A DNA stretch of 56,082 nucleotides from positions 1 to 56,082 of IMG/VR virus record IMGVR_UViG_3300030419_000877; one strand, given 5' to 3'. The notes under the pieces were generated by a model. That model did not search any database. It was not told the DNA's origin and was given only the letters and a program-made list of their open reading frames with translations. Origin of the DNA: a virus (lineage: Duplodnaviria > Caudoviricetes). Shown here piece by piece: positions 1 through 56,082 of the stretch. The translations under genes and the position numbers were made by a program. Position 1 is the stretch's first letter. Each line of letters starts with the position of its first letter.

Positions 1-63
1 ACAGTCGCTAAACTAAAAGCTGCTTGGGACACAAGCACATTGGGTACATCCCCATACGCATGA
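1..63 (+). CDS. 3' end of a truncated gene, probably tail-fibre assembly/chaperone protein
   Basis: Frame 1 reads TVAKLKAAWDTSTLGTSPYA*, followed by GAGG RBS of next gene; tail-fibre context. Confidence 0.5.
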   Translation, partial: TVAKLKAAWDTSTLGTSPYA

Positions 64-74
64 GGTAAATAAAT

Positions 75-599
75 ATGGCATTAACACAGGTTACAGGACG
101 AGGATTAGGTACTCAAACAACTTTAGCAGGTAACAATACCCTAGTATTGGATACTGATGGTATTATGACTAGACCTCTTCAACCTGCATTCTTAGTGCAA
201 CCTGCAAGTAGTTCTATGGACAATTTAGCTATTAACACAAGTCATACAATAGCCTATGGAACAGAAATATTTGACCAAAACGGAGATTTTTCATCTAATA
301 CTTTTACTGCTCCTGTTACTGGACGATACCAATTAAATGTCAATCTGTATATTTCACAAATAGACCATGATGTTACCTATTATCAACCACAAGTTAATAC
401 ATCAAATAGGACGTATTACTTTATAATAGGTACAAGTGGATATGATGCAGACGTAAATTATATGACTATAGGTTTTCATGTTCTTGCAGACATGGATGCA
501 AATGATACAGTAACAGTATCTTTTCCTACTCAAAATTCAGGAGCCGCACAAGTAGATTTAGGTACAGACTCTTACTTTTCTGGCTATCTAGTAGCCTAA
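75..599 (+). CDS. C1q-like domain tail fibre/adhesin protein
   Basis: PAF...FDQNGDFSSNTFTAPVTGRYQL...SYFSGYLV matches the C1q/TNF-like pattern; GAGG RBS. Confidence 0.75.
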   Translation: MALTQVTGRGLGTQTTLAGNNTLVLDTDGIMTRPLQPAFLVQPASSSMDNLAINTSHTIAYGTEIFDQNGDFSSNTFTAPVTGRYQLNVNLYISQIDHDVTYYQPQVNTSNRTYYFIIGTSGYDADVNYMTIGFHVLADMDANDTVTVSFPTQNSGAAQVDLGTDSYFSGYLVA

Positions 600-638
600 T
601 ATGCCAATGCGAAATAACATATCTTAAAGGAGATTAAA

Positions 639-905
639 ATGGCAAAACTTACACTAACAGTAGAAGTAGATGATACTCAACAGACTATTCTAAAGAATGA
701 TTTGTTGGACATTAACACATGGGTTCAAGAAGCAATGACAGGTAAAATTAATAACTGTTGGAAAAGGATGCAATCTGAGTGGACAACTAAGCTAATGAAC
801 GACAGTTCTTTTACTGACCCAATCCCATCTAATCAAGCTGACTTTGTAAAGTTGGTAGTAGCAAGAAGTGATTACAAAAATCGTGCAGACAGAGAGAAAA
901 AGTAA
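639..905 (+). CDS. Small hypothetical protein accompanying the C1q-like fibre (possible chaperone)
   Basis: AAGGAG RBS, 88 aa ORF, position. Confidence 0.6.
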   Translation: MAKLTLTVEVDDTQQTILKNDLLDINTWVQEAMTGKINNCWKRMQSEWTTKLMNDSSFTDPIPSNQADFVKLVVARSDYKNRADREKK

Positions 906-1370
906 ATGCCCTATATAGGAAAAGCACCCAACCAAGGAATACGAAGCAGGTTCGTGTACCAAGCGACAGCAGGACAGACAACCTTTAGTGGTTCTGACTC
1001 TAACGCACTTACGCTGACATACGCAGACGGTGAGTACGTAGACGTATATCAGAATGGTATTCTACTTAAACCTGCCACAGACTACACAGCTACATCAGGT
1101 ACAACAGTCGTTTTGACTACAGGTGCTTCAGCTAATGACGTTGTAGAGATATTAGCTTACGACACATTCAGCATAGCCAACAGCTACACCAAAACAGAAG
1201 CAGACGACAGATACCCTTTTTTAGGGAACAACTCAATTATAAGAACAAATGGTCAGACAGTCAGCACTGACATAGAAATCAGCAGTACAACTAACGGATT
1301 GTCAGCAGGTCCTGTGACCATCGGAAGTAGCTCAACCGTTACAGTTAGTGGATATTGGACAATACTATGA
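906..1370 (+). CDS. Tail fibre adaptor-like protein (MxYIG type), paralogue of 55142..55591
   Basis: MPYIG start, VDVYQNGILL..DY motif, C-terminal RTNGQT...GPVTI...IL shared with 55142. Confidence 0.65.
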   Translation: MPYIGKAPNQGIRSRFVYQATAGQTTFSGSDSNALTLTYADGEYVDVYQNGILLKPATDYTATSGTTVVLTTGASANDVVEILAYDTFSIANSYTKTEADDRYPFLGNNSIIRTNGQTVSTDIEISSTTNGLSAGPVTIGSSSTVTVSGYWTIL

Positions 1371-1756
1371 CATCAAAATTACAAGTAGACTCATTAGAAG
1401 GTAGAACAACAAAGGGTAGTATAGTTGTTATGGGGGAGTCTAATGGAAAGACTACCAATTTACAGCAGGGATTGGCTAAGTATTGGGGAGCAGGAGTTGC
1501 GGCAGGAACTTCTATAGAGGACTCTTTTAATATAGGCAGTTTGACAGATACTCAAGCAGGGGTTCAAAGATGGAACTATACTAATCCTATGAATAGCGAA
1601 GAATATTCAGCGTTTAACTCTTCCACAGCAGGAGGAGCTAATGCAGACACAATATGGAATGAAAAAACAACAACTTATCAAGATATAAATTTCCATGACG
1701 ATAGTTCGTATGCTGATAATAGGTCAAATGTAGGTGGATTTGGAGATTTAGCATAA
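1367..1756 (+). CDS. Small fibre-head/adhesin paralogue (TTNLQQGLAK family)
   Basis: ATGA overlap with upstream gene; TTNLQQGLAK...DSFNIGSLTD...GDLA. Confidence 0.7.
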   Translation: MTSKLQVDSLEGRTTKGSIVVMGESNGKTTNLQQGLAKYWGAGVAAGTSIEDSFNIGSLTDTQAGVQRWNYTNPMNSEEYSAFNSSTAGGANADTIWNEKTTTYQDINFHDDSSYADNRSNVGGFGDLA

Positions 1757-2238
1757 TGGCAAGTAAAATAGAAGTAGATGAAATATTCAACGCAGGTGGA
1801 GACAATGACACAGGCATTGACCTTGCGACTAATGACCAGATATTGCTGAAGGTAGCCAATGCTACTCGCCTAACCATGAACGCTACAGGACAGACCACTA
1901 TCGTTGGAGAGGGTGGTACAACTACTACTAATATGCAACAAGGATTGGCTAAAGGATTTATATGTGTAGACGTATCAGCAGGAGCAGCTTTTTCTTCTGA
2001 CGATAGTTTTAATATAGGTTCAGTAACTGATAATGGCACAGGCAATTTTGGATTAGCATTTACAAATAATATGGCAACTATTAGATACAACTGCCCCGGA
2101 GGATGTTATACAGCTACTGGTCATACAGTTGGAGTAACAGCAGAAGCTACAACAGGAACTCAGATGCGACCATCAGACAACGGTGGTAGTGGCAGTGATG
2201 TAGATTCATACATGGCATTTATAGGGACTATGGCATAA
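1756..2238 (+). CDS. Small fibre-head/adhesin paralogue (TTNLQQGLAK family)
   Basis: TAATG overlap; TTNMQQGLAK...DSFNIGSVTDNGTG...GTMA. Confidence 0.7.
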   Translation: MASKIEVDEIFNAGGDNDTGIDLATNDQILLKVANATRLTMNATGQTTIVGEGGTTTTNMQQGLAKGFICVDVSAGAAFSSDDSFNIGSVTDNGTGNFGLAFTNNMATIRYNCPGGCYTATGHTVGVTAEATTGTQMRPSDNGGSGSDVDSYMAFIGTMA

Positions 2239-2642
2239 TGGCATCAACACTTAAACTTAATACACTAACAGGAGCAAGTACAGCAGGATCAATCTCTGTG
2301 ACAGGCGAAGGGAATAGCACCACGACTAATCTGCAACAAGGGTTGGCTAAACAGTGGGCATTTTATAATCAAACAACACCTGCTGTTGGGGATAGTTTTA
2401 ACACGACATCAATTACCGATGCTTCTACAGGTCTTCAAACAATAAATTTTACTAATAGTATGAATAGTACAAATTTTGCTACATCTGGTGTTTCTGTAGA
2501 TATAGGGTCAGCAAACTTAGCCACAAGTGGGCGTGTGACTTTTGCTACAGGTAACTATCAATTAAACTCTCTTAACCTTGCAAACAATTCAAGAGTAGAC
2601 CCAGATGATGCATCATTTATAGCATTTGGAGATTTAGCATGA
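2238..2642 (+). CDS. Small fibre-head/adhesin paralogue (TTNLQQGLAK family)
   Basis: TAATG overlap; TTNLQQGLAK...DSFNTTSITD...GDLA. Confidence 0.7.
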   Translation: MASTLKLNTLTGASTAGSISVTGEGNSTTTNLQQGLAKQWAFYNQTTPAVGDSFNTTSITDASTGLQTINFTNSMNSTNFATSGVSVDIGSANLATSGRVTFATGNYQLNSLNLANNSRVDPDDASFIAFGDLA

Positions 2643-3790
2643 GCAAAGCAGCAGAATTAGCAAACCTTATAGGCAACATCAACGCAGGTGGTGGTGGAGT
2701 AAACAGGAATGTCATCATCAATGGAAATATGAACGTGGCACAGAGACAGGTGTCAAGCACAGGATTGGGTGGTAGTGATGGGTACTTTACCTGTGACAGA
2801 TGGAGACACGTTTTTAATACATCAGGTAGGCTTACTTCAACACAAGATAGCTCTGCACCAAGTGGCTTTGCTAATAGTCTAAAATTTGCTTGTACTACTG
2901 CTGACACATCAATAGCCGCAGGTGAATATATGTTTCTTTCACAAAGAATAGAAGGTCAAAACGTACAAGCGTTTGCCAAAGGAACGTCAGACGCTAAACC
3001 TTTTGCTGTAAGTTTTTGGGTAAAAGGAAATGCAAGTGCTACTTATGTGTGTGAGTTATATGATTCAGATAATACAAGACAAATATCAAAAACATTCAAT
3101 GTAACAACAGATTGGACACGAATAGAATTAAGTTTTCCTGCTGATACTACAGGTGCATTGGATGATGATAATGCACGAAGTTTTGATTTAACAATATGGC
3201 TTCATGCAGGAACTACTTATACTTCTGGAACTCTTAATTCTTCTGCATGGGCATCTAACACAAATGCTAACAGAGCCGTAGGTATATCCTCATTTTTTGA
3301 CAGCACAGACAGAACTTTTTTTCTCACAGGCGTTCAGTTAGAAGTAGGGCAGAACCCAACAGAGTTTGAGCATGAGCCTTTTGCCGTTACTAGACATAAG
3401 TGCTTACGTTTTTATGAACACAACTACGAAGCAGGATATTACCCTGCTGATGGTGTAAATTATGCAAATACTGCTAGTCCCTTTTTGGGTAATTGTTATC
3501 ACGACAGTGGTGGAGGTGGTAAATATATATTAACCTATCATAAATTTGAAGTAGAAAAAAGAGCATCTCCAACTACGACAATGTATCGTGTAGCAGGTTT
3601 AGGTAATGGAAGCACTGCTAATAGATGGGATTGGTTTAATTACTCTGGAGGTTGGGACGAAACAGACGGTAACACAGAAGGTGGCGAAATTAGTTCTCAA
3701 CATCACGGAGCATTAGCAAGAGATACTGGAGCAGGGGTAGATGAAGCATTAAATATTGCAGGTGGTTGGGAAGCAGATGCAGAACTATAA
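2639..3790 (+). CDS. Tail fibre/receptor-binding protein with carbohydrate-binding-like domain
   Basis: RNVIINGNMNVAQR...DRW...TGVQLEVG..PTEFEH...CLRFY pattern typical of phage fibre proteins. Confidence 0.7.
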   Translation: MSKAAELANLIGNINAGGGGVNRNVIINGNMNVAQRQVSSTGLGGSDGYFTCDRWRHVFNTSGRLTSTQDSSAPSGFANSLKFACTTADTSIAAGEYMFLSQRIEGQNVQAFAKGTSDAKPFAVSFWVKGNASATYVCELYDSDNTRQISKTFNVTTDWTRIELSFPADTTGALDDDNARSFDLTIWLHAGTTYTSGTLNSSAWASNTNANRAVGISSFFDSTDRTFFLTGVQLEVGQNPTEFEHEPFAVTRHKCLRFYEHNYEAGYYPADGVNYANTASPFLGNCYHDSGGGGKYILTYHKFEVEKRASPTTTMYRVAGLGNGSTANRWDWFNYSGGWDETDGNTEGGEISSQHHGALARDTGAGVDEALNIAGGWEADAEL

Positions 3791-3799
3791 AGGTACAAG

Positions 3800-3964
3800 A
3801 TGAATATATCAGAAGCACAATACACAACGTCAAAGAAAAATATAATCAGAATAGTAGAAGGCTCTAACACTAGATTTGTTCCTGTTGACCCTAGCAATAG
3901 ACACTACGCAGAAATACTCGCACAAGTAAAGGCAGGTACACTTACTATTAAAGACGCAGACTAA
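3800..3964 (+). CDS. Small fibre-associated protein (54 aa, not in ORF track)
   Basis: MNISEAQY...FVPVDPSNRHYAEILAQVKAGTLTIKDAD*, AAGG RBS, TAATG overlap with next gene. Confidence 0.65.
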   Translation: MNISEAQYTTSKKNIIRIVEGSNTRFVPVDPSNRHYAEILAQVKAGTLTIKDAD

Positions 3965-4461
3965 TGTTTGACCCCATAACAATCTCAGCTAGTCTCAGCG
4001 TGGCTAGTGCGGCATTTTCCAATGTCAAGAGAATGTTCCAAGCAGGACGAGACTTGGAGAGTATGGCAGGGGACTTGTCACGGTGGATGGGAGCAGTCAG
4101 TGACATTGACAATGCTCACAAGTCAGCCAAGAACCCCACAATGTTTCGTAAGGTGTTTGGTGGGGGAACAGTAGAACAAGAAGCTATAGAAGCCTTTGCA
4201 GCAAAAAAGAAGTTACAGGAGCAAAGAGATGAACTAAAACAATTCCTAATGTTTACTCACGGAAGTAAATCATGGGACGAGTTGCTTCAAATGGAAGGGC
4301 AAATCCGTAAGAGAAGACAGAAGGAAGTGTACGATAAGCAACAATTTAGAGAAAAGGTCATAATGTATGTCGTACTTACAGTGGTTCTTGTTGTCGGTTT
4401 TGGTATTTTGGGTAGCTTTGTATACACACTTATGGGGTTTGACAGGGGTTGGTTCGGATAA
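3964..4461 (+). CDS. Hypothetical membrane-anchored coiled-coil protein
   Basis: MFDPITI start, C-terminal hydrophobic helix. Confidence 0.65.
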   Translation: MFDPITISASLSVASAAFSNVKRMFQAGRDLESMAGDLSRWMGAVSDIDNAHKSAKNPTMFRKVFGGGTVEQEAIEAFAAKKKLQEQRDELKQFLMFTHGSKSWDELLQMEGQIRKRRQKEVYDKQQFREKVIMYVVLTVVLVVGFGILGSFVYTLMGFDRGWFG

Positions 4462-4840
4462 CTGCGTAAGAAAAGAAGGTGGACAGTATACGTTTGAATA
4501 CTTATGTGCAGATAAATATGGTACAATACACTTAGCACAATCAGACAACATTAAGCAGTGCTTCACCTGTTTCCTAAAAAAGTTCAGTGATTGGACTTGG
4601 GAACAAGAGAAGCGACTAGGCATAAGAGAAGACCCCAAGTACATTACATGTCGTAGGTACAAGAGGAGAACAGCAAAGAACGGACAACAAGTCTGTTTAT
4701 ACAAAGGAGCAAACGATACATATACATTAGTGGTAGAAGGACAGTGCCCTGTAGAGTATCGTTGTAAGTATGATCCAGATGGTCAAGAACCCAATATAGA
4801 TAGTGTGTTAGATTCGCTTAACGATAGTTTTAAAAAGTAA
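4367..4840 (+). CDS. Cysteine-rich hypothetical protein (start uncertain)
   Basis: Eight Cys in the part downstream of 4461; fills the gap between plus-strand genes. Confidence 0.5.
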   Translation: MSYLQWFLLSVLVFWVALYTHLWGLTGVGSDNCVRKEGGQYTFEYLCADKYGTIHLAQSDNIKQCFTCFLKKFSDWTWEQEKRLGIREDPKYITCRRYKRRTAKNGQQVCLYKGANDTYTLVVEGQCPVEYRCKYDPDGQEPNIDSVLDSLNDSFKK

Positions 4841-4844
4841 CAGT

Positions 4845-5078
4845 ATGGAAATAGACCCAGTAATATTTTGGAATGTAATACTTACCCTTGTCATAGCTCC
4901 TGCTATATGGACATTTCGTAATGTAATGCTTGAAGTAAAACGAATAGACATACTACTCAATAGGACAAGAGAGGAATACGCATCAAGGTCTGAAGTAAAA
5001 GAAGAGATGCACGGAGTTATGGAAGCGTTACACAGACTAGAAGATAAACTAGACAGAGTATTGAGTAAGGATAAATAA
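4845..5078 (+). CDS. Small membrane protein with coiled-coil tail
   Basis: N-terminal TM segment, LHRLEDKLDRVL heptads, TAATG overlap. Confidence 0.6.
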   Translation: MEIDPVIFWNVILTLVIAPAIWTFRNVMLEVKRIDILLNRTREEYASRSEVKEEMHGVMEALHRLEDKLDRVLSKDK

Positions 5079-7468
5079 TGGCGATACCAAAGCACTTAAC
5101 AGAAAAGAATATACAAAGATTTGCAGGATTTACACCTCAACAGGTGCAAAAGATGTTAGAGTCAAAAGGGATAAGTCCTAACAGTCCTGAAGCTGCTGAA
5201 TACATTGCATCTATGGCGAATAGGGCTGAAGAGATGCTTCAAGCTAGTATGGGGAAAGATAAGTGGCATCAAGGGCAAGGGTTTCAGATGGGCGGTCAAG
5301 TCGGTGGCTTTGACCCTCAGTCCCAGAAACTATTTGACGCTGCAGTTAAAAGAGTTTCTAGCAATCAGCCTCAAACACCTGAGGTACAGAGATACCTTGA
5401 CAACGTGATTGAAACTCGTGGCAGACCTACTATGGTATTCCCTCACACGGCTGACCCACTGCAAAACGCTATGCCTCAACAGGGGTATCAACAGGGAGGT
5501 TTAACTCCACCAACTACTTCACCTCCTCTCCCAACAGGCGATATTGGTATACCACCATTCGGCAACAGAAGAGATCCATTGCCAACACCACCTACCACTA
5601 TACAACCAATAGTAGCAGACGTTAAGTCTAAGCTAAATGAGGCACAAGCACAGCTATCAACAGAGCAAGGTAAAGTTTCAGCCCTACAGCAACAACTAGC
5701 ACAGACACCTATTGAAGACGAAGAGGCTAGAAACAAAATAATTAATCAGATTAACCAATCTGCACCTAAGATAACACAAGCAGAGGCAGCAGTTGCTAAC
5801 GCTTCTCAAGCATTTCAATCATCTGCCATACCTACCGCTGCAGAAGCGGTGGGTTCTACTGTTTCAGCACCTGCAGACATAATTACAAGACAACCTGTAG
5901 ATCAACTAACAGCAACTACAGGACAAACTATTGACCCAACAACAGGGCAATTAACAGGCACTGTGACAGCAGAGGGTACACAGGCACGAACAACTACTGC
6001 TGACGCTCCAACACCAATGGTCTCGACACAAGCAGGTGTAACAACTACCGCACAAGACGTACAAGCTTTCACTCCTCAAGAACGCTTTGGAACAATATCA
6101 CAAAACGCTGTTGTAAATGCACAGCAACAAGCTACAGAAGATCTTAACATTAGAGATGTTTTAGCTTCTCAGGGTACAGGACAACAAATAACATCTCCTG
6201 CTAAAAGAGCATTAAACCAAGGAGAACTTGTCTCAGGGGCAGCCAACGCAGAACAATCCGCACAATTCCTAGAAGGTATTGAGGCAGCCACAGGAGCACC
6301 GTCTTCTGCCGCCACAGTTCAAGGACAACTAACCAACCTTATGTCCCAGTTTGAGGGAGGAGAGCCTCCACCTTGGGCTGCAGGAGCTATGAGACAAGCT
6401 ACGGCAATCATGGCACAACGAGGGTTGGCGGCAAGTTCTATGGCAGGACAAGCTATTGTTCAAGCTGCGATGGAAAGTGCGTTACCAATAGCTTTACAGG
6501 ATGCTCAGACTGTAGCACGATTTGAAGAACAAAACCTTAGTAATAGACAACAACGTGCAATGCTTTCAGCCCAACAGAGAGCACAGTTTCTTGGCATGGA
6601 GTTTGACCAGACGTTTCAGGCACGAGTACAAAACGCATCTAAGATATCTGATATAGCCAACATGAACTTTTCTGCAGAACAGCAGATAGCTCTTGAGAAC
6701 GCACAACTTGCTCAGACAGTAGATTTAGCTAACCTAAGCAACCGCCAAGCCGTGACAATGGCTCAGGCTTCTGCCATAGCTCAAGCTGATATGGCTAATT
6801 TGAGTAATAGACAACAGGCAGCGGTTCAAAATGCACAGAACTTCTTACAGATGGACATGCGTAATCTTGACATATCACAACAGGCAGATATGTTTAAGAA
6901 CCAATCGGTAATACAAAGTCTCTTTACAGACGCTTCAGCACAAAATGCCGCATCACAGTTCAACGCAACAAGTGATAATCAGACCAATCAGTTCTTTGCT
7001 AACCTTAGAAATCAAGTACAGCAGTTTAACTCTGCTCAATCTAACGCTATGAACCAGTTTAATGCTAAGGAAGAGAACGCATTAGAGATCTTTCAAGAGC
7101 AAATAAACAATCAACGTGACCAGTTTAACGCTCAAAACCAACTTGTTATAGCACAGGCTAACGCACAGTGGCGACAGCAACTAGCTACAATAAACAACGC
7201 AGCCCTTAATGAAGCCAACAGGCAGAATGCACTACAGGCAAACAACCTTACACAAAAAGGTCTTGACGAATTGTGGCAAAAAGAGCGTGACCTAATGGCT
7301 TACGCATTTGCTTCTGCAGAAAGTGCAGCAGGTAGACGACAAGAACTTATAACATTAGATATGAAGGGGGAGATATCAGGGGATAACGCATTTGGTTCAG
7401 CTTTGGGTGGCTTTGCAAGTGCTGTGGTTGGTGGTATATTTAGTAACCCTGCATACTTTTTTGGATAG
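5078..7468 (+). CDS. Internal virion (ejection) protein, Q/N/A-rich
   Basis: 796 aa, repeated NLSNRQ and QFNA segments, Gly-rich hydrophobic C-terminus, position after tail genes. Confidence 0.65.
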   Translation: MAIPKHLTEKNIQRFAGFTPQQVQKMLESKGISPNSPEAAEYIASMANRAEEMLQASMGKDKWHQGQGFQMGGQVGGFDPQSQKLFDAAVKRVSSNQPQTPEVQRYLDNVIETRGRPTMVFPHTADPLQNAMPQQGYQQGGLTPPTTSPPLPTGDIGIPPFGNRRDPLPTPPTTIQPIVADVKSKLNEAQAQLSTEQGKVSALQQQLAQTPIEDEEARNKIINQINQSAPKITQAEAAVANASQAFQSSAIPTAAEAVGSTVSAPADIITRQPVDQLTATTGQTIDPTTGQLTGTVTAEGTQARTTTADAPTPMVSTQAGVTTTAQDVQAFTPQERFGTISQNAVVNAQQQATEDLNIRDVLASQGTGQQITSPAKRALNQGELVSGAANAEQSAQFLEGIEAATGAPSSAATVQGQLTNLMSQFEGGEPPPWAAGAMRQATAIMAQRGLAASSMAGQAIVQAAMESALPIALQDAQTVARFEEQNLSNRQQRAMLSAQQRAQFLGMEFDQTFQARVQNASKISDIANMNFSAEQQIALENAQLAQTVDLANLSNRQAVTMAQASAIAQADMANLSNRQQAAVQNAQNFLQMDMRNLDISQQADMFKNQSVIQSLFTDASAQNAASQFNATSDNQTNQFFANLRNQVQQFNSAQSNAMNQFNAKEENALEIFQEQINNQRDQFNAQNQLVIAQANAQWRQQLATINNAALNEANRQNALQANNLTQKGLDELWQKERDLMAYAFASAESAAGRRQELITLDMKGEISGDNAFGSALGGFASAVVGGIFSNPAYFFG

Positions 7469-7476
7469 GATAATAA

Positions 7477-8157
7477 ATGGTAAAATCTAATACTATGGAC
7501 GCATACAATAATGGTGGGGATGCCCTCGCTAATGCAGCAGTTAAATTTGGTAAAGAGGGCATGGCTATTAATACTCAAACAGGGGATGAGATTAGCTTCG
7601 CTGAATCTATTTCACCACCTAATAGAGGTGTGATGTCTCCACCATCTATTCCAAAAGCAAAAGGTACAGACAGTGAAGTGGTAAAAGAAAGAACACTTAA
7701 AAACATGTTTGGTGGTGTAGTAGAGTCGTTGGCTATGGAATTAAAAAGTAAAGTAAAAATAGATAGAAAGGATTTAGTTGAAGTCTACTTTGACGTTGGT
7801 ACTTCTGCTAGTGAGATATTAAAGAAAACAGGATTACCTGTTACATATTTTTACGCAGCAAACATGGGAAACACAGAAGTAGAAAATGGTGTGTTTTTAG
7901 TACCTAGAGAAACATACAGAGAGATGGCTGAAGAGGGATTGTTAGAGGAGCAACCTAAAAGATCCTCCTTTGGTGCTATTGGTTTAGATAAAGTTATAGA
8001 AGGTGATCCCTTACATATTAGAGGAGAACAATATGGAGTTCCAGAAGGTTTTTATTTAGATCACGGAGTTGAAGGAGCTGCACACCAACCAATATTAAGA
8101 GATGAAAAAACTGGAAAAAGTCATGGTTTATTTAAAAGGGAGAGTATAGGAGATTAA
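7477..8157 (+). CDS. Hypothetical virion protein with degenerate LysM-like segment
   Basis: GTSASEILKKTGLPVTYFYAAN...GVFLVP resembles LysM spacing. Confidence 0.5.
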   Translation: MVKSNTMDAYNNGGDALANAAVKFGKEGMAINTQTGDEISFAESISPPNRGVMSPPSIPKAKGTDSEVVKERTLKNMFGGVVESLAMELKSKVKIDRKDLVEVYFDVGTSASEILKKTGLPVTYFYAANMGNTEVENGVFLVPRETYREMAEEGLLEEQPKRSSFGAIGLDKVIEGDPLHIRGEQYGVPEGFYLDHGVEGAAHQPILRDEKTGKSHGLFKRESIGD

Positions 8158-8159
8158 TT

Positions 8160-8720
8160 ATGGTAGAAGAAGTAACATTTGATGCTCCTATTCCGGGACA
8201 ATCACTCACAACAGAGCCAAAGGGCTATCCTTGGGAAAGACCTCCACAGATTGATGAACCAGAAGAAGCTATAAAGTTTTATATTAACAATATGTCCAAA
8301 CAAGAAGTTATGGACGATATATACACTGCATTAGACGAGGGGTTTCCTCTTGACTTGTTGGTTAAGTCCATACTTACAAATGGTGTTATGGAGGGTGTAC
8401 ACTCTATAGATTTAAGTTTGCTCATACATCCCCTGCTTGTTGAGTTTATTCACACTCAAGCAAAAGCAGCAGGAGTGAAAAAAATAGTGTTACGTGCAAA
8501 TAATCCAAGGGAAGAAATGGATAAGAAAGAAAAGCAGATGCTTGTGTCTCGTCTTCAGAGAGCTATTGATAAAGCGGAGAAAAAAGATGCAGGTACAGAT
8601 GTATTAGAAGAAACACAAACATTTTTAGAAGAAAACAGGGCAGAAGAACCTGTAGTTGAAGAAGAAGAGGCTGTGGTGGAGGAAAAGCCAATGGGTTTAA
8701 TGGCAAGGAGAGGTGAATAA
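8160..8720 (+). CDS. Conserved-type hypothetical virion protein
   Basis: APIPGQSLT.EP..YPWERPP motif, GGAG RBS, acidic tail ending GLMARR. Confidence 0.65.
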   Translation: MVEEVTFDAPIPGQSLTTEPKGYPWERPPQIDEPEEAIKFYINNMSKQEVMDDIYTALDEGFPLDLLVKSILTNGVMEGVHSIDLSLLIHPLLVEFIHTQAKAAGVKKIVLRANNPREEMDKKEKQMLVSRLQRAIDKAEKKDAGTDVLEETQTFLEENRAEEPVVEEEEAVVEEKPMGLMARRGE

Positions 8721-10192
8721 TGGCGTTTGCACAGAGTTTTGCTACCGCTTTTCTTAATGGCTTGACAGGTCAAATACAAGAGGCAAGAAAAGAAGGTAGA
8801 GAAGAAGTTAGCAGAAAGAAGCGTATTGCTGAACAAGCAGGATTGCCTCAATACTTAAAGAGACAAAAGAACTTCAACAGCTATATGGGTATAGCTAAGA
8901 CATTAATAGAAGACTACGGTGCAAACAGAGATTTAGTAAAAGTATTAGCTACTGACCCTGAAAAGTTACTTGGGGCAAATAAGTACATAGAAGACTTTAA
9001 AGCAAAATATGATGGAAGAAATCTTACACCTACTAGAATAAATGGTTTTCTAGGTTCTTTACGTTTAGCCACACCAGATGTAGATGCAGACGGTAAACCT
9101 CTGTCATTAAAAGAAGTAGTTGAAAGAACCGCAGGTCTTGCTGTGGCAAATACAGACATAGAGGCAGAAAAAGCAGATCCCGGAAAAATGGAAGATAACT
9201 TTCTATTCTCCCTATTTAACTTTAACTCAGAAGATAGAACAAAGCAGAAGCTTAGAGAACAAAAAGTTGGCGGTAAGTTTAACTACTATGACCTGTATAG
9301 AATGGGTCTTGAGGGCGATCCTACTTCTGATACCGTTCTTGGAGGTTTTGACTATTCGTTCTTACCTCAAGAGTTGAGCACTACTCAAATTAGAAGCATA
9401 GAAGACGCATTTGAAGACAATGTAAATGAATTAATGAGTGTAAGACTAGAAGAGCTAACCTCTATAAACATGGGAAAAATAACAGATAAGGATGAAAAGA
9501 AAAAAATTAACGATGAACGGTTACTACTTGAGAAACTTATAGATAATTATGGCACGGTTGCAAGTTTTACCAAACAAGCAAATGAACTGTATGGAGCAGG
9601 TTACTATAAAAATGTTATAATGACAGAAGGTAATGTAAAGGGGATACTAAGAAATGTAAGATCTTTAACACCTTCCATGAAAATAAACGTGGTAAAAGAA
9701 TTATTAGCAGATCCAAGAGCAGTAGAACAATTTGGTGAGGAAGAATTAGAAGGTATATTAGCTGAATTAGGAGGACAGCCTGAAAACACACTAGAAAAAC
9801 CCATAGGTAATAACACTCTTAAAAATGAAGAAAATAACAACAAAAATCTTGGCACTGAGATGAAAGAAGCTGATGGGGAAAAGAGTAAAGATGATAATTC
9901 ACCTAGCCAAAAAGTTATCAATGTGCCATCAGAAGATGCTTTAAAAGAACTGTTAGCCCCTGAACAAGGGATGAAAGAATTTATAGAAAATTTTACAGAA
10001 TTTCTTGAGATGTATACAGAAGATAAACTTCCTCAAAAATTACCCTCTGAGTATATGTTGCCAAAAGGTCAAGGTAATAGAAGAGTTAGAGAAAAATGGA
10101 GATTCGTACTTGGACAATATTACAATGATGATGGAACGAGGAAAGTTGTAGAACCAGTAACAAAAAAAAGTAGAAGAAGATCAAGAAGATGA
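8720..10192 (+). CDS. Putative internal virion protein
   Basis: 490 aa, amphipathic N-terminus, position in late operon. Confidence 0.6.
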   Translation: MAFAQSFATAFLNGLTGQIQEARKEGREEVSRKKRIAEQAGLPQYLKRQKNFNSYMGIAKTLIEDYGANRDLVKVLATDPEKLLGANKYIEDFKAKYDGRNLTPTRINGFLGSLRLATPDVDADGKPLSLKEVVERTAGLAVANTDIEAEKADPGKMEDNFLFSLFNFNSEDRTKQKLREQKVGGKFNYYDLYRMGLEGDPTSDTVLGGFDYSFLPQELSTTQIRSIEDAFEDNVNELMSVRLEELTSINMGKITDKDEKKKINDERLLLEKLIDNYGTVASFTKQANELYGAGYYKNVIMTEGNVKGILRNVRSLTPSMKINVVKELLADPRAVEQFGEEELEGILAELGGQPENTLEKPIGNNTLKNEENNNKNLGTEMKEADGEKSKDDNSPSQKVINVPSEDALKELLAPEQGMKEFIENFTEFLEMYTEDKLPQKLPSEYMLPKGQGNRRVREKWRFVLGQYYNDDGTRKVVEPVTKKSRRRSRR

Positions 10193-13100
10193 CAAATCGT
10201 TATTTAAAGCATTTAAGTGATGATGAAAAAGAACAATATACAGCACTTAAACAAGCAGAGGCAGTTAAGCCTCTAAAAGACGACCTACCAAAACTCACTC
10301 AAAATGACCTAAGAGAAAGTCCTGAAGCTCTTGAAACAATCAGAGCGTACATGGATGAACGCTTTGGTATAGATGAGATATCAAATTACACAGATGATGA
10401 GTTAGTGTCTGCTTATGTAAATAATATGCGTAGATTCCACGCAGGACAGTCTGTTGCCACTCTTGGTGAGGTATCTTGGCTACACAAAGCTGATCCAGAT
10501 AGTAAAACTGTGGCAGGGAATGCTTATGCTCTATTTGACCGCATGGAAAACATCTTTACTGGAAAGAGAAGCACCTTCTTGGAAAGACTAGATGGTGTAT
10601 ATGACTATGCCAGAGCAGCAGTTGTTGATCCTACTAACCTCATAGGGTTTGGTGCAGGACGTTTAGTGGCTACAGTGGGTACAAAATCCGCTGCAACACT
10701 TGCCAAGAAGTTAGCCATAGATGCCGCTCAAAAAGGTATAATGAAAAAAGCTAAAGGAAAAATAACAGCAAAAGAGGCACTTGATAAAGCCACTACAAAA
10801 GTTCTAAAAGAAAAGTCAGAGCGACAATTCTACAAAGAAGCTATGAAGACTTTTGCTGAGTCAGAATCAAAACGTAAAATAATTGGAAAAGAAGTTGGTG
10901 CGGCTCTTGGAACAGATATGGCACTTGCAATGGGTGTGGACTATGCTTATCAGCAAGGCATGATTACTGCAGACAGGCAAGAATCATACAGCACTTTTCA
11001 AACAGGATTAACAGCTATGGGAGGTTTAATTGCTCCTGCCTTTACTGTAGCAACTAAAGCTGTGAGGGGAAAGACTGCAAAAATAGGAAGATTAGAGGTA
11101 GAAGCACCTGAAGTAGGGTTTGGACAAAAGCTAAAGGAAGACCAAAAGAAAAACATTAAGAAACACCTAACAGGTGTAACAAAGGAATTAGATGATTTTT
11201 GGAGATTATATGCGAATGATGGTGTCCCAAGTCTTACCACAAAAGAAGCGGCTACTCTTGGTGAAGCACAATTAAAAGCAACAGGGTTTAAAACACTTAC
11301 ACCAGACGAAACATCCTTTTGGAAAATATTTGTGAAAGGTAGTGATGACTTAAATGTTAGAGGGTTAGCCCAAGCCTTATATGAAAGTGGGGCTAGATGG
11401 TATGGTCCTCGATTTGAAGGGGATAGCTTCACAAATTGGATGGGTGATGTTATAAGAAATATGCCTAAAGAAGAAATGGGTGAGTTTATAGCAAAGATAA
11501 AGTCTGTTACAAAAAATATACCAGAGTATGATAAGGCATTAAAAAAATATAGAGATGATGTCTTAGAGGTATCGGAAAACCACAGTCTTACAGATGAAGA
11601 AACTATGAATTTTTTCGCTAATATGTTTGTACAACACTATAGTGATGCAGGAAGACGCTCACAGGTGATGAGCTTTGCAGCACAAACACTATCTGCAAAT
11701 GAAAAAATTGCAACAACAACAAAAGCGTTATTAGAGGCAAACCTTGACCCCATATCTGACGCAACAAGAAAAACAATAGAAACGACTAATTATATTCAGA
11801 GATCTGTTATACGAAACTTGGTTACTAATCCCGGCACAACTGCTTTAAACATAATAGGTTGGTATGGGTATAGCTCTCTACAAAGTTTTACTGACCTCAC
11901 ACATTCTGCTCTTTATGGAGGTGGGGGATTTTTAAAGAAGCTAGTGGGTAATGAAGAAAGTTCTAAAGAGCTATTTAGAAAAGCTAAAGCTCTTAGAGGG
12001 TTGCAACTAAAAAAAGTTAGAAACACTTTAGATCCTGTAACCACACAAGAAGCTTTTTTAGATTATTTAGATGCTAGACCTGATGTTGCTAAAAAGATGA
12101 TGCAATATTTAGCAGGAGGTATTGAAACAGAGGATGTTTTAAAGAAAGCAGGTTTTGACCCTGCTCAAGACGTGTTTAAGGGTGGTTTAGAAAAATATAC
12201 AGATTTTTTTCAAACAATTTATGGCACGAAAGCACAGGATATCGTTACAAAGTCGATTGAGTTTATGTATAATATAGAGAAGGGTCTTCAACTCAAGTAT
12301 GGTATGACTTATAAAGAACTTGTAAACTCAGGCAAAATAGATGATATGTTGTCCACTAATGATTTTTTAAAAATAGAAAGTAAAGCTATAGACGACACAC
12401 TAAAATCTGTTTTTGGTAAAAAGTATGGAAAGCTAGACTTTAAAAACCCTGTGAGGTTAGTAGCTTATGGTATAGAAGAATTTAGAAAGATACCTGTCGT
12501 TGGTCTTTCCCTACCCTTTGGTCAATTTTTTAATAACACCGTAGCATTTATGGCAGATTATTCTGGTGTAAATGTTGCGTCTAGTGTTTGGAACAGAAAG
12601 GATTACTTTTCTACAAATAAGAAACTTAGAAAATTATTTTTAGATAGTGCAGAAGAAAAAGCGGAGAAAGCAAGGGCTAGTGCCATAAGAAAAGGGGAGA
12701 GAACAGACCCTGATTCCAACACAGGCAAATACATTAGTGAATTAACCTCAGAAGATAAAATTCAACAGTATATAAGTGAAAATAATACCATAAAGTATAC
12801 AGAGGGCGATCTAACTCAGTCGATGATAAAAATGGCTATTGGGTGGTCTTACGTTTGGATGAAATCTTTTCAAGAAGAGAAAAATATAGAGGAAGGACTT
12901 GCGTGGGATCAAGAAAGAGATGCAGATTTTATAGGAGGAAAGGGAGCAGCACTTACCACTAAACAGTATGACTACCCTGAATCGTTATTTAAGTATGGTG
13001 CTAGGATAATGGCACACAAACGAAGAGGAGAGGAAATTCCTACAGAAACAGGTAGGGTTTTTTGGGATGTTTTTGGTTTAGGACAGTTTGATAGAAGTCT

Positions 13101-13905
13101 TGGCACGTATGAGAGAGGCATAGGTAATATTATATTAGGTATAGTTACAGGTGAGCTAGACAGCTTCATAAGTGACTCTGCACCAACTATATGGGGAGAG
13201 GCATACTCAACAGTAGGTGCAGGTATGACAAGACCTCTTGATCCAATCAATCAAATGATAGCATTGTCTCAAGGAGAAAACTACGTAAATGTGGATAGAA
13301 GACAGGGTAATAAATACTTTAATAGAAGTATAAGATACGTAGACGCAATTTTTAATTCTATGTTGGACAAACCAGAAAAGGCAAGTGCTACCTCCGACAT
13401 ACGAAAAGGAGCAGGGACAACAAAAGTTCTAGGGTACAGAGAAGTGCCTAAGCAGAGTTATACAGAGAGGATGTTTAACGTAATAGGTAAACCGAATTGG
13501 AGAGTTGGATTCTTCGGTGATATACCAGAAGCGGATGCAAGGCTAAATCAAAGACTTTTTTATTACTTGGAGGATGCAGCAAAAACAGCATTCTTAAAAA
13601 AGGGTTTTAAAGATATGTCCACAGCACAGAAAGAAACATTTGTTAAAGACTTACTAATGAGAGCAAAAAGAAAAACAAAAGAGAGCCTTAAAAACTCTTT
13701 ATTGGTATCAGACAAATCACTTGAAAAAATGTATAGTCTTGATAAAAAATATAATGATAAAGTTTTACGAAAAGCTTTAAAAGATTTAGGTTATGATAAA
13801 GATTTAGATGATTTAAACTTTGAAGAATTAGAAATGTTAGACAGCTATATAAGCAGTAACACTCAGTATACTAAACGTAAATCTAAAAGTATTATGGAAT
13901 ACTAA
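10189..13905 (+). CDS. Large internal virion (ejectosome-like) protein
   Basis: 1238 aa helical protein, DPTNLIGFGAG motif, last gene of late arm as in T7-like gp16 position. Confidence 0.65.
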   Translation: MTNRYLKHLSDDEKEQYTALKQAEAVKPLKDDLPKLTQNDLRESPEALETIRAYMDERFGIDEISNYTDDELVSAYVNNMRRFHAGQSVATLGEVSWLHKADPDSKTVAGNAYALFDRMENIFTGKRSTFLERLDGVYDYARAAVVDPTNLIGFGAGRLVATVGTKSAATLAKKLAIDAAQKGIMKKAKGKITAKEALDKATTKVLKEKSERQFYKEAMKTFAESESKRKIIGKEVGAALGTDMALAMGVDYAYQQGMITADRQESYSTFQTGLTAMGGLIAPAFTVATKAVRGKTAKIGRLEVEAPEVGFGQKLKEDQKKNIKKHLTGVTKELDDFWRLYANDGVPSLTTKEAATLGEAQLKATGFKTLTPDETSFWKIFVKGSDDLNVRGLAQALYESGARWYGPRFEGDSFTNWMGDVIRNMPKEEMGEFIAKIKSVTKNIPEYDKALKKYRDDVLEVSENHSLTDEETMNFFANMFVQHYSDAGRRSQVMSFAAQTLSANEKIATTTKALLEANLDPISDATRKTIETTNYIQRSVIRNLVTNPGTTALNIIGWYGYSSLQSFTDLTHSALYGGGGFLKKLVGNEESSKELFRKAKALRGLQLKKVRNTLDPVTTQEAFLDYLDARPDVAKKMMQYLAGGIETEDVLKKAGFDPAQDVFKGGLEKYTDFFQTIYGTKAQDIVTKSIEFMYNIEKGLQLKYGMTYKELVNSGKIDDMLSTNDFLKIESKAIDDTLKSVFGKKYGKLDFKNPVRLVAYGIEEFRKIPVVGLSLPFGQFFNNTVAFMADYSGVNVASSVWNRKDYFSTNKKLRKLFLDSAEEKAEKARASAIRKGERTDPDSNTGKYISELTSEDKIQQYISENNTIKYTEGDLTQSMIKMAIGWSYVWMKSFQEEKNIEEGLAWDQERDADFIGGKGAALTTKQYDYPESLFKYGARIMAHKRRGEEIPTETGRVFWDVFGLGQFDRSLGTYERGIGNIILGIVTGELDSFISDSAPTIWGEAYSTVGAGMTRPLDPINQMIALSQGENYVNVDRRQGNKYFNRSIRYVDAIFNSMLDKPEKASATSDIRKGAGTTKVLGYREVPKQSYTERMFNVIGKPNWRVGFFGDIPEADARLNQRLFYYLEDAAKTAFLKKGFKDMSTAQKETFVKDLLMRAKRKTKESLKNSLLVSDKSLEKMYSLDKKYNDKVLRKALKDLGYDKDLDDLNFEELEMLDSYISSNTQYTKRKSKSIMEY

Positions 13906-13930
13906 AAAGAAAGGGGCTTTCGCCCCTCTC
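13904..13930 (-). terminator. Rho-independent terminator between the convergent arms
   Basis: Minus strand GAGAGGGGC-GAAA-GCCCCUUUC followed by a U run. Confidence 0.85.
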
Positions 13931-13934
13931 AATG

Positions 13935-14171
13935 TTAATACCATTTGGTATATAACTTAAATGGATCTGATGTCCATGAAGATGAATAGCTTGTAACACC
14001 AAGAGCTTTTAGCTCATCACGTACAGCTTCATCGGCAGACTTACGTGCTTCCATAGCAGATTTAAGACCTGCCATTCTTTTTTCACGATAAGCTTTTTTC
14101 ATTTCTCCGAGTTGAGATTCCAACTCTTTGATTTCCTTTGCCATATCTTCAAGACTTATATCACTTTCCAT
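13935..14171 (-). CDS. Small coiled-coil hypothetical protein
   Basis: GGAGG RBS before ATG at 14171 (shorter than ORF-track call). Confidence 0.65.
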   Translation of the reverse strand: MESDISLEDMAKEIKELESQLGEMKKAYREKRMAGLKSAMEARKSADEAVRDELKALGVTSYSSSWTSDPFKLYTKWY

Positions 14172-14412
14172 ATTGACCTCCGTTTTTTTGAAAGCTTTTT
14201 CTGCTTCTTTCCTCGCTGTGTTCATCCAACCTCTCCAAGTTTCGATAATATGCGACAGTGAAGCCACGTTCCCATTCTTTAAACGATTTACTGTTTGGGT
14301 AATATGGGTTGCCCATCAGCATCTTTGTGTTAGGAATTAGCTTTCCCTTTCTAAAGACCCTGAATCCCTGCCTAAAAGGTGTGTCTTTTACTTCTTTAAG
14401 TTGTTGTTTCAT
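14161..14412 (-). CDS. Hypothetical protein
   Basis: NPY....KEWERGF motif, overlapping neighbours. Confidence 0.6.
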   Translation of the reverse strand: MKQQLKEVKDTPFRQGFRVFRKGKLIPNTKMLMGNPYYPNSKSFKEWERGFTVAYYRNLERLDEHSEERSRKSFQKNGGQYGK

Positions 14413-14632
14413 TATTAGTAAGTTTACCTATTTCAGAACATGCAATATAAAGAACTTCAGAACCTTTTTCTTTTTTCTGTATGTGTTCTTTTAATGTTTT
14501 ATTAATGTGTACATTATATTTATTTAAGTATGTTACACATTCTTCGGTTGTTTCAAACGTAACCGCTTTATATTGAACCACGTTGACCATACCATTTAAA
14601 AGGAGTGTTGCGTATATAATCACAGTTCCCAT
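14396..14632 (-). CDS. Hypothetical protein with hydrophobic N-terminus
   Basis: AGGAG RBS; F.T.EEC...C pattern. Confidence 0.55.
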   Translation of the reverse strand: MGTVIIYATLLLNGMVNVVQYKAVTFETTEECVTYLNKYNVHINKTLKEHIQKKEKGSEVLYIACSEIGKLTNNETTT

Positions 14633-14633
14633 T

Positions 14634-16520
14634 TTAAGCTCCTATATCTACTATTTCACAGCTATCGCCAGAACATGCAAAAGTCTGTGAAGATTTGGTT
14701 GTGTCTTCTTTCTCATAATTCATAAAGGATTTCCAATCTATCTTTCCGAATTTACCGCTAAACTCATTGTATACATCTTCTGTACACTCCTGATAGGGGG
14801 CTTGTTGGTAAGTATGATCGGAGTGTGGTAAGAAGGACACTCCTGACATTTCGTCAAAGTGTTCAAACACAAAAGCACCTACTTCCATCCACTCGTCATC
14901 CCTCACAGAAACGGTCACTGATGGCTTGTGCTCACACCAGTGCCTCTGGTATATGAGCCAAGTCTCTAGCTGTTCTATGGCTGTTAAATCGTCCCTCATA
15001 ACGGATTTCTTTGGGGATTTCATAGGAAAGCTAAAAACCGTCTGTGTATCAGGCTTCATAAAGTCTGGTTCGCTTGGCACTCCACTGTCAATCATAAACT
15101 TAGTAAGAGGATCTTTATTATCACCCCTGACAGTCCTAACATAATAAGAGCTATGACGAGGGTGGATACCAGAGCTTGAGTCAACAAGTTGTGATACTGT
15201 ACCGCTTGGTTTAACGCAGGTGATAGCGGTGCTTTGGGGGATACCAAAGATGTGTGACCACTCTTTGTTTGTTTCGACTGCGACTTCTCTGAGTGTTTCA
15301 AGGGTTCTTTCAAGTCCATGTTTTTGTCCACTGGTTAATGGGTTATCCATTATTCCTGTAAGGCTAACACCAAGTAGTCTTTCTTCTTCTGTGTTATTCT
15401 TCCACACCTTACGAAGATAAGGGAACTTTGTAAGAGTAGACTGTGCCGTACCAAGTATAGTCGCTAACATAACCTTTCTCTTCAAATCTTCAAACTTATC
15501 CTTCTCTCGTATCACGACCTCTGTAAGGTTACAGAATTGATAAGGTCTAAGTATAATTTCACTACAGGGATTAGTGCCAAACTCATGGTCAGGGTCTCTC
15601 CTGCCAAACTTACTTGCTTGTGCCTTAGCAGATATTCTATTAAATATGCCACGCTCTCCTGACTTAGATTCTACAAGAGATAACCACTCACGCAAGAAGG
15701 TTTCACCATCAGGCTTATCAGTGTAGCACACACTGTTGTTTGATAAAGCCATTTGTGGTGCAGTTTCCCACCATTGTCCTGACTTAGCGTGTCTCATACG
15801 TCCATCGGAGAGGTTAGACAAACTTATCATAGCAGAACGTCTGACCCCACCAGAGACTACGACCTCTCCTACCTTGCACATAAGGTTGTGGCAATCGTAG
15901 CTTGATAGTTTACGTCCTGCATTATGCTTAAATAATGACACAGTAAACTTAAAAAGGTCAACTAAAGGGGCAGGACCACTGGCTCGTCCACCAAATATCT
16001 TTAGCCTAGAACCTGCAGGTCTTACCTTAGAGACATCCCAAAGAGGCACTTCACCCATATATAAATGTCCTATAAGTCTACGCAATGCTTTTGCCCAACC
16101 TTCTTTACTATCATCAACTACTATCGTTGTATCACAAGGCTCAACTTTCTCAGGTATATCAGGTAGCTTACTAACGTACTGCCTCTCCACAGAGAAGCCA
16201 ACACCAGTACCACACAATAATATATACATGGCTTCATCAAAGGACTTTGGATCATCCACTGGTAGATAACTACAGTTATAACCTGCGGTGTTGTCTCTAT
16301 CTAACGCAGACCCTGCGGTCATAAGTGCTCTCATAGAGGGCATAACTTCCAAATTGTATATAGCATCATATATTTGTTTTTTAGGTAGATGCCCTTTGAC
16401 CTTCTCTGTAATATAATCTACATAACGAGACACAGTTTCTTCCCAATATTCTCGTCTTCCTGCCTCATCTATCCATCTTGCGTATCTTGAAACTGCTATA
16501 AAATTCTGATAATCATTCAT
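14634..16520 (-). CDS. nrdJ: Class II (adenosylcobalamin-dependent) ribonucleotide reductase
   Basis: PSMRAL, YNCS, GTGVGFS, GGVRRSA, TNPCSEI, FCNL, VKPSGT, C-terminal CSGDSC; no beta subunit gene. Confidence 0.92.
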   Translation of the reverse strand: MNDYQNFIAVSRYARWIDEAGRREYWEETVSRYVDYITEKVKGHLPKKQIYDAIYNLEVMPSMRALMTAGSALDRDNTAGYNCSYLPVDDPKSFDEAMYILLCGTGVGFSVERQYVSKLPDIPEKVEPCDTTIVVDDSKEGWAKALRRLIGHLYMGEVPLWDVSKVRPAGSRLKIFGGRASGPAPLVDLFKFTVSLFKHNAGRKLSSYDCHNLMCKVGEVVVSGGVRRSAMISLSNLSDGRMRHAKSGQWWETAPQMALSNNSVCYTDKPDGETFLREWLSLVESKSGERGIFNRISAKAQASKFGRRDPDHEFGTNPCSEIILRPYQFCNLTEVVIREKDKFEDLKRKVMLATILGTAQSTLTKFPYLRKVWKNNTEEERLLGVSLTGIMDNPLTSGQKHGLERTLETLREVAVETNKEWSHIFGIPQSTAITCVKPSGTVSQLVDSSSGIHPRHSSYYVRTVRGDNKDPLTKFMIDSGVPSEPDFMKPDTQTVFSFPMKSPKKSVMRDDLTAIEQLETWLIYQRHWCEHKPSVTVSVRDDEWMEVGAFVFEHFDEMSGVSFLPHSDHTYQQAPYQECTEDVYNEFSGKFGKIDWKSFMNYEKEDTTKSSQTFACSGDSCEIVDIGA

Positions 16521-16686
16521 GCTTCTTTATTTTCACTCCCTCTAGCTTTACACCATCAATATCGAAAAAATAGTCTGTCAAGATATCTTTTAGGGCTTGT
16601 TCGTCCCCCTCTTTACCATCATAGTTGACAGGTAATATATTCTCTTCTTCGTCTACTATTAGTATCATGTTTACTGTAAATTTCAT
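16513..16686 (-). CDS. Small acidic hypothetical protein (57 aa, not in ORF track)
   Basis: MKFTVNMILIVDEEENILP...KIKKHE*, overlaps both neighbours. Confidence 0.6.
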   Translation of the reverse strand: MKFTVNMILIVDEEENILPVNYDGKEGDEQALKDILTDYFFDIDGVKLEGVKIKKHE

Positions 16687-16898
16687 TTCTCTAACTCTTC
16701 AATTAGCCACTCTAAATACTGTTTACCTTTCTTTAAATCACCAGTAGGGTTTCCCTTATAATCAAATCTATGAATATATTTGTGAACATTCCCCTCACAG
16801 TAATATCTAAAGTTTTTACCTAGTTGTTGTCTGATGTAGTCTATACATTCCATACCACCTTTATTATAATGTGGAGGATTTTTTACTTCATCTTTCAT
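16683..16898 (-). CDS. DUF3310 / T7 gp1.7-like nucleotide kinase domain protein
   Basis: VKNPPHY..GGMECID...GNVHKY..R...KG...DLKK. Confidence 0.85.
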   Translation of the reverse strand: MKDEVKNPPHYNKGGMECIDYIRQQLGKNFRYYCEGNVHKYIHRFDYKGNPTGDLKKGKQYLEWLIEELEK

Positions 16899-17211
16899 CT
16901 TTTTTGCTCCAATCTATTCTAATAATGTTGTCTTTATTTTCTACGACTTCGAGCTTAGGAACTTTAGGTGTGTGTTTTTGTATAAAACCAGACATCATGT
17001 GTCTAAACTCAGAATCAATTTCCATTATTCTAATGACTTCCATCATAATTGTCAACATATCAATTACACCATCATGCGTCCCTTTGTCCCACTTATTATC
17101 ATCACTGTATAATAAACTAAACGTACTCTCGCCTGTGGCTCTACCAAGATCGTCTGTATCAACGGATATAACCAGAGCATAATCATCTTTTTTTATATAT
17201 TGTTCTTCCAT
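16888..17211 (-). CDS. Hypothetical protein
   Basis: 107 aa ORF in operon, C-terminal DNIIRIDW. Confidence 0.6.
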   Translation of the reverse strand: MEEQYIKKDDYALVISVDTDDLGRATGESTFSLLYSDDNKWDKGTHDGVIDMLTIMMEVIRIMEIDSEFRHMMSGFIQKHTPKVPKLEVVENKDNIIRIDWSKKDER

Positions 17212-17215
17212 GAGA

Positions 17216-17605
17216 CTATAGTTTTATCCTTTTTTTCCGTTCTGTCAACCATTGTTTTGGTATCTCTTGATGTGCGTATAAAAAGCCATGTTTTTTGCAC
17301 CAATCGGAGTACCGTGTTTTAGACCCTTTCCTTAAAAAGTTATTTGCATTTTGAAATAAAAACCGTATATCTAGGTCAGGGTATTGTTCTTTTATTAGTA
17401 AATGTTTTGTTCTGTCACTTGGTCTTAGCCATCCTTTCGCTTCAATAATAATACCATTGTTAAGAATAAAGTCAGGCTTATAGTATCTATACCGTAAGAC
17501 AGTGTATTTGATTTTGATTTCTTCATACCTAACCTTTTGTTTTACTGACCTAAGCCATTTTGCTACATCATGCTCGAACTTGCTCTTTAACTTCAGTTTT
17601 GCCAT
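17216..17605 (-). CDS. T7 endonuclease I-like Holliday junction resolvase
   Basis: SKFE...YE...YKPDFIL.NGIIIEAKG....DRTKH...DIRFLFQ...YSDWC. Confidence 0.9.
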   Translation of the reverse strand: MAKLKLKSKFEHDVAKWLRSVKQKVRYEEIKIKYTVLRYRYYKPDFILNNGIIIEAKGWLRPSDRTKHLLIKEQYPDLDIRFLFQNANNFLRKGSKTRYSDWCKKHGFLYAHQEIPKQWLTERKKRIKL

Positions 17606-18446
17606 CTGCAACCTTTACATAATTAATAAGAGGAGGGTTTGAAGACTTTGAAACTTTAGAAGGCAAGACTTGAAGATCCGTCCAACAAGCGTCCTTAAAA
17701 GAACATAAACTACACTCAATGCCTAACTTAGTGTTACCACTAGCCTTGCCGTAGTATGTCTCCTCTATGGGTTCATAACATCTCTCAAAAGGCTCATCAT
17801 CTTCTATGTAAGCAATAGTTTCATCTATCTTCTTTAATTCTTCATCCATGTCGAGATCGTCTGCATCAACATATTTGAAGTTTCCGTTGGCTTTATTAAC
17901 TGCCCACCAACCTCCTGCCTTTACTCCTCTAGCCTTAGCATATCCTGCGAGTTGTGCAACATAACCAAAACTATCTTTACTCTTTAATGTGTTGAAGTCC
18001 ACGAATTTGTTTTCGTAAGACCAAGGTGACGTAGACTTTACATCATCTACTTTATCGTTTAGAACTAAGTCATAACTCCCCTCTATATCTTTCTTTTTAG
18101 TTTTTAATACTACCTTTTTACTGTCCTCAAACTTTACTTTAGAGGCTCGTAGAAGTCCTTTAAATACCGCTTCTACAATATCCCCTAGTATCATATTGAT
18201 TAAGAAGTAAGGCGAATCAGATTGTCTTTTCTCAGGGTGGTTCTTTTCAAACCAAAGCTGACACTTCTTACGTCCCAAGTTAGACATACGAAGTTTAAAC
18301 TTACGCTTTTCCCCTGAGAACTGACGAGCTAGAGCACTCTCTACATCTTTGGCTATGTGGTGGAGGGTAGCCTTATTCATCTTGGCTTTACCAAGTGAAA
18401 CTTTCTGTAGAAACTCATGTATCGCCAGTTCTGCAGGATGGTTCAT
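17568..18446 (-). CDS. PD-(D/E)XK exonuclease (Cas4/RecB-like)
   Basis: RMSNLGRKKCQLW, GSYD...DVKS, QLAGY, C-terminal CSLCSFKDACW. Confidence 0.8.
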   Translation of the reverse strand: MNHPAELAIHEFLQKVSLGKAKMNKATLHHIAKDVESALARQFSGEKRKFKLRMSNLGRKKCQLWFEKNHPEKRQSDSPYFLINMILGDIVEAVFKGLLRASKVKFEDSKKVVLKTKKKDIEGSYDLVLNDKVDDVKSTSPWSYENKFVDFNTLKSKDSFGYVAQLAGYAKARGVKAGGWWAVNKANGNFKYVDADDLDMDEELKKIDETIAYIEDDEPFERCYEPIEETYYGKASGNTKLGIECSLCSFKDACWTDLQVLPSKVSKSSNPPLINYVKVADGKTEVKEQVRA

Positions 18447-19328
18447 CTATTCTTCCTCAATCTCTACGATAGAAGATACAATGTCCTCGTCTGCTTGAGA
18501 CAATTCCTCTGGTCTTCTATGCTCTTCCCATTTGGAAAGAGTGATTGAGTTCATAGATTCAACCCACTCAACAAAGCTATTCAGCGTTTCTTGGTCATCA
18601 GTGGTAATCTCTACTTCACCCCCTAGAGAGGCTTTGACAACTGCGTATGTCGCACCACTAGGAATACTCTTTAATTCACTAGACAACTTTAGATTATGCT
18701 GAATAGGAAGACGGTTCTTCCGTTGTATCATACCAAAAATATCTGCCATAGCTTTGAAGCTATCACGATTTTTGATACGCATAAAGAAAGGGAACTCTTT
18801 AACGTCAACAGACTTACCGTTCTCATCCTTCGCATCATCGAGTGTACACATTCCGAATATGATCTTGTACCTTTTGGTACTCCTCATAACGTCCTGTGTT
18901 TCTTGTGGCAAGGACGAAAAGTCCTTGACATAACCAGAAGGTCTACCGCAGTTGAAACCTCCGTAGTTATCCTTTAAATCCACTGTAAGAGACTTACCCA
19001 TTACAGATCGTAACATTCTGCCAGAACCACCGTCAGGTCTGGTGAAGTTATCATCCCACCGTTCCCACTGAAACCTTTGCATAAAAGGTCTAATGGTTAT
19101 TGTAGAACTGTAATATACAGTCTCGTCAGGGAAAGTAACAGAGTACGCACCTGCCTTAATTACGGCAACCTCCATATTTTCTCCATCAACCTTTTTAGTC
19201 CCCATGATGTTCTGGTGAACTTGCTTTATCTCTGCAAGAGCAGAGCGTGATGATGGAGGTGTATTGGACATTCCCATAATGTCTGCCAAGCTTTCCTTCG
19301 TACCCATAACTGCTAAATTGTTTTCCAT
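18447..19328 (-). CDS. Putative single-stranded DNA-binding protein
   Basis: Position after PolA, acidic C-terminus, AAGGAG RBS before ATG 19328. Confidence 0.55.
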   Translation of the reverse strand: MENNLAVMGTKESLADIMGMSNTPPSSRSALAEIKQVHQNIMGTKKVDGENMEVAVIKAGAYSVTFPDETVYYSSTITIRPFMQRFQWERWDDNFTRPDGGSGRMLRSVMGKSLTVDLKDNYGGFNCGRPSGYVKDFSSLPQETQDVMRSTKRYKIIFGMCTLDDAKDENGKSVDVKEFPFFMRIKNRDSFKAMADIFGMIQRKNRLPIQHNLKLSSELKSIPSGATYAVVKASLGGEVEITTDDQETLNSFVEWVESMNSITLSKWEEHRRPEELSQADEDIVSSIVEIEEE

Positions 19329-19364
19329 TGTTTGTTTCTCCTTAAAACGAATCATTGGATAATA

Positions 19365-21413
19365 CTACATAACGTCCTTGGTGTCAAGCCAATTATTTCC
19401 TATTTTTGCTTCAAGCACCATTGGAACATTAATTTTTACATCATAGTAGTTGTCTATAATGTCATTGAGGTCATCATTTACCTGCTTTATAAGGTTAATG
19501 ACCTCTGTTTCTTCTGCAGGATGTACGTCAATAACTACGGAGTCGTGTACCGTATTGACAAGACAAGATTGTAGACCCTCTAATCTCTTGTCTATTTCCA
19601 GAAGTACAATGGGAACAATGTCACCAGTTGCAAATCCCTGCACAGGATAATTCTTTATCATAGTAAAGTGTGTAGGTGAGCCACTCGCTCTCCTCTCCAC
19701 ATCTGGAAAGGCATACTGTCTGCCAGAAGGTACTGTAACAATACCCTCATTTAACGCTTGATCTCCCAAACGCTTATGCCAACCTGCAATGCCTTTATAT
19801 TTTTTCATAAAATGTTTATAATACTCTGCCTCAGCTTTTGTCCTACCAAACCCTGTAGCTCCATAGAGAGGTGCAAAGGTGTGTGCCTTAGCATCTTGTC
19901 TTGAAGTTGGTTGTCCTGCATTTGAAATAACCTTAGCAGTGTAGGAATGAACGTCAAATCCAGTGCTTACTTCTTCCATAGCAGTCTGGTCTTGCGACAA
20001 AAATGCTGCAACTCTAAACTCAAGCTGTGCAAAGTCTGCCTCCACTATCTTACCTCCGTCCCAACGAGACACAAACACCTTCTTCACTGGAAATGTACCG
20101 CCTCTTGGCATGTTCTGCATATTAGGGTTGCGTCCACTGAACCTACCAGTAGCGGTAACATGCTGAGTAAGGGACACATGTAATTTACCGTCCTCCTTTG
20201 TATATGCTCCTATACCCTCTACAAAAGAAGATAAATAACTTGACACGGCACTCTGACGCTTCAAGTCCGTTAGAAACACCTCTGCCTCAGTCATGTTTTT
20301 AGATTTAGCAATATTGATTAATATGTCAAGATTACCCTTGCTTGTTGAAAACCCATTGGCACTCACCCAATCCTTAGACAAAGGGAAGAACCCAAGACCT
20401 GCCATGAAGTTAGATTTGGTTAAAAGATACCCTCTGGTGTCGCAATCTGGACATCTGCTTGGCTTGGCAAAGGGTGTTCCGTCTTTCTTAATCTTATGTA
20501 CTCGCCCCTTGCCCTTACATGTGTGGCAAATACTTGCTTTAGTTTTTACCATTAAGTAACTGTTATCCCTGACAATTTTACGAAAGTCGTCTTTATCCTC
20601 TACATTATCGAAGGCAAGTATCCACTCTTTTTTGTTCTTGAGTATGCGAGAAAATATAACTTGACTCACTTGTTCTGGTGAATTGAGATTAATAGGAGTG
20701 TCCCCCATAAGCCTCTTAACTTGGCTCTGCAATCTGTCCTCTATTTCACTCAACTCTGTTTCAAAGTCTTGCTTCACTTCTTCTAATACGTCTTTATCTA
20801 TAGCAAACCCTCTCATATACATCTTCGCAAGAGATTTACACACCTTGTTTGAAACATCTAGCACCTTGTCAAGTGTTTTTCCCTCTGGTTTGTCATATTC
20901 TTCCATCAATTTCCAATATAAGTTTTTTGTAACGACTAAATCCTGACGTAAATACTCAGATAACTCGTCAAGAGGTATTTCATTTGTTTGAAAGCCTCGT
21001 CTAAAGTAATCTTTGAGTGTATCTGACTTCTTTATCTCTAGGTTGTACCTCTCAGCACAGTTTTCAAGGCTCACAGATCCCTTCTGACCACGCTGAAGTA
21101 TATAAGCACCCAACATTGTATCAAATATCTCTCCATCATACTTAAAACCACATGCCCAAAGCCACTGTAGGTCATACTGTAGGTTGTGACCAATGAGTAA
21201 TGTCGTATTGTCAAGAACTCTTTGCAATCTTTTGTCTGCATCATCATCTGTTATGACCCTTTCGTTGTGGTCAAACACAAATATAGAGTTTTCATCTTCT
21301 AAATAGTCCTGAACACCTACAAGTGTCAATGAATTGTTAGGCTCAAAGGGGTCAAGATGTAACTTTCCGTCCCTCTTAGTTGTTGTGTTCTCTACGTCTA
21401 ATATAATCTTCAT
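19365..21413 (-). CDS. polA: Family A DNA polymerase with 3'-5' exonuclease and DnaJ-like zinc-finger insert
   Basis: LDVE/HNLQYD exo motifs; TGRFSGRNPNMQN; ADFAQLEFR; AKAHTFAPLYG; NYPVQG; VHDS; CHTCKGKG and CPDCDTRG insert. Confidence 0.95.
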   Translation of the reverse strand: MKIILDVENTTTKRDGKLHLDPFEPNNSLTLVGVQDYLEDENSIFVFDHNERVITDDDADKRLQRVLDNTTLLIGHNLQYDLQWLWACGFKYDGEIFDTMLGAYILQRGQKGSVSLENCAERYNLEIKKSDTLKDYFRRGFQTNEIPLDELSEYLRQDLVVTKNLYWKLMEEYDKPEGKTLDKVLDVSNKVCKSLAKMYMRGFAIDKDVLEEVKQDFETELSEIEDRLQSQVKRLMGDTPINLNSPEQVSQVIFSRILKNKKEWILAFDNVEDKDDFRKIVRDNSYLMVKTKASICHTCKGKGRVHKIKKDGTPFAKPSRCPDCDTRGYLLTKSNFMAGLGFFPLSKDWVSANGFSTSKGNLDILINIAKSKNMTEAEVFLTDLKRQSAVSSYLSSFVEGIGAYTKEDGKLHVSLTQHVTATGRFSGRNPNMQNMPRGGTFPVKKVFVSRWDGGKIVEADFAQLEFRVAAFLSQDQTAMEEVSTGFDVHSYTAKVISNAGQPTSRQDAKAHTFAPLYGATGFGRTKAEAEYYKHFMKKYKGIAGWHKRLGDQALNEGIVTVPSGRQYAFPDVERRASGSPTHFTMIKNYPVQGFATGDIVPIVLLEIDKRLEGLQSCLVNTVHDSVVIDVHPAEETEVINLIKQVNDDLNDIIDNYYDVKINVPMVLEAKIGNNWLDTKDVM

Positions 21414-22645
21414 GCGGTGTATCTACCTCTCTCTACATCTAACTCAACATGGATCTTTCCATGCCATCCGTTTATCTTATTCTTTGCTATGACAATGTGT
21501 CTTTGTGGGTCATTGTCCTCTTGCCCTTCCATCTGTGGATTCTTGCTTAGTAAAAGCATCAAATCCGCTTCTGCCGCCTTTCCTGTCTTACTCCCTTCTA
21601 ACATAGATTGGTCAACATTGATTTTACCTTCTGCCTCTGCAGATAGCTGAGACATCCATATTATAGCACAATCATACTCTTTTGCAATATTTCTTGCGTG
21701 AATTGCAGCCTCCTTGAGGTATAAGTCCATTCGCTCTCCAGTTCGAGTAGCAAACTTATCGCCCATATCCAGAACAACAACGTCAGGTCTTTCTACCTTT
21801 ATCATATTCTCAACCCAATCCATCTTCTTGCCAGTAACATCCTTTATCTTAACATTATGCCTTATCTTATTGTATCGCTCTACTGCCAGAGCATGATTTG
21901 CACTGCCACTACCTATCTCCGCAAGAGAAAGCTCTGCTCTGGTGCAAAGATAACGAGATGCGACCCTATAGTAAGGCTCTTCATTACACAGAACCCTACA
22001 CTTTGCTCCTTGATCGACAAAGCCACCTCTTGATGCAATAATACTTGCGTGAAAAGATGTCTTACCAGTATTGGGACGAGCACCCACTATGATAAGTTGA
22101 CCACCGCTTATGCCCTCTAACCGTCTAGCAAGTGAAGGTATATTAAACTTCCACTTAGACTTCTGGTTAGCTTGTTCTAATATACTTTCAAAACTTATGT
22201 CGTCCCACTCAATACTAAAGTTAGGAAGAAAATTATCTTGGTGGTCATTAATAATTCTTCTTAAAGGTTCTAGTGTAGCCTCTTCGCCATTTACATAATC
22301 AAACCCTATGTTAGCAATCTTTTCTCCTACATATTGTTGAAACAACTTGGACATTACATCCTTAGCTATCTCCTTGTCCATGACCTGCTCTCGCTCTAGT
22401 TTGGAGAACAGGTCTTTAAACACCTGCTTGGAGGCAGTTGTCAGTGTACTGTTGTGAGCAAAAAATAACCCCTCTAGCTCTCTAACAGTTAGACTGTCTT
22501 TATTGTAGTTCTGCATAGCAAAATCTACTGTTTTCTTTATTTTCCGAATGTCTTTACTAAAGAGTTCATCAGGGCATCTTGTCCCTTTATGATCTCCGTA
22601 GAACTCTTTGTCAAGTAGACTTCGTATTAGTGCTAGTTCAACCAT
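21410..22645 (-). CDS. DnaB-like (SF4) replicative helicase
   Basis: Walker A GARPNTGKT, VVVLD, MSQLS, ADL...KNK. Confidence 0.9.
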   Translation of the reverse strand: MVELALIRSLLDKEFYGDHKGTRCPDELFSKDIRKIKKTVDFAMQNYNKDSLTVRELEGLFFAHNSTLTTASKQVFKDLFSKLEREQVMDKEIAKDVMSKLFQQYVGEKIANIGFDYVNGEEATLEPLRRIINDHQDNFLPNFSIEWDDISFESILEQANQKSKWKFNIPSLARRLEGISGGQLIIVGARPNTGKTSFHASIIASRGGFVDQGAKCRVLCNEEPYYRVASRYLCTRAELSLAEIGSGSANHALAVERYNKIRHNVKIKDVTGKKMDWVENMIKVERPDVVVLDMGDKFATRTGERMDLYLKEAAIHARNIAKEYDCAIIWMSQLSAEAEGKINVDQSMLEGSKTGKAAEADLMLLLSKNPQMEGQEDNDPQRHIVIAKNKINGWHGKIHVELDVERGRYTA

Positions 22646-23192
22646 TTATTTTTATCCCACATAATTTCTTTTCCATTTCATCTCTAACTTTATTTATACT
22701 CTCAGTATAAAACCACTCATTATTTCTTTCAAGACAAATCTTCTCTGCTATCTTGTGTGCCATACTTTCCCCTTTATATCTGTTCTTTACAGAAATAGTA
22801 TAGAGTAAGGTATAATCCCTAAACGGACTTGAAGTTTGGTAGCCGTTCAACCTATTCTTTGATTCTACCGCCATACCTATTTTATACCAACTCTTCCAAG
22901 CAGGATTATGTATTATATAAACCTCCCCTACCTTACTCTTGCTAATCCTACTTAAACTATTAGGGAGGCTTGAGAGAACTCTTAACTGCTCCGCAAAGCT
23001 AGTATATCTTCCTGCTTGATGTAATGGATGGTTTTGTGGCACATATTTTCCATTCACATACATTCTATTTGGATTACTACTAATATTATTTTTAGTAGAA
23101 CAATTCTTACACTGTTTTCTATTGACAACTTTCCACGAATCTAGCCAGTTTTCATCTGTAAGTTGCTCACCACAAGTATTACATTTTGACAT
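22638..23192 (-). CDS. GIY-YIG / T5orf172-type nuclease with N-terminal CxxC pair
   Basis: GEVYII.......YKIG......NRL..YQTSSP....E...H.....NEWF. Confidence 0.75.
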   Translation of the reverse strand: MSKCNTCGEQLTDENWLDSWKVVNRKQCKNCSTKNNISSNPNRMYVNGKYVPQNHPLHQAGRYTSFAEQLRVLSSLPNSLSRISKSKVGEVYIIHNPAWKSWYKIGMAVESKNRLNGYQTSSPFRDYTLLYTISVKNRYKGESMAHKIAEKICLERNNEWFYTESINKVRDEMEKKLCGIKING

Positions 23193-23952
23193 CTAACATC
23201 TCCCTCAATTTGGTAAAATCTTCTACATTCTTGTACTTTAGATCATCCATGAGCCGTAGAACCTTAACATCTTTTACATAATTTGTCAATTCTTTACTAT
23301 GTTGTAGCGTTTTTTGTAAGGCATCAGGGTCAAGAGCGACCACGACCCTATCAAAATCTGACAAAAGGTATGAATGTTCTGGTAATAGGGACGTTCCTAA
23401 AAGACCAAACCCTGTAACAGGGAAATAGTTAGCGACAGTTATGGCAGATATAACATCTTCCACTACTACAGCAGTCAGAACCTCACTTTGTTTTCTTGTA
23501 ATTGAATAATATGTTGCATTTTTACCATATTTATACCATTTTGGGTGGGTATCCTTGTCTAAAGCTCTCCCTATCGCATCAATCATCTTACCTTTTCTCA
23601 TAATGGGGAACACGACCCTATCGTTTTTAACATCATGGAACATTTTTATGTCAAAAAGACCCCATTTTAAAATAAAATCGTCACAATTATCCAAATCGCT
23701 AGAAAAATACTCTGGCAAGGCAAAGTCAACCTCCTTTTTAGGAATTGTATGCCCATTCATTTTGTGTTTTATGTCCTCAGCAGTTCTGCCAACCTTTTTT
23801 ACACCTCTTACAGTACAACTATTGCGAAAGCAGTTATAAAGTAGCACCCTATCCACCTTAGTGATAGTAAATTTTTTTACACCTTTGCAAACAGGACAAT
23901 CCATTGTCAAAGTTTCGCCATCTTTTATGTCTAAATTATTAAGAAATCTCAT
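23179..23952 (-). CDS. DNA primase (zinc finger + TOPRIM)
   Basis: CPVC...CFRNSC, VVFPI, GRAL, KWYKY, VVED, ALDPDA. Confidence 0.88.
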   Translation of the reverse strand: MRFLNNLDIKDGETLTMDCPVCKGVKKFTITKVDRVLLYNCFRNSCTVRGVKKVGRTAEDIKHKMNGHTIPKKEVDFALPEYFSSDLDNCDDFILKWGLFDIKMFHDVKNDRVVFPIMRKGKMIDAIGRALDKDTHPKWYKYGKNATYYSITRKQSEVLTAVVVEDVISAITVANYFPVTGFGLLGTSLLPEHSYLLSDFDRVVVALDPDALQKTLQHSKELTNYVKDVKVLRLMDDLKYKNVEDFTKLREMLDVKM

Positions 23953-24862
23953 TTCGGTATGAATCCCTCCTTGCAAGTGCATTTTGTGATGATTTAAATG
24001 TGTGTTTGATGTATGGACGCATTGATTGAGGCGAATTGTGACCAGATACCGCCATAATCTGCGTAGTATCTACTCCTGCCTCCACCATTTCTGTGATAGC
24101 GGTTCTCCTCATGTCCATAGCGGTAAGTTCTTTGGGTAAACCTGCCTCTTTTTTCACTTCATTAACCAGAATAGACACTTCAAACTCATTATAAGGTCTA
24201 TAACTACCATTTATAGGTCTAACATTAGGCACAACGTACTCTTGAAAGCCAAAATCATCATGTTGTTCTAGTAACATAACTAAAAGATTTGAATTAATAG
24301 GTATATGAACCTCTGCTCTACGTTTTGATTGCACCAAGTTAAGTCTTTTTGTGTCAAAATCAATAGATTTCCACTCAAGTAACCTCATATCGCCTACTCT
24401 TTGAGCAAATTCGTATGCCATGTGGACAATTAACCCAACACTTCGCCATTTGTACTGACTATATGCGGTGTCAAGGAATAATTTTACCTGCTCCCTTGAC
24501 CACATTACCCTCCGCACCTCTTGTTTTGCCTTTTTTACTCGCCTCATAGGGTTACTTGCCAGAAGTTCAAGCTCCTCTGCCATGTTAAACACCACAGATA
24601 AGACAGTAGCGGTGTTGTTTGCCATACGTTTACCCTTTTGTAGCCAAGACTGATAAACAATCTTACAATCACTCACCGATACCTTTGCTATCCGTATGCT
24701 CTCAAACGCTTTAGAAACGCTAACAGGGGTCTGTAAGGCTCTATTGAGCACATACTCGTAGTCCTTCTGTGAACGAGGTCTGAGAGCCAAAAATTGAGGG
24801 CTATGAAGGTAATATGAAACCATATCACCTATTGTTTTTATTTGTTTTGCTTTAGAATACAT
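23939..24862 (-). CDS. Tyrosine recombinase / integrase-family protein
   Basis: AQRVGD (R), QSK, DMRRT (R), SGH, PY catalytic Tyr. Confidence 0.88.
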   Translation of the reverse strand: MYSKAKQIKTIGDMVSYYLHSPQFLALRPRSQKDYEYVLNRALQTPVSVSKAFESIRIAKVSVSDCKIVYQSWLQKGKRMANNTATVLSVVFNMAEELELLASNPMRRVKKAKQEVRRVMWSREQVKLFLDTAYSQYKWRSVGLIVHMAYEFAQRVGDMRLLEWKSIDFDTKRLNLVQSKRRAEVHIPINSNLLVMLLEQHDDFGFQEYVVPNVRPINGSYRPYNEFEVSILVNEVKKEAGLPKELTAMDMRRTAITEMVEAGVDTTQIMAVSGHNSPQSMRPYIKHTFKSSQNALARRDSYRNEIS

Positions 24863-24941
24863 CTATAACCAACCATGCCATAAATAAAACGGCTAACGAA
24901 TCATAAAAGAATAATTTCATAATATTTCCTTAAAGTAAAGT

Positions 24942-25178
24942 TTATTTTTTAGCTAAAGGTATTTTAACTTCGGATATACGTCCACTAGGTCTTTGTTTCC
25001 ATATTACAAACCGCTTACCCTGACCCTCAAAAGCAATAGCCAACTTATCTTTAGTTATATATTGGGGATTATACTCCCATACATAACCCTCTTTGTAATT
25101 CTGGTATGCCTTATTAATAAATTCTGCGTTGTGCTCTACAAAAAATAAAGCGGTAAATCCTAAAAACATTTCTGTCAT
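24942..25178 (-). CDS. Hypothetical protein
   Basis: AGGAG RBS, 78 aa. Confidence 0.55.
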   Translation of the reverse strand: MTEMFLGFTALFFVEHNAEFINKAYQNYKEGYVWEYNPQYITKDKLAIAFEGQGKRFVIWKQRPSGRISEVKIPLAKK

Positions 25179-25268
25179 TTTTATCTCCTATTTAAAAAAA
25201 GTATTTTACTGTAACATCTAAAAAGTAGCATAGTGTTACCAATCCAATAAACCATAAAAACTCTTTAC

Positions 25269-25697
25269 TCATTTTTCCCACCGATAAAATATGTGGCGGT
25301 CAATCCTTGTGGTACGAGTCTTAGTCTTTCTCCACTCTGGTCTGACATATGTTGCGTGATAATGTGTCGCACCATCTGTAACATCAAGAACAATTCTACC
25401 GCTTAATACAATAGAGGCATATTCTAATGCTTTTGACCACGATTTGCTATTCATGTTTACATCATCTTTTGCACCATCACAATACCAAGAGAATTGGCAT
25501 TTGTGTAGAACAGGTTTGTTTGTACCCTTGTACGTCACCGCTTGTTTCACTACTTCACAAACTGTACTAGGAAATCGTGTGTCCTCTACTCTATTCATCA
25601 CAACTTGACCAACGGCTATTTGTCCTAACATAGATTGGTTATTAGCCTCGTGATAAATATTGACTGCCATACACATAAGTGCGGTTTCTAATATCAT
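25269..25697 (-). CDS. SleB/CwlJ-like cell wall hydrolase (Hydrolase_2)
   Basis: NIYHEA...AVGQVVMNRV...CQFSWYCDG...GATHYHA..V.P.W...IDRHIFY. Confidence 0.9.
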   Translation of the reverse strand: MILETALMCMAVNIYHEANNQSMLGQIAVGQVVMNRVEDTRFPSTVCEVVKQAVTYKGTNKPVLHKCQFSWYCDGAKDDVNMNSKSWSKALEYASIVLSGRIVLDVTDGATHYHATYVRPEWRKTKTRTTRIDRHIFYRWEK

Positions 25698-25918
25698 TCC
25701 TCTAACTCCTTTTTAATCTTTGTAGGAAGTGATTTGATTTTATCCAATTCAGAATCATCAACCATTTCATCAAAGTAGTCGTCTAGTATTGTTTCAATGT
25801 CCTCTAAGTCGCCCATCACGATATCCTCATAAAAAAACCAGAACACGCATTAAGTATAACTGTTCCAACTATAAGTATAGACATCATTACAAATAAACTT
25901 TGTCCCTCATTCATATTA

Positions 25919-26170
25919 TTACTCCATTATAAAATCTGGTTCGTTTTCTTCATTGTATTTTTGCAAAGCCTCATTAAAATTTAAGGCATCAAAATGTGAT
26001 AACTCTACTACTTCGCCAGTATTCCATTTATCAGCTTCAACTTGAGCCAATGCCCTCGTGGGAAATGTCTTAACTGGACTATTTACTGTCCAAGAACCCT
26101 CACCCTCTTTGACGTACTCTAACCCATCAACCTCAAAGGGTTCAAATACTACTGCATAATATTTATTCAT
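25919..26170 (-). CDS. Hypothetical early protein
   Basis: GGGAG RBS, 83 aa. Confidence 0.55.
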   Translation of the reverse strand: MNKYYAVVFEPFEVDGLEYVKEGEGSWTVNSPVKTFPTRALAQVEADKWNTGEVVELSHFDALNFNEALQKYNEENEPDFIME

Positions 26171-26251
26171 TCTTCTTCTCCCTCTTCTAGGTTACTCCAA
26201 TACTCTATCCAATCGCCTTGTTGGTCTTTGGTTAAATCATTCCATTCTTCT

Positions 26252-26497
26252 TCACTCATTCTTTTTCTCCTTTGGTAAATTCTCTTTAAGACAATAATCA
26301 CTATACCACCCACCTTTGTGAGGTTGTTCAAACTCTAGTATGTTTGCTAGTCTAAACATAAGAGTTTCTATCTCACAAATGTGCTCATAGTAGATAGGTA
26401 TTTTCTCTGATGTGTTACAGTTAAACTCTCTCAATACGTTAACATATTTGAGTAGTTCTACTCTGTCTTTTGGTTCTATTGTTATTACTTTACGCAT
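26252..26497 (-). CDS. Hypothetical early protein
   Basis: GAGGAG RBS, overlap with upstream gene. Confidence 0.55.
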   Translation of the reverse strand: MRKVITIEPKDRVELLKYVNVLREFNCNTSEKIPIYYEHICEIETLMFRLANILEFEQPHKGGWYSDYCLKENLPKEKKNE

Positions 26498-26699
26498 TTC
26501 TTTTCTCCTCTGTATATTCCATATAATGAATGTTATTTAAACTAAAGTTTAATACGCAGGATATAAAACCCTCTATCCCCTCAGAGCCACGATAAAATTC
26601 GTCTTTCCAATCTTTAGTATACCCAAGTTTACTTAGGTAATCTTCATTATAGGTGTGTAATTTACCCTTTTCGTAATCTAATATTGCTAATTTTAGCAT
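26490..26699 (-). CDS. Hypothetical early protein
   Basis: AGGAG RBS, abuts methyltransferase. Confidence 0.55.
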   Translation of the reverse strand: MLKLAILDYEKGKLHTYNEDYLSKLGYTKDWKDEFYRGSEGIEGFISCVLNFSLNNIHYMEYTEEKRNA

Positions 26700-27881
26700 C
26701 TACTCTACTCCTTTTAAAATGTGAGATATAACATCAACTGTAAAACCATTTCCAAGCATCTTATATCTCTGTGAATTACTAATGGGTTTTACATCATACC
26801 ACCCATCACTAACATGGTCTTCGTAGGTGTGCTTATCTGGAAAGACACCTTGCTCTGTGTACCCATCTGGAACAGTTTGCAACCTCTCACATTCAAGAGG
26901 TGTTAAGGCTCTCCAGAAAAACTCCTCTGGATTTACATTCTCCCAATTACGCACCACTACGTTATCTTTCTGTACTGTAGACAAGGTATTAGTCTTGTCG
27001 TCTGTCCTCAACTCAATGCGAGGTTTTAGTTTTAAATCTGGATTATAGTCATCTCTCTTGCCAGTTTTGGGGTTAATCTTTCGATTAATGATACGACCAC
27101 ATTCAACTTTAGGCTCTCTGTGTCCACCTTGCATGGTTGTAAGTGATGGTGCTTTACCATATCTGCTATAAACTCTGCGAATGATATCATAGCCTTTGAT
27201 GTCAGCTTCACCTACTTGTCTACAACCAAACTTACCCTCGTCATCATATACTATCTGTCGTCTAGCTTTTTCGTAGTACATTTTCATGCTACCACCCTTG
27301 AAATAATTAGCATCTATGCAGTAAGACTTATCTCTGTCTGCTATAGCACCATCTTCAAGTATATCATTCATAATGATTCCCTTATCTGGCATTAAGTCAA
27401 AGTCAATGTTTGTCCAATACAATCGCTTACGAGATTGAGCAGACATTACTGAACTGTTTATCTCGTGGCATACTACGTCTGGGAATATGCTCTGAAACAT
27501 CTCAGTAAAATAATCTTTCCAAACCTTTGGCATAGATGCAACATTCTCAATAAGAATCTTATCTACGTCTAATCCTTTGAGAGCATCAAGTAATACTTTT
27601 GACATATCTCTTGGGTCTTGTTGAAACTTCTGCAACCCTGCAACTGAATAACTCTGGCAAGGAAATCCTGCAACCAAGAGGTCAATCTTCTTTCCCTTTA
27701 ACACTTCCCAATTTCGTGCATCACCATGTCGGATAATACTTGGATAGTTGTACCGACTAACTGCACTTGAATAAGGGTCAATCTCAAAGGCATGGTATTC
27801 TTCTGGTGTGATACCTAGCTTGTCTAGTGAAAGCATTGTACCAGAAAATCCATCAAAAAAACTTGCTACTGTTTTATACAT
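26700..27881 (-). CDS. DNA (cytosine-5)-methyltransferase
   Basis: EID, GD, AGFPCQSYS (PC catalytic), ENV, QSRKRLYW, LTPLECERLQ, RYKMLGNG. Confidence 0.92.
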   Translation of the reverse strand: MYKTVASFFDGFSGTMLSLDKLGITPEEYHAFEIDPYSSAVSRYNYPSIIRHGDARNWEVLKGKKIDLLVAGFPCQSYSVAGLQKFQQDPRDMSKVLLDALKGLDVDKILIENVASMPKVWKDYFTEMFQSIFPDVVCHEINSSVMSAQSRKRLYWTNIDFDLMPDKGIIMNDILEDGAIADRDKSYCIDANYFKGGSMKMYYEKARRQIVYDDEGKFGCRQVGEADIKGYDIIRRVYSRYGKAPSLTTMQGGHREPKVECGRIINRKINPKTGKRDDYNPDLKLKPRIELRTDDKTNTLSTVQKDNVVVRNWENVNPEEFFWRALTPLECERLQTVPDGYTEQGVFPDKHTYEDHVSDGWYDVKPISNSQRYKMLGNGFTVDVISHILKGVE

Positions 27882-28010
27882 CTTTTTTATCCTCTATTGA
27901 ATCCTCAATTATTTCTTTAATTTCTAAAAGTTTTTCTAAAGTAAATGCATCTCTTATAAAATATTTTACCTCATGCAATTTATTATCCAACATTATTTTA
28001 TAATCTTCAT

Positions 28011-28202
28011 TCATTTTTTTCTCTCCTTAAAACCTATTATAAATCTATCGTTGTCTTTATCTTCTGCATCTGGATAGAATATATGACAGAAATCCAAAAG
28101 TAAATCTTTATCTTCACCATCACTAAAAAACTTTCTAAAATCTATCTCTGTATTAAGGTTGTCTAACTTCATAATCTTCTCTATTAATTCTCTAGCTTTC
28201 AT
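28011..28202 (-). CDS. Hypothetical early protein
   Basis: AGGAG RBS, 63 aa. Confidence 0.5.
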   Translation of the reverse strand: MKARELIEKIMKLDNLNTEIDFRKFFSDGEDKDLLLDFCHIFYPDAEDKDNDRFIIGFKERKK

Positions 28203-28206
28203 TCTC

Positions 28207-28395
28207 TTAACTCCTATTCAAATTGTTGTAAGTATTTAATAAAAAATATTCTAAGTCATCTACCAAATCCCCAAGAGTATCTTGGTTGTCTGTTCCCTCG
28301 TGAACTCTTTTAATGTCACGAAGTTTATGTGCTTTAATCGTTTCCTTAACATCATTCAAGTTAAAGATAGCATTGTTTATATCATCAAGTTTCAT
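28207..28395 (-). CDS. Hypothetical early protein
   Basis: GAGGAG RBS, 62 aa. Confidence 0.5.
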   Translation of the reverse strand: MKLDDINNAIFNLNDVKETIKAHKLRDIKRVHEGTDNQDTLGDLVDDLEYFLLNTYNNLNRS

Positions 28396-28535
28396 CTCTT
28401 AACTCCTCTACTTCTGAGAGTTTATAATATAGTTCACAATCCCAAGTTTCTGCATCTTCATCTTCAATGACTACAGACTTGTAATCCACCCAAATAATTT
28501 GACCATATATCTCTTGGTCAATTACTTTTATTCTG

Positions 28536-28739
28536 TCACCTATCTTCATCTCTTAACTCCTCTCTTACTTTATTGCTATCTAACAAATGATAATACAAAT
28601 TATCTACAATATCAGTAGGTATTACATTTTCGTTATTCATCTGAAGAATATCACTTATAGTTAATTTATGTACTTTTTCTGTGTGTTCAACACTTGCTAT
28701 TGTTTTACTCATTATCTTTACCTCCTCTTGATTTTTCAT
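28536..28739 (-). CDS. Hypothetical early protein (likely start near 28712)
   Basis: GAGGAGG RBS upstream of the internal MSKTIAS start. Confidence 0.45.
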   Translation of the reverse strand: MKNQEEVKIMSKTIASVEHTEKVHKLTISDILQMNNENVIPTDIVDNLYYHLLDSNKVREELRDEDR

Positions 28740-28902
28740 ATTCTGCTCTCCACCTCTTTAGGTCAAGCTCTCGCCTTGCGTGTCTGCGATTCTGTTCTTT
28801 CTCCCTCTTGTCCTCTATAATCTGCGAACTCTTGCGAATAAACTCAGGGTTTCTAGGCTTTGGAGTCTTTACTTTTTTATAATATGTTTTAGGCATAATC
28901 AA
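28705..28902 (-). CDS. Small basic hypothetical protein
   Basis: KPRNP...IEDKR motif, GAGG RBS. Confidence 0.5.
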   Translation of the reverse strand: MIMPKTYYKKVKTPKPRNPEFIRKSSQIIEDKREKEQNRRHARRELDLKRWRAEYEKSRGGKDNE

Positions 28903-29401
28903 CCCTCATTTCACTTAACCACTCTGGCATATATCTACCTTTGTTGTATCTAGCGAATCGCATTTTGTCTACATAATAAAACTTACGATAGGCATTTACT
29001 GGCATAAATTCATCTGTCTTTAAATCATCATGTCCACTGAAACACTGTGGGTGTTTTGTAATGCCTAACTCTGGTAGAAACTGACCACCTTTAGATAAAG
29101 CAATACTGTGTTTTCCTGCTCCATGCCATTTGTTATATCTGTGGTGGTATTCCCCTAGCATGGCACAATACAAACTATACGCATATTCATAATTACTTCT
29201 ACTGTGCATAGCCCATAGTGTACAAGGGTGCTTTTGATGAACTGGTTTATACAAATCATTCTCCTCTGCGTACTCTGGTGCGTGATGCCATAAAGCAGTA
29301 CATAGCATCTGCGATTCTTCCAATGGCATCTTTACAATATGTTGGTCACATAATGATTGTGCTATGCTTACAACATCATAATCTATAATAAATCTATTCA
29401 T
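28889..29401 (-). CDS. Pyrimidine-dimer DNA glycosylase (T4 endonuclease V-like) family protein
   Basis: DQHIVKMPLE..QML, HPCTLWA, EY..RY.K.H, PQC, AYRKFY..DK. Confidence 0.7.
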   Translation of the reverse strand: MNRFIIDYDVVSIAQSLCDQHIVKMPLEESQMLCTALWHHAPEYAEENDLYKPVHQKHPCTLWAMHSRSNYEYAYSLYCAMLGEYHHRYNKWHGAGKHSIALSKGGQFLPELGITKHPQCFSGHDDLKTDEFMPVNAYRKFYYVDKMRFARYNKGRYMPEWLSEMRVDYA

Positions 29402-29405
29402 CTCA

Positions 29406-29630
29406 CTAATCCCCATGTTTTGCGAAGTACCATTGTCCTATTCCAAAACTTCTATCAAAGTACGAGTCCATTAATTTTAATACTTCATAGTTTACATCAT
29501 CATCAGTACACTCTTTCCCATCAATATCTTTGTGCATCATGGAGTCGTACAGTATATCGTGTAGCTTTCCATATAAAGACACCCATACATCTTTAGGTAA
29601 TTTTATTCGTTTCATCTCACTATTCCCCAT
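29406..29630 (-). CDS. Hypothetical early protein
   Basis: ORF in operon. Confidence 0.5.
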   Translation of the reverse strand: MGNSEMKRIKLPKDVWVSLYGKLHDILYDSMMHKDIDGKECTDDDVNYEVLKLMDSYFDRSFGIGQWYFAKHGD

Positions 29631-29983
29631 GTTATCTGCGATTTAATCGAATCAACTGTCGAATCACAGTCTACACTATCTCCATTCTCATCACAACCAA
29701 TAATTAAACCTCTGTTTACTAGCGGTATATTCTGGTGCATCTCATGGGCATTGTAGCGGTAGGTAAACCAATGCTTATCCTCATTTGGTGCATACAATCC
29801 CTCATCATCTACATAAATGCCATCATTACCCATTGGTATTCGCACAATGTCAAAGGCTCTTACTTTATGTGAATTGCCAAACGAATTGGTAAAACTTAGG
29901 TGCTCATAGATAGTCTTATAATCTCCATTGTAGTCTATCTGTGTTATCTGTTTTGCCTTTGGGTCTATAAGTATTGCTCTCAT
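29612..29983 (-). CDS. DUF3846-like protein
   Basis: AILIDP, IYVDDEGL, GLIIG.DENGD; AGGAGAGG RBS. Confidence 0.7.
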   Translation of the reverse strand: MRAILIDPKAKQITQIDYNGDYKTIYEHLSFTNSFGNSHKVRAFDIVRIPMGNDGIYVDDEGLYAPNEDKHWFTYRYNAHEMHQNIPLVNRGLIIGCDENGDSVDCDSTVDSIKSQITWGIVR

Positions 29984-30157
29984 GCTACCTCTCCTTTACT
30001 AAAACTTTAGGGGAACATTCACTACAACAATCTGTGTGTACATAATTATCCCACGCAAAGTTATAATCGTCTGTCGTTATTTCATTAGGGTCAAAGTTTG
30101 TGTGGCATACACCACAAGTTATAACATCTTCTTCCCATATTTCACTAATTTTTACAC

Positions 30158-30538
30158 TCATGCTACTTCCCCTTTACCAAAATATTTCTTTGCTACATCT
30201 GTAGTTATAATATATTCTCCCCCATTTTTCAAGTCTTGAATTAGATAAGGTTTACTTCTTGCCTTACGTCTAAAACCAGACAGACTAAAATCCTTGCCAT
30301 CTAGTTTGGCTATCTTGGTTAGGTCTAGGTTATCCATCTCAGCAAATATTTCTAAGTCTTTCTGCGTTTGAGATTTTGACCCTTTAATCTTTAGGTTTAG
30401 CTTAAAGGTTACTTCATCATCACTAAATGATGCGTTACCTACTGTTACGTCAAATTGTTCAAGTCTTTCGTTATCTTTAAGAATATTATCTAATGTTTCT
30501 CTTACTCTCTTTAGTATTTGTCTATCTAGTTTTTCCAC
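30158..30538 (-). CDS. Hypothetical early protein
   Basis: AGGAG RBS before GTG, 126 aa. Confidence 0.6.
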   Translation of the reverse strand: MEKLDRQILKRVRETLDNILKDNERLEQFDVTVGNASFSDDEVTFKLNLKIKGSKSQTQKDLEIFAEMDNLDLTKIAKLDGKDFSLSGFRRKARSKPYLIQDLKNGGEYIITTDVAKKYFGKGEVA

Positions 30539-30566
30539 GATTTTACTCCTATTAAAATGTCTATAA

Positions 30567-30599
30567 TTAGTTTTACCCTACTTTAAATGATTCGGTCAA
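30567..30599 (-). promoter_or_regulatory. Putative sigma70-type early promoter
   Basis: Minus strand TTGACC-N18-TAAAACTAA with a GANTC right after the -35, intergenic. Confidence 0.45.
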
Positions 30600-30661
30600 G
30601 TTTTATTTCTCGAACCCTACCCTACCCTATCCTATGATAGTAAATCTTTCATAATTTTTTC

Positions 30662-30702
30662 AAAAGAAAAAAGTGGCGAGTCTTGGTGGTTATCGACTCG
30701 CC
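30662..30702 (-). terminator. Probable intrinsic terminator after GP88-like gene
   Basis: GGCGAGTC-12 nt-GACTCGCC inverted repeat followed on minus strand by a U-rich run. Confidence 0.65.
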
Positions 30703-30724
30703 TAGTTAGGAGGAAACGACTCAA

Positions 30725-31432
30725 CTATCTTTTAATCTTTTCAACTATAATATTATTATCTTGTTTGTCTGAGTGTTTATAACATCTCAAACAATCTTTG
30801 CATTGTTGACCGCTACAATTTTGAATCTCTTTGAAATTTTCACCATTTACATTATTAAAAACTTTATCAAAATTTTTGGGAATCTTGGTTATAACTTTAT
30901 CGACTCTAGTATTAGAAAAAACAATAATAAGATTTTTTGGTTTATCTCTCTTATCAAAAAACTTTTTTATAATGTCACTGCGTTTTGTCCATAAAGCAAA
31001 ATTACAATGCGGATTATATTCCGCTATCCTACAGTAATTTTCTATCATGTTATATTTAGGAAATCTTTTAATAATGACTCCGTTGTCGTCAACAATTTCT
31101 GTTAATAATTCCCCATGATGATTAAACCTAAAAAAAGCTTGTAGAAAATAAAATTGCTTTATTTCGTTATCATCAAGAATCTTTTCCGCTAATATTTCGT
31201 TTTTATCTAATGATAGCGGTAAGTTTTTCATATAAGAATTTATTGATGAATGGGAGTAACAGACTCCGCATACGTCAACAATTTTTCCCGCCAATTCGTT
31301 TTTCTTTTTTCCCTCTAAAAATTTTTGATAACAGAATCCGTTTTTCTTGGTATTGTTTCCGATTGCATTAAAATCTTTTAACTTGCCACGCAACTTAGAA
31401 ACATGACCTAGTTGAGTATTATCTAAAGGCAT
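30725..31432 (-). CDS. GP88-like (Cys-rich, radical-SAM-like) phage protein
   Basis: C....CGVCY, FRFNHHGE, FALWTK, PKNLII, CSGQQCKDCLRC. Confidence 0.65.
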   Translation of the reverse strand: MPLDNTQLGHVSKLRGKLKDFNAIGNNTKKNGFCYQKFLEGKKKNELAGKIVDVCGVCYSHSSINSYMKNLPLSLDKNEILAEKILDDNEIKQFYFLQAFFRFNHHGELLTEIVDDNGVIIKRFPKYNMIENYCRIAEYNPHCNFALWTKRSDIIKKFFDKRDKPKNLIIVFSNTRVDKVITKIPKNFDKVFNNVNGENFKEIQNCSGQQCKDCLRCYKHSDKQDNNIIVEKIKR

Positions 31433-31433
31433 T

Positions 31434-31643
31434 TTATATTCTCCTTAATGTAATTGTAATATAGATTAAACCTAAACCGCCTAAACCATAATGAAACAAT
31501 GCGGTATAAAAAAAGAATAAATCAATATTACTATTTCCGAAATCTGAAATAAAAGTTGAAGACATCATGTTAATATAAATGTTTCCTATTATAAACATCA
31601 TAAAACAAGCTAACATCTGAAATATTTTACCTAGTACAATCAT
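31434..31643 (-). CDS. Small two-TM membrane protein
   Basis: GGAGG RBS before ATG 31643; two hydrophobic stretches. Confidence 0.55.
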   Translation of the reverse strand: MIVLGKIFQMLACFMMFIIGNIYINMMSSTFISDFGNSNIDLFFFYTALFHYGLGGLGLIYITITLRRI

Positions 31644-31705
31644 TTTTGAATCCTCCAATTTTATAGGCGGAGTCTAGCATTAAACCAGACTCCGCTTGTT
31701 TAAAT

Positions 31706-32062
31706 TTATTGTTGAGTAATAACAGTTGTTATTCTCTTACCATTCGTCAACTTGCGTTGTTTCTGTACTAAATAATCATAAGTACGAGTCCCACCATTTC
31801 TGGAATAATTCGCATAGTAATTGACTCGGTTTCCAATTCTCACAACTAGAAAGCCCTCTTTGGATTTACCGCCACTTGTAAGATAAATTGCGTTATCTTG
31901 AGTCTTGTCATTAATGCGGACTCTGTATGGTTGCACGTTGTTTAACTCTAAAAGGTCAAAAACAAATTTTGCCATTTCTTGACTATCGCTAGTAAAATCA
32001 AACATTTTAATAGCGGTTTTGATTTGCTTGTTGTGGATTGCGTTTATATCTAAATTTTGCAT
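31706..32062 (-). CDS. Hypothetical immediate-early protein
   Basis: GGAGG RBS before ATG 32062. Confidence 0.6.
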   Translation of the reverse strand: MQNLDINAIHNKQIKTAIKMFDFTSDSQEMAKFVFDLLELNNVQPYRVRINDKTQDNAIYLTSGGKSKEGFLVVRIGNRVNYYANYSRNGGTRTYDYLVQKQRKLTNGKRITTVITQQ

Positions 32063-32111
32063 GTTTACCTCCAATGGTTTATATGCGGTTATTGTTAAAC
32101 TCAAATACTAA

Positions 32112-32567
32112 TTATTTACCAATTCGTCGATTAAAGTCATTAATAGCGGTTTCTAAGTCAAGGTCATAATGACCATTAGAAAATGATATTCCCTCCTCAT
32201 TCTCAGAAAAAAAGATAGTGAAATAAGCTTTATCTGAAAAAGTAGGATTATTAAATTTTCCTAGAATAAAACCGAGTCCGTTTTGTTCGAGTGGCGTTTT
32301 GCCTTTTTCGATAATTAAAGCGGTTTTTCCTCCAATTATAACAGTAGAAGAGTCAAGCGGAGTCACAGTCTGAATTTCAGAATCAATATCAACCATAGTG
32401 ACATTATGCTTTTCTACTAAATCAGATTTTAATTCAGGATTGTTATTGATATACCTTTGAATAGCTAACTTTCGTAATTCAAGATTTTCAATTAAATCCG
32501 AATTGAAATTTCCGTCAATCGTTGCGTGTGAAATTGCGTTGTTTATTTGTGTGTTATTTATAACCAT
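32112..32567 (-). CDS. Hypothetical immediate-early protein (first gene of early arm)
   Basis: AAGGA RBS; C-terminal GHYD....A..DF..R motif. Confidence 0.6.
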   Translation of the reverse strand: MVINNTQINNAISHATIDGNFNSDLIENLELRKLAIQRYINNNPELKSDLVEKHNVTMVDIDSEIQTVTPLDSSTVIIGGKTALIIEKGKTPLEQNGLGFILGKFNNPTFSDKAYFTIFFSENEEGISFSNGHYDLDLETAINDFNRRIGK

Positions 32568-33017
32568 TTTTTACGTTTCCTTGTTTTGATGATTCGCCAA
32601 AATCAACGAATCAATATTGAATTAATAAGATTATGACTCAGAATGACTCAGAAATAAAGTTTTTTATAAATTATTTTTTATAGGACTAAACATCATTAAT
32701 TTTTTTAATAGGTATATTCGGAGTCGATAGTGTCCGCTTGTAGATATTTTTAGAGTCTGCAACGGAGTCGGGGTGATACCGCTTTTTATGGCCATATTTC
32801 AGACTCAACGAATAACTAAACAGTTTATAAACGTATATAAATCAATAATTTATACTTATATTCCTACCGCTTTTTAAAAATATTATTCCCAAAATACACA
32901 CGCTATTTTTTCACACCGCACCGCCTACCGCTGCCTACGCAACGTGATAGTGCGTGGGACACCCCCCCATCTATGGTATATATATATGTACAAATACACA
33001 GAAGTGGTTTTTTTGAC

Positions 33018-33049
33018 TTGACAGGAGGTGAAAAACATGGTATAACTAA
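33018..33049 (+). promoter_or_regulatory. Sigma70-type promoter of late arm
   Basis: TTGACA-N17-TATAAC(TAA), with TG upstream of -10. Confidence 0.75.
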
Positions 33050-33103
33050 GTTAAGACTTCTTAGTTGAAACATAAAGTTATAACATATATAATATATACA
33101 TTA

Positions 33104-33171
33104 ATATAGTTAAGACTATATGTTATAACTATCTATATTATATACATAAATATAGTTAAAACTATATGTTA
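33104..33171. repeat. Two 22-bp direct repeats, each palindromic
   Basis: ATATAGTTAAGACTATATGTTA at 33104 and ATATAGTTAAAACTATATGTTA at 33150. Confidence 0.85.
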
Positions 33172-33227
33172 AGACTCTCTCTTTATATATACTCATATTA
33201 ATTATTCCTTCCTACCTAAATTAACTA

Positions 33228-33515
33228 TTGACAATGCGTAAAAATAAAGTAAAACTATATTCATCTGATAATGTTATCGAAGAGTTCTACGAAGCTATCA
33301 GTGAAAACAACCCAAATAAGGCTCAAAGACTTCATATTCCTAAATCAGATGTCTTCTATATCCGTCAAGCCATCTATGAAAAAACTGGAAACCTTTACAC
33401 CCTAGACCACGTAGAACGTGCCTTGTTTTTGGAAGGATACCTAAATAGAGGGGAAGTCCTAGACCCTGATAGACCTAGAGGTTACTGCTCATATGACACC
33501 AGAGATGCTAGATAG
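33228..33515 (+). CDS. Hypothetical protein, first gene of late arm
   Basis: About 93-95 aa ORF, HIPKSDVFYIR motif. Confidence 0.6.
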   Translation: MTMRKNKVKLYSSDNVIEEFYEAISENNPNKAQRLHIPKSDVFYIRQAIYEKTGNLYTLDHVERALFLEGYLNRGEVLDPDRPRGYCSYDTRDAR

Positions 33516-33732
33516 ATGGAAAATCCTGCCAAGACTAATGATGTTGACCATGACAGGCGTTTACATTCGCTGTATCGAATGGGCTTTGAGTCAGCCAGAC
33601 TTGAGTACGGCACAAGCAGGGCTAGTATCAGTGATAACTGGTGCTATGACTGGGAGTTTCGCCATATGGATGGGTGCAGAGAGCAAATCGGAACAGAGGT
33701 CATTACCACCGCAAACAAGGGAAGAACATTAA
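33493..33732 (+). CDS. Small two-TM membrane protein (holin-like)
   Basis: DRWKILPRLMM, two TM helices, GAGG RBS. Confidence 0.6.
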   Translation: MTPEMLDRWKILPRLMMLTMTGVYIRCIEWALSQPDLSTAQAGLVSVITGAMTGSFAIWMGAESKSEQRSLPPQTREEH

Positions 33733-33820
33733 TGCTTACAAAAATATGGAAATACTTTAAGAGAATATGGTGTGCAGTTCTAAATAAGAAGTGCAGTGAC
33801 GACTGCGACTGTAACGTGTA

Positions 33821-34123
33821 ATGGCTGCAGACCCAAGAATAAAACGAGCAGGTGTTTCTGGTTTTAATAAGCCAAAGCGAACACCGGGACATCCCACAAA
33901 GTCTCACGTAGTTGTAGCCAAAAGCCAAGGCAAGATCAAAACCATACGGTTCGGACAACAGGGTAAAAAGGTGGGTACAGTAAGTGGAACAGCAGGAGCA
34001 CCTAAAGCAGGTGAGTCCAGACGAATGAAAATGAAGCGGAAGAGCTTTAAGGCTCGACACGCTAAGAATATAGCAAGAGGTCCAATGTCAGCGGCATATT
34101 GGGCTGATAAGGTAAAGTGGTAA
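33821..34123 (+). CDS. Small highly basic conserved-type phage protein
   Basis: NKPKRTPGHPTKSHVV, IRFGQQG, SFKARH, SAAYWADKVKW. Confidence 0.7.
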   Translation: MAADPRIKRAGVSGFNKPKRTPGHPTKSHVVVAKSQGKIKTIRFGQQGKKVGTVSGTAGAPKAGESRRMKMKRKSFKARHAKNIARGPMSAAYWADKVKW

Positions 34124-34485
34124 TGATTGGTACAATACTTAGTTCAGTAACGAGTTTAGCATCTTCCTACATTGATGGCAAAACAGCCATACAAAAAGCT
34201 GAAGCTACCATCAAGATGAAAGAAGCTACTGGTGAGATAGACTGGGACTTAGCTGCTATGAGGGCTTCACAAAGCTCATGGAAAGACGAGTGGTTGACGC
34301 TACTTTTCAGTATCCCACTCATCCTAGCATTTTGTGGAGATTGGGGAAGGGGTGTAGTAGCAGATGGCTTTGCAGCTCTTGCAGGTATGCCACAGTGGTA
34401 TCAGGTTGCGTTGGGAGCTATTGTATCTGCCTCCTTTGCGACAAGAGCCACAGCGAAGTTCTTTAACACAAGAAAGAAGAAATGA
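34123..34485 (+). CDS. Holin-like membrane protein
   Basis: SWKDEW motif, TM segments, basic C-terminus, upstream of endolysin. Confidence 0.65.
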   Translation: MIGTILSSVTSLASSYIDGKTAIQKAEATIKMKEATGEIDWDLAAMRASQSSWKDEWLTLLFSIPLILAFCGDWGRGVVADGFAALAGMPQWYQVALGAIVSASFATRATAKFFNTRKKK

Positions 34486-34730
34486 ACAAACAAGCTTTAC
34501 TTACCCACTGCTTTATGTTCGTGTTTGGTTGCCTAGTGGTATATATAATATTATGAGAATAATACTGGCTGTGTACATTAGTTACTTCTTTATGCTACTT
34601 ACGGTAGCCCTAGCAAGTGACCTTGAAGTTTTAGAGTACCTACTACCGTCAGAGCAACAGAATAGTATGTACATATATTTATTTTGGGTAGGAGTAGCAT
34701 TTATCTACCTATTTTTTACAAGGACAAAAC

Positions 34731-35003
34731 GTGTCAACAATACAAGCAACACACTCGTATAACAACACTAATTCGTATAATACGACCAATACGACAATAA
34801 ATAACTTGACAATCACACCTGATACGAGTTATAATACCCATAGGGTTGTAACACAAAAGTATCAACTCGATTTACAGCAAAGGTTTCAAGAAGCAATGAG
34901 AGCTTTGTTGTATATGTTATTAATGCAAACATTATTTAAGAATCAAATGTTTGATATGTTAGGTGCTGTCAAGTACCATAGATCAATAGATTGGAGAGCG
35001 TAA
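34731..35003 (+). CDS. Hypothetical protein
   Basis: AAGGA RBS before GTG; N/T-rich N-terminus. Confidence 0.45.
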   Translation: MSTIQATHSYNNTNSYNTTNTTINNLTITPDTSYNTHRVVTQKYQLDLQQRFQEAMRALLYMLLMQTLFKNQMFDMLGAVKYHRSIDWRA

Positions 35004-35005
35004 AC

Positions 35006-35473
35006 ATGGCATTTCATTTGTCTAAGAAGAGTTATAGAAAGTTAGAAGGGGTAAACCCCCAATTAGTAGAAACTGTAGAAAAAGCCATAAAGCTGTCTAA
35101 AGTGGACTTCGGAGTTATTTATGGGGTCAGAACTTTGGATGAGCAAAAGAAACTATATGAAGCAGGACGGTCACAAACGATGCGTAGCAAACACCTTTTA
35201 CAAGATGACGATACATCACATGCAGTGGACTTAATGGCATATGATGGTAAAAATCCATGTTGGGAATTAAATTTATATGATGATATTGCTGACGCAATGA
35301 AAGCTGCGGCTAAAGAGACTGGTGCAGTGATTCGTTGGGGAGCGGCATGGAATATAGATAATATAGCTGAATGGGATAGACCAATGGAAGATGCTATGAA
35401 TCACTATATAGACGTAAGACGTAATCAAGGCAGAAGACCGTTTATTGATGGTCCTCACTTTGAATTAAACTAA
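35006..35473 (+). CDS. Endolysin, M15-family L-Ala-D-Glu peptidase
   Basis: G.RT..EQ..LY..G.SQT..SKH, HAVDL, RWG..W, DGPHFEL. Confidence 0.9.
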   Translation: MAFHLSKKSYRKLEGVNPQLVETVEKAIKLSKVDFGVIYGVRTLDEQKKLYEAGRSQTMRSKHLLQDDDTSHAVDLMAYDGKNPCWELNLYDDIADAMKAAAKETGAVIRWGAAWNIDNIAEWDRPMEDAMNHYIDVRRNQGRRPFIDGPHFELN

Positions 35474-35484
35474 GGGAGAAAATA

Positions 35485-35727
35485 ATGGCAGCACTAAAAG
35501 ATATGAGTAAGCCACAGCTTATTAAGTTTTTTGGAGATTTAGCTATATCTGAAAAATTTGATAAAATGACAAAACAAGAAATATTGTCACTTGTTAAGGA
35601 TGGCAAAAAAGGGTATGGTCTTTCTATTACAAAAGATGTAAGTAACTGGAATAAGGGTGGTTTAAACACGACTAAAAAATATGCGAACCCTGTAAAAGTA
35701 GTTAATAACTTAAAAGGCAAAAAGTAA
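35485..35727 (+). CDS. Small basic protein with WNKGG motif
   Basis: GGGAG RBS, 80 aa. Confidence 0.6.
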   Translation: MAALKDMSKPQLIKFFGDLAISEKFDKMTKQEILSLVKDGKKGYGLSITKDVSNWNKGGLNTTKKYANPVKVVNNLKGKK

Positions 35728-35731
35728 CTAA

Positions 35732-35953
35732 GTGGCTAGAAACTACAAAAGAGAGTACGCATTAAGCGGTGCAAAGCCCAATGAGAAGAAGAATAGGGCT
35801 TCTCGCAACAAAGTTAGAAGAGCCATGCTAAAAACAGGGGCTGTTCGCAAGGGTGATGGCAAAGACATTGACCATATAGACAAAAACCCACGAAATAATA
35901 GCCGTTCTAACCTGCGAGTAGTAAGCAAAAGGGTAAACAGGGCAAAAAAATGA
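35732..35953 (+). CDS. Small HNH-motif protein
   Basis: RNYKREY...GDGKDIDH....NN...NLRV....N. Confidence 0.75.
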   Translation: MARNYKREYALSGAKPNEKKNRASRNKVRRAMLKTGAVRKGDGKDIDHIDKNPRNNSRSNLRVVSKRVNRAKK

Positions 35954-36063
35954 CCAAAAAGAAGAAAAAAGTGACCGCAGTACCCATTATGAGTTTAACA
36001 GTAGTAGCAGTACAGAAGAAAAAGCCAAATGGGAAAAAGAAGCGAGTTCCAAAGAAGGGATAG
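35950..36063 (+). CDS. 37-aa Lys-rich peptide (not in ORF track)
   Basis: ATGA overlap; MTKKKKKVTAVPIMSLTVVAVQKKKPNGKKKRVPKKG*. Confidence 0.45.
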   Translation: MTKKKKKVTAVPIMSLTVVAVQKKKPNGKKKRVPKKG

Positions 36064-36574
36064 GGACTTCTACCCAACACCAGAAGAGGGAATATTACCA
36101 CTTCTACCCCACTTGGAAGAAAAATTTACGTTTATAGAGCCTTGTGCAGGTAATGGTCAACTTGTAATGTTCCTAATGAAGTACAAAGATGGTGATTGTT
36201 GGGTACAAAGTGACATAGAACCGCAAGATAGTAGTGTAGAAAAGAGAAATGTACTTGACATTTTTTCAAAACCAGAGTATTATATTACCAATCCACCTTG
36301 GGAGCGAAAATTACTACATAAGATTATAGAACACCTAAGTGATCTAGCTCCAACGTGGTTACTGTTTGATGCAGATTGGATACACACAAAGCAGAGTCAA
36401 CCTTATCAAAGTAGATTAAAGAAGATTGTAAGTGTTGGCAGACTAAAGTGGATACCTGATAGCAAAATGACAGGAAAAGACAACTGCAGTTGGTATCTGT
36501 TTGATAAGAACAACACGCAGGAAACAGTAATAATTGGTAATAAACGAGGTTTAATTGGCGTTTCTACAGAGTAA
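36029..36574 (+). CDS. DNA amino-methyltransferase (N6-A/N4-C type)
   Basis: DFYPTP, EPCAGNG SAM-binding motif, ITNPPW catalytic motif. Confidence 0.8.
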   Translation: MGKRSEFQRRDRDFYPTPEEGILPLLPHLEEKFTFIEPCAGNGQLVMFLMKYKDGDCWVQSDIEPQDSSVEKRNVLDIFSKPEYYITNPPWERKLLHKIIEHLSDLAPTWLLFDADWIHTKQSQPYQSRLKKIVSVGRLKWIPDSKMTGKDNCSWYLFDKNNTQETVIIGNKRGLIGVSTE

Positions 36575-37235
36575 CATCCCATATTTTAAGGCATGGGTAA
36601 GACGAGAATATACGTGTAATTTTACAAAGTATCATGGTGAGTTTCTGCATTGTATGGTTATAGCAGTAACAAGTATGCCAAACAGATGTCTCAGCTTTCA
36701 AGTAATATTTACAGGATGTGAGACAGACGATATAGAAGAAAAAAATGTACACGGTGGAGCAATGTGGGCAAGAATGCCCATCACAGCATTGGTAGGCGAC
36801 ACACCTGTTGAGAAATGGGCGAAAGAAATGCCACCATACGTAGCACAGCCTTGGGACTGTATGTCTCACGAGCATTCGGTCTACGTTTTGAACAGAGCTA
36901 CTCCTGCTCCTTGGATAGCCAAGATAGATGGAGAGTTCTACCCTGCTAAGTACTACTTTACTGTAGACTATACAGACAGTGAAGTAGCTGACGACCCTGC
37001 TCAACACAAGCAAAGTCATGTGTTAGAGTTGATGGAAGCAGGAGATTATACAGGTAACATTGTTGCGTTGCCTAATAATAGAGTACGAGTAACACACCCT
37101 GCATGGTTTGAAACAGGGGAAGGAGCACCAGACTTTATGCCTAATCAAAGAGTGTTCCATTCAAAACTAGATACTGAATACGTATGGGACACCCAAAGAG
37201 TATTCGATAATTTATATGCTAAACAGGAGAAGTGA
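36555..37235 (+). CDS. Conserved-type hypothetical phage protein
   Basis: GAGG RBS before TTG; GGAMWARMPI, QPWDC, YYFTVD, QHKQSH, PNNR motifs. Confidence 0.7.
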   Translation: MAFLQSNIPYFKAWVRREYTCNFTKYHGEFLHCMVIAVTSMPNRCLSFQVIFTGCETDDIEEKNVHGGAMWARMPITALVGDTPVEKWAKEMPPYVAQPWDCMSHEHSVYVLNRATPAPWIAKIDGEFYPAKYYFTVDYTDSEVADDPAQHKQSHVLELMEAGDYTGNIVALPNNRVRVTHPAWFETGEGAPDFMPNQRVFHSKLDTEYVWDTQRVFDNLYAKQEK

Positions 37236-37471
37236 CTATGGCGATGAAGAAGAAACCAATGATGAAGAAAAAAGGTATGGCTCGTGGTGGAGCAAAGATG
37301 CCTATGAAAAAAGACCCTAAGACAGGAAAAATGGTCCCTGCATTTGCTATGGACGGAAGAGGCAAAATGGCTAAGGGTGGCATGATGAAGAAGAAAAAAG
37401 GTTATGCCAAAGGAGGTATGAAGAAAAAAGGTTATGCTAAAGGTGGCATGATGAAAAAGAAGAAGAAGTAA
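37232..37471 (+). CDS. Lys/Met/Gly-rich repeat protein
   Basis: Repeats of KKKGYAKGGM; AGGAG RBS. Confidence 0.7.
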   Translation: MTMAMKKKPMMKKKGMARGGAKMPMKKDPKTGKMVPAFAMDGRGKMAKGGMMKKKKGYAKGGMKKKGYAKGGMMKKKKK

Positions 37472-37644
37472 TGGCAAAGTCTACTGTAAATAAAGCAGGA
37501 AACTACACCAAACCCACCATGAGAAAGAACCTGTTTAGCCGAATTAAAGCAGGTTCTAAGGGTGGTAATCCCGGACAGTGGAGTGCTAGGAAAGCTCAGA
37601 TGTTAGCCAAGCAGTACAAAGCTAAAGGCGGTGGGTATAAATAA
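37471..37644 (+). CDS. 57-aa basic protein (DUF5872-like N-terminal half; not in ORF track)
   Basis: NYTKPTMR...GSKGGNPGQWSARKAQMLAKQYKAKGGGYK*, TAATG overlaps on both sides. Confidence 0.7.
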   Translation: MAKSTVNKAGNYTKPTMRKNLFSRIKAGSKGGNPGQWSARKAQMLAKQYKAKGGGYK

Positions 37645-37892
37645 TGGCACTTGCAAAGAGTCAAAGAAGCCTTAAATCATGGACAAAACAAAAATGGAGA
37701 ACCAAAAGTGGTAAGCCAAGTGGAAAGACAGGAGAACGCTATCTTCCATCGTCTGCAATCAAAGCCTTATCACCTCAAGAATACGCAGCCACAACGGCAG
37801 CTAAAAGAAAAGGCAAAGCCGCAGGAAAACAGTTTGTTAAGCAACCTAAAAGCATTGCTAAAAAAACAAGAGCACACAGAAAAGTAACCTGA
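37644..37892 (+). CDS. Basic protein (DUF5872-like C-terminal half)
   Basis: SQRSLKSWTKQKWRT...ERYLP..AIKALS..EY. Confidence 0.7.
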   Translation: MALAKSQRSLKSWTKQKWRTKSGKPSGKTGERYLPSSAIKALSPQEYAATTAAKRKGKAAGKQFVKQPKSIAKKTRAHRKVT

Positions 37893-38167
37893 TGTTAGAA
37901 ACTTGGTTCATAGTAGCTATTATGTTAGGAGTCCATTCGGATGGGACGCAAGATGTATACATATTTGAGAAACCGAAAAAACACGGTCACTTCCACAGTT
38001 CAATGGAGTGTCGAGACTTTGTACGAGACAATCCAATTCCTATTATAAAGGCACTAGCAAAACAATATGGACAAAGACCTATTCAAAGAGTTATGTGTGT
38101 ACCTGAAGAGAATGTTCTCAGATTTGTGGAAGAACAAGACATAAGTAACTTGGATGCCAGAATATAG
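37892..38167 (+). CDS. Hypothetical protein with hydrophobic N-terminus
   Basis: TGATG overlap; F.S.MEC...C pattern like 14396 gene. Confidence 0.55.
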   Translation: MLETWFIVAIMLGVHSDGTQDVYIFEKPKKHGHFHSSMECRDFVRDNPIPIIKALAKQYGQRPIQRVMCVPEENVLRFVEEQDISNLDARI

Positions 38168-38342
38168 GCATGGTCCTTACAGTATCGCAGGGGCAAAGTT
38201 AGTGACTTGTGAAGTGTGTGGGCATCAACATAGAAGCACACATTGCGTGTTCTGCGAAAACTCTGGTGATAATGGAGAATGGGTAAACAAAATAATAGAC
38301 GATCAAGAGAAGAAAGAAAAAGATGGCAAAAGTTCTAAATGA
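38154..38342 (+). CDS. Small zinc-ribbon protein
   Basis: CEVC...CVFC. Confidence 0.5.
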   Translation: MPEYRHGPYSIAGAKLVTCEVCGHQHRSTHCVFCENSGDNGEWVNKIIDDQEKKEKDGKSSK

Positions 38343-38691
38343 AAAACAACAAAAGTTTATGGCTGTTCTGTTTGATGGAGCAGGAGGGGATGTTGTTACT
38401 GCAAAGAAGATGGCAGGATATGCAGATACCACAGCCACCAGTGACGTTATACGAGGACTAAAAGATGAAATAGCAGATGCAACAAAGGAGTATATGGCTC
38501 GTGTTGCTCCAAAAGCTGTCGTGGCAATGGGTGAAGCACTTGTTGATCCAACAGAGCTAGGCATAAGAGACAAGATGACTGCAGCAAGGGATCTTTTAGA
38601 CAGAGCAGGGTTTATGAAGACAGAGAAAATAAATGTAGAGTCTTCAGGTGGAGTATTTGTTCTTCCTGCTAAAGAAGGAAAAAATGAATAG
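38323..38691 (+). CDS. Terminase small subunit
   Basis: LNEKQQKF, AKKMAGY HTH, AARDLLDRAG; upstream of TerL. Confidence 0.75.
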   Translation: MAKVLNEKQQKFMAVLFDGAGGDVVTAKKMAGYADTTATSDVIRGLKDEIADATKEYMARVAPKAVVAMGEALVDPTELGIRDKMTAARDLLDRAGFMKTEKINVESSGGVFVLPAKEGKNE

Positions 38692-39097
38692 CGAAGAATT
38701 AGGGTTTTGGGTTTTACCAAAGCCTGACATATTTGTAAAGAACTGGAAGAGAATACCAAGAGTAGCCAGAACAGTTCCTTTTGGTTATGAGGTTGATGAA
38801 GAAGATGACGATTTTCTAGTTCCTGTGGGTATACAACTAAACGCATTAGATAAGGCAAAGCAACATTTACGACAGTATAGTTACAGAGAAGTTGCAAATT
38901 GGCTGACAAAGGAAACTGGACGGTACATATCTCACACAGGACTAAGAAAAAGAATAGAAATTGACAAAAAACGTAAGAGAACAATTACAATTAAACGTAA
39001 GTTCGCCAAAAGGCTCGAAAAAGCGATTAATGAAATCAAGAAGCTCGAAGAAGAGTCCCTCGACTGTTTTACCGAAGGAAGAACCACAAGAGCTTGA
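38684..39097 (+). CDS. HTH DNA-binding protein
   Basis: VPFGY, YSYREVANWL...GRYISHTGL. Confidence 0.65.
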   Translation: MNSEELGFWVLPKPDIFVKNWKRIPRVARTVPFGYEVDEEDDDFLVPVGIQLNALDKAKQHLRQYSYREVANWLTKETGRYISHTGLRKRIEIDKKRKRTITIKRKFAKRLEKAINEIKKLEEESLDCFTEGRTTRA

Positions 39098-40529
39098 AAC
39101 ACCCATAGTTCTACCTGAGCCAGAAAAGGAGGTAGAACAAGACGTACTGTTTAAACCTAACACAGGACCACAAACAGATTTTTTAGCAGCGTCAGAACGA
39201 GAGGTGTTATATGGAGGAGCAGCAGGAGGCGGTAAGTCTTTTGCTATGTTAGCTGACCCCCTTCGTGGAATTAACAACCCAAACTTTAGCGGATTGTTAG
39301 TTCGACACACGACAGAAGAGTTAAGAGAACTTATACAAAAGTCTCAGGAATTATATCCAAAAGCAATTCCGGGGATAAAGTGGTCAGAAAGAAAGTCACA
39401 GTGGGTAAGTCCGAAAGGAGGCAGACTGTGGATGTCCTACCTAGACCGTGACCTAGACGTAATGCGGTATCAGGGTCAAGCGTTTAACTGGATAGGATTT
39501 GACGAACTTACGCAATGGTCAACACCTTTTGCTTGGGACTATATGCGTTCACGACTAAGAAGTACAGACCCATCACTAGGGTTGTATATGAGAGCAACGA
39601 CAAACCCCGGTGGAGCAGGGCATCAATGGGTAAAGAAAACATTTGTAGACCCATCACCTGCAAATACACCATTTTGGGCAACGGAGTTAGAATCTGGTAA
39701 TGTTATTACATTTCCAAAAGGTCATAGCAGAGAGGGTGAACCTTTATTCAGACGTAGGTTTATACCTGCTAATTTGTTTGACAACCCTTATCTAGCTGAC
39801 TCAGGAGATTATGAGGCAATGCTATTGTCTCTTCCTGACCATCAGAGAAGACAACTGCTAGATGGAGATTGGGATGTATCAGAAGGAGCAGCGTTTCCAG
39901 AGTTCAACAGGCAGATACATGTAGTAGAGCCTTTTAAGATACCTGCTAGTTGGACAAAGTTTAGAGCGTGTGACTATGGTTATGGAAGTTACTCTGCTGT
40001 AGTATGGTTAGCCATAACACCTGCGGAACAACTCGTAGTGTATAGAGAACTGCAGGTATCAAAAGTTTTAGCAGTAGACTTAGCAGACAGAATACTACAG
40101 CTAGAAGCGGATGATGGCAGAATAGAGTACGGAGTTTTGGACAGTTCGCTCTGGCACAAAAGAGGAGACACAGGACCTTCACTAGCAGAACAGATGATTG
40201 TTAGAGGTTGTAGATGGAGACCCTCAGATAGAAGTAAAGGAAGTAGAGTTGCAGGAAAAAATGAACTACACAGAAGGTTGCAGGTTGATGAGTTTACTGA
40301 AGAGCCTCGTCTTGTTATATTTAATAACTGCACAAACCTTATATCTCAACTTCCTAGTTTACCCTTGGACAAGAAAAACCTAGAGGATGTAGATACAAAC
40401 GCAATGGATCATATGTATGACGCACTGAGATATGGCATTATGACTAGACCTAGAAGTTCCATTTGGGACTATAACCCTGTGAATCAGCGAACAGGATTTC
40501 AGATCGCTGATCCTAACTTTGGATATTAA
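38961..40529 (+). CDS. terL: Terminase large subunit (start may be ATG 39030)
   Basis: YGGAAGGGKS Walker A, FDELT Walker B, TTNPGG, DYGY, DHMYDALRY. Confidence 0.95.
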   Translation: MTKNVREQLQLNVSSPKGSKKRLMKSRSSKKSPSTVLPKEEPQELETPIVLPEPEKEVEQDVLFKPNTGPQTDFLAASEREVLYGGAAGGGKSFAMLADPLRGINNPNFSGLLVRHTTEELRELIQKSQELYPKAIPGIKWSERKSQWVSPKGGRLWMSYLDRDLDVMRYQGQAFNWIGFDELTQWSTPFAWDYMRSRLRSTDPSLGLYMRATTNPGGAGHQWVKKTFVDPSPANTPFWATELESGNVITFPKGHSREGEPLFRRRFIPANLFDNPYLADSGDYEAMLLSLPDHQRRQLLDGDWDVSEGAAFPEFNRQIHVVEPFKIPASWTKFRACDYGYGSYSAVVWLAITPAEQLVVYRELQVSKVLAVDLADRILQLEADDGRIEYGVLDSSLWHKRGDTGPSLAEQMIVRGCRWRPSDRSKGSRVAGKNELHRRLQVDEFTEEPRLVIFNNCTNLISQLPSLPLDKKNLEDVDTNAMDHMYDALRYGIMTRPRSSIWDYNPVNQRTGFQIADPNFGY

Positions 40530-40531
40530 AA

Positions 40532-42652
40532 ATGGCAGAAGAAAACGAAATAGCTTTTGATACAGATGGAGTAGCTGTTATAGAGGATGATGACCCATCT
40601 TTAAAGTCAGAAGGAGGTGTTGTAGCTTACGTTGATGAACGATTTAAAAGAGCAGAAGATGTAAGATTGCAAGACGAAAAACGATGGTTAAAAGCATACA
40701 GAAACTACAGAGGTTTATATGGTCCTGATGTACAATTCACAGAAGCAGAAAAATCAAGAGTATTTGTAAAAGTAACTAAAACCAAGACACTTGCGGCATA
40801 CGGACAGATAATAGATGTTCTTTTTGGTACAAACAAATTCCCACTTACTGTTAATCCTACAATGCTTCCAGACGGTATTTCTGAGTCTGTACATATAAAT
40901 ATTGATCCCAACGCTGATAAAGCACAAGAGGAACTACAAGGGGCTTTTGGAGATAACCCTTCAGAGCCTTATTTATTTGGTCCTAATGGAAAGCTTAATC
41001 CGGGAGACACAATAGCTGATTTGCAAAGTAGACTAGGAGGAGTAGAACAAAAGTTAGGTCCTGTCTCTGAAAAGATTATAGAAGGAGAAGGTAAAACTCA
41101 AACAACTGTTACTTTTCACCCTGCTATGGTTGCAGCAAAGAAGATGGAAAAAAAGATACATGACCAATTAGAAGAATCTGGTGCAAATAAACAGCTACGT
41201 AATGCTGCTTTTGAAATGTCACTATTTGGTACAGGTATTATGAAAGGACCTTTTGCTATTGACAAAGAGTATCCTAACTGGACAGAAGAGGGGGAGTATG
41301 ACCCTCTTGTTAAGACTGTTCCTTCAACAAGCCATGTATCTATCTGGAATTTCTACCCTGACCCTGATGCGTCAAACATGGATGAAGCTGAGTATGTTAT
41401 TGAAAGACATAAACTGTCAAGAACTCAACTTAGGGCATTAAAGAACCGTCCATACTTTAGATCAGATTGTATTGATATGTGTATCGAAATGGGTACGCAT
41501 TACACTGCGAAGTATTGGGAAGATAGTATGAAAGACTACAGCGTAGAAAATACGGCTGAAAGATTTGAAGTATTAGAGTTTTGGGGACATATAGATGCAG
41601 ATAAGCTAGAAGAAACTGGAATTGACGTTCCTGCTGAATTAGCTGACCTTGAACAACTAAACTGTAATATATGGGTTTGCCAAGGCAAAGTTCTTCGACT
41701 TGTACTTAACCCATTCAAACCTGTAAGAATACCTTACTACTCTGTACCATATGAGCATAACCCATACAGTTTCTTTGGAGTGGGTATTGCTGAGAATATG
41801 GACGACACTCAAACATTAATGAATGGCTTTATGAGGATGGCGATTGACAATGCTGCTCTTAGTGGCAATCTTGTGATAGAGGTAGATGAAACAAACCTTG
41901 TTCCCGGACAAGACCTAAGTGTTTATCCCGGAAAAATATTTAGAAGACAAGGCGGTGCTCCCGGTCAAGCTATTTTTGGCACAAAGTTTCCAAACGTAGC
42001 AGGGGAAAACATGCAACTCTTTGATAAAGCCAGAGTGTTAGCAGACGAAAGTACAGGCTTTCCTTCTTTCGCACATGGTCAGACAGGCATACAAGGTGTA
42101 GGACGTACTGCATCTGGTATATCTATGCTGATGTCTGCAGCAAACGGTTCTATCCGTAATGTTGTTAAGAATGTGGATGATTATTTACTTACCCCTTTAG
42201 GTAAATCTTTTTTTAGTTTTAATATGCAGTTTGACTATGACCAAGATATTAAGGGAGATCTTGAAGTCAAAGCTCAGGGTACAGAAAGTCTTATGGCTAA
42301 TGAAGTACGTAGTCAGAGACTTATGCAGTTTCTACAGGTTGCTTCTAACCCTGCTCTTGCACCTTTTGCTAAAATGGATTATATTATACGAGAGATTGCA
42401 AAGGCTATGGATCTTGACCCAAATAAGGTTACAAATAGTCTGCAAGATGCTGTGATACAGGCTGAGATATTTAAAAAGTTTCAAGCTGAACAACCACAGC
42501 AACCCCAAGCCCCACAACCCCCTGAAGAAGGACAAGTACCACCTGCACCTGCAGGAGCAAATGTTCAAGACACGTCAGGCGGTGGGGGATCACAAATAGG
42601 TGTTGGTACAGCACCACTACCAGATGAAGAAGGATTTACAGGTAATGTCTAA
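40532..42652 (+). CDS. Portal protein
   Basis: 706 aa directly after TerL; FGTGIMK, FYPDP, RTASG, Q/P-rich tail. Confidence 0.88.
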   Translation: MAEENEIAFDTDGVAVIEDDDPSLKSEGGVVAYVDERFKRAEDVRLQDEKRWLKAYRNYRGLYGPDVQFTEAEKSRVFVKVTKTKTLAAYGQIIDVLFGTNKFPLTVNPTMLPDGISESVHINIDPNADKAQEELQGAFGDNPSEPYLFGPNGKLNPGDTIADLQSRLGGVEQKLGPVSEKIIEGEGKTQTTVTFHPAMVAAKKMEKKIHDQLEESGANKQLRNAAFEMSLFGTGIMKGPFAIDKEYPNWTEEGEYDPLVKTVPSTSHVSIWNFYPDPDASNMDEAEYVIERHKLSRTQLRALKNRPYFRSDCIDMCIEMGTHYTAKYWEDSMKDYSVENTAERFEVLEFWGHIDADKLEETGIDVPAELADLEQLNCNIWVCQGKVLRLVLNPFKPVRIPYYSVPYEHNPYSFFGVGIAENMDDTQTLMNGFMRMAIDNAALSGNLVIEVDETNLVPGQDLSVYPGKIFRRQGGAPGQAIFGTKFPNVAGENMQLFDKARVLADESTGFPSFAHGQTGIQGVGRTASGISMLMSAANGSIRNVVKNVDDYLLTPLGKSFFSFNMQFDYDQDIKGDLEVKAQGTESLMANEVRSQRLMQFLQVASNPALAPFAKMDYIIREIAKAMDLDPNKVTNSLQDAVIQAEIFKKFQAEQPQQPQAPQPPEEGQVPPAPAGANVQDTSGGGGSQIGVGTAPLPDEEGFTGNV

Positions 42653-42839
42653 GATTAAAGAGTTAACGAATAATAAAGAACTATGGGATGCCTTTGTAGA
42701 TGAGTTACAAAGGTCTATTGTAAATTATCAGAGAACTATGGAGCAGACAGAAAAGCCATCTGACATATATAGATTGCAAGGAGCTATTTCTGCTATTCGT
42801 AAACTGATGCAACTAAGGGAAGTAATGAAAAATGGCTGA
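42645..42839 (+). CDS. Small helical protein following portal
   Basis: IYRLQGAI motif typical of the post-portal gene. Confidence 0.65.
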   Translation: MSKIKELTNNKELWDAFVDELQRSIVNYQRTMEQTEKPSDIYRLQGAISAIRKLMQLREVMKNG

Positions 42840-45800
42840 ACCAACGCAGGAACAAATGGAAATGGCTTTTATGCAAGATGATGCTGTACTTGCAGATGAC
42901 GGTATGAGTAAAGACCCAGTAAGCGGTAATGACATTCCGTCAGGAAGTATGGCAGAAGAAGTGCGAGATGATATTCCTGCACAATTAAGCGAAGGCGAAT
43001 ACGTTGTTCCTGCAGATGTTGTGCGTTATCACGGCATACAGAAGTTTGAGGATCTTAGAGATGAAGCTAAACTTGGCATGATGCGAATGGAGGCTGATGG
43101 ACGTATTGGTGGACAGCCTGTAGAGCAAGAAGAGTTTCCGTTTTCTGTCGAAGAATTAGAGGTCACAGATGCACATAGAGGCGGTATCATGGGTTTTCAA
43201 GAAGGTGGTGACACTGGTACTTACGAAGACACATTTGGAGGACCTTTTGTAGCTAACCAGAGGTATGGAACAGTTGGTGCAGGACCTGCACAATTAGGTT
43301 TTCAACTTCGTAACTTTACTAATCCCACCACAGGTAAAACAATAACTGTGCCATTTTTTAATGGTAAACCAATGCAGTACATACCACCAGAGTTTATGGC
43401 ATCTGATGTAGCAGGTACAGGTGGTGGCACATTTGATCCTGTAGCAGACGAAAGGTCAAGGCAGGAAGATGAAGCAGAAAGAGCCAGAATAAATGTAGAC
43501 AGAGGCATGAGTGATCGTGCTTATGACGCTGCAAGAAGTGCTATGTCTGATGTAGAAACACAACCAACATCTTTCAAAGATTTTACTGCAGAGGATTGGC
43601 AACGATACAATACACAAAGGAGAGGCACATTAGCATCTGTTACTCGTAAAATACCCATACTTGGCTACTTTCAAGGTTTAAATGAGAGGGCTGCTCGTGA
43701 CTTTGCATTAAAGGCACTTAATACAGGTACAAATCCAGAGACAGGAGAAACATTGTCATCTGCAGAAATAAACGCACTCAATAGCGTGGCGACTGCTCCC
43801 TTAAATAAATCTTTATTTGAATCACTACAAACTGTTATAGATAAACAACAACCAGACTTTTTAGAGTTAGAGCAAGACAGAACTATATCTGCAGATCCTA
43901 ATGTACCTGCGTCTGCAGTAGCAGAAGGTACAACAGCTACTACTACAGCAAATGTTAAAGAAGCAGGAGATGATTTTTTTGGGGAAAAACAAATAGGGGA
44001 GTTGGGTAGCAGACCAGAGGACTATCCTCCTTTAGTTGATTACAATACAGCATCTCTTTCAGATAAATCAAAAAAAATACTAGAAAGAGATCCTACTACA
44101 GATGTTGTATTAGCTAGTGCCACAACTAAAAATAGTTTTTCTATATCTAATTTAGGTGATATATTAAGTAATAATCTCAACCCTGCTAATTTGTTTGCAT
44201 CTCCAGTTGCTGCAGCAACAATACCTGAAAATGAAATTGTTAATAGTATAGTTGCTAATAATAATGTACTTCCTTTAGCATCAGGGGGTATTCATAGAGC
44301 AAATAATTATCAAAATAGAAATTATACTAACATATCAAATGATGAGTATGAAGCTTTATTAGCTATGGTTCATGCAGAAGCAGGAGGAGAGGGAGAAATA
44401 GGAATGGCACTTGTTGCTAATACTATAATGAATAGATATGACCTTATTAATAATCCTGATCTAAATATTACCAATATTAAAGGAGATGTTATTTCAGGAG
44501 ATGCTAACACCAAAGCAAAACAGTTTAACGCAAAAGGTGGTAGCATAACGGATATATTATTTGCAAAAAATCAATTTTCTCCTTATACAGATGGACGTTA
44601 TAATCAGTCAGTAGAAAAATTAAAAAATAATCCAGAATTAAAAGCAGAAGTAGACAAAGCTGTTAGACTAGCCTTTACACCAAGCGTCCTTAAAAAAAGA
44701 TTAGAGAGTGATACGGATTTAAGTGTGTGGGAAACTATAACAGCTATGGAAGCTGCCTTTTTTGCCAATGAAAAAACATCTACAAATCTTACGCAAGGTT
44801 TAAATAATAAAGTACCATACAAAAATCATACTTTTTCTTCTTCTGGTAGTGGTCTTATTTGGGACTATCTGGATCTTAAAAATTCTGCAGAACCTTCTGA
44901 TACACCTTTTGCTGCGTTAGAACAAACTAGAACCATAGGAGAACCCTTGCAAGTAGCAGATGATTTAACTGGTTTTGAACAATCAACCGAAGTTTTACCA
45001 GAATCAAGAAGACAGACTACTCAGCCTGATTTTGTTATGGACTATGGATATGGAACTGAAGGTGGTGTAACCCCTGATAGAAATCAGATTATTGAACAAA
45101 ACCTACAGGCAGCAAGAGACCCTGAATTTGCGGATGCTTTAAAAAATATAAATCTTGATACTATGACTACAAAACAAAAGTTTCAACCAACTCTTAGTGG
45201 TGTGTCAGGTTTACCCTCACAACCTGATTTTTACCCTAAGTTTGTTGCAGACTACGGATATGGAACTGAAGGCGGTAGTATAACAGGAAAATTAGCACCA
45301 CCACCTAAAAAGAAGTTTACGTTATTTGGTTCAAGAGGCTTCACTGAGTCTCTAGCAAAAACTTTAGAAACTCTTGGAATAAAAGAACCAGTAAGTCGTC
45401 CTTTAGACAAAAGCATAACTCAGCTTCCAGTTAATAAACCTAGTTTGCTTGACTTTAATAAAACACAACTATCTGATGTGCCTAAATTGTCACGTAAATC
45501 TTTAGCACAACAGACAAACGAGATGATGGCTAGAACTGCTCCAGATCAAATTGCTTTTGAGGATAAGCCAGTAGTACCTGCAGAACCCTCTTCCATAACT
45601 GCAGGTGGAAAAAAAGGAGTAATGCCAATAGTAGGTGGTCCTGATCTTTCACGTTTATACGGCAGGGGATTTAAGCCTGAAGATATAGGCACACAGCCAG
45701 TAATGGATGACCCTAGCAAATTTGTATTTGACTATGGTTATGGCACTGCAGGATCTCCTAAAGTAGAAACTAAAACAAAACCAAAACCTGCAGAAGAAAC

Positions 45801-46119
45801 AATTAGTCAGGATGAGTATAAAAAACGTGTAAAAGACGCTAGAACTGAAGAGTATGCTAAAGCTAGAAAAGATGCAGACGAAGCTCGTGACAGTGTATTA
45901 CGACAAGGAGGTAGTGTGCAAGAGGCATTTGATGCGGCACAAACTGCTTTCACTGGATTTACACCGTCAGGCGAGATGGTTGATCCTAACATATCTGATC
46001 CTTTTTCAGATGTACCTAGTTATGGGTTTAAAGAGGGTGGTTTAGCCTCAAAGCCTAAAAAAACTAAACCAAAAAAGCGTAACGTCAAGAAAGGTCTTGG
46101 CGGTAAAATGGCTACCTGA
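42832..46119 (+). CDS. Large virion-associated protein with internal SleB-like hydrolase domain
   Basis: DDIPAQLSEGEYVVPADVV N-terminal motif; AEAGGE..GMALVANTIMNR...QFS...NHTF. Confidence 0.7.
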   Translation: MAEPTQEQMEMAFMQDDAVLADDGMSKDPVSGNDIPSGSMAEEVRDDIPAQLSEGEYVVPADVVRYHGIQKFEDLRDEAKLGMMRMEADGRIGGQPVEQEEFPFSVEELEVTDAHRGGIMGFQEGGDTGTYEDTFGGPFVANQRYGTVGAGPAQLGFQLRNFTNPTTGKTITVPFFNGKPMQYIPPEFMASDVAGTGGGTFDPVADERSRQEDEAERARINVDRGMSDRAYDAARSAMSDVETQPTSFKDFTAEDWQRYNTQRRGTLASVTRKIPILGYFQGLNERAARDFALKALNTGTNPETGETLSSAEINALNSVATAPLNKSLFESLQTVIDKQQPDFLELEQDRTISADPNVPASAVAEGTTATTTANVKEAGDDFFGEKQIGELGSRPEDYPPLVDYNTASLSDKSKKILERDPTTDVVLASATTKNSFSISNLGDILSNNLNPANLFASPVAAATIPENEIVNSIVANNNVLPLASGGIHRANNYQNRNYTNISNDEYEALLAMVHAEAGGEGEIGMALVANTIMNRYDLINNPDLNITNIKGDVISGDANTKAKQFNAKGGSITDILFAKNQFSPYTDGRYNQSVEKLKNNPELKAEVDKAVRLAFTPSVLKKRLESDTDLSVWETITAMEAAFFANEKTSTNLTQGLNNKVPYKNHTFSSSGSGLIWDYLDLKNSAEPSDTPFAALEQTRTIGEPLQVADDLTGFEQSTEVLPESRRQTTQPDFVMDYGYGTEGGVTPDRNQIIEQNLQAARDPEFADALKNINLDTMTTKQKFQPTLSGVSGLPSQPDFYPKFVADYGYGTEGGSITGKLAPPPKKKFTLFGSRGFTESLAKTLETLGIKEPVSRPLDKSITQLPVNKPSLLDFNKTQLSDVPKLSRKSLAQQTNEMMARTAPDQIAFEDKPVVPAEPSSITAGGKKGVMPIVGGPDLSRLYGRGFKPEDIGTQPVMDDPSKFVFDYGYGTAGSPKVETKTKPKPAEETISQDEYKKRVKDARTEEYAKARKDADEARDSVLRQGGSVQEAFDAAQTAFTGFTPSGEMVDPNISDPFSDVPSYGFKEGGLASKPKKTKPKKRNVKKGLGGKMAT

Positions 46120-46152
46120 TGAAAATCAGCCCCAACAATAGGAGTAAATATT

Positions 46153-47043
46153 ATGCCAGAGTTAGAAAACGTAGAAAAAGTAAAGGTTGCAGGATTTGTT
46201 AGTCCTCGCAAAACTAAAAATCAAGAACGTATTGAAAAAGATGAAAAGGAACTTAAAGAGTTGCTTGATGCCGAAGGAGAAAAGAGTGAATCTTCTGAGG
46301 AAAACAAGGATGCTTCTAAGGGTTCAAAAGAAGAAGTACAGGATAAAGAACTTTCTAAGGAGGAGTTATCCTTTAAAAAGAGATACGGTGATTTGCGTAG
46401 ACATATGGCAGATAAAGATAAACAGAATGATTCGAGAATTAAAGCTCTCGAAGAACAGTTATCAAAAGCTACTAAAAATGAGTTAGTTCTTCCAAAAACG
46501 GAAGAAGAAATAGCTGAGTGGACTAAAAAGTATCCTGACGTTGCAGGTATAGTTGAAACTATCGCTGATAAAAAAGCAAGAGAACGCTCTAGTGATTTAG
46601 ATAAACGGATGCAGGATATTGAAAAAATGCGAGTGGAGGCAACAAAAGAAAAGGCAGAAGCGGAACTTATAAAACTTCACCCTGACTTTACTACTATTCG
46701 TGAGGATGATACTTTCCACGAATGGGCAGAAAAACAACCAAAATGGGTGCAGGATGCCTTATATGAAAATGTTGATGACGCACAGTCTGTTGCACGAGTA
46801 ATTGATTTATACAAAGTAGACAATAATATTATGGCTAAAAAGGGAGACAATAACAAAAGAGCTGCCTCTGCTGTAAATACTAAATCTAAAACAGAACCAA
46901 CTACGGATGACACGCAAGGTCATTGGAAAGAATCCCAAGTTGACAAGATGTCTGACAAGGAATATGAAAAACATTCTGAAGCAATAATGGAATCCATTAG
47001 AGCAGGAAAGTTTGTATATGATATTAGTGGAGCGGCACGATAA
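46153..47043 (+). CDS. Capsid scaffolding protein
   Basis: Charged coiled coil, FKKRYGDLRRH, HPDF, directly upstream of capsid gene; AGGAG RBS. Confidence 0.8.
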   Translation: MPELENVEKVKVAGFVSPRKTKNQERIEKDEKELKELLDAEGEKSESSEENKDASKGSKEEVQDKELSKEELSFKKRYGDLRRHMADKDKQNDSRIKALEEQLSKATKNELVLPKTEEEIAEWTKKYPDVAGIVETIADKKARERSSDLDKRMQDIEKMRVEATKEKAEAELIKLHPDFTTIREDDTFHEWAEKQPKWVQDALYENVDDAQSVARVIDLYKVDNNIMAKKGDNNKRAASAVNTKSKTEPTTDDTQGHWKESQVDKMSDKEYEKHSEAIMESIRAGKFVYDISGAAR

Positions 47044-47051
47044 AAAAAGTG

Positions 47052-47082
47052 TTGACAAGTCTACTTTTATCCATATAACTAA
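47052..47082 (+). promoter_or_regulatory. Sigma70-type promoter of capsid operon
   Basis: TTGACA-N16-TATAACTAA, same -10 region as 33041. Confidence 0.65.
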
Positions 47083-47083
47083 C

Positions 47084-47245
47084 AACATACACGTATTAGT
47101 GTATGCTTTTAAAGCAAACTATACCCTAAAGCTTACCAAAGACGTATAAGCCTAGAGAATTAGTCGAGCATGGAAGATTAAATTCTTTACACCTTATAAA
47201 CGCTTTGCCCTTACTGAGTATGTTTAGCTTATAACTATAAGCCTA
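47084..47245 (+). ncRNA. Putative structured 5' leader RNA of capsid gene
   Basis: Three hand-identified stems: 47086-47105, 47137-47207, 47226-47241. Confidence 0.4.
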
Positions 47246-47269
47246 ACCTATTTATAAGGAGGACTAATC

Positions 47270-48331
47270 ATGGCTTTTAAAACCGCTGCAGGTTACGGCA
47301 ATTTACCTAACGGTAATTTCTCGCCAGTAATCTATTCCAAGCAGGTTCAATTAGCCTTTCGGAAGAAGTCTGTCGTAGAGGAAATCACCAACTCTGACTA
47401 TTTTGGTGAAATCTCTTCTATGGGAGATACCGTCAGGATCATAAAAGAACCTGAAATCACAGTCAAGGAATATGCTCGTGGTGCTCAAATAACACCACAA
47501 GACCTTGATGACGAGGATTTCTCGCTTGTTGTCGACAAAGCAAACTACTTTGCATTTAAAGTTGACGACATTGAGGAAGCTCATTCACATGTCAATTTCG
47601 GTGAAATGGCATCTAACCGAGCTGCTTACAGACTTTCTGACCAATTTGACCAAGAAGTTCTTGGTTACTTATCAGGATGGAAGCAGTCTTCATTAAGTTC
47701 TGTTGCAAGTACAGCTAACGATACCGTTTCTGGTACTAAAGCTGTTTCTAGTGCAGGATCAGATGAATTGCTTGACTCTATGTTAGTAGACGCTGCCGAC
47801 TTCAATGGTGGTTCTGCTAATAACTCTATTGTTGTTAAGCCTCGTGCAGGTGGTGATTCACTAAACACGACAACTGCTAACGCTACTCCTTTAGCTGTTA
47901 TTGCAAGAATGTCAAGAAAGCTTGACCAACAGTACATTCCGTCTTCGGATCGTTGGTTAGTTGTTGACCCTGTTTTTGCAGAGCTAATGAAGGATGAAGA
48001 CTCAAGACTATTCCAATCAGATTGGGGTGGATCAGGGCTACAAAATGGCTTGATTCTCAACAATGTGCATGGGTTTAAAGTCTATATGTCTAACAACCTT
48101 CCTGCTAAAGGTAATGGTGCAACTGGAGCTACTGCTACAGGTTCTACACACTACGGTGTAATCTGTGCAGGTCATAGTTCTGCTGTCGCCACTGCAGAGC
48201 AGATTAACAAAACCGAAACATACCGTGACCCTGACAGCTTTGCTGACATCGTTAGAGGTATGCACCTATATGGACGAAAGATACTCAAGCCTGAGGCTTT
48301 ATCTCGTGCATATTATGTTTCTGGATATTAA
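47270..48331 (+). CDS. Major capsid protein
   Basis: AAGGAGG RBS; FSPVIYS, GDTVRI, YFAFKVDD, E.YRDPDSFADIVRG..LYG. Confidence 0.92.
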   Translation: MAFKTAAGYGNLPNGNFSPVIYSKQVQLAFRKKSVVEEITNSDYFGEISSMGDTVRIIKEPEITVKEYARGAQITPQDLDDEDFSLVVDKANYFAFKVDDIEEAHSHVNFGEMASNRAAYRLSDQFDQEVLGYLSGWKQSSLSSVASTANDTVSGTKAVSSAGSDELLDSMLVDAADFNGGSANNSIVVKPRAGGDSLNTTTANATPLAVIARMSRKLDQQYIPSSDRWLVVDPVFAELMKDEDSRLFQSDWGGSGLQNGLILNNVHGFKVYMSNNLPAKGNGATGATATGSTHYGVICAGHSSAVATAEQINKTETYRDPDSFADIVRGMHLYGRKILKPEALSRAYYVSGY

Positions 48332-48344
48332 GGGAGGATAACTA

Positions 48345-48875
48345 ATGGCAACTTATGATATGACATCATCCGACACCACTGGTGTCTCTTCCAACTCTAT
48401 TGCAGCTCTACCATCCCAAAGTGGTATGGGAGCAATGCGAATGGTTCAAGCTTACTTGGACATTGACGCACTTGTAGCAGAGGGATATTCTGGTGCAGAC
48501 GGTGACATCTTTCAACTACTTGAAATTCCTGCAGGAACACTTGTTCTTTTCGCAGGTGCTGAAGTGGAGAAAGCATTTACTTCCAGTTGTACTTTAGACA
48601 TGGACTTTGCCGCAGGTGATGACATCATTGATGGTGCTGACATCACTTCAACAGGGTTCTGTGCCGAAGGTTCTAACGGACAGTCAAATGACGTTACTAC
48701 AGGTGCAGCTTCAACATTCACTCAATTTGTATCTTCTACAGATACTATTGACTGTTTGATTGCAGGTGCTGCTCCTGCTACAGGAAGATTACGAGTTTAC
48801 GCTTGTGTAATCGACTGTAATGATGTTGGTGCATCAGGAAAAGCTGATACGGTTGACAGAGACCAATTAGCTTAA
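48345..48875 (+). CDS. Putative capsid decoration / minor capsid protein
   Basis: GGAGG RBS; between capsid gene and terminator. Confidence 0.6.
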   Translation: MATYDMTSSDTTGVSSNSIAALPSQSGMGAMRMVQAYLDIDALVAEGYSGADGDIFQLLEIPAGTLVLFAGAEVEKAFTSSCTLDMDFAAGDDIIDGADITSTGFCAEGSNGQSNDVTTGAASTFTQFVSSTDTIDCLIAGAAPATGRLRVYACVIDCNDVGASGKADTVDRDQLA

Positions 48876-48884
48876 ATTATAATC

Positions 48885-48924
48885 TAGGGGGCAAGTGTAA
48901 CAGGATTGACTTGCCCTCTATTTT
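48885..48924 (+). terminator. Rho-independent terminator
   Basis: TAGGGGGCAAGT-12 nt-ACTTGCCCTCTA followed by TTTT. Confidence 0.8.
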
Positions 48925-48944
48925 AGCATAAAGGAATTATTTAA

Positions 48945-49367
48945 ATGGCAGATACAGTCACAAGTCAAACAATAGTAGATACTCCTCAAAAACTTGTAAT
49001 GAAATTTACTAATACAAGTGATGGTACAGGAGAAAGTGCTGTTACGAAGGTAGATGTAAGTTCATTTACAGCAGGTGAGGGAGGTCCTCACTCTGACACG
49101 TCTGCCGCAACATGTACTGAAGTAAGAATAGACAAGATATGGGCAAGATGCAACGGAATGTCTGTAAGTGTCTTGTGGGATGCTTCATCAGATGTAGAAG
49201 CTATATACCTAGCAGACGGAGGTCCTGAACATTGGGACTTTAGTAGTTTTGGTGGTTTAGTAAATAACGCAGGAAGTGGTAAAACAGGAGATATACAGTT
49301 TACTACCGTAGGACACGCAAACACAGAAACATATTGGATTGTTTTAGAAATGACTAAGTTAGCTTAG
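48945..49367 (+). CDS. Putative structural protein
   Basis: KFTNTSDGTGES..KVDVS, DFSSFGGL, TGDI.FTT. Confidence 0.6.
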   Translation: MADTVTSQTIVDTPQKLVMKFTNTSDGTGESAVTKVDVSSFTAGEGGPHSDTSAATCTEVRIDKIWARCNGMSVSVLWDASSDVEAIYLADGGPEHWDFSSFGGLVNNAGSGKTGDIQFTTVGHANTETYWIVLEMTKLA

Positions 49368-49379
49368 TAAAGGGGAGCT

Positions 49380-50315
49380 ATGTCAGGGACATATTTAACA
49401 TTAACAAATAGCGTCTTGGCAAGATTAAATGAAGTACAATTAACGTCTTCAAACTTTTCTTCAGCAAGAGGAATACAAGTTCAAGCTCAAAATGCTGTTA
49501 ATGAAGCAATACGATACATTAATCAAAGAGAGTTTAACTACCCATTTAATCATGCAACAGCCACACAAACTCTGACTGCAGGAGTTGTTAGGTATAGTTT
49601 ACCCTCTAGCACAAAATCGGTTGACTACAATACAGCAAGATTAGTAAAAGACAGTGACTTAGGTACGAGTGGTGGACGATTAGGAAATATAAATTATAAT
49701 GATTACATTAATAACTACATTACTCAAGAAGATGAAATCAATTCTACTACTGCCGCAGAAGCTATTGATACGTCTGAAACGGAAATAGATTTAACAAGTG
49801 CTTCTGACTTTGATAGCACAGGCACAGTGTATATAGGAAGTGAGCAAATATCTTACACAGGTATAAGTTCAAACACTTTAACTGGATGTACACGAGGAGC
49901 AAGTTCTACTACGGCAGCATCCCACGATAGTGGTACAACAGTTACACAATTCACAGGTGGAGGAATACCTACTCATATAGTAAGAACAGCAGACAATAAT
50001 TACTTACTATACCCTTTCCCTACTAAAAAATACTCTATAAAGTTTGATTACTACACTTATCCAACAGATTTGTCGGCACATGACGATACAACTAGCGTAC
50101 CTGCACGATTTGACCCTGTTATAGTGGATGGTGCAACAGCGTTTGTATATCAATATAGAGGTGAAACAACACAGTATCAACTAAACTTTGAAAGGTTTGA
50201 ACAAGGCATAAAGAACATGCAAACCTTATTAGTAAATAAGTATGATTATCTTAGGTCTACATATATACCACGTTCTTCTACCGCTTTTTCAGATGTAACA
50301 TTAAGAGTAAACTAA
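49380..50315 (+). CDS. Head-tail adaptor (tail tubular protein A-like) with inserted beta domain
   Basis: YLTLTNSVLARLNE, LYPFP, IVDGA; insert E.ISYTG....LTGCTRG. Confidence 0.7.
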   Translation: MSGTYLTLTNSVLARLNEVQLTSSNFSSARGIQVQAQNAVNEAIRYINQREFNYPFNHATATQTLTAGVVRYSLPSSTKSVDYNTARLVKDSDLGTSGGRLGNINYNDYINNYITQEDEINSTTAAEAIDTSETEIDLTSASDFDSTGTVYIGSEQISYTGISSNTLTGCTRGASSTTAASHDSGTTVTQFTGGGIPTHIVRTADNNYLLYPFPTKKYSIKFDYYTYPTDLSAHDDTTSVPARFDPVIVDGATAFVYQYRGETTQYQLNFERFEQGIKNMQTLLVNKYDYLRSTYIPRSSTAFSDVTLRVN

Positions 50316-51845
50316 ATGCCTGATTTATCGCAAACAGCCCCTGCGTCCTTTAACTGTGAGGGTGGACTTGTTTTAAACCGTTCTACCTTTATGATGCAAC
50401 CGGGAGAAGCATTAGAACTTGTAAACTTTGAACCTGACATTGAGGGTGGTTACAGAAGAATAAACGGTTTTAGTAAGTATGTAAGTGCCGTAGTACCATA
50501 TACAAGTTCTGCCAGTGAAAAAGTTTTAATGGTTGCAACATTTGGTGACTACGTTTTAGCGGCAAGAGGAACAAGTATATATAGTGCCACAGCAGGTGGT
50601 TCAAGTTGGACAAGTAGAGATAGTGGTAGAACGAGTGCAGGTAAATATAACTTTGAGCGTTTTAACTTTGATGGCACAGATAAGATAGTAGTTGTAGATG
50701 GAGCGAATTACCCAACTATATTTAACAGTTCTCTTAGTGCTACGGATGCAAGTACAAGCAGTGTTGAAGGCTCAAAGTATGTGGCAGCTTTTAAGAACCA
50801 CATGTTTTACGCAGGAAAGTCTACAACAAAACAAGAAGTAGTATTTAGTCAGCCCTTTGATGAAGACGCATTTAGTAGTGGTAGTGGTGCAGGAAGTATA
50901 AAGGTTGACGACACAGTAACAGGTCTTAAAGTTTTCCGTGATAATTTATTTATCTTTTGTGAAAACAGAATATTTAAGATGAGTGGGAGCACCTCAAGTG
51001 ACTTTGCAGTCACAGCCGTTACAAGAGACATTGGTTGTATTAACGGAGACACGATACAGGAATTTGCAGGTGACTTAATATTCTTAGGACCAGACGGATT
51101 GAGAACCGTTGCAGGTACAGCAAGAATTGGTGACGTTGAACTTGGTACTATTAGCTCTAACGTACAGTCTATATTTGACGAGAATTTATCAAGTGCATCA
51201 GAGTTTGAAAGTGTAGTAATACCAGACAGGACACAGTATAGAATATTCTTTACTAAAGATTCAGTTGCCAAAAACAGCACAAAAGGTGTAGCCTGTGTTT
51301 TAAAGGGACAAGCATTTGAGTTTTCAGAACTAAGAGGTATACGTCCTGCATGTACAGATGGATTTGTTAAATCAGGGGACGTTATAATACTACACGGTGA
51401 CTACTCTAATGGGTATGTATATAGGCAAGAATCAGGCAATGACTTTGACGGAACTGCAATAAACGGAAAGTATAGAAGCCCTGACATGACGTTTGGGGAT
51501 GCAGGTATCCGTAAACACATGCAACGAGTTATTATTAACTACGCACCTGAATCAACTATAGACGCAGACCTTTTTTTAAGGTACGACTATGAAGCAAAAG
51601 ATTCACCAAGACCTGCGGCATATGCACTAGACTCAAGCGATATCGCAGCTGTGTATGGAGTAACAACATATGGTGGTTCATCTAGTAGCTTTGGTACATA
51701 TGGTGGTGCATCACAGCCACTCGTAAGACAACCAGTAGAAGGTTCAGGGTTTGCAGTAGCACTAAGAGTAAATGATGGTGGGACGACAGCACCATATTCA
51801 TTAAAAGGATTTCAGTTGGAATATCAATTAGGAGCAAGAAGGTAA
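50316..51845 (+). CDS. Tail nozzle / tubular protein B-like
   Basis: GGL start, GGYRRING, IGCI...TIQE..GDLIFL.PDGLR beta-propeller pattern. Confidence 0.7.
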   Translation: MPDLSQTAPASFNCEGGLVLNRSTFMMQPGEALELVNFEPDIEGGYRRINGFSKYVSAVVPYTSSASEKVLMVATFGDYVLAARGTSIYSATAGGSSWTSRDSGRTSAGKYNFERFNFDGTDKIVVVDGANYPTIFNSSLSATDASTSSVEGSKYVAAFKNHMFYAGKSTTKQEVVFSQPFDEDAFSSGSGAGSIKVDDTVTGLKVFRDNLFIFCENRIFKMSGSTSSDFAVTAVTRDIGCINGDTIQEFAGDLIFLGPDGLRTVAGTARIGDVELGTISSNVQSIFDENLSSASEFESVVIPDRTQYRIFFTKDSVAKNSTKGVACVLKGQAFEFSELRGIRPACTDGFVKSGDVIILHGDYSNGYVYRQESGNDFDGTAINGKYRSPDMTFGDAGIRKHMQRVIINYAPESTIDADLFLRYDYEAKDSPRPAAYALDSSDIAAVYGVTTYGGSSSSFGTYGGASQPLVRQPVEGSGFAVALRVNDGGTTAPYSLKGFQLEYQLGARR

Positions 51846-54326
51846 ATGGGAGCAACATACACAAGACAGTCTTCGTACTCTGACGGTGATACAATCACAG
51901 CGGCACATACTAATGACGAATTTAATCAGTTATTAGCCGCCTTTGCATCAAGTTCAGGACATACGCATGATGGTACAGCGGCTGAAGGTGGTCCTATTAC
52001 CAAATTACTTGGTACGTCTATAACAATAGGAGATGGTACTTCAGGCACAGACATTACAGTAACATATGACGGTGAATCAAATGACGGTGTAATGAAATGG
52101 ATGGAAGACGAAGACTACTTTGAGTTTTCTGATGATATACTTGTAGCGTCCACAGAAAAGCTACAGTTTCGTGACACAGCCCTATACCTTAACTCAAGCA
52201 CTGACGGACAGCTAGATATTGTAGCTGACACAGAAGTACAAATTGCCGCCACAACTATTGACATCAACGGTAATGTTGACATCTCAGGTACACTTACAAT
52301 AGGTTCTGCAGGTATCTCTGAAGCAGAACTAGAGGTACTAGATGGACTTACAGTTTCAACTACAGAAGTAAACATCCTAGACGGTGACACAACTGCCACA
52401 TCTACTACAGTCGCAGATGCAGACAGAGTAGTAATGAATGACAACGGTACTATGGTGCAAGTTGCTGTAACAGATTTGGCTGCCTACTTTGACGATGAAA
52501 TTACAGCCATGCCTAATCTTACTTCCGTAGGCACACTCACAACCCTCACAGTAGACAATGTAATAGTTAATGGCACGACTATAGGACACACAAGTGACAC
52601 AGACTTGATGACCTTGACCAGTGGAGTATTGACTGTTGCAGGAGAAGTAGACGCTACTACTCTTGATATTAGTGGAAATGCTGACATTGACGGTACAACT
52701 AACCTAGACGAAGTAGACATTGACGGTACAGTACAGATAGATGGAGCTACAACTTTTGGTGTAGATGACACTGGTGTAGACGTTAAATTCTTTGGTGCTA
52801 CTTCTGGTGCATATCTCTTATGGGATGAGAGTGCAGACAAACTATTAACTGCAGGTGGTGCAGTAGTAGATATAGTTAAAGATAAACTACTAATAGGTGG
52901 TACTGCAGTAACAACAACTGCTGCCGAACTAAACGTACTAGACGGAGTAACAGCAGGTACGGTAACGGCAAGTAAGGGTGTTGTTGTTGACTCTAACAAA
53001 GACTTAGGTACTCTTCGTAACCTAACGATTGATGGTACATTCTCAGACGGTAATTACACATTTGATACAAGTGGTAATGTAACTGGCTTGGGAACAGTTT
53101 CTTCTGGAAACATTACATCTTCAGGCACTGTTCAGGGTACAGTAATAACAGCTACAACAGGGTTTGCTCCTGACGCATCTGACGGTGCTTACTTAGGTAC
53201 GTCTTCTCTACAATTCAGTGACTTATATTTAGCAGACGGTGCAGTAGTAAATCTTGGAGATGACCAAGACGTAACTTTGACACATGTTGCTGATACAGGA
53301 ATACTTCTTAACAGCACTAATCAACTTCAGTTTGGAGACAGTGGAACATACATACATCAATCAGCAGACGGTGTACTTGACCTAGTTTCTGATACTGAAA
53401 TAGAAATTAATGCCACTACAATAGATATCAATGGTGCTGTAGACATCTCTGGTAATACTACTATAGGTGGTAACTTAACAGTAAATGGAACAACAACTAC
53501 AATAGATACAACTAATACTACTGTAAAAGATAGTTTATTAGAATTAAATAGTGGTGCGAGTTCTAACTCTAACGATGTTGGTATTATCATTGAAAGAGGG
53601 TCAACAGGTAATGACGCTCTCTTTATGTGGGATGAATCAGAAGATAAGTTTGCACTAGGTACTACAACAGACAACGCAAGTAGCACAGGCAACCTTAATA
53701 TGACAACAGGTACACTTGTTGCTAACATAGAAGGTAACTTAACAGGAACTGCATCAACAGCTACAGTAGCTACTACAGTAACTATAACAGATAATGAAAG
53801 TACAGACGAAGATAACGCTATTATATTTACAGCAGGTGGTGATGTAGATGGTGGAAACATTGGTTTAGAATCAGATGGTGATTTAACTTACAATCCTAGC
53901 ACAGGAAGGTTGACAGCGACACAATTATCTGGTACAATACAAACTGCAGCTCAAACAAACATTACATCACTTGGTACACTGTCAGCATTAACCGTTGACA
54001 ACGTAGCTATAGACAGTAACACTATAGGTCACACAAGTGATACGGACTTAATGACATTGACAAGTGGAGTTGTCACAGTCGCAGGTGAAGTCTCAATGAC
54101 AACACTTGACATTGGTGGCACAAATGTATCATCAACAGCCACAGAGTTAAATGTAATGGACGGAGATACCACAGCAACCTCAACAACACTAGCAAACGCA
54201 GATAGAATTGTTGTAAATGATGATGGTACAATGAAGCAGGTAGCTTTAACAGATGTTAAAACGTATCTGACAAGTGCAGGGTATGTAACTGACGATCCAA
54301 CAGCCCTTGCGATTGCCCTTGGATAG
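51846..54326 (+). CDS. Long tail fibre protein with internal repeats
   Basis: N-terminal EFNQL..AF....GHTHDG anchor; T/D/G-rich repeats; ends ALAIALG. Confidence 0.8.
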   Translation: MGATYTRQSSYSDGDTITAAHTNDEFNQLLAAFASSSGHTHDGTAAEGGPITKLLGTSITIGDGTSGTDITVTYDGESNDGVMKWMEDEDYFEFSDDILVASTEKLQFRDTALYLNSSTDGQLDIVADTEVQIAATTIDINGNVDISGTLTIGSAGISEAELEVLDGLTVSTTEVNILDGDTTATSTTVADADRVVMNDNGTMVQVAVTDLAAYFDDEITAMPNLTSVGTLTTLTVDNVIVNGTTIGHTSDTDLMTLTSGVLTVAGEVDATTLDISGNADIDGTTNLDEVDIDGTVQIDGATTFGVDDTGVDVKFFGATSGAYLLWDESADKLLTAGGAVVDIVKDKLLIGGTAVTTTAAELNVLDGVTAGTVTASKGVVVDSNKDLGTLRNLTIDGTFSDGNYTFDTSGNVTGLGTVSSGNITSSGTVQGTVITATTGFAPDASDGAYLGTSSLQFSDLYLADGAVVNLGDDQDVTLTHVADTGILLNSTNQLQFGDSGTYIHQSADGVLDLVSDTEIEINATTIDINGAVDISGNTTIGGNLTVNGTTTTIDTTNTTVKDSLLELNSGASSNSNDVGIIIERGSTGNDALFMWDESEDKFALGTTTDNASSTGNLNMTTGTLVANIEGNLTGTASTATVATTVTITDNESTDEDNAIIFTAGGDVDGGNIGLESDGDLTYNPSTGRLTATQLSGTIQTAAQTNITSLGTLSALTVDNVAIDSNTIGHTSDTDLMTLTSGVVTVAGEVSMTTLDIGGTNVSSTATELNVMDGDTTATSTTLANADRIVVNDDGTMKQVALTDVKTYLTSAGYVTDDPTALAIALG

Positions 54327-54345
54327 TTAAAAAGGAGGACTAAAA

Positions 54346-54798
54346 ATGGCAGATGACGCAATAGCAACTATTCAGGCAACTATATTACCTGATGAAATTG
54401 CAAAAACTATATCAGCAACGACAACTGTAACACCTGCTGATGCTAACGATAAATGGTATTACAAATTAACAAGCGTATCCAATTCAAGCACAGACTTGAT
54501 TGCAGGATACTACACTGACTATACGGCAGTAGATGACGACACAGCACCAACGGCTGTAGCTACTGGCGATAAAGTAAAGTTTTTATATATTAAAAATGTA
54601 GACGGAAACAGCAGAAGTATTTATGTTTGCTTTGACGCAGGAACAGCATCATCAAGTTTAGGAGATGCCGTGACAATAGGACCAAACGAATCATTTATGG
54701 CAAGACTTCCTAATACTACTGTTGCTGATGTTCACGCTATATCTTCAGCTTCTACAGCAGAAGTTATTGTGGCTGCATTATTAGATGACGTAGCATAA
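54346..54798 (+). CDS. Tail-associated structural protein
   Basis: AGGAGG RBS; VKFLYIKN. Confidence 0.6.
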   Translation: MADDAIATIQATILPDEIAKTISATTTVTPADANDKWYYKLTSVSNSSTDLIAGYYTDYTAVDDDTAPTAVATGDKVKFLYIKNVDGNSRSIYVCFDAGTASSSLGDAVTIGPNESFMARLPNTTVADVHAISSASTAEVIVAALLDDVA

Positions 54799-54810
54799 GG
54801 GGGAAAGTAG

Positions 54811-55140
54811 ATGGCTAACACCTTTAAAAATAAAGTGTATGACGGTTCAACTACATCTGCTGATGCACTCATGCAACTGTATACTACACCGTCAAGCACT
54901 ACTACTGTTGTTATAGGGCTGACGTTAGCCAACACTACGACCAGTCAGATAACAGCAGACATTAAGCTTAACTCTTCTTCTAATGTGTTCTTGGCAAAGA
55001 ATATTCCGATACCTTCTGGTTCATCATTTGAATATATGGCAGGTAATAAGATTATTATGGAAGCAGGACATACATTAAGTGTGTCTTCTAATACAGCTAA
55101 TAGTCTTGACACAGTGGCAAGTATAATGGAGATAACCTAA
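54811..55140 (+). CDS. Tail-associated structural protein
   Basis: MANTFKN, YT.P..TT.VVIGL..AN, C-terminal SIMEIT. Confidence 0.65.
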   Translation: MANTFKNKVYDGSTTSADALMQLYTTPSSTTTVVIGLTLANTTTSQITADIKLNSSSNVFLAKNIPIPSGSSFEYMAGNKIIMEAGHTLSVSSNTANSLDTVASIMEIT

Positions 55141-55141
55141 T

Positions 55142-55591
55142 ATGGCATATATTGGTAATCAGGTACAGTCAGGCTTTCACAATATACCCTCTGTACAGCG
55201 TTTTAACGGTGATGGAAGCACTACTGGCTTTACTCTTACAACAAGTGTAGGGAATGACCAAGACGTGCTTGTATCGGTAGATGGTGTGGTTCAGGACACA
55301 GAAGCCTACTCCATAACAGGAGGAACTACACTAACATTTTCTTCTGCACCGTCTAGTGGCACAAGTAATATCTTCGTAAATTATCTTGGCTTAGTAGACA
55401 CAAGTGTTGTACCTGCTGACGCTAACAAAGGACACTTCAAGAATAATGGTATGTTCAGAACTAATGCTCAGACATTAGAGACTAGCACTACGATTGAAGC
55501 TACTGAAAATGCCAACGTCACAGGTCCGTTGACCATAGCTAGTGGGATTACATTGACTGTCGCATCAGGAGGGAATTTAGCAATACTATGA
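55142..55591 (+). CDS. Tail fibre adaptor-like protein (MxYIG type), paralogue of 906..1370
   Basis: MAYIGN, FNGDGSTT.F, VSVDGVVQ, LTFSSAP, RTNAQT...GPLTI...IL. Confidence 0.65.
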   Translation: MAYIGNQVQSGFHNIPSVQRFNGDGSTTGFTLTTSVGNDQDVLVSVDGVVQDTEAYSITGGTTLTFSSAPSSGTSNIFVNYLGLVDTSVVPADANKGHFKNNGMFRTNAQTLETSTTIEATENANVTGPLTIASGITLTVASGGNLAIL

Positions 55592-56016
55592 GCAATCTTC
55601 TAGTACAAAATATAAAGCATACGAATAATACTACGAGTATGGCTATTGATACCTCTGGTCAGGTGACTATTCGTGGTGAGGGTAGTGCAACCACTACCAA
55701 CTTACAACAGGGGTTGGCTAAGTCATGGTCATTTTATAACCAACAAACACCTGCTGTTGGGGATAGTCTTAACACATCATCAATTACAGATTCAAGTGCA
55801 GGTACTTATTTGGTTAATTTTTCCAACAACCATGCAAGCACAAATTATGCTGCTTTTGGAATGTCTTTAGACATAGGGTCATACTACATGCACTCAAATG
55901 TAAGACCAACCTTTAGTACAAGTCAGTATAGAGTAGATACAATTAGAGCAAATTCTGTCACTACCACGCATGATGCAGATGATGCGTCAAATGCAACTTT
56001 GGGAGACTTAGCATAA
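55588..56016 (+). CDS. Small fibre-head/adhesin paralogue (TTNLQQGLAK family)
   Basis: ATGA overlap; TTNLQQGLAK...DSLNTSSITD...GDLA. Confidence 0.7.
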   Translation: MSNLLVQNIKHTNNTTSMAIDTSGQVTIRGEGSATTTNLQQGLAKSWSFYNQQTPAVGDSLNTSSITDSSAGTYLVNFSNNHASTNYAAFGMSLDIGSYYMHSNVRPTFSTSQYRVDTIRANSVTTTHDADDASNATLGDLA

Positions 56017-56082
56017 TGGCAGAACTCAAAGTAAACACACTCACAGGCACATCAACAGCAGGGTCTATTGCCGTCACAGGAG
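56016..56082 (+). CDS. Truncated further paralogue of the TTNLQQGLAK family
   Basis: MAELKVNTLTGTSTAGSIAVTG nearly matches the N-terminus of 2238..2642. Confidence 0.7.
   Translation, partial: MAELKVNTLTGTSTAGSIAVTG

What the first reader, a model, noticed from the sequence alone, without database searches (positions are those of the whole stretch)
30589..32931. Leading early region is saturated with two short motifs, GANTC and WCCGC: candidate methylation-coded entry/early-expression system
Seen: about 30 GANTC sites in 30589-32806 (21 of them GAGTC/GACTC) and about 24 CCGC/GCGG sites in 30810-32931 (23 of them WCCGC) in very AT-rich DNA. The adjacent 28.0-30.5 kb has only about 7 and 2. 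The motifs occur in both orientations, inside four ORFs as well as between genes, and are sometimes fused as GCGGAGTC/GACTCCGC (31262, 31667, 31688, 32357). The block stops abruptly at the divergence point of the two arms. Established: GANTC is the CcrM m6A target of Alphaproteobacteria and is read by GcrA, and phages normally avoid rather than accumulate short recognition sites in first-entering DNA. Inference: this is probably the first DNA injected, and it seems selected to display an array of protein or methylation sites. These could mimic self, recruit GcrA-RNA polymerase or a translocase to pull DNA in, act as a decoy for defence proteins, or sense host cell-cycle state.
Basis: partly seen in the sequence, partly recalled or inferred. 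Interest (0 to 1): 0.88.

Follow-up and report, generated by a model that had tools for sequence, protein, structure and literature searches.

The report
GANTC site array over phage early operon
One lineage of marine HMO-2011-type phages packs its first early operon with GANTC, the word that alphaproteobacterial hosts methylate, about once every 100 bases, which suggests the phage's start-up is read at the DNA level, though what reads it is unknown.

Summary
Window 30589-32931 holds 30 GANTC (21 of them GAGTC/GACTC) and 24 CCGC/GCGG. An unbiased k-mer scan ranks these two words first, and codon-preserving shuffles never reach the observed counts.

The block coincides with the first leftward transcription unit, from the divergent control region to an intrinsic terminator. 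It holds four small ORFs.

Comparative data refine the finding:
- The shared motif is GANTC. Of 22 related loci anchored at the divergence point, 9 carry 23-31 GANTC in the first 2.7 kb (about 7 expected). The other 13 have 0-6.
- In one relative the array lies on non-homologous DNA, so it is a property of the position.
- GANTC sites are conserved about twice as often as background words, and they favour inverted pairs 15-19 bp apart.
- CCGC is a separate, fast-turning layer. It is absent from relatives that avoid CCGC genome-wide.

The phage encodes no CcrM- or GcrA-like protein. "First DNA injected" could not be tested, and the feature is not general to HMO-2011-type phages.

My best reading (0.4) is a methylation-sensitive protein-binding array that controls the immediate-early operon. 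This scan has noted similar GANTC islands in other phages (unchecked notes).

The parts
30589..32931 (.). Motif block: 30 GANTC (21 GASTC, 9 GAWTC) and 24 CCGC/GCGG on both strands, in ORFs and between them; 30.8% GC
32568..33227 (.). Divergent control region between the leftward early operon and the rightward arm. It holds 8 GANTC and 6 CCGC; the inverted repeat TGATTCG-N10-CGAATCA (32590-32613); the tandem TGACTCAGAA x2 (32634-32653); the genome's only GGCC (32790); a strong rightward promoter-like site at 33065-33093 (TTGAAA-17-TATAAT); and a 46-nt tandem repeat at 33085-33176
32112..32567 (-). orf151, first gene of the leftward unit; no family match; homologs only in L003 and L009
31706..32104 (-). 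orf132; no family match; contains the weak dyad GAGTC-N14-GACTC at 31900-31923
31667..31695 (-). Intergenic hairpin with arms GCGGAGTCT / AGACTCCGC; dG -22.1 kcal/mol, z -6.4; conserved in L003, L009, L088 and L089
31434..31658 (-). orf74, a small hydrophobic ORF with no homologs found
30725..31432 (-). orf235, a Cys-rich GP88-family protein (PF17338). It is the last gene of the unit and the only gene found in all 8 block-bearing relatives checked
30655..30702 (-). Intrinsic terminator that closes the block: stem GGCGAGTC / GACTCGCC followed by a U tract; dG -18.3 kcal/mol, z -6.4. GAGTC/GACTC is kept in L003 and L009 while other stem positions covary

Best explanation
The block is a positively selected, position-specific array of GANTC sites, about one per 100 bp. 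It covers the first (immediate-early) leftward transcription unit in one clade of HMO-2011-type marine phages.

I think it most likely works as a methylation-sensitive protein-binding array. The host's CcrM-type methylase writes m6A on GANTC. A DNA-binding factor then reads the sites, many of which are arranged as inverted pairs 15-19 bp apart. That factor could be the host GcrA-sigma70 RNA polymerase complex or a still unidentified dyad-binding protein. Expression of the early operon would then depend on the methylation state of the phage genome: incoming or prophage DNA versus freshly replicated DNA, or the stage of the host cell cycle.

The CCGC/GCGG sites are a second, evolutionarily labile layer, tolerated or used only in lineages whose hosts do not restrict CCGC.

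What is shown: the array, selection on it, its boundaries, its independence from gene content, and the pairing of sites.
For: - Enrichment is far above composition and codon-preserving nulls. Neighbouring control ORFs are not enriched.
- The array is positional. In L086 the 1.8 kb between orf95 and orf235 has no blastn match to the window and encodes different ORFs, yet holds 23 GANTC in 1.64 kb. Its three ORFs hold 11 GANTC against 2.3 under synonymous shuffling (0 of 1000).
- The distribution is bimodal. Of 22 anchored loci, 9 have 23-31 GANTC in the first 2.7 kb (5.6-7.6 expected) and 13 have 0-6. Of 77 loci of at least 6 kb, 9 have 21-27 GANTC in their best 2-kb window and the next highest has 12.
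- All four GANTC variants are enriched across the clade.
- Sites are conserved: GASTC 14 of 22 in L003 and 11 of 22 in L009, against background 5-mer retention of 33-35% and 19-23%.
- Density is almost equal inside ORFs (9.2/kb) and outside them (11.3/kb) over 8 blocks.
- Neighbour gaps of 15-19 bp occur 22 times against 9.8 expected (0 of 3000 simulations reach this). Close GASTC pairs are arranged GAGTC..GACTC 21 times and the reverse 3 times. Of 38 close pairs, 21 are inverted.
- The block runs from the divergent control region to an intrinsic terminator.
- The rest of the genome is about two-fold depleted in GANTC, as reported for GANTC-methylating marine Alphaproteobacteria (PMC8919816).
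- Published precedents: GcrA acts at methylated GANTC near -20 and +2 to +30 (PMC4647560). In Brevundimonas a 26-gene prophage operon is GcrA-dependent, about half of GcrA peaks are intragenic, and only the basic GANTC motif is seen (PMC7987155). DNA-binding proteins compete with CcrM at GANTC (PMC5172544).
Against: - No methylation data exist for this phage, and its host is unknown (one search gave only MAG contigs with conflicting labels).
- The phage has no CcrM-type or GcrA domain, so virion DNA may be unmethylated.
- The flanks do not match Caulobacter's YGAKTCK context: Y at position -1 in 47 of 115 sites, K at +1 in 68 of 115.
- Promoter-like sites are not enriched in the region (14 found, 16.7 expected), and most sites are intragenic, which a promoter-proximal mechanism does not explain.
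- No CtrA or DnaA boxes lie nearby.
- In the window the middle base is strongly biased to S (21 to 9), which CcrM alone does not predict.
- Cultured relatives on CcrM-bearing hosts lack the array, and three of them purge GANTC from the same region.
- The window, L003 and L009 share homologous sites, so pair counts are partly non-independent.
Confidence: 0.4

Rival explanations
1. A methylation-independent operator array. A phage-encoded (or host) dyad-symmetric DNA-binding protein uses GANTC as its half-site and coats the immediate-early operon cooperatively. It would act as a repressor in lysogeny or as an early shut-off factor. The match to the CcrM word would be coincidental or secondary.
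For: - Inverted GANTC pairs at 15-19 bp are over-represented, and many have no further stem complementarity.
- The composite GCGGAGTC occurs 4 times in the block and nowhere else in the genome.
- The array is limited to one clade.
- Sister lineages carry their own repeated palindromes in the early arm: AGTCCG-N4-CGGACT x3 in HMO-2011 and in L068, and GTCCCAACGTTGGGAC x3 in L071.
- The phage has an integrase.
- There is a solved precedent for a protein reading GANTC: the ribbon-helix-helix domain of pED208 TraM binds GANTC pairs (PMC3159463, passages read).
Against: - No RHH or HTH domain was detected in 10 small early ORFs, even at E up to 5.
- No gene other than orf235 tracks the block. orf235 looks like an Fe-S or zinc protein of the GP88 family, with no sign of a DNA-binding fold.
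- Most sites are unpaired and evenly spread through coding DNA.
- A chance match of a phage operator half-site to the one 5-mer that alphaproteobacterial hosts methylate is a priori unlikely.
- The preferred spacing (15-19 bp) differs from TraM's 12 bp.
Confidence: 0.27
2. A decoy or sink. The array titrates a host GANTC-binding activity (CcrM, GcrA, or a GANTC-specific defence enzyme) once the phage genome multiplies. This would disturb the host cell cycle or blunt a defence system.
For: - The selected feature looks like site density more than exact position: CCGC turns over completely while its count is kept.
- Density is uniform in coding and non-coding DNA.
- Phage phiCbK carries a GcrA homolog that has been speculated to stall the cell cycle (cited in PMC7987155, passage read).
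Against: - GANTC sites are positionally conserved above background and show ordered pairing, which a pure sink does not need.
- A sink would work anywhere in the genome, yet the rest of the genome is depleted in GANTC.
- Thirty sites per genome is a small load compared with the thousands of sites in a host chromosome (4,542 in Caulobacter, PMC4647560).
Confidence: 0.1
3. A replication-origin or packaging-control region whose firing or cutting is gated by methylation. It would resemble the Dam-site clusters of E. coli oriC and the phage P1 pac site (both recalled, not from a call).
For: - The cumulative GC skew minimum lies at about 33 kb.
- This is the most AT-rich part of the genome.
- Tandem 46-nt repeats lie next to it.
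Against: - The skew switch coincides with the switch of gene strand, so it is not informative.
- There are no DnaA boxes.
- The array spans 2.3 kb of coding DNA at about 10 sites/kb, much longer and sparser than known origin or pac clusters.
- The terminase genes lie more than 5 kb away.
Confidence: 0.08
4. No function: a by-product of recombination, composition or mutation bias in a hypervariable region.
For: - The region is hypervariable. Genes differ between close relatives, and many metagenomic contigs end just upstream of the anchor gene.
Against: - Enrichment is 4-10 times above composition.
- It recurs on non-homologous DNA.
- Sites are conserved above background.
- GANTC is kept in hairpin stems while other stem positions covary.
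- The distribution among relatives is sharply bimodal.
Confidence: 0.05

Closest known systems
GcrA/CcrM-dependent sigma-70 promoters of Caulobacter and Brevundimonas (PMC4647560, PMC7987155; passages read)
   Same: The same 5-base word, GANTC. The likely host class is Alphaproteobacteria. A prophage operon is known to be GcrA-dependent. GcrA also occupies intragenic sites.
   Different: Known cases have one or two sites close to a transcription start. Here about 30 sites cover 2.3 kb, including coding DNA. The Caulobacter flank context YGAKTCK is not met. Methylation and GcrA binding have not been tested.
pED208 TraM bound to sbmA: ribbon-helix-helix reading of paired GANTC motifs (PMC3159463; passages read)
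   Same: A protein reads GANTC as a pseudo-palindrome, cooperatively, in pairs with inverted symmetry.
   Different: TraM pairs are 12 bp apart and four motifs make up one site at a plasmid oriT. Here the preferred spacing is 15-19 bp, there are dozens of sites, and no RHH gene was found.
Dam-site (GATC) clusters at E. coli oriC and the phage P1 pac site (recalled, not from a call)
   Same: Local clustering of a host methylase word, used as a methylation-state switch.
   Different: Those clusters are 150-250 bp long, much denser, and non-coding. They lie at an origin or packaging site, not over an early operon.
Stoperator and operator arrays of temperate phages such as cluster A mycobacteriophages (recalled; also named in scan note e1-3412011)
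   Same: Many copies of a short site spread through transcribed DNA of a temperate phage to control whole operons. Sister lineages here carry lineage-specific palindrome arrays in the early arm.
   Different: Stoperators are 13-14 bp, asymmetric, oriented with transcription and spread genome-wide. Here the word is 5 bp, lies on both strands and is confined to one operon.
Restriction-site avoidance in early-entering phage DNA (T7, T5; recalled)
   Same: Short recognition words are under strong selection in the early region. This genome lacks GCGC, CGCG, CCWGG and CCAGC completely, has a single GGCC, and sister phages purge GANTC from their first 4 kb.
   Different: The sign is opposite here: the word is accumulated, not purged.

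Membership tests
CcrM-target (GANTC) methylation array | The word is GANTC with any middle base | tested here: met
   All four variants are enriched across 8 blocks. The window itself is biased to G/C in the middle position (21 of 30).
CcrM-target (GANTC) methylation array | Sites carry m6A written by a CcrM-type methylase | not testable with these tools
   No methylome is available. The phage has no N6_N4_Mtase domain. The host is unknown.
CcrM-target (GANTC) methylation array | The genome otherwise shows the GANTC under-representation typical of GANTC-methylating hosts | tested here: met
   The rest of the genome has 85 observed against 168 expected. All 22 anchored loci have O/E of 0.18-0.88. 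Compare PMC8919816.
GcrA-activated promoter | GANTC lies near -20 or at +2 to +30 of a sigma-70 promoter | tested here: inconclusive
   There is one candidate on the minus strand, TTTATT-N17-CATAAT, with two GAGTC in the spacer (32626-32665, read). It is weak and not conserved in L003. Promoter-like sites are not enriched.
GcrA-activated promoter | Extended context YGAKTCK (Caulobacter) | tested here: not met
   Y at -1 in 47 of 115 sites and K at +1 in 68 of 115. Brevundimonas GcrA shows no extended motif (PMC7987155).
TraM-type RHH site | GANTC pairs 12 bp apart, plus a ribbon-helix-helix reader gene | tested here: not met
   The excess is at 15-19 bp (22 against 9.8). At 10-14 bp it is weaker (16 against 10.4, P 0.06). 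No RHH domain was found.
Repeated RNA hairpin elements (terminators, processing sites) | The motif copies lie in hairpin stems between genes | tested here: not met
   Only 0-6 of the 23-36 GANTC per block lie in perfect stems of at least 7 bp. Two real hairpins exist.
Chi-like or other strand-specific signals | Strong orientation bias relative to an end or to transcription | tested here: not met
   CCGC 14 against GCGG 10, and GAGTC 10 against GACTC 11, on the + strand.
Target array of the phage's own methyltransferases | The methylase gene or its target-recognition region co-varies with the motif layer | tested here: not met
   L086-L090 have the block but neither methylase within reach. The main target-recognition region of the C5 enzyme is shared by CCGC-rich and CCGC-free genomes.

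The most novel reading that the evidence does not exclude
The array is an epigenetic barcode that lets the phage tell genomes apart by their history. DNA methylated at GANTC (a prophage, or a genome matured while CcrM was present) and freshly replicated unmethylated DNA would drive the immediate-early operon differently. This would give a built-in early-to-late switch, or a sensor of the host cell cycle, read by GcrA-RNA polymerase or by a new methylation-sensitive dyad-binding protein. If the similar islands noted by this scan in unrelated phages hold up, this would be a convergent strategy of phages of Alphaproteobacteria.
Probability: 0.25. Interest if true: 0.85.

Novelty: new variant of a known kind. 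Interest (0 to 1): 0.6.

Why it matters
Phages are expected to purge short words that host enzymes recognise, especially from DNA that acts first. Here a clade does the opposite with the one word that its likely hosts methylate for cell-cycle control. It does so at a cost to its codons, and it maintains the array even on unrelated gene content.

This gives a concrete, testable handle on how uncultured marine phages couple start-up, and perhaps the lysogeny decision, to host epigenetic state. It also predicts a reader of GANTC arrays that is not yet known.

I found no description of such an array in print. The main HMO-2011-type paper, PMC9038755, contains none of the words methyl, GANTC or early.

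Tried and rejected
Readings I tested and rejected:
- Longer repeats as the source of the motifs: rejected.
- A coding artefact: rejected by codon shuffles.
- Hairpins as the source: only a small minority of sites.
- Shine-Dalgarno overlap: at most 4 sites per block.
- Helical or codon periodicity: none.
- Chi-like orientation: none.
- The phage methyltransferases as writers: no co-variation. The 181-aa enzyme matches no Pfam family and no PDB sequence.
- GcrA or CcrM homologs in the phage: none.
- CtrA and DnaA boxes: none near the block.
- Rfam families in 23500-33600: none.

'Other words' in other lineages turned out to be a different thing. CCCGAC, CCCGAA, ATGGG repeats and poly-C are strand-specific tandem G- or C-tract arrays at discrete spots, not analogues of the dispersed GANTC array.

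Steps that led nowhere:
- The orf235 structure model had mean pLDDT 46, so no fold search was run. A profile of it found no PDB relative.
- orf151 gave no relatives in viral contigs.
- Host identification through the DNA polymerase gave only MAG contigs with conflicting labels.
- Sequencing runs: no RNA holder is listed and every holder is kept as assembled contigs, so I did not use read laying, and neither termini nor expression could be assessed.
- Supplementary files of the methylome papers were not opened. They may list methylated motifs of viral genomes that bear on this finding.
Full report
**What the window is.** The 56,082-base window is a complete-looking IMG/VR virus record (CheckV 100%, no end repeats). 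It is an HMO-2011-type podovirus. Its DNA polymerase is 59-62% identical to those of Roseobacter phages CRP-603 and CRP-2 and of Puniceispirillum phage HMO-2011.

Two arms diverge at about 33.1 kb.
- The leftward arm (33073 down to 13935) carries small early ORFs, a C5 cytosine methyltransferase (26700-27881), an integrase, a primase, a helicase, the DNA polymerase, a Cas4-like exonuclease and ribonucleotide reductase.
- The rightward arm carries small ORFs, a 181-aa methyltransferase-like protein (phrog_799), terminase, portal, capsid and tail genes.

I count 30 GANTC sites between 30589 and 32802 (10 GAGTC, 11 GACTC, 9 GAWTC). There are 24 CCGC/GCGG sites between 30810 and 32928, and 23 of them are flanked by A or T.

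No other 1-kb bin of the genome comes near this. The block is 30.8% GC, and the expected counts are about 2 for GASTC and 3-4 for CCGC. When all 4-, 5- and 6-mers are ranked without a preset motif, these two words come first.

The enrichment is not a consequence of the encoded proteins.
- The four ORFs hold 10 GASTC and 16 CCGC, against means of 2.5 and 5.1 after synonymous-codon shuffling. None of 2000 shuffles reaches the observed counts.
- For all GANTC the figures are 16 against 6.3 (0 of 1000). Four ORFs just outside the block show 5 against 5.2.

The sites are not pieces of longer repeats. The exact 8-mer GCGGAGTC occurs 4 times in the block and nowhere in the other 53.7 kb.

**Anatomy.** The block coincides with the first leftward transcription unit. 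It starts in the divergent control region (32568-33227). It runs through orf151, orf132, a strong intergenic hairpin (31667-31695, dG -22.1, z -6.4), orf74 and orf235. It ends at an intrinsic terminator (stem 30675-30702 followed by a U tract, dG -18.3, z -6.4).

A promoter-like site follows the terminator, at 30663-30634 on the minus strand. The two hairpins are built from the enriched words, but perfect stems of at least 7 bp contain only 6 of the 30 GANTC.

orf235 is a Cys-rich member of the phage GP88 family. All 8 aligned homologs match PF17338 (best E 5.8e-12), and the atlas score is 0.97. The other three ORFs match nothing.

**Relatives: the shared word is GANTC and the feature is positional.** I anchored searches on a conserved 175-aa protein and on orf235, which brought in 89 viral-contig loci.

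In a census of 77 sources of at least 6 kb (the window plus 76 of all the loci fetched by then), 9 have 21-27 GANTC in their best 2-kb window. The next highest has 12.

A second test used the conserved first gene of the rightward arm (orf95) to fix the divergence point. Of 22 loci with at least 2.5 kb of early arm:
- 9 have 23-31 GANTC in the first 2.7 kb (5.6-7.6 expected);
- 13 have 0-6 (4.8-12.6 expected).

The block-bearing arms are 28-31% GC and the others 35-48%. Some of the nine are near-duplicates (L086, L087, L090), so the number of independent lineages is nearer six.

In L014 and L086-L090, GAWTC is as enriched as GASTC. The clade-wide word is therefore GANTC, and the window's bias to GASTC is a local flavour.

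In L086 the DNA between orf95 and orf235 has no blastn match to the window and encodes different ORFs. It still holds 23 GANTC in 1.64 kb, and its three ORFs hold 11 GANTC against 2.3 under synonymous shuffling (0 of 1000). The density is therefore selected at this position, whatever genes lie there.

Over 8 blocks the density is 9.2 per kb inside ORFs and 11.3 per kb outside them.

**Selection on the sites.** The window's block aligns with L003 and L009 at 73.6% and 68.6% nucleotide identity.
- GASTC sites are retained 14 of 22 and 11 of 22 times, against background 5-mer retention of 33-35% and 19-23%.
- CCGC sites are retained 10 of 24 and 8 of 24 times, about the background rate, although each genome keeps 17-24 of them.

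In the conserved terminator the stem changes (GGCGAGTC in the window, GGGAGTC in L009) while GAGTC/GACTC stays.

**Arrangement.**
- Neighbour gaps of 15-19 bp occur 22 times against 9.8 expected (0 of 3000 simulations). Gaps of 10-14 bp occur 16 times against 10.4.
- Close GASTC pairs are arranged GAGTC..GACTC 21 times and the reverse 3 times.
- Of 38 pairs 10-19 bp apart, 21 are inverted. About a quarter would be inverted if the middle bases were independent (my arithmetic).
- Many of these pairs have no further complementarity, so they look more like dyad protein sites than RNA stems.
- The window, L003 and L009 share homologous sites, so these counts are partly non-independent.

**CCGC is a separate layer.** It is enriched in the window, L003 and L009, and weakly in L088 and L089. 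It is absent from the blocks of L014, L086, L087 and L090, which are poor in CCGC throughout.

Several relatives avoid the word almost completely:
- L073 and L074: 0 (L074: 17 expected);
- L071: 4 against 22 expected;
- L014: 7 against 34 expected;
- the SAR11 phage HTVC033P: 2 in 14 kb.

This points to CCGC-specific restriction in some hosts. Outside its block the window is not depleted in CCGC (93 observed, 80 expected).

**Context of motif selection.** The window completely lacks GCGC, CGCG, CCWGG and CCAGC/GCTGG, and it has a single GGCC, at 32790 inside the block. Strong restriction avoidance therefore operates in the block too. GANTC outside the block is about two-fold depleted (85 against 168).

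Passages of PMC8919816 report a similar roughly two-fold GANTC deficit in marine SAR116, Rhodospirillales and Rhodobacteraceae genomes that methylate all GANTC. The same paper reports GAWTC-only methylation in some SAR11.

The cultured relatives do not share the array. HMO-2011 shows nothing, and CRP-603, CRP-2 and CRP-207 have no GANTC at all in their first 4 kb.

**Who reads or writes the sites?**
- The phage has no GcrA (PF07750) or CcrM-type (PF01555) domain.
- Neither phage methyltransferase tracks either motif layer.
- No RHH or HTH domain was detected in ten small early ORFs.
- The flanks of 115 GANTC from four diverged blocks do not fit Caulobacter's YGAKTCK (motif from PMC4647560).
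- There are no CtrA or DnaA boxes near the block.
- Promoter-like sites are not enriched.

Published precedents that make a host-factor reading plausible:
- GcrA-sigma70 acts at methylated GANTC (PMC4647560).
- A 26-gene prophage operon in Brevundimonas is GcrA-dependent. About half of GcrA peaks there are intragenic, and no extended motif is seen (PMC7987155).
- MucR and CtrA compete with CcrM at GANTC (PMC5172544).

A methylation-independent precedent also exists: the RHH domain of pED208 TraM reads paired GANTC motifs (PMC3159463).

**Verdict.**
- The array, its boundaries, its selection and its independence from gene content are shown.
- That it is a methylation-sensitive protein-binding array controlling the immediate-early operon is my best inference (0.4).
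- A methylation-independent operator array is the main rival (0.27).
- 'First DNA injected' is untested. No terminal repeats were found, the terminase has no solved relative by sequence, and only contigs are available for read mapping.
- The claim that this typifies HMO-2011-type phages is not supported.

**Earlier notes and print.** This scan holds unchecked notes of GANTC islands in early operons of several unrelated uncultured phages. If confirmed, they would make this a convergent feature and favour a host factor. I did not test them.

I found no printed description of such arrays.

Noticed in passing
whole window: The genome completely avoids GCGC, CGCG, CCWGG and CCAGC/GCTGG (0 observed against 41-64 expected where computed). 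It has a single GGCC (78 expected), at 32790 inside the block. CCCG/CGGG and CCCAG are also strongly depleted. This is a multi-motif signature of restriction avoidance.
   Followed up: partly
L014, L071, L073, L074; L085 (HTVC033P) 1-14000: These loci almost totally avoid CCGC/GCGG: 0-7 sites against 17-34 expected, and 2 in 14 kb for the SAR11 phage HTVC033P. This suggests CCGC-specific restriction in some hosts of this phage family.
   Followed up: partly
L082, L083, L084 (CRP-603, CRP-2, CRP-207) 1-4000: The three cultured roseophages have no GANTC at all in the first 4 kb of their early arm, although GANTC occurs further along. This is the opposite of the window's clade.
   Followed up: partly
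L093 5832-8197; L094 3450-5257; L086 6782-6878; L014 7001-9500: Strand-specific tandem G-tract or C-tract arrays recur at discrete spots between early genes, for example TCGGGGTCGGGTCGGG, (CCCGAA)n, ATGGGATGGGATGGGAGG and poly-C runs. They could form G-quadruplexes.
   Followed up: no
L081 (HMO-2011) 60, 1261, 1926; L068 4524, 5464, 5976; L071 5092, 5508, 6555: Lineage-specific small palindromes or hairpins are repeated three times between early genes: AGTCCG-N4-CGGACT in HMO-2011 and L068, and GTCCCAACGTTGGGAC in L071. They may be operators or RNA processing sites.
   Followed up: no
L083 (CRP-2) 1-2000: The word ACGGT is dispersed 15 times in the first 2 kb, 12 of them on the sense strand and 8 of 11 in-CDS copies in one reading frame. 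It is enriched beyond codon shuffles (0 of 2000).
   Followed up: partly
window 26700-27881: The C5 methyltransferase carries a roughly 50-residue insert after its main target-recognition region. The insert is shared with L007 and L025 but absent from the closest relatives L003, L009 and L014. It may be a second recognition module.
   Followed up: partly
window 51501-53500: ACCGTC/GACGGT occurs 10 times (0.5 expected) inside the 826-aa gene at 51846-54326. This is probably a repeated peptide.
   Followed up: no
loci (e.g. L001, L005, L008, L020, L021, L060, L075, L080): Many metagenomic contigs end within a few hundred bases upstream of the 175-aa anchor gene. This fits assembly breaking at a hypervariable early region.
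   Followed up: no
window 33085-33176: A 46-nt AT-rich tandem repeat (2 copies, 87% identical) lies just downstream of the strong rightward promoter-like site at 33065-33093.
   Followed up: no
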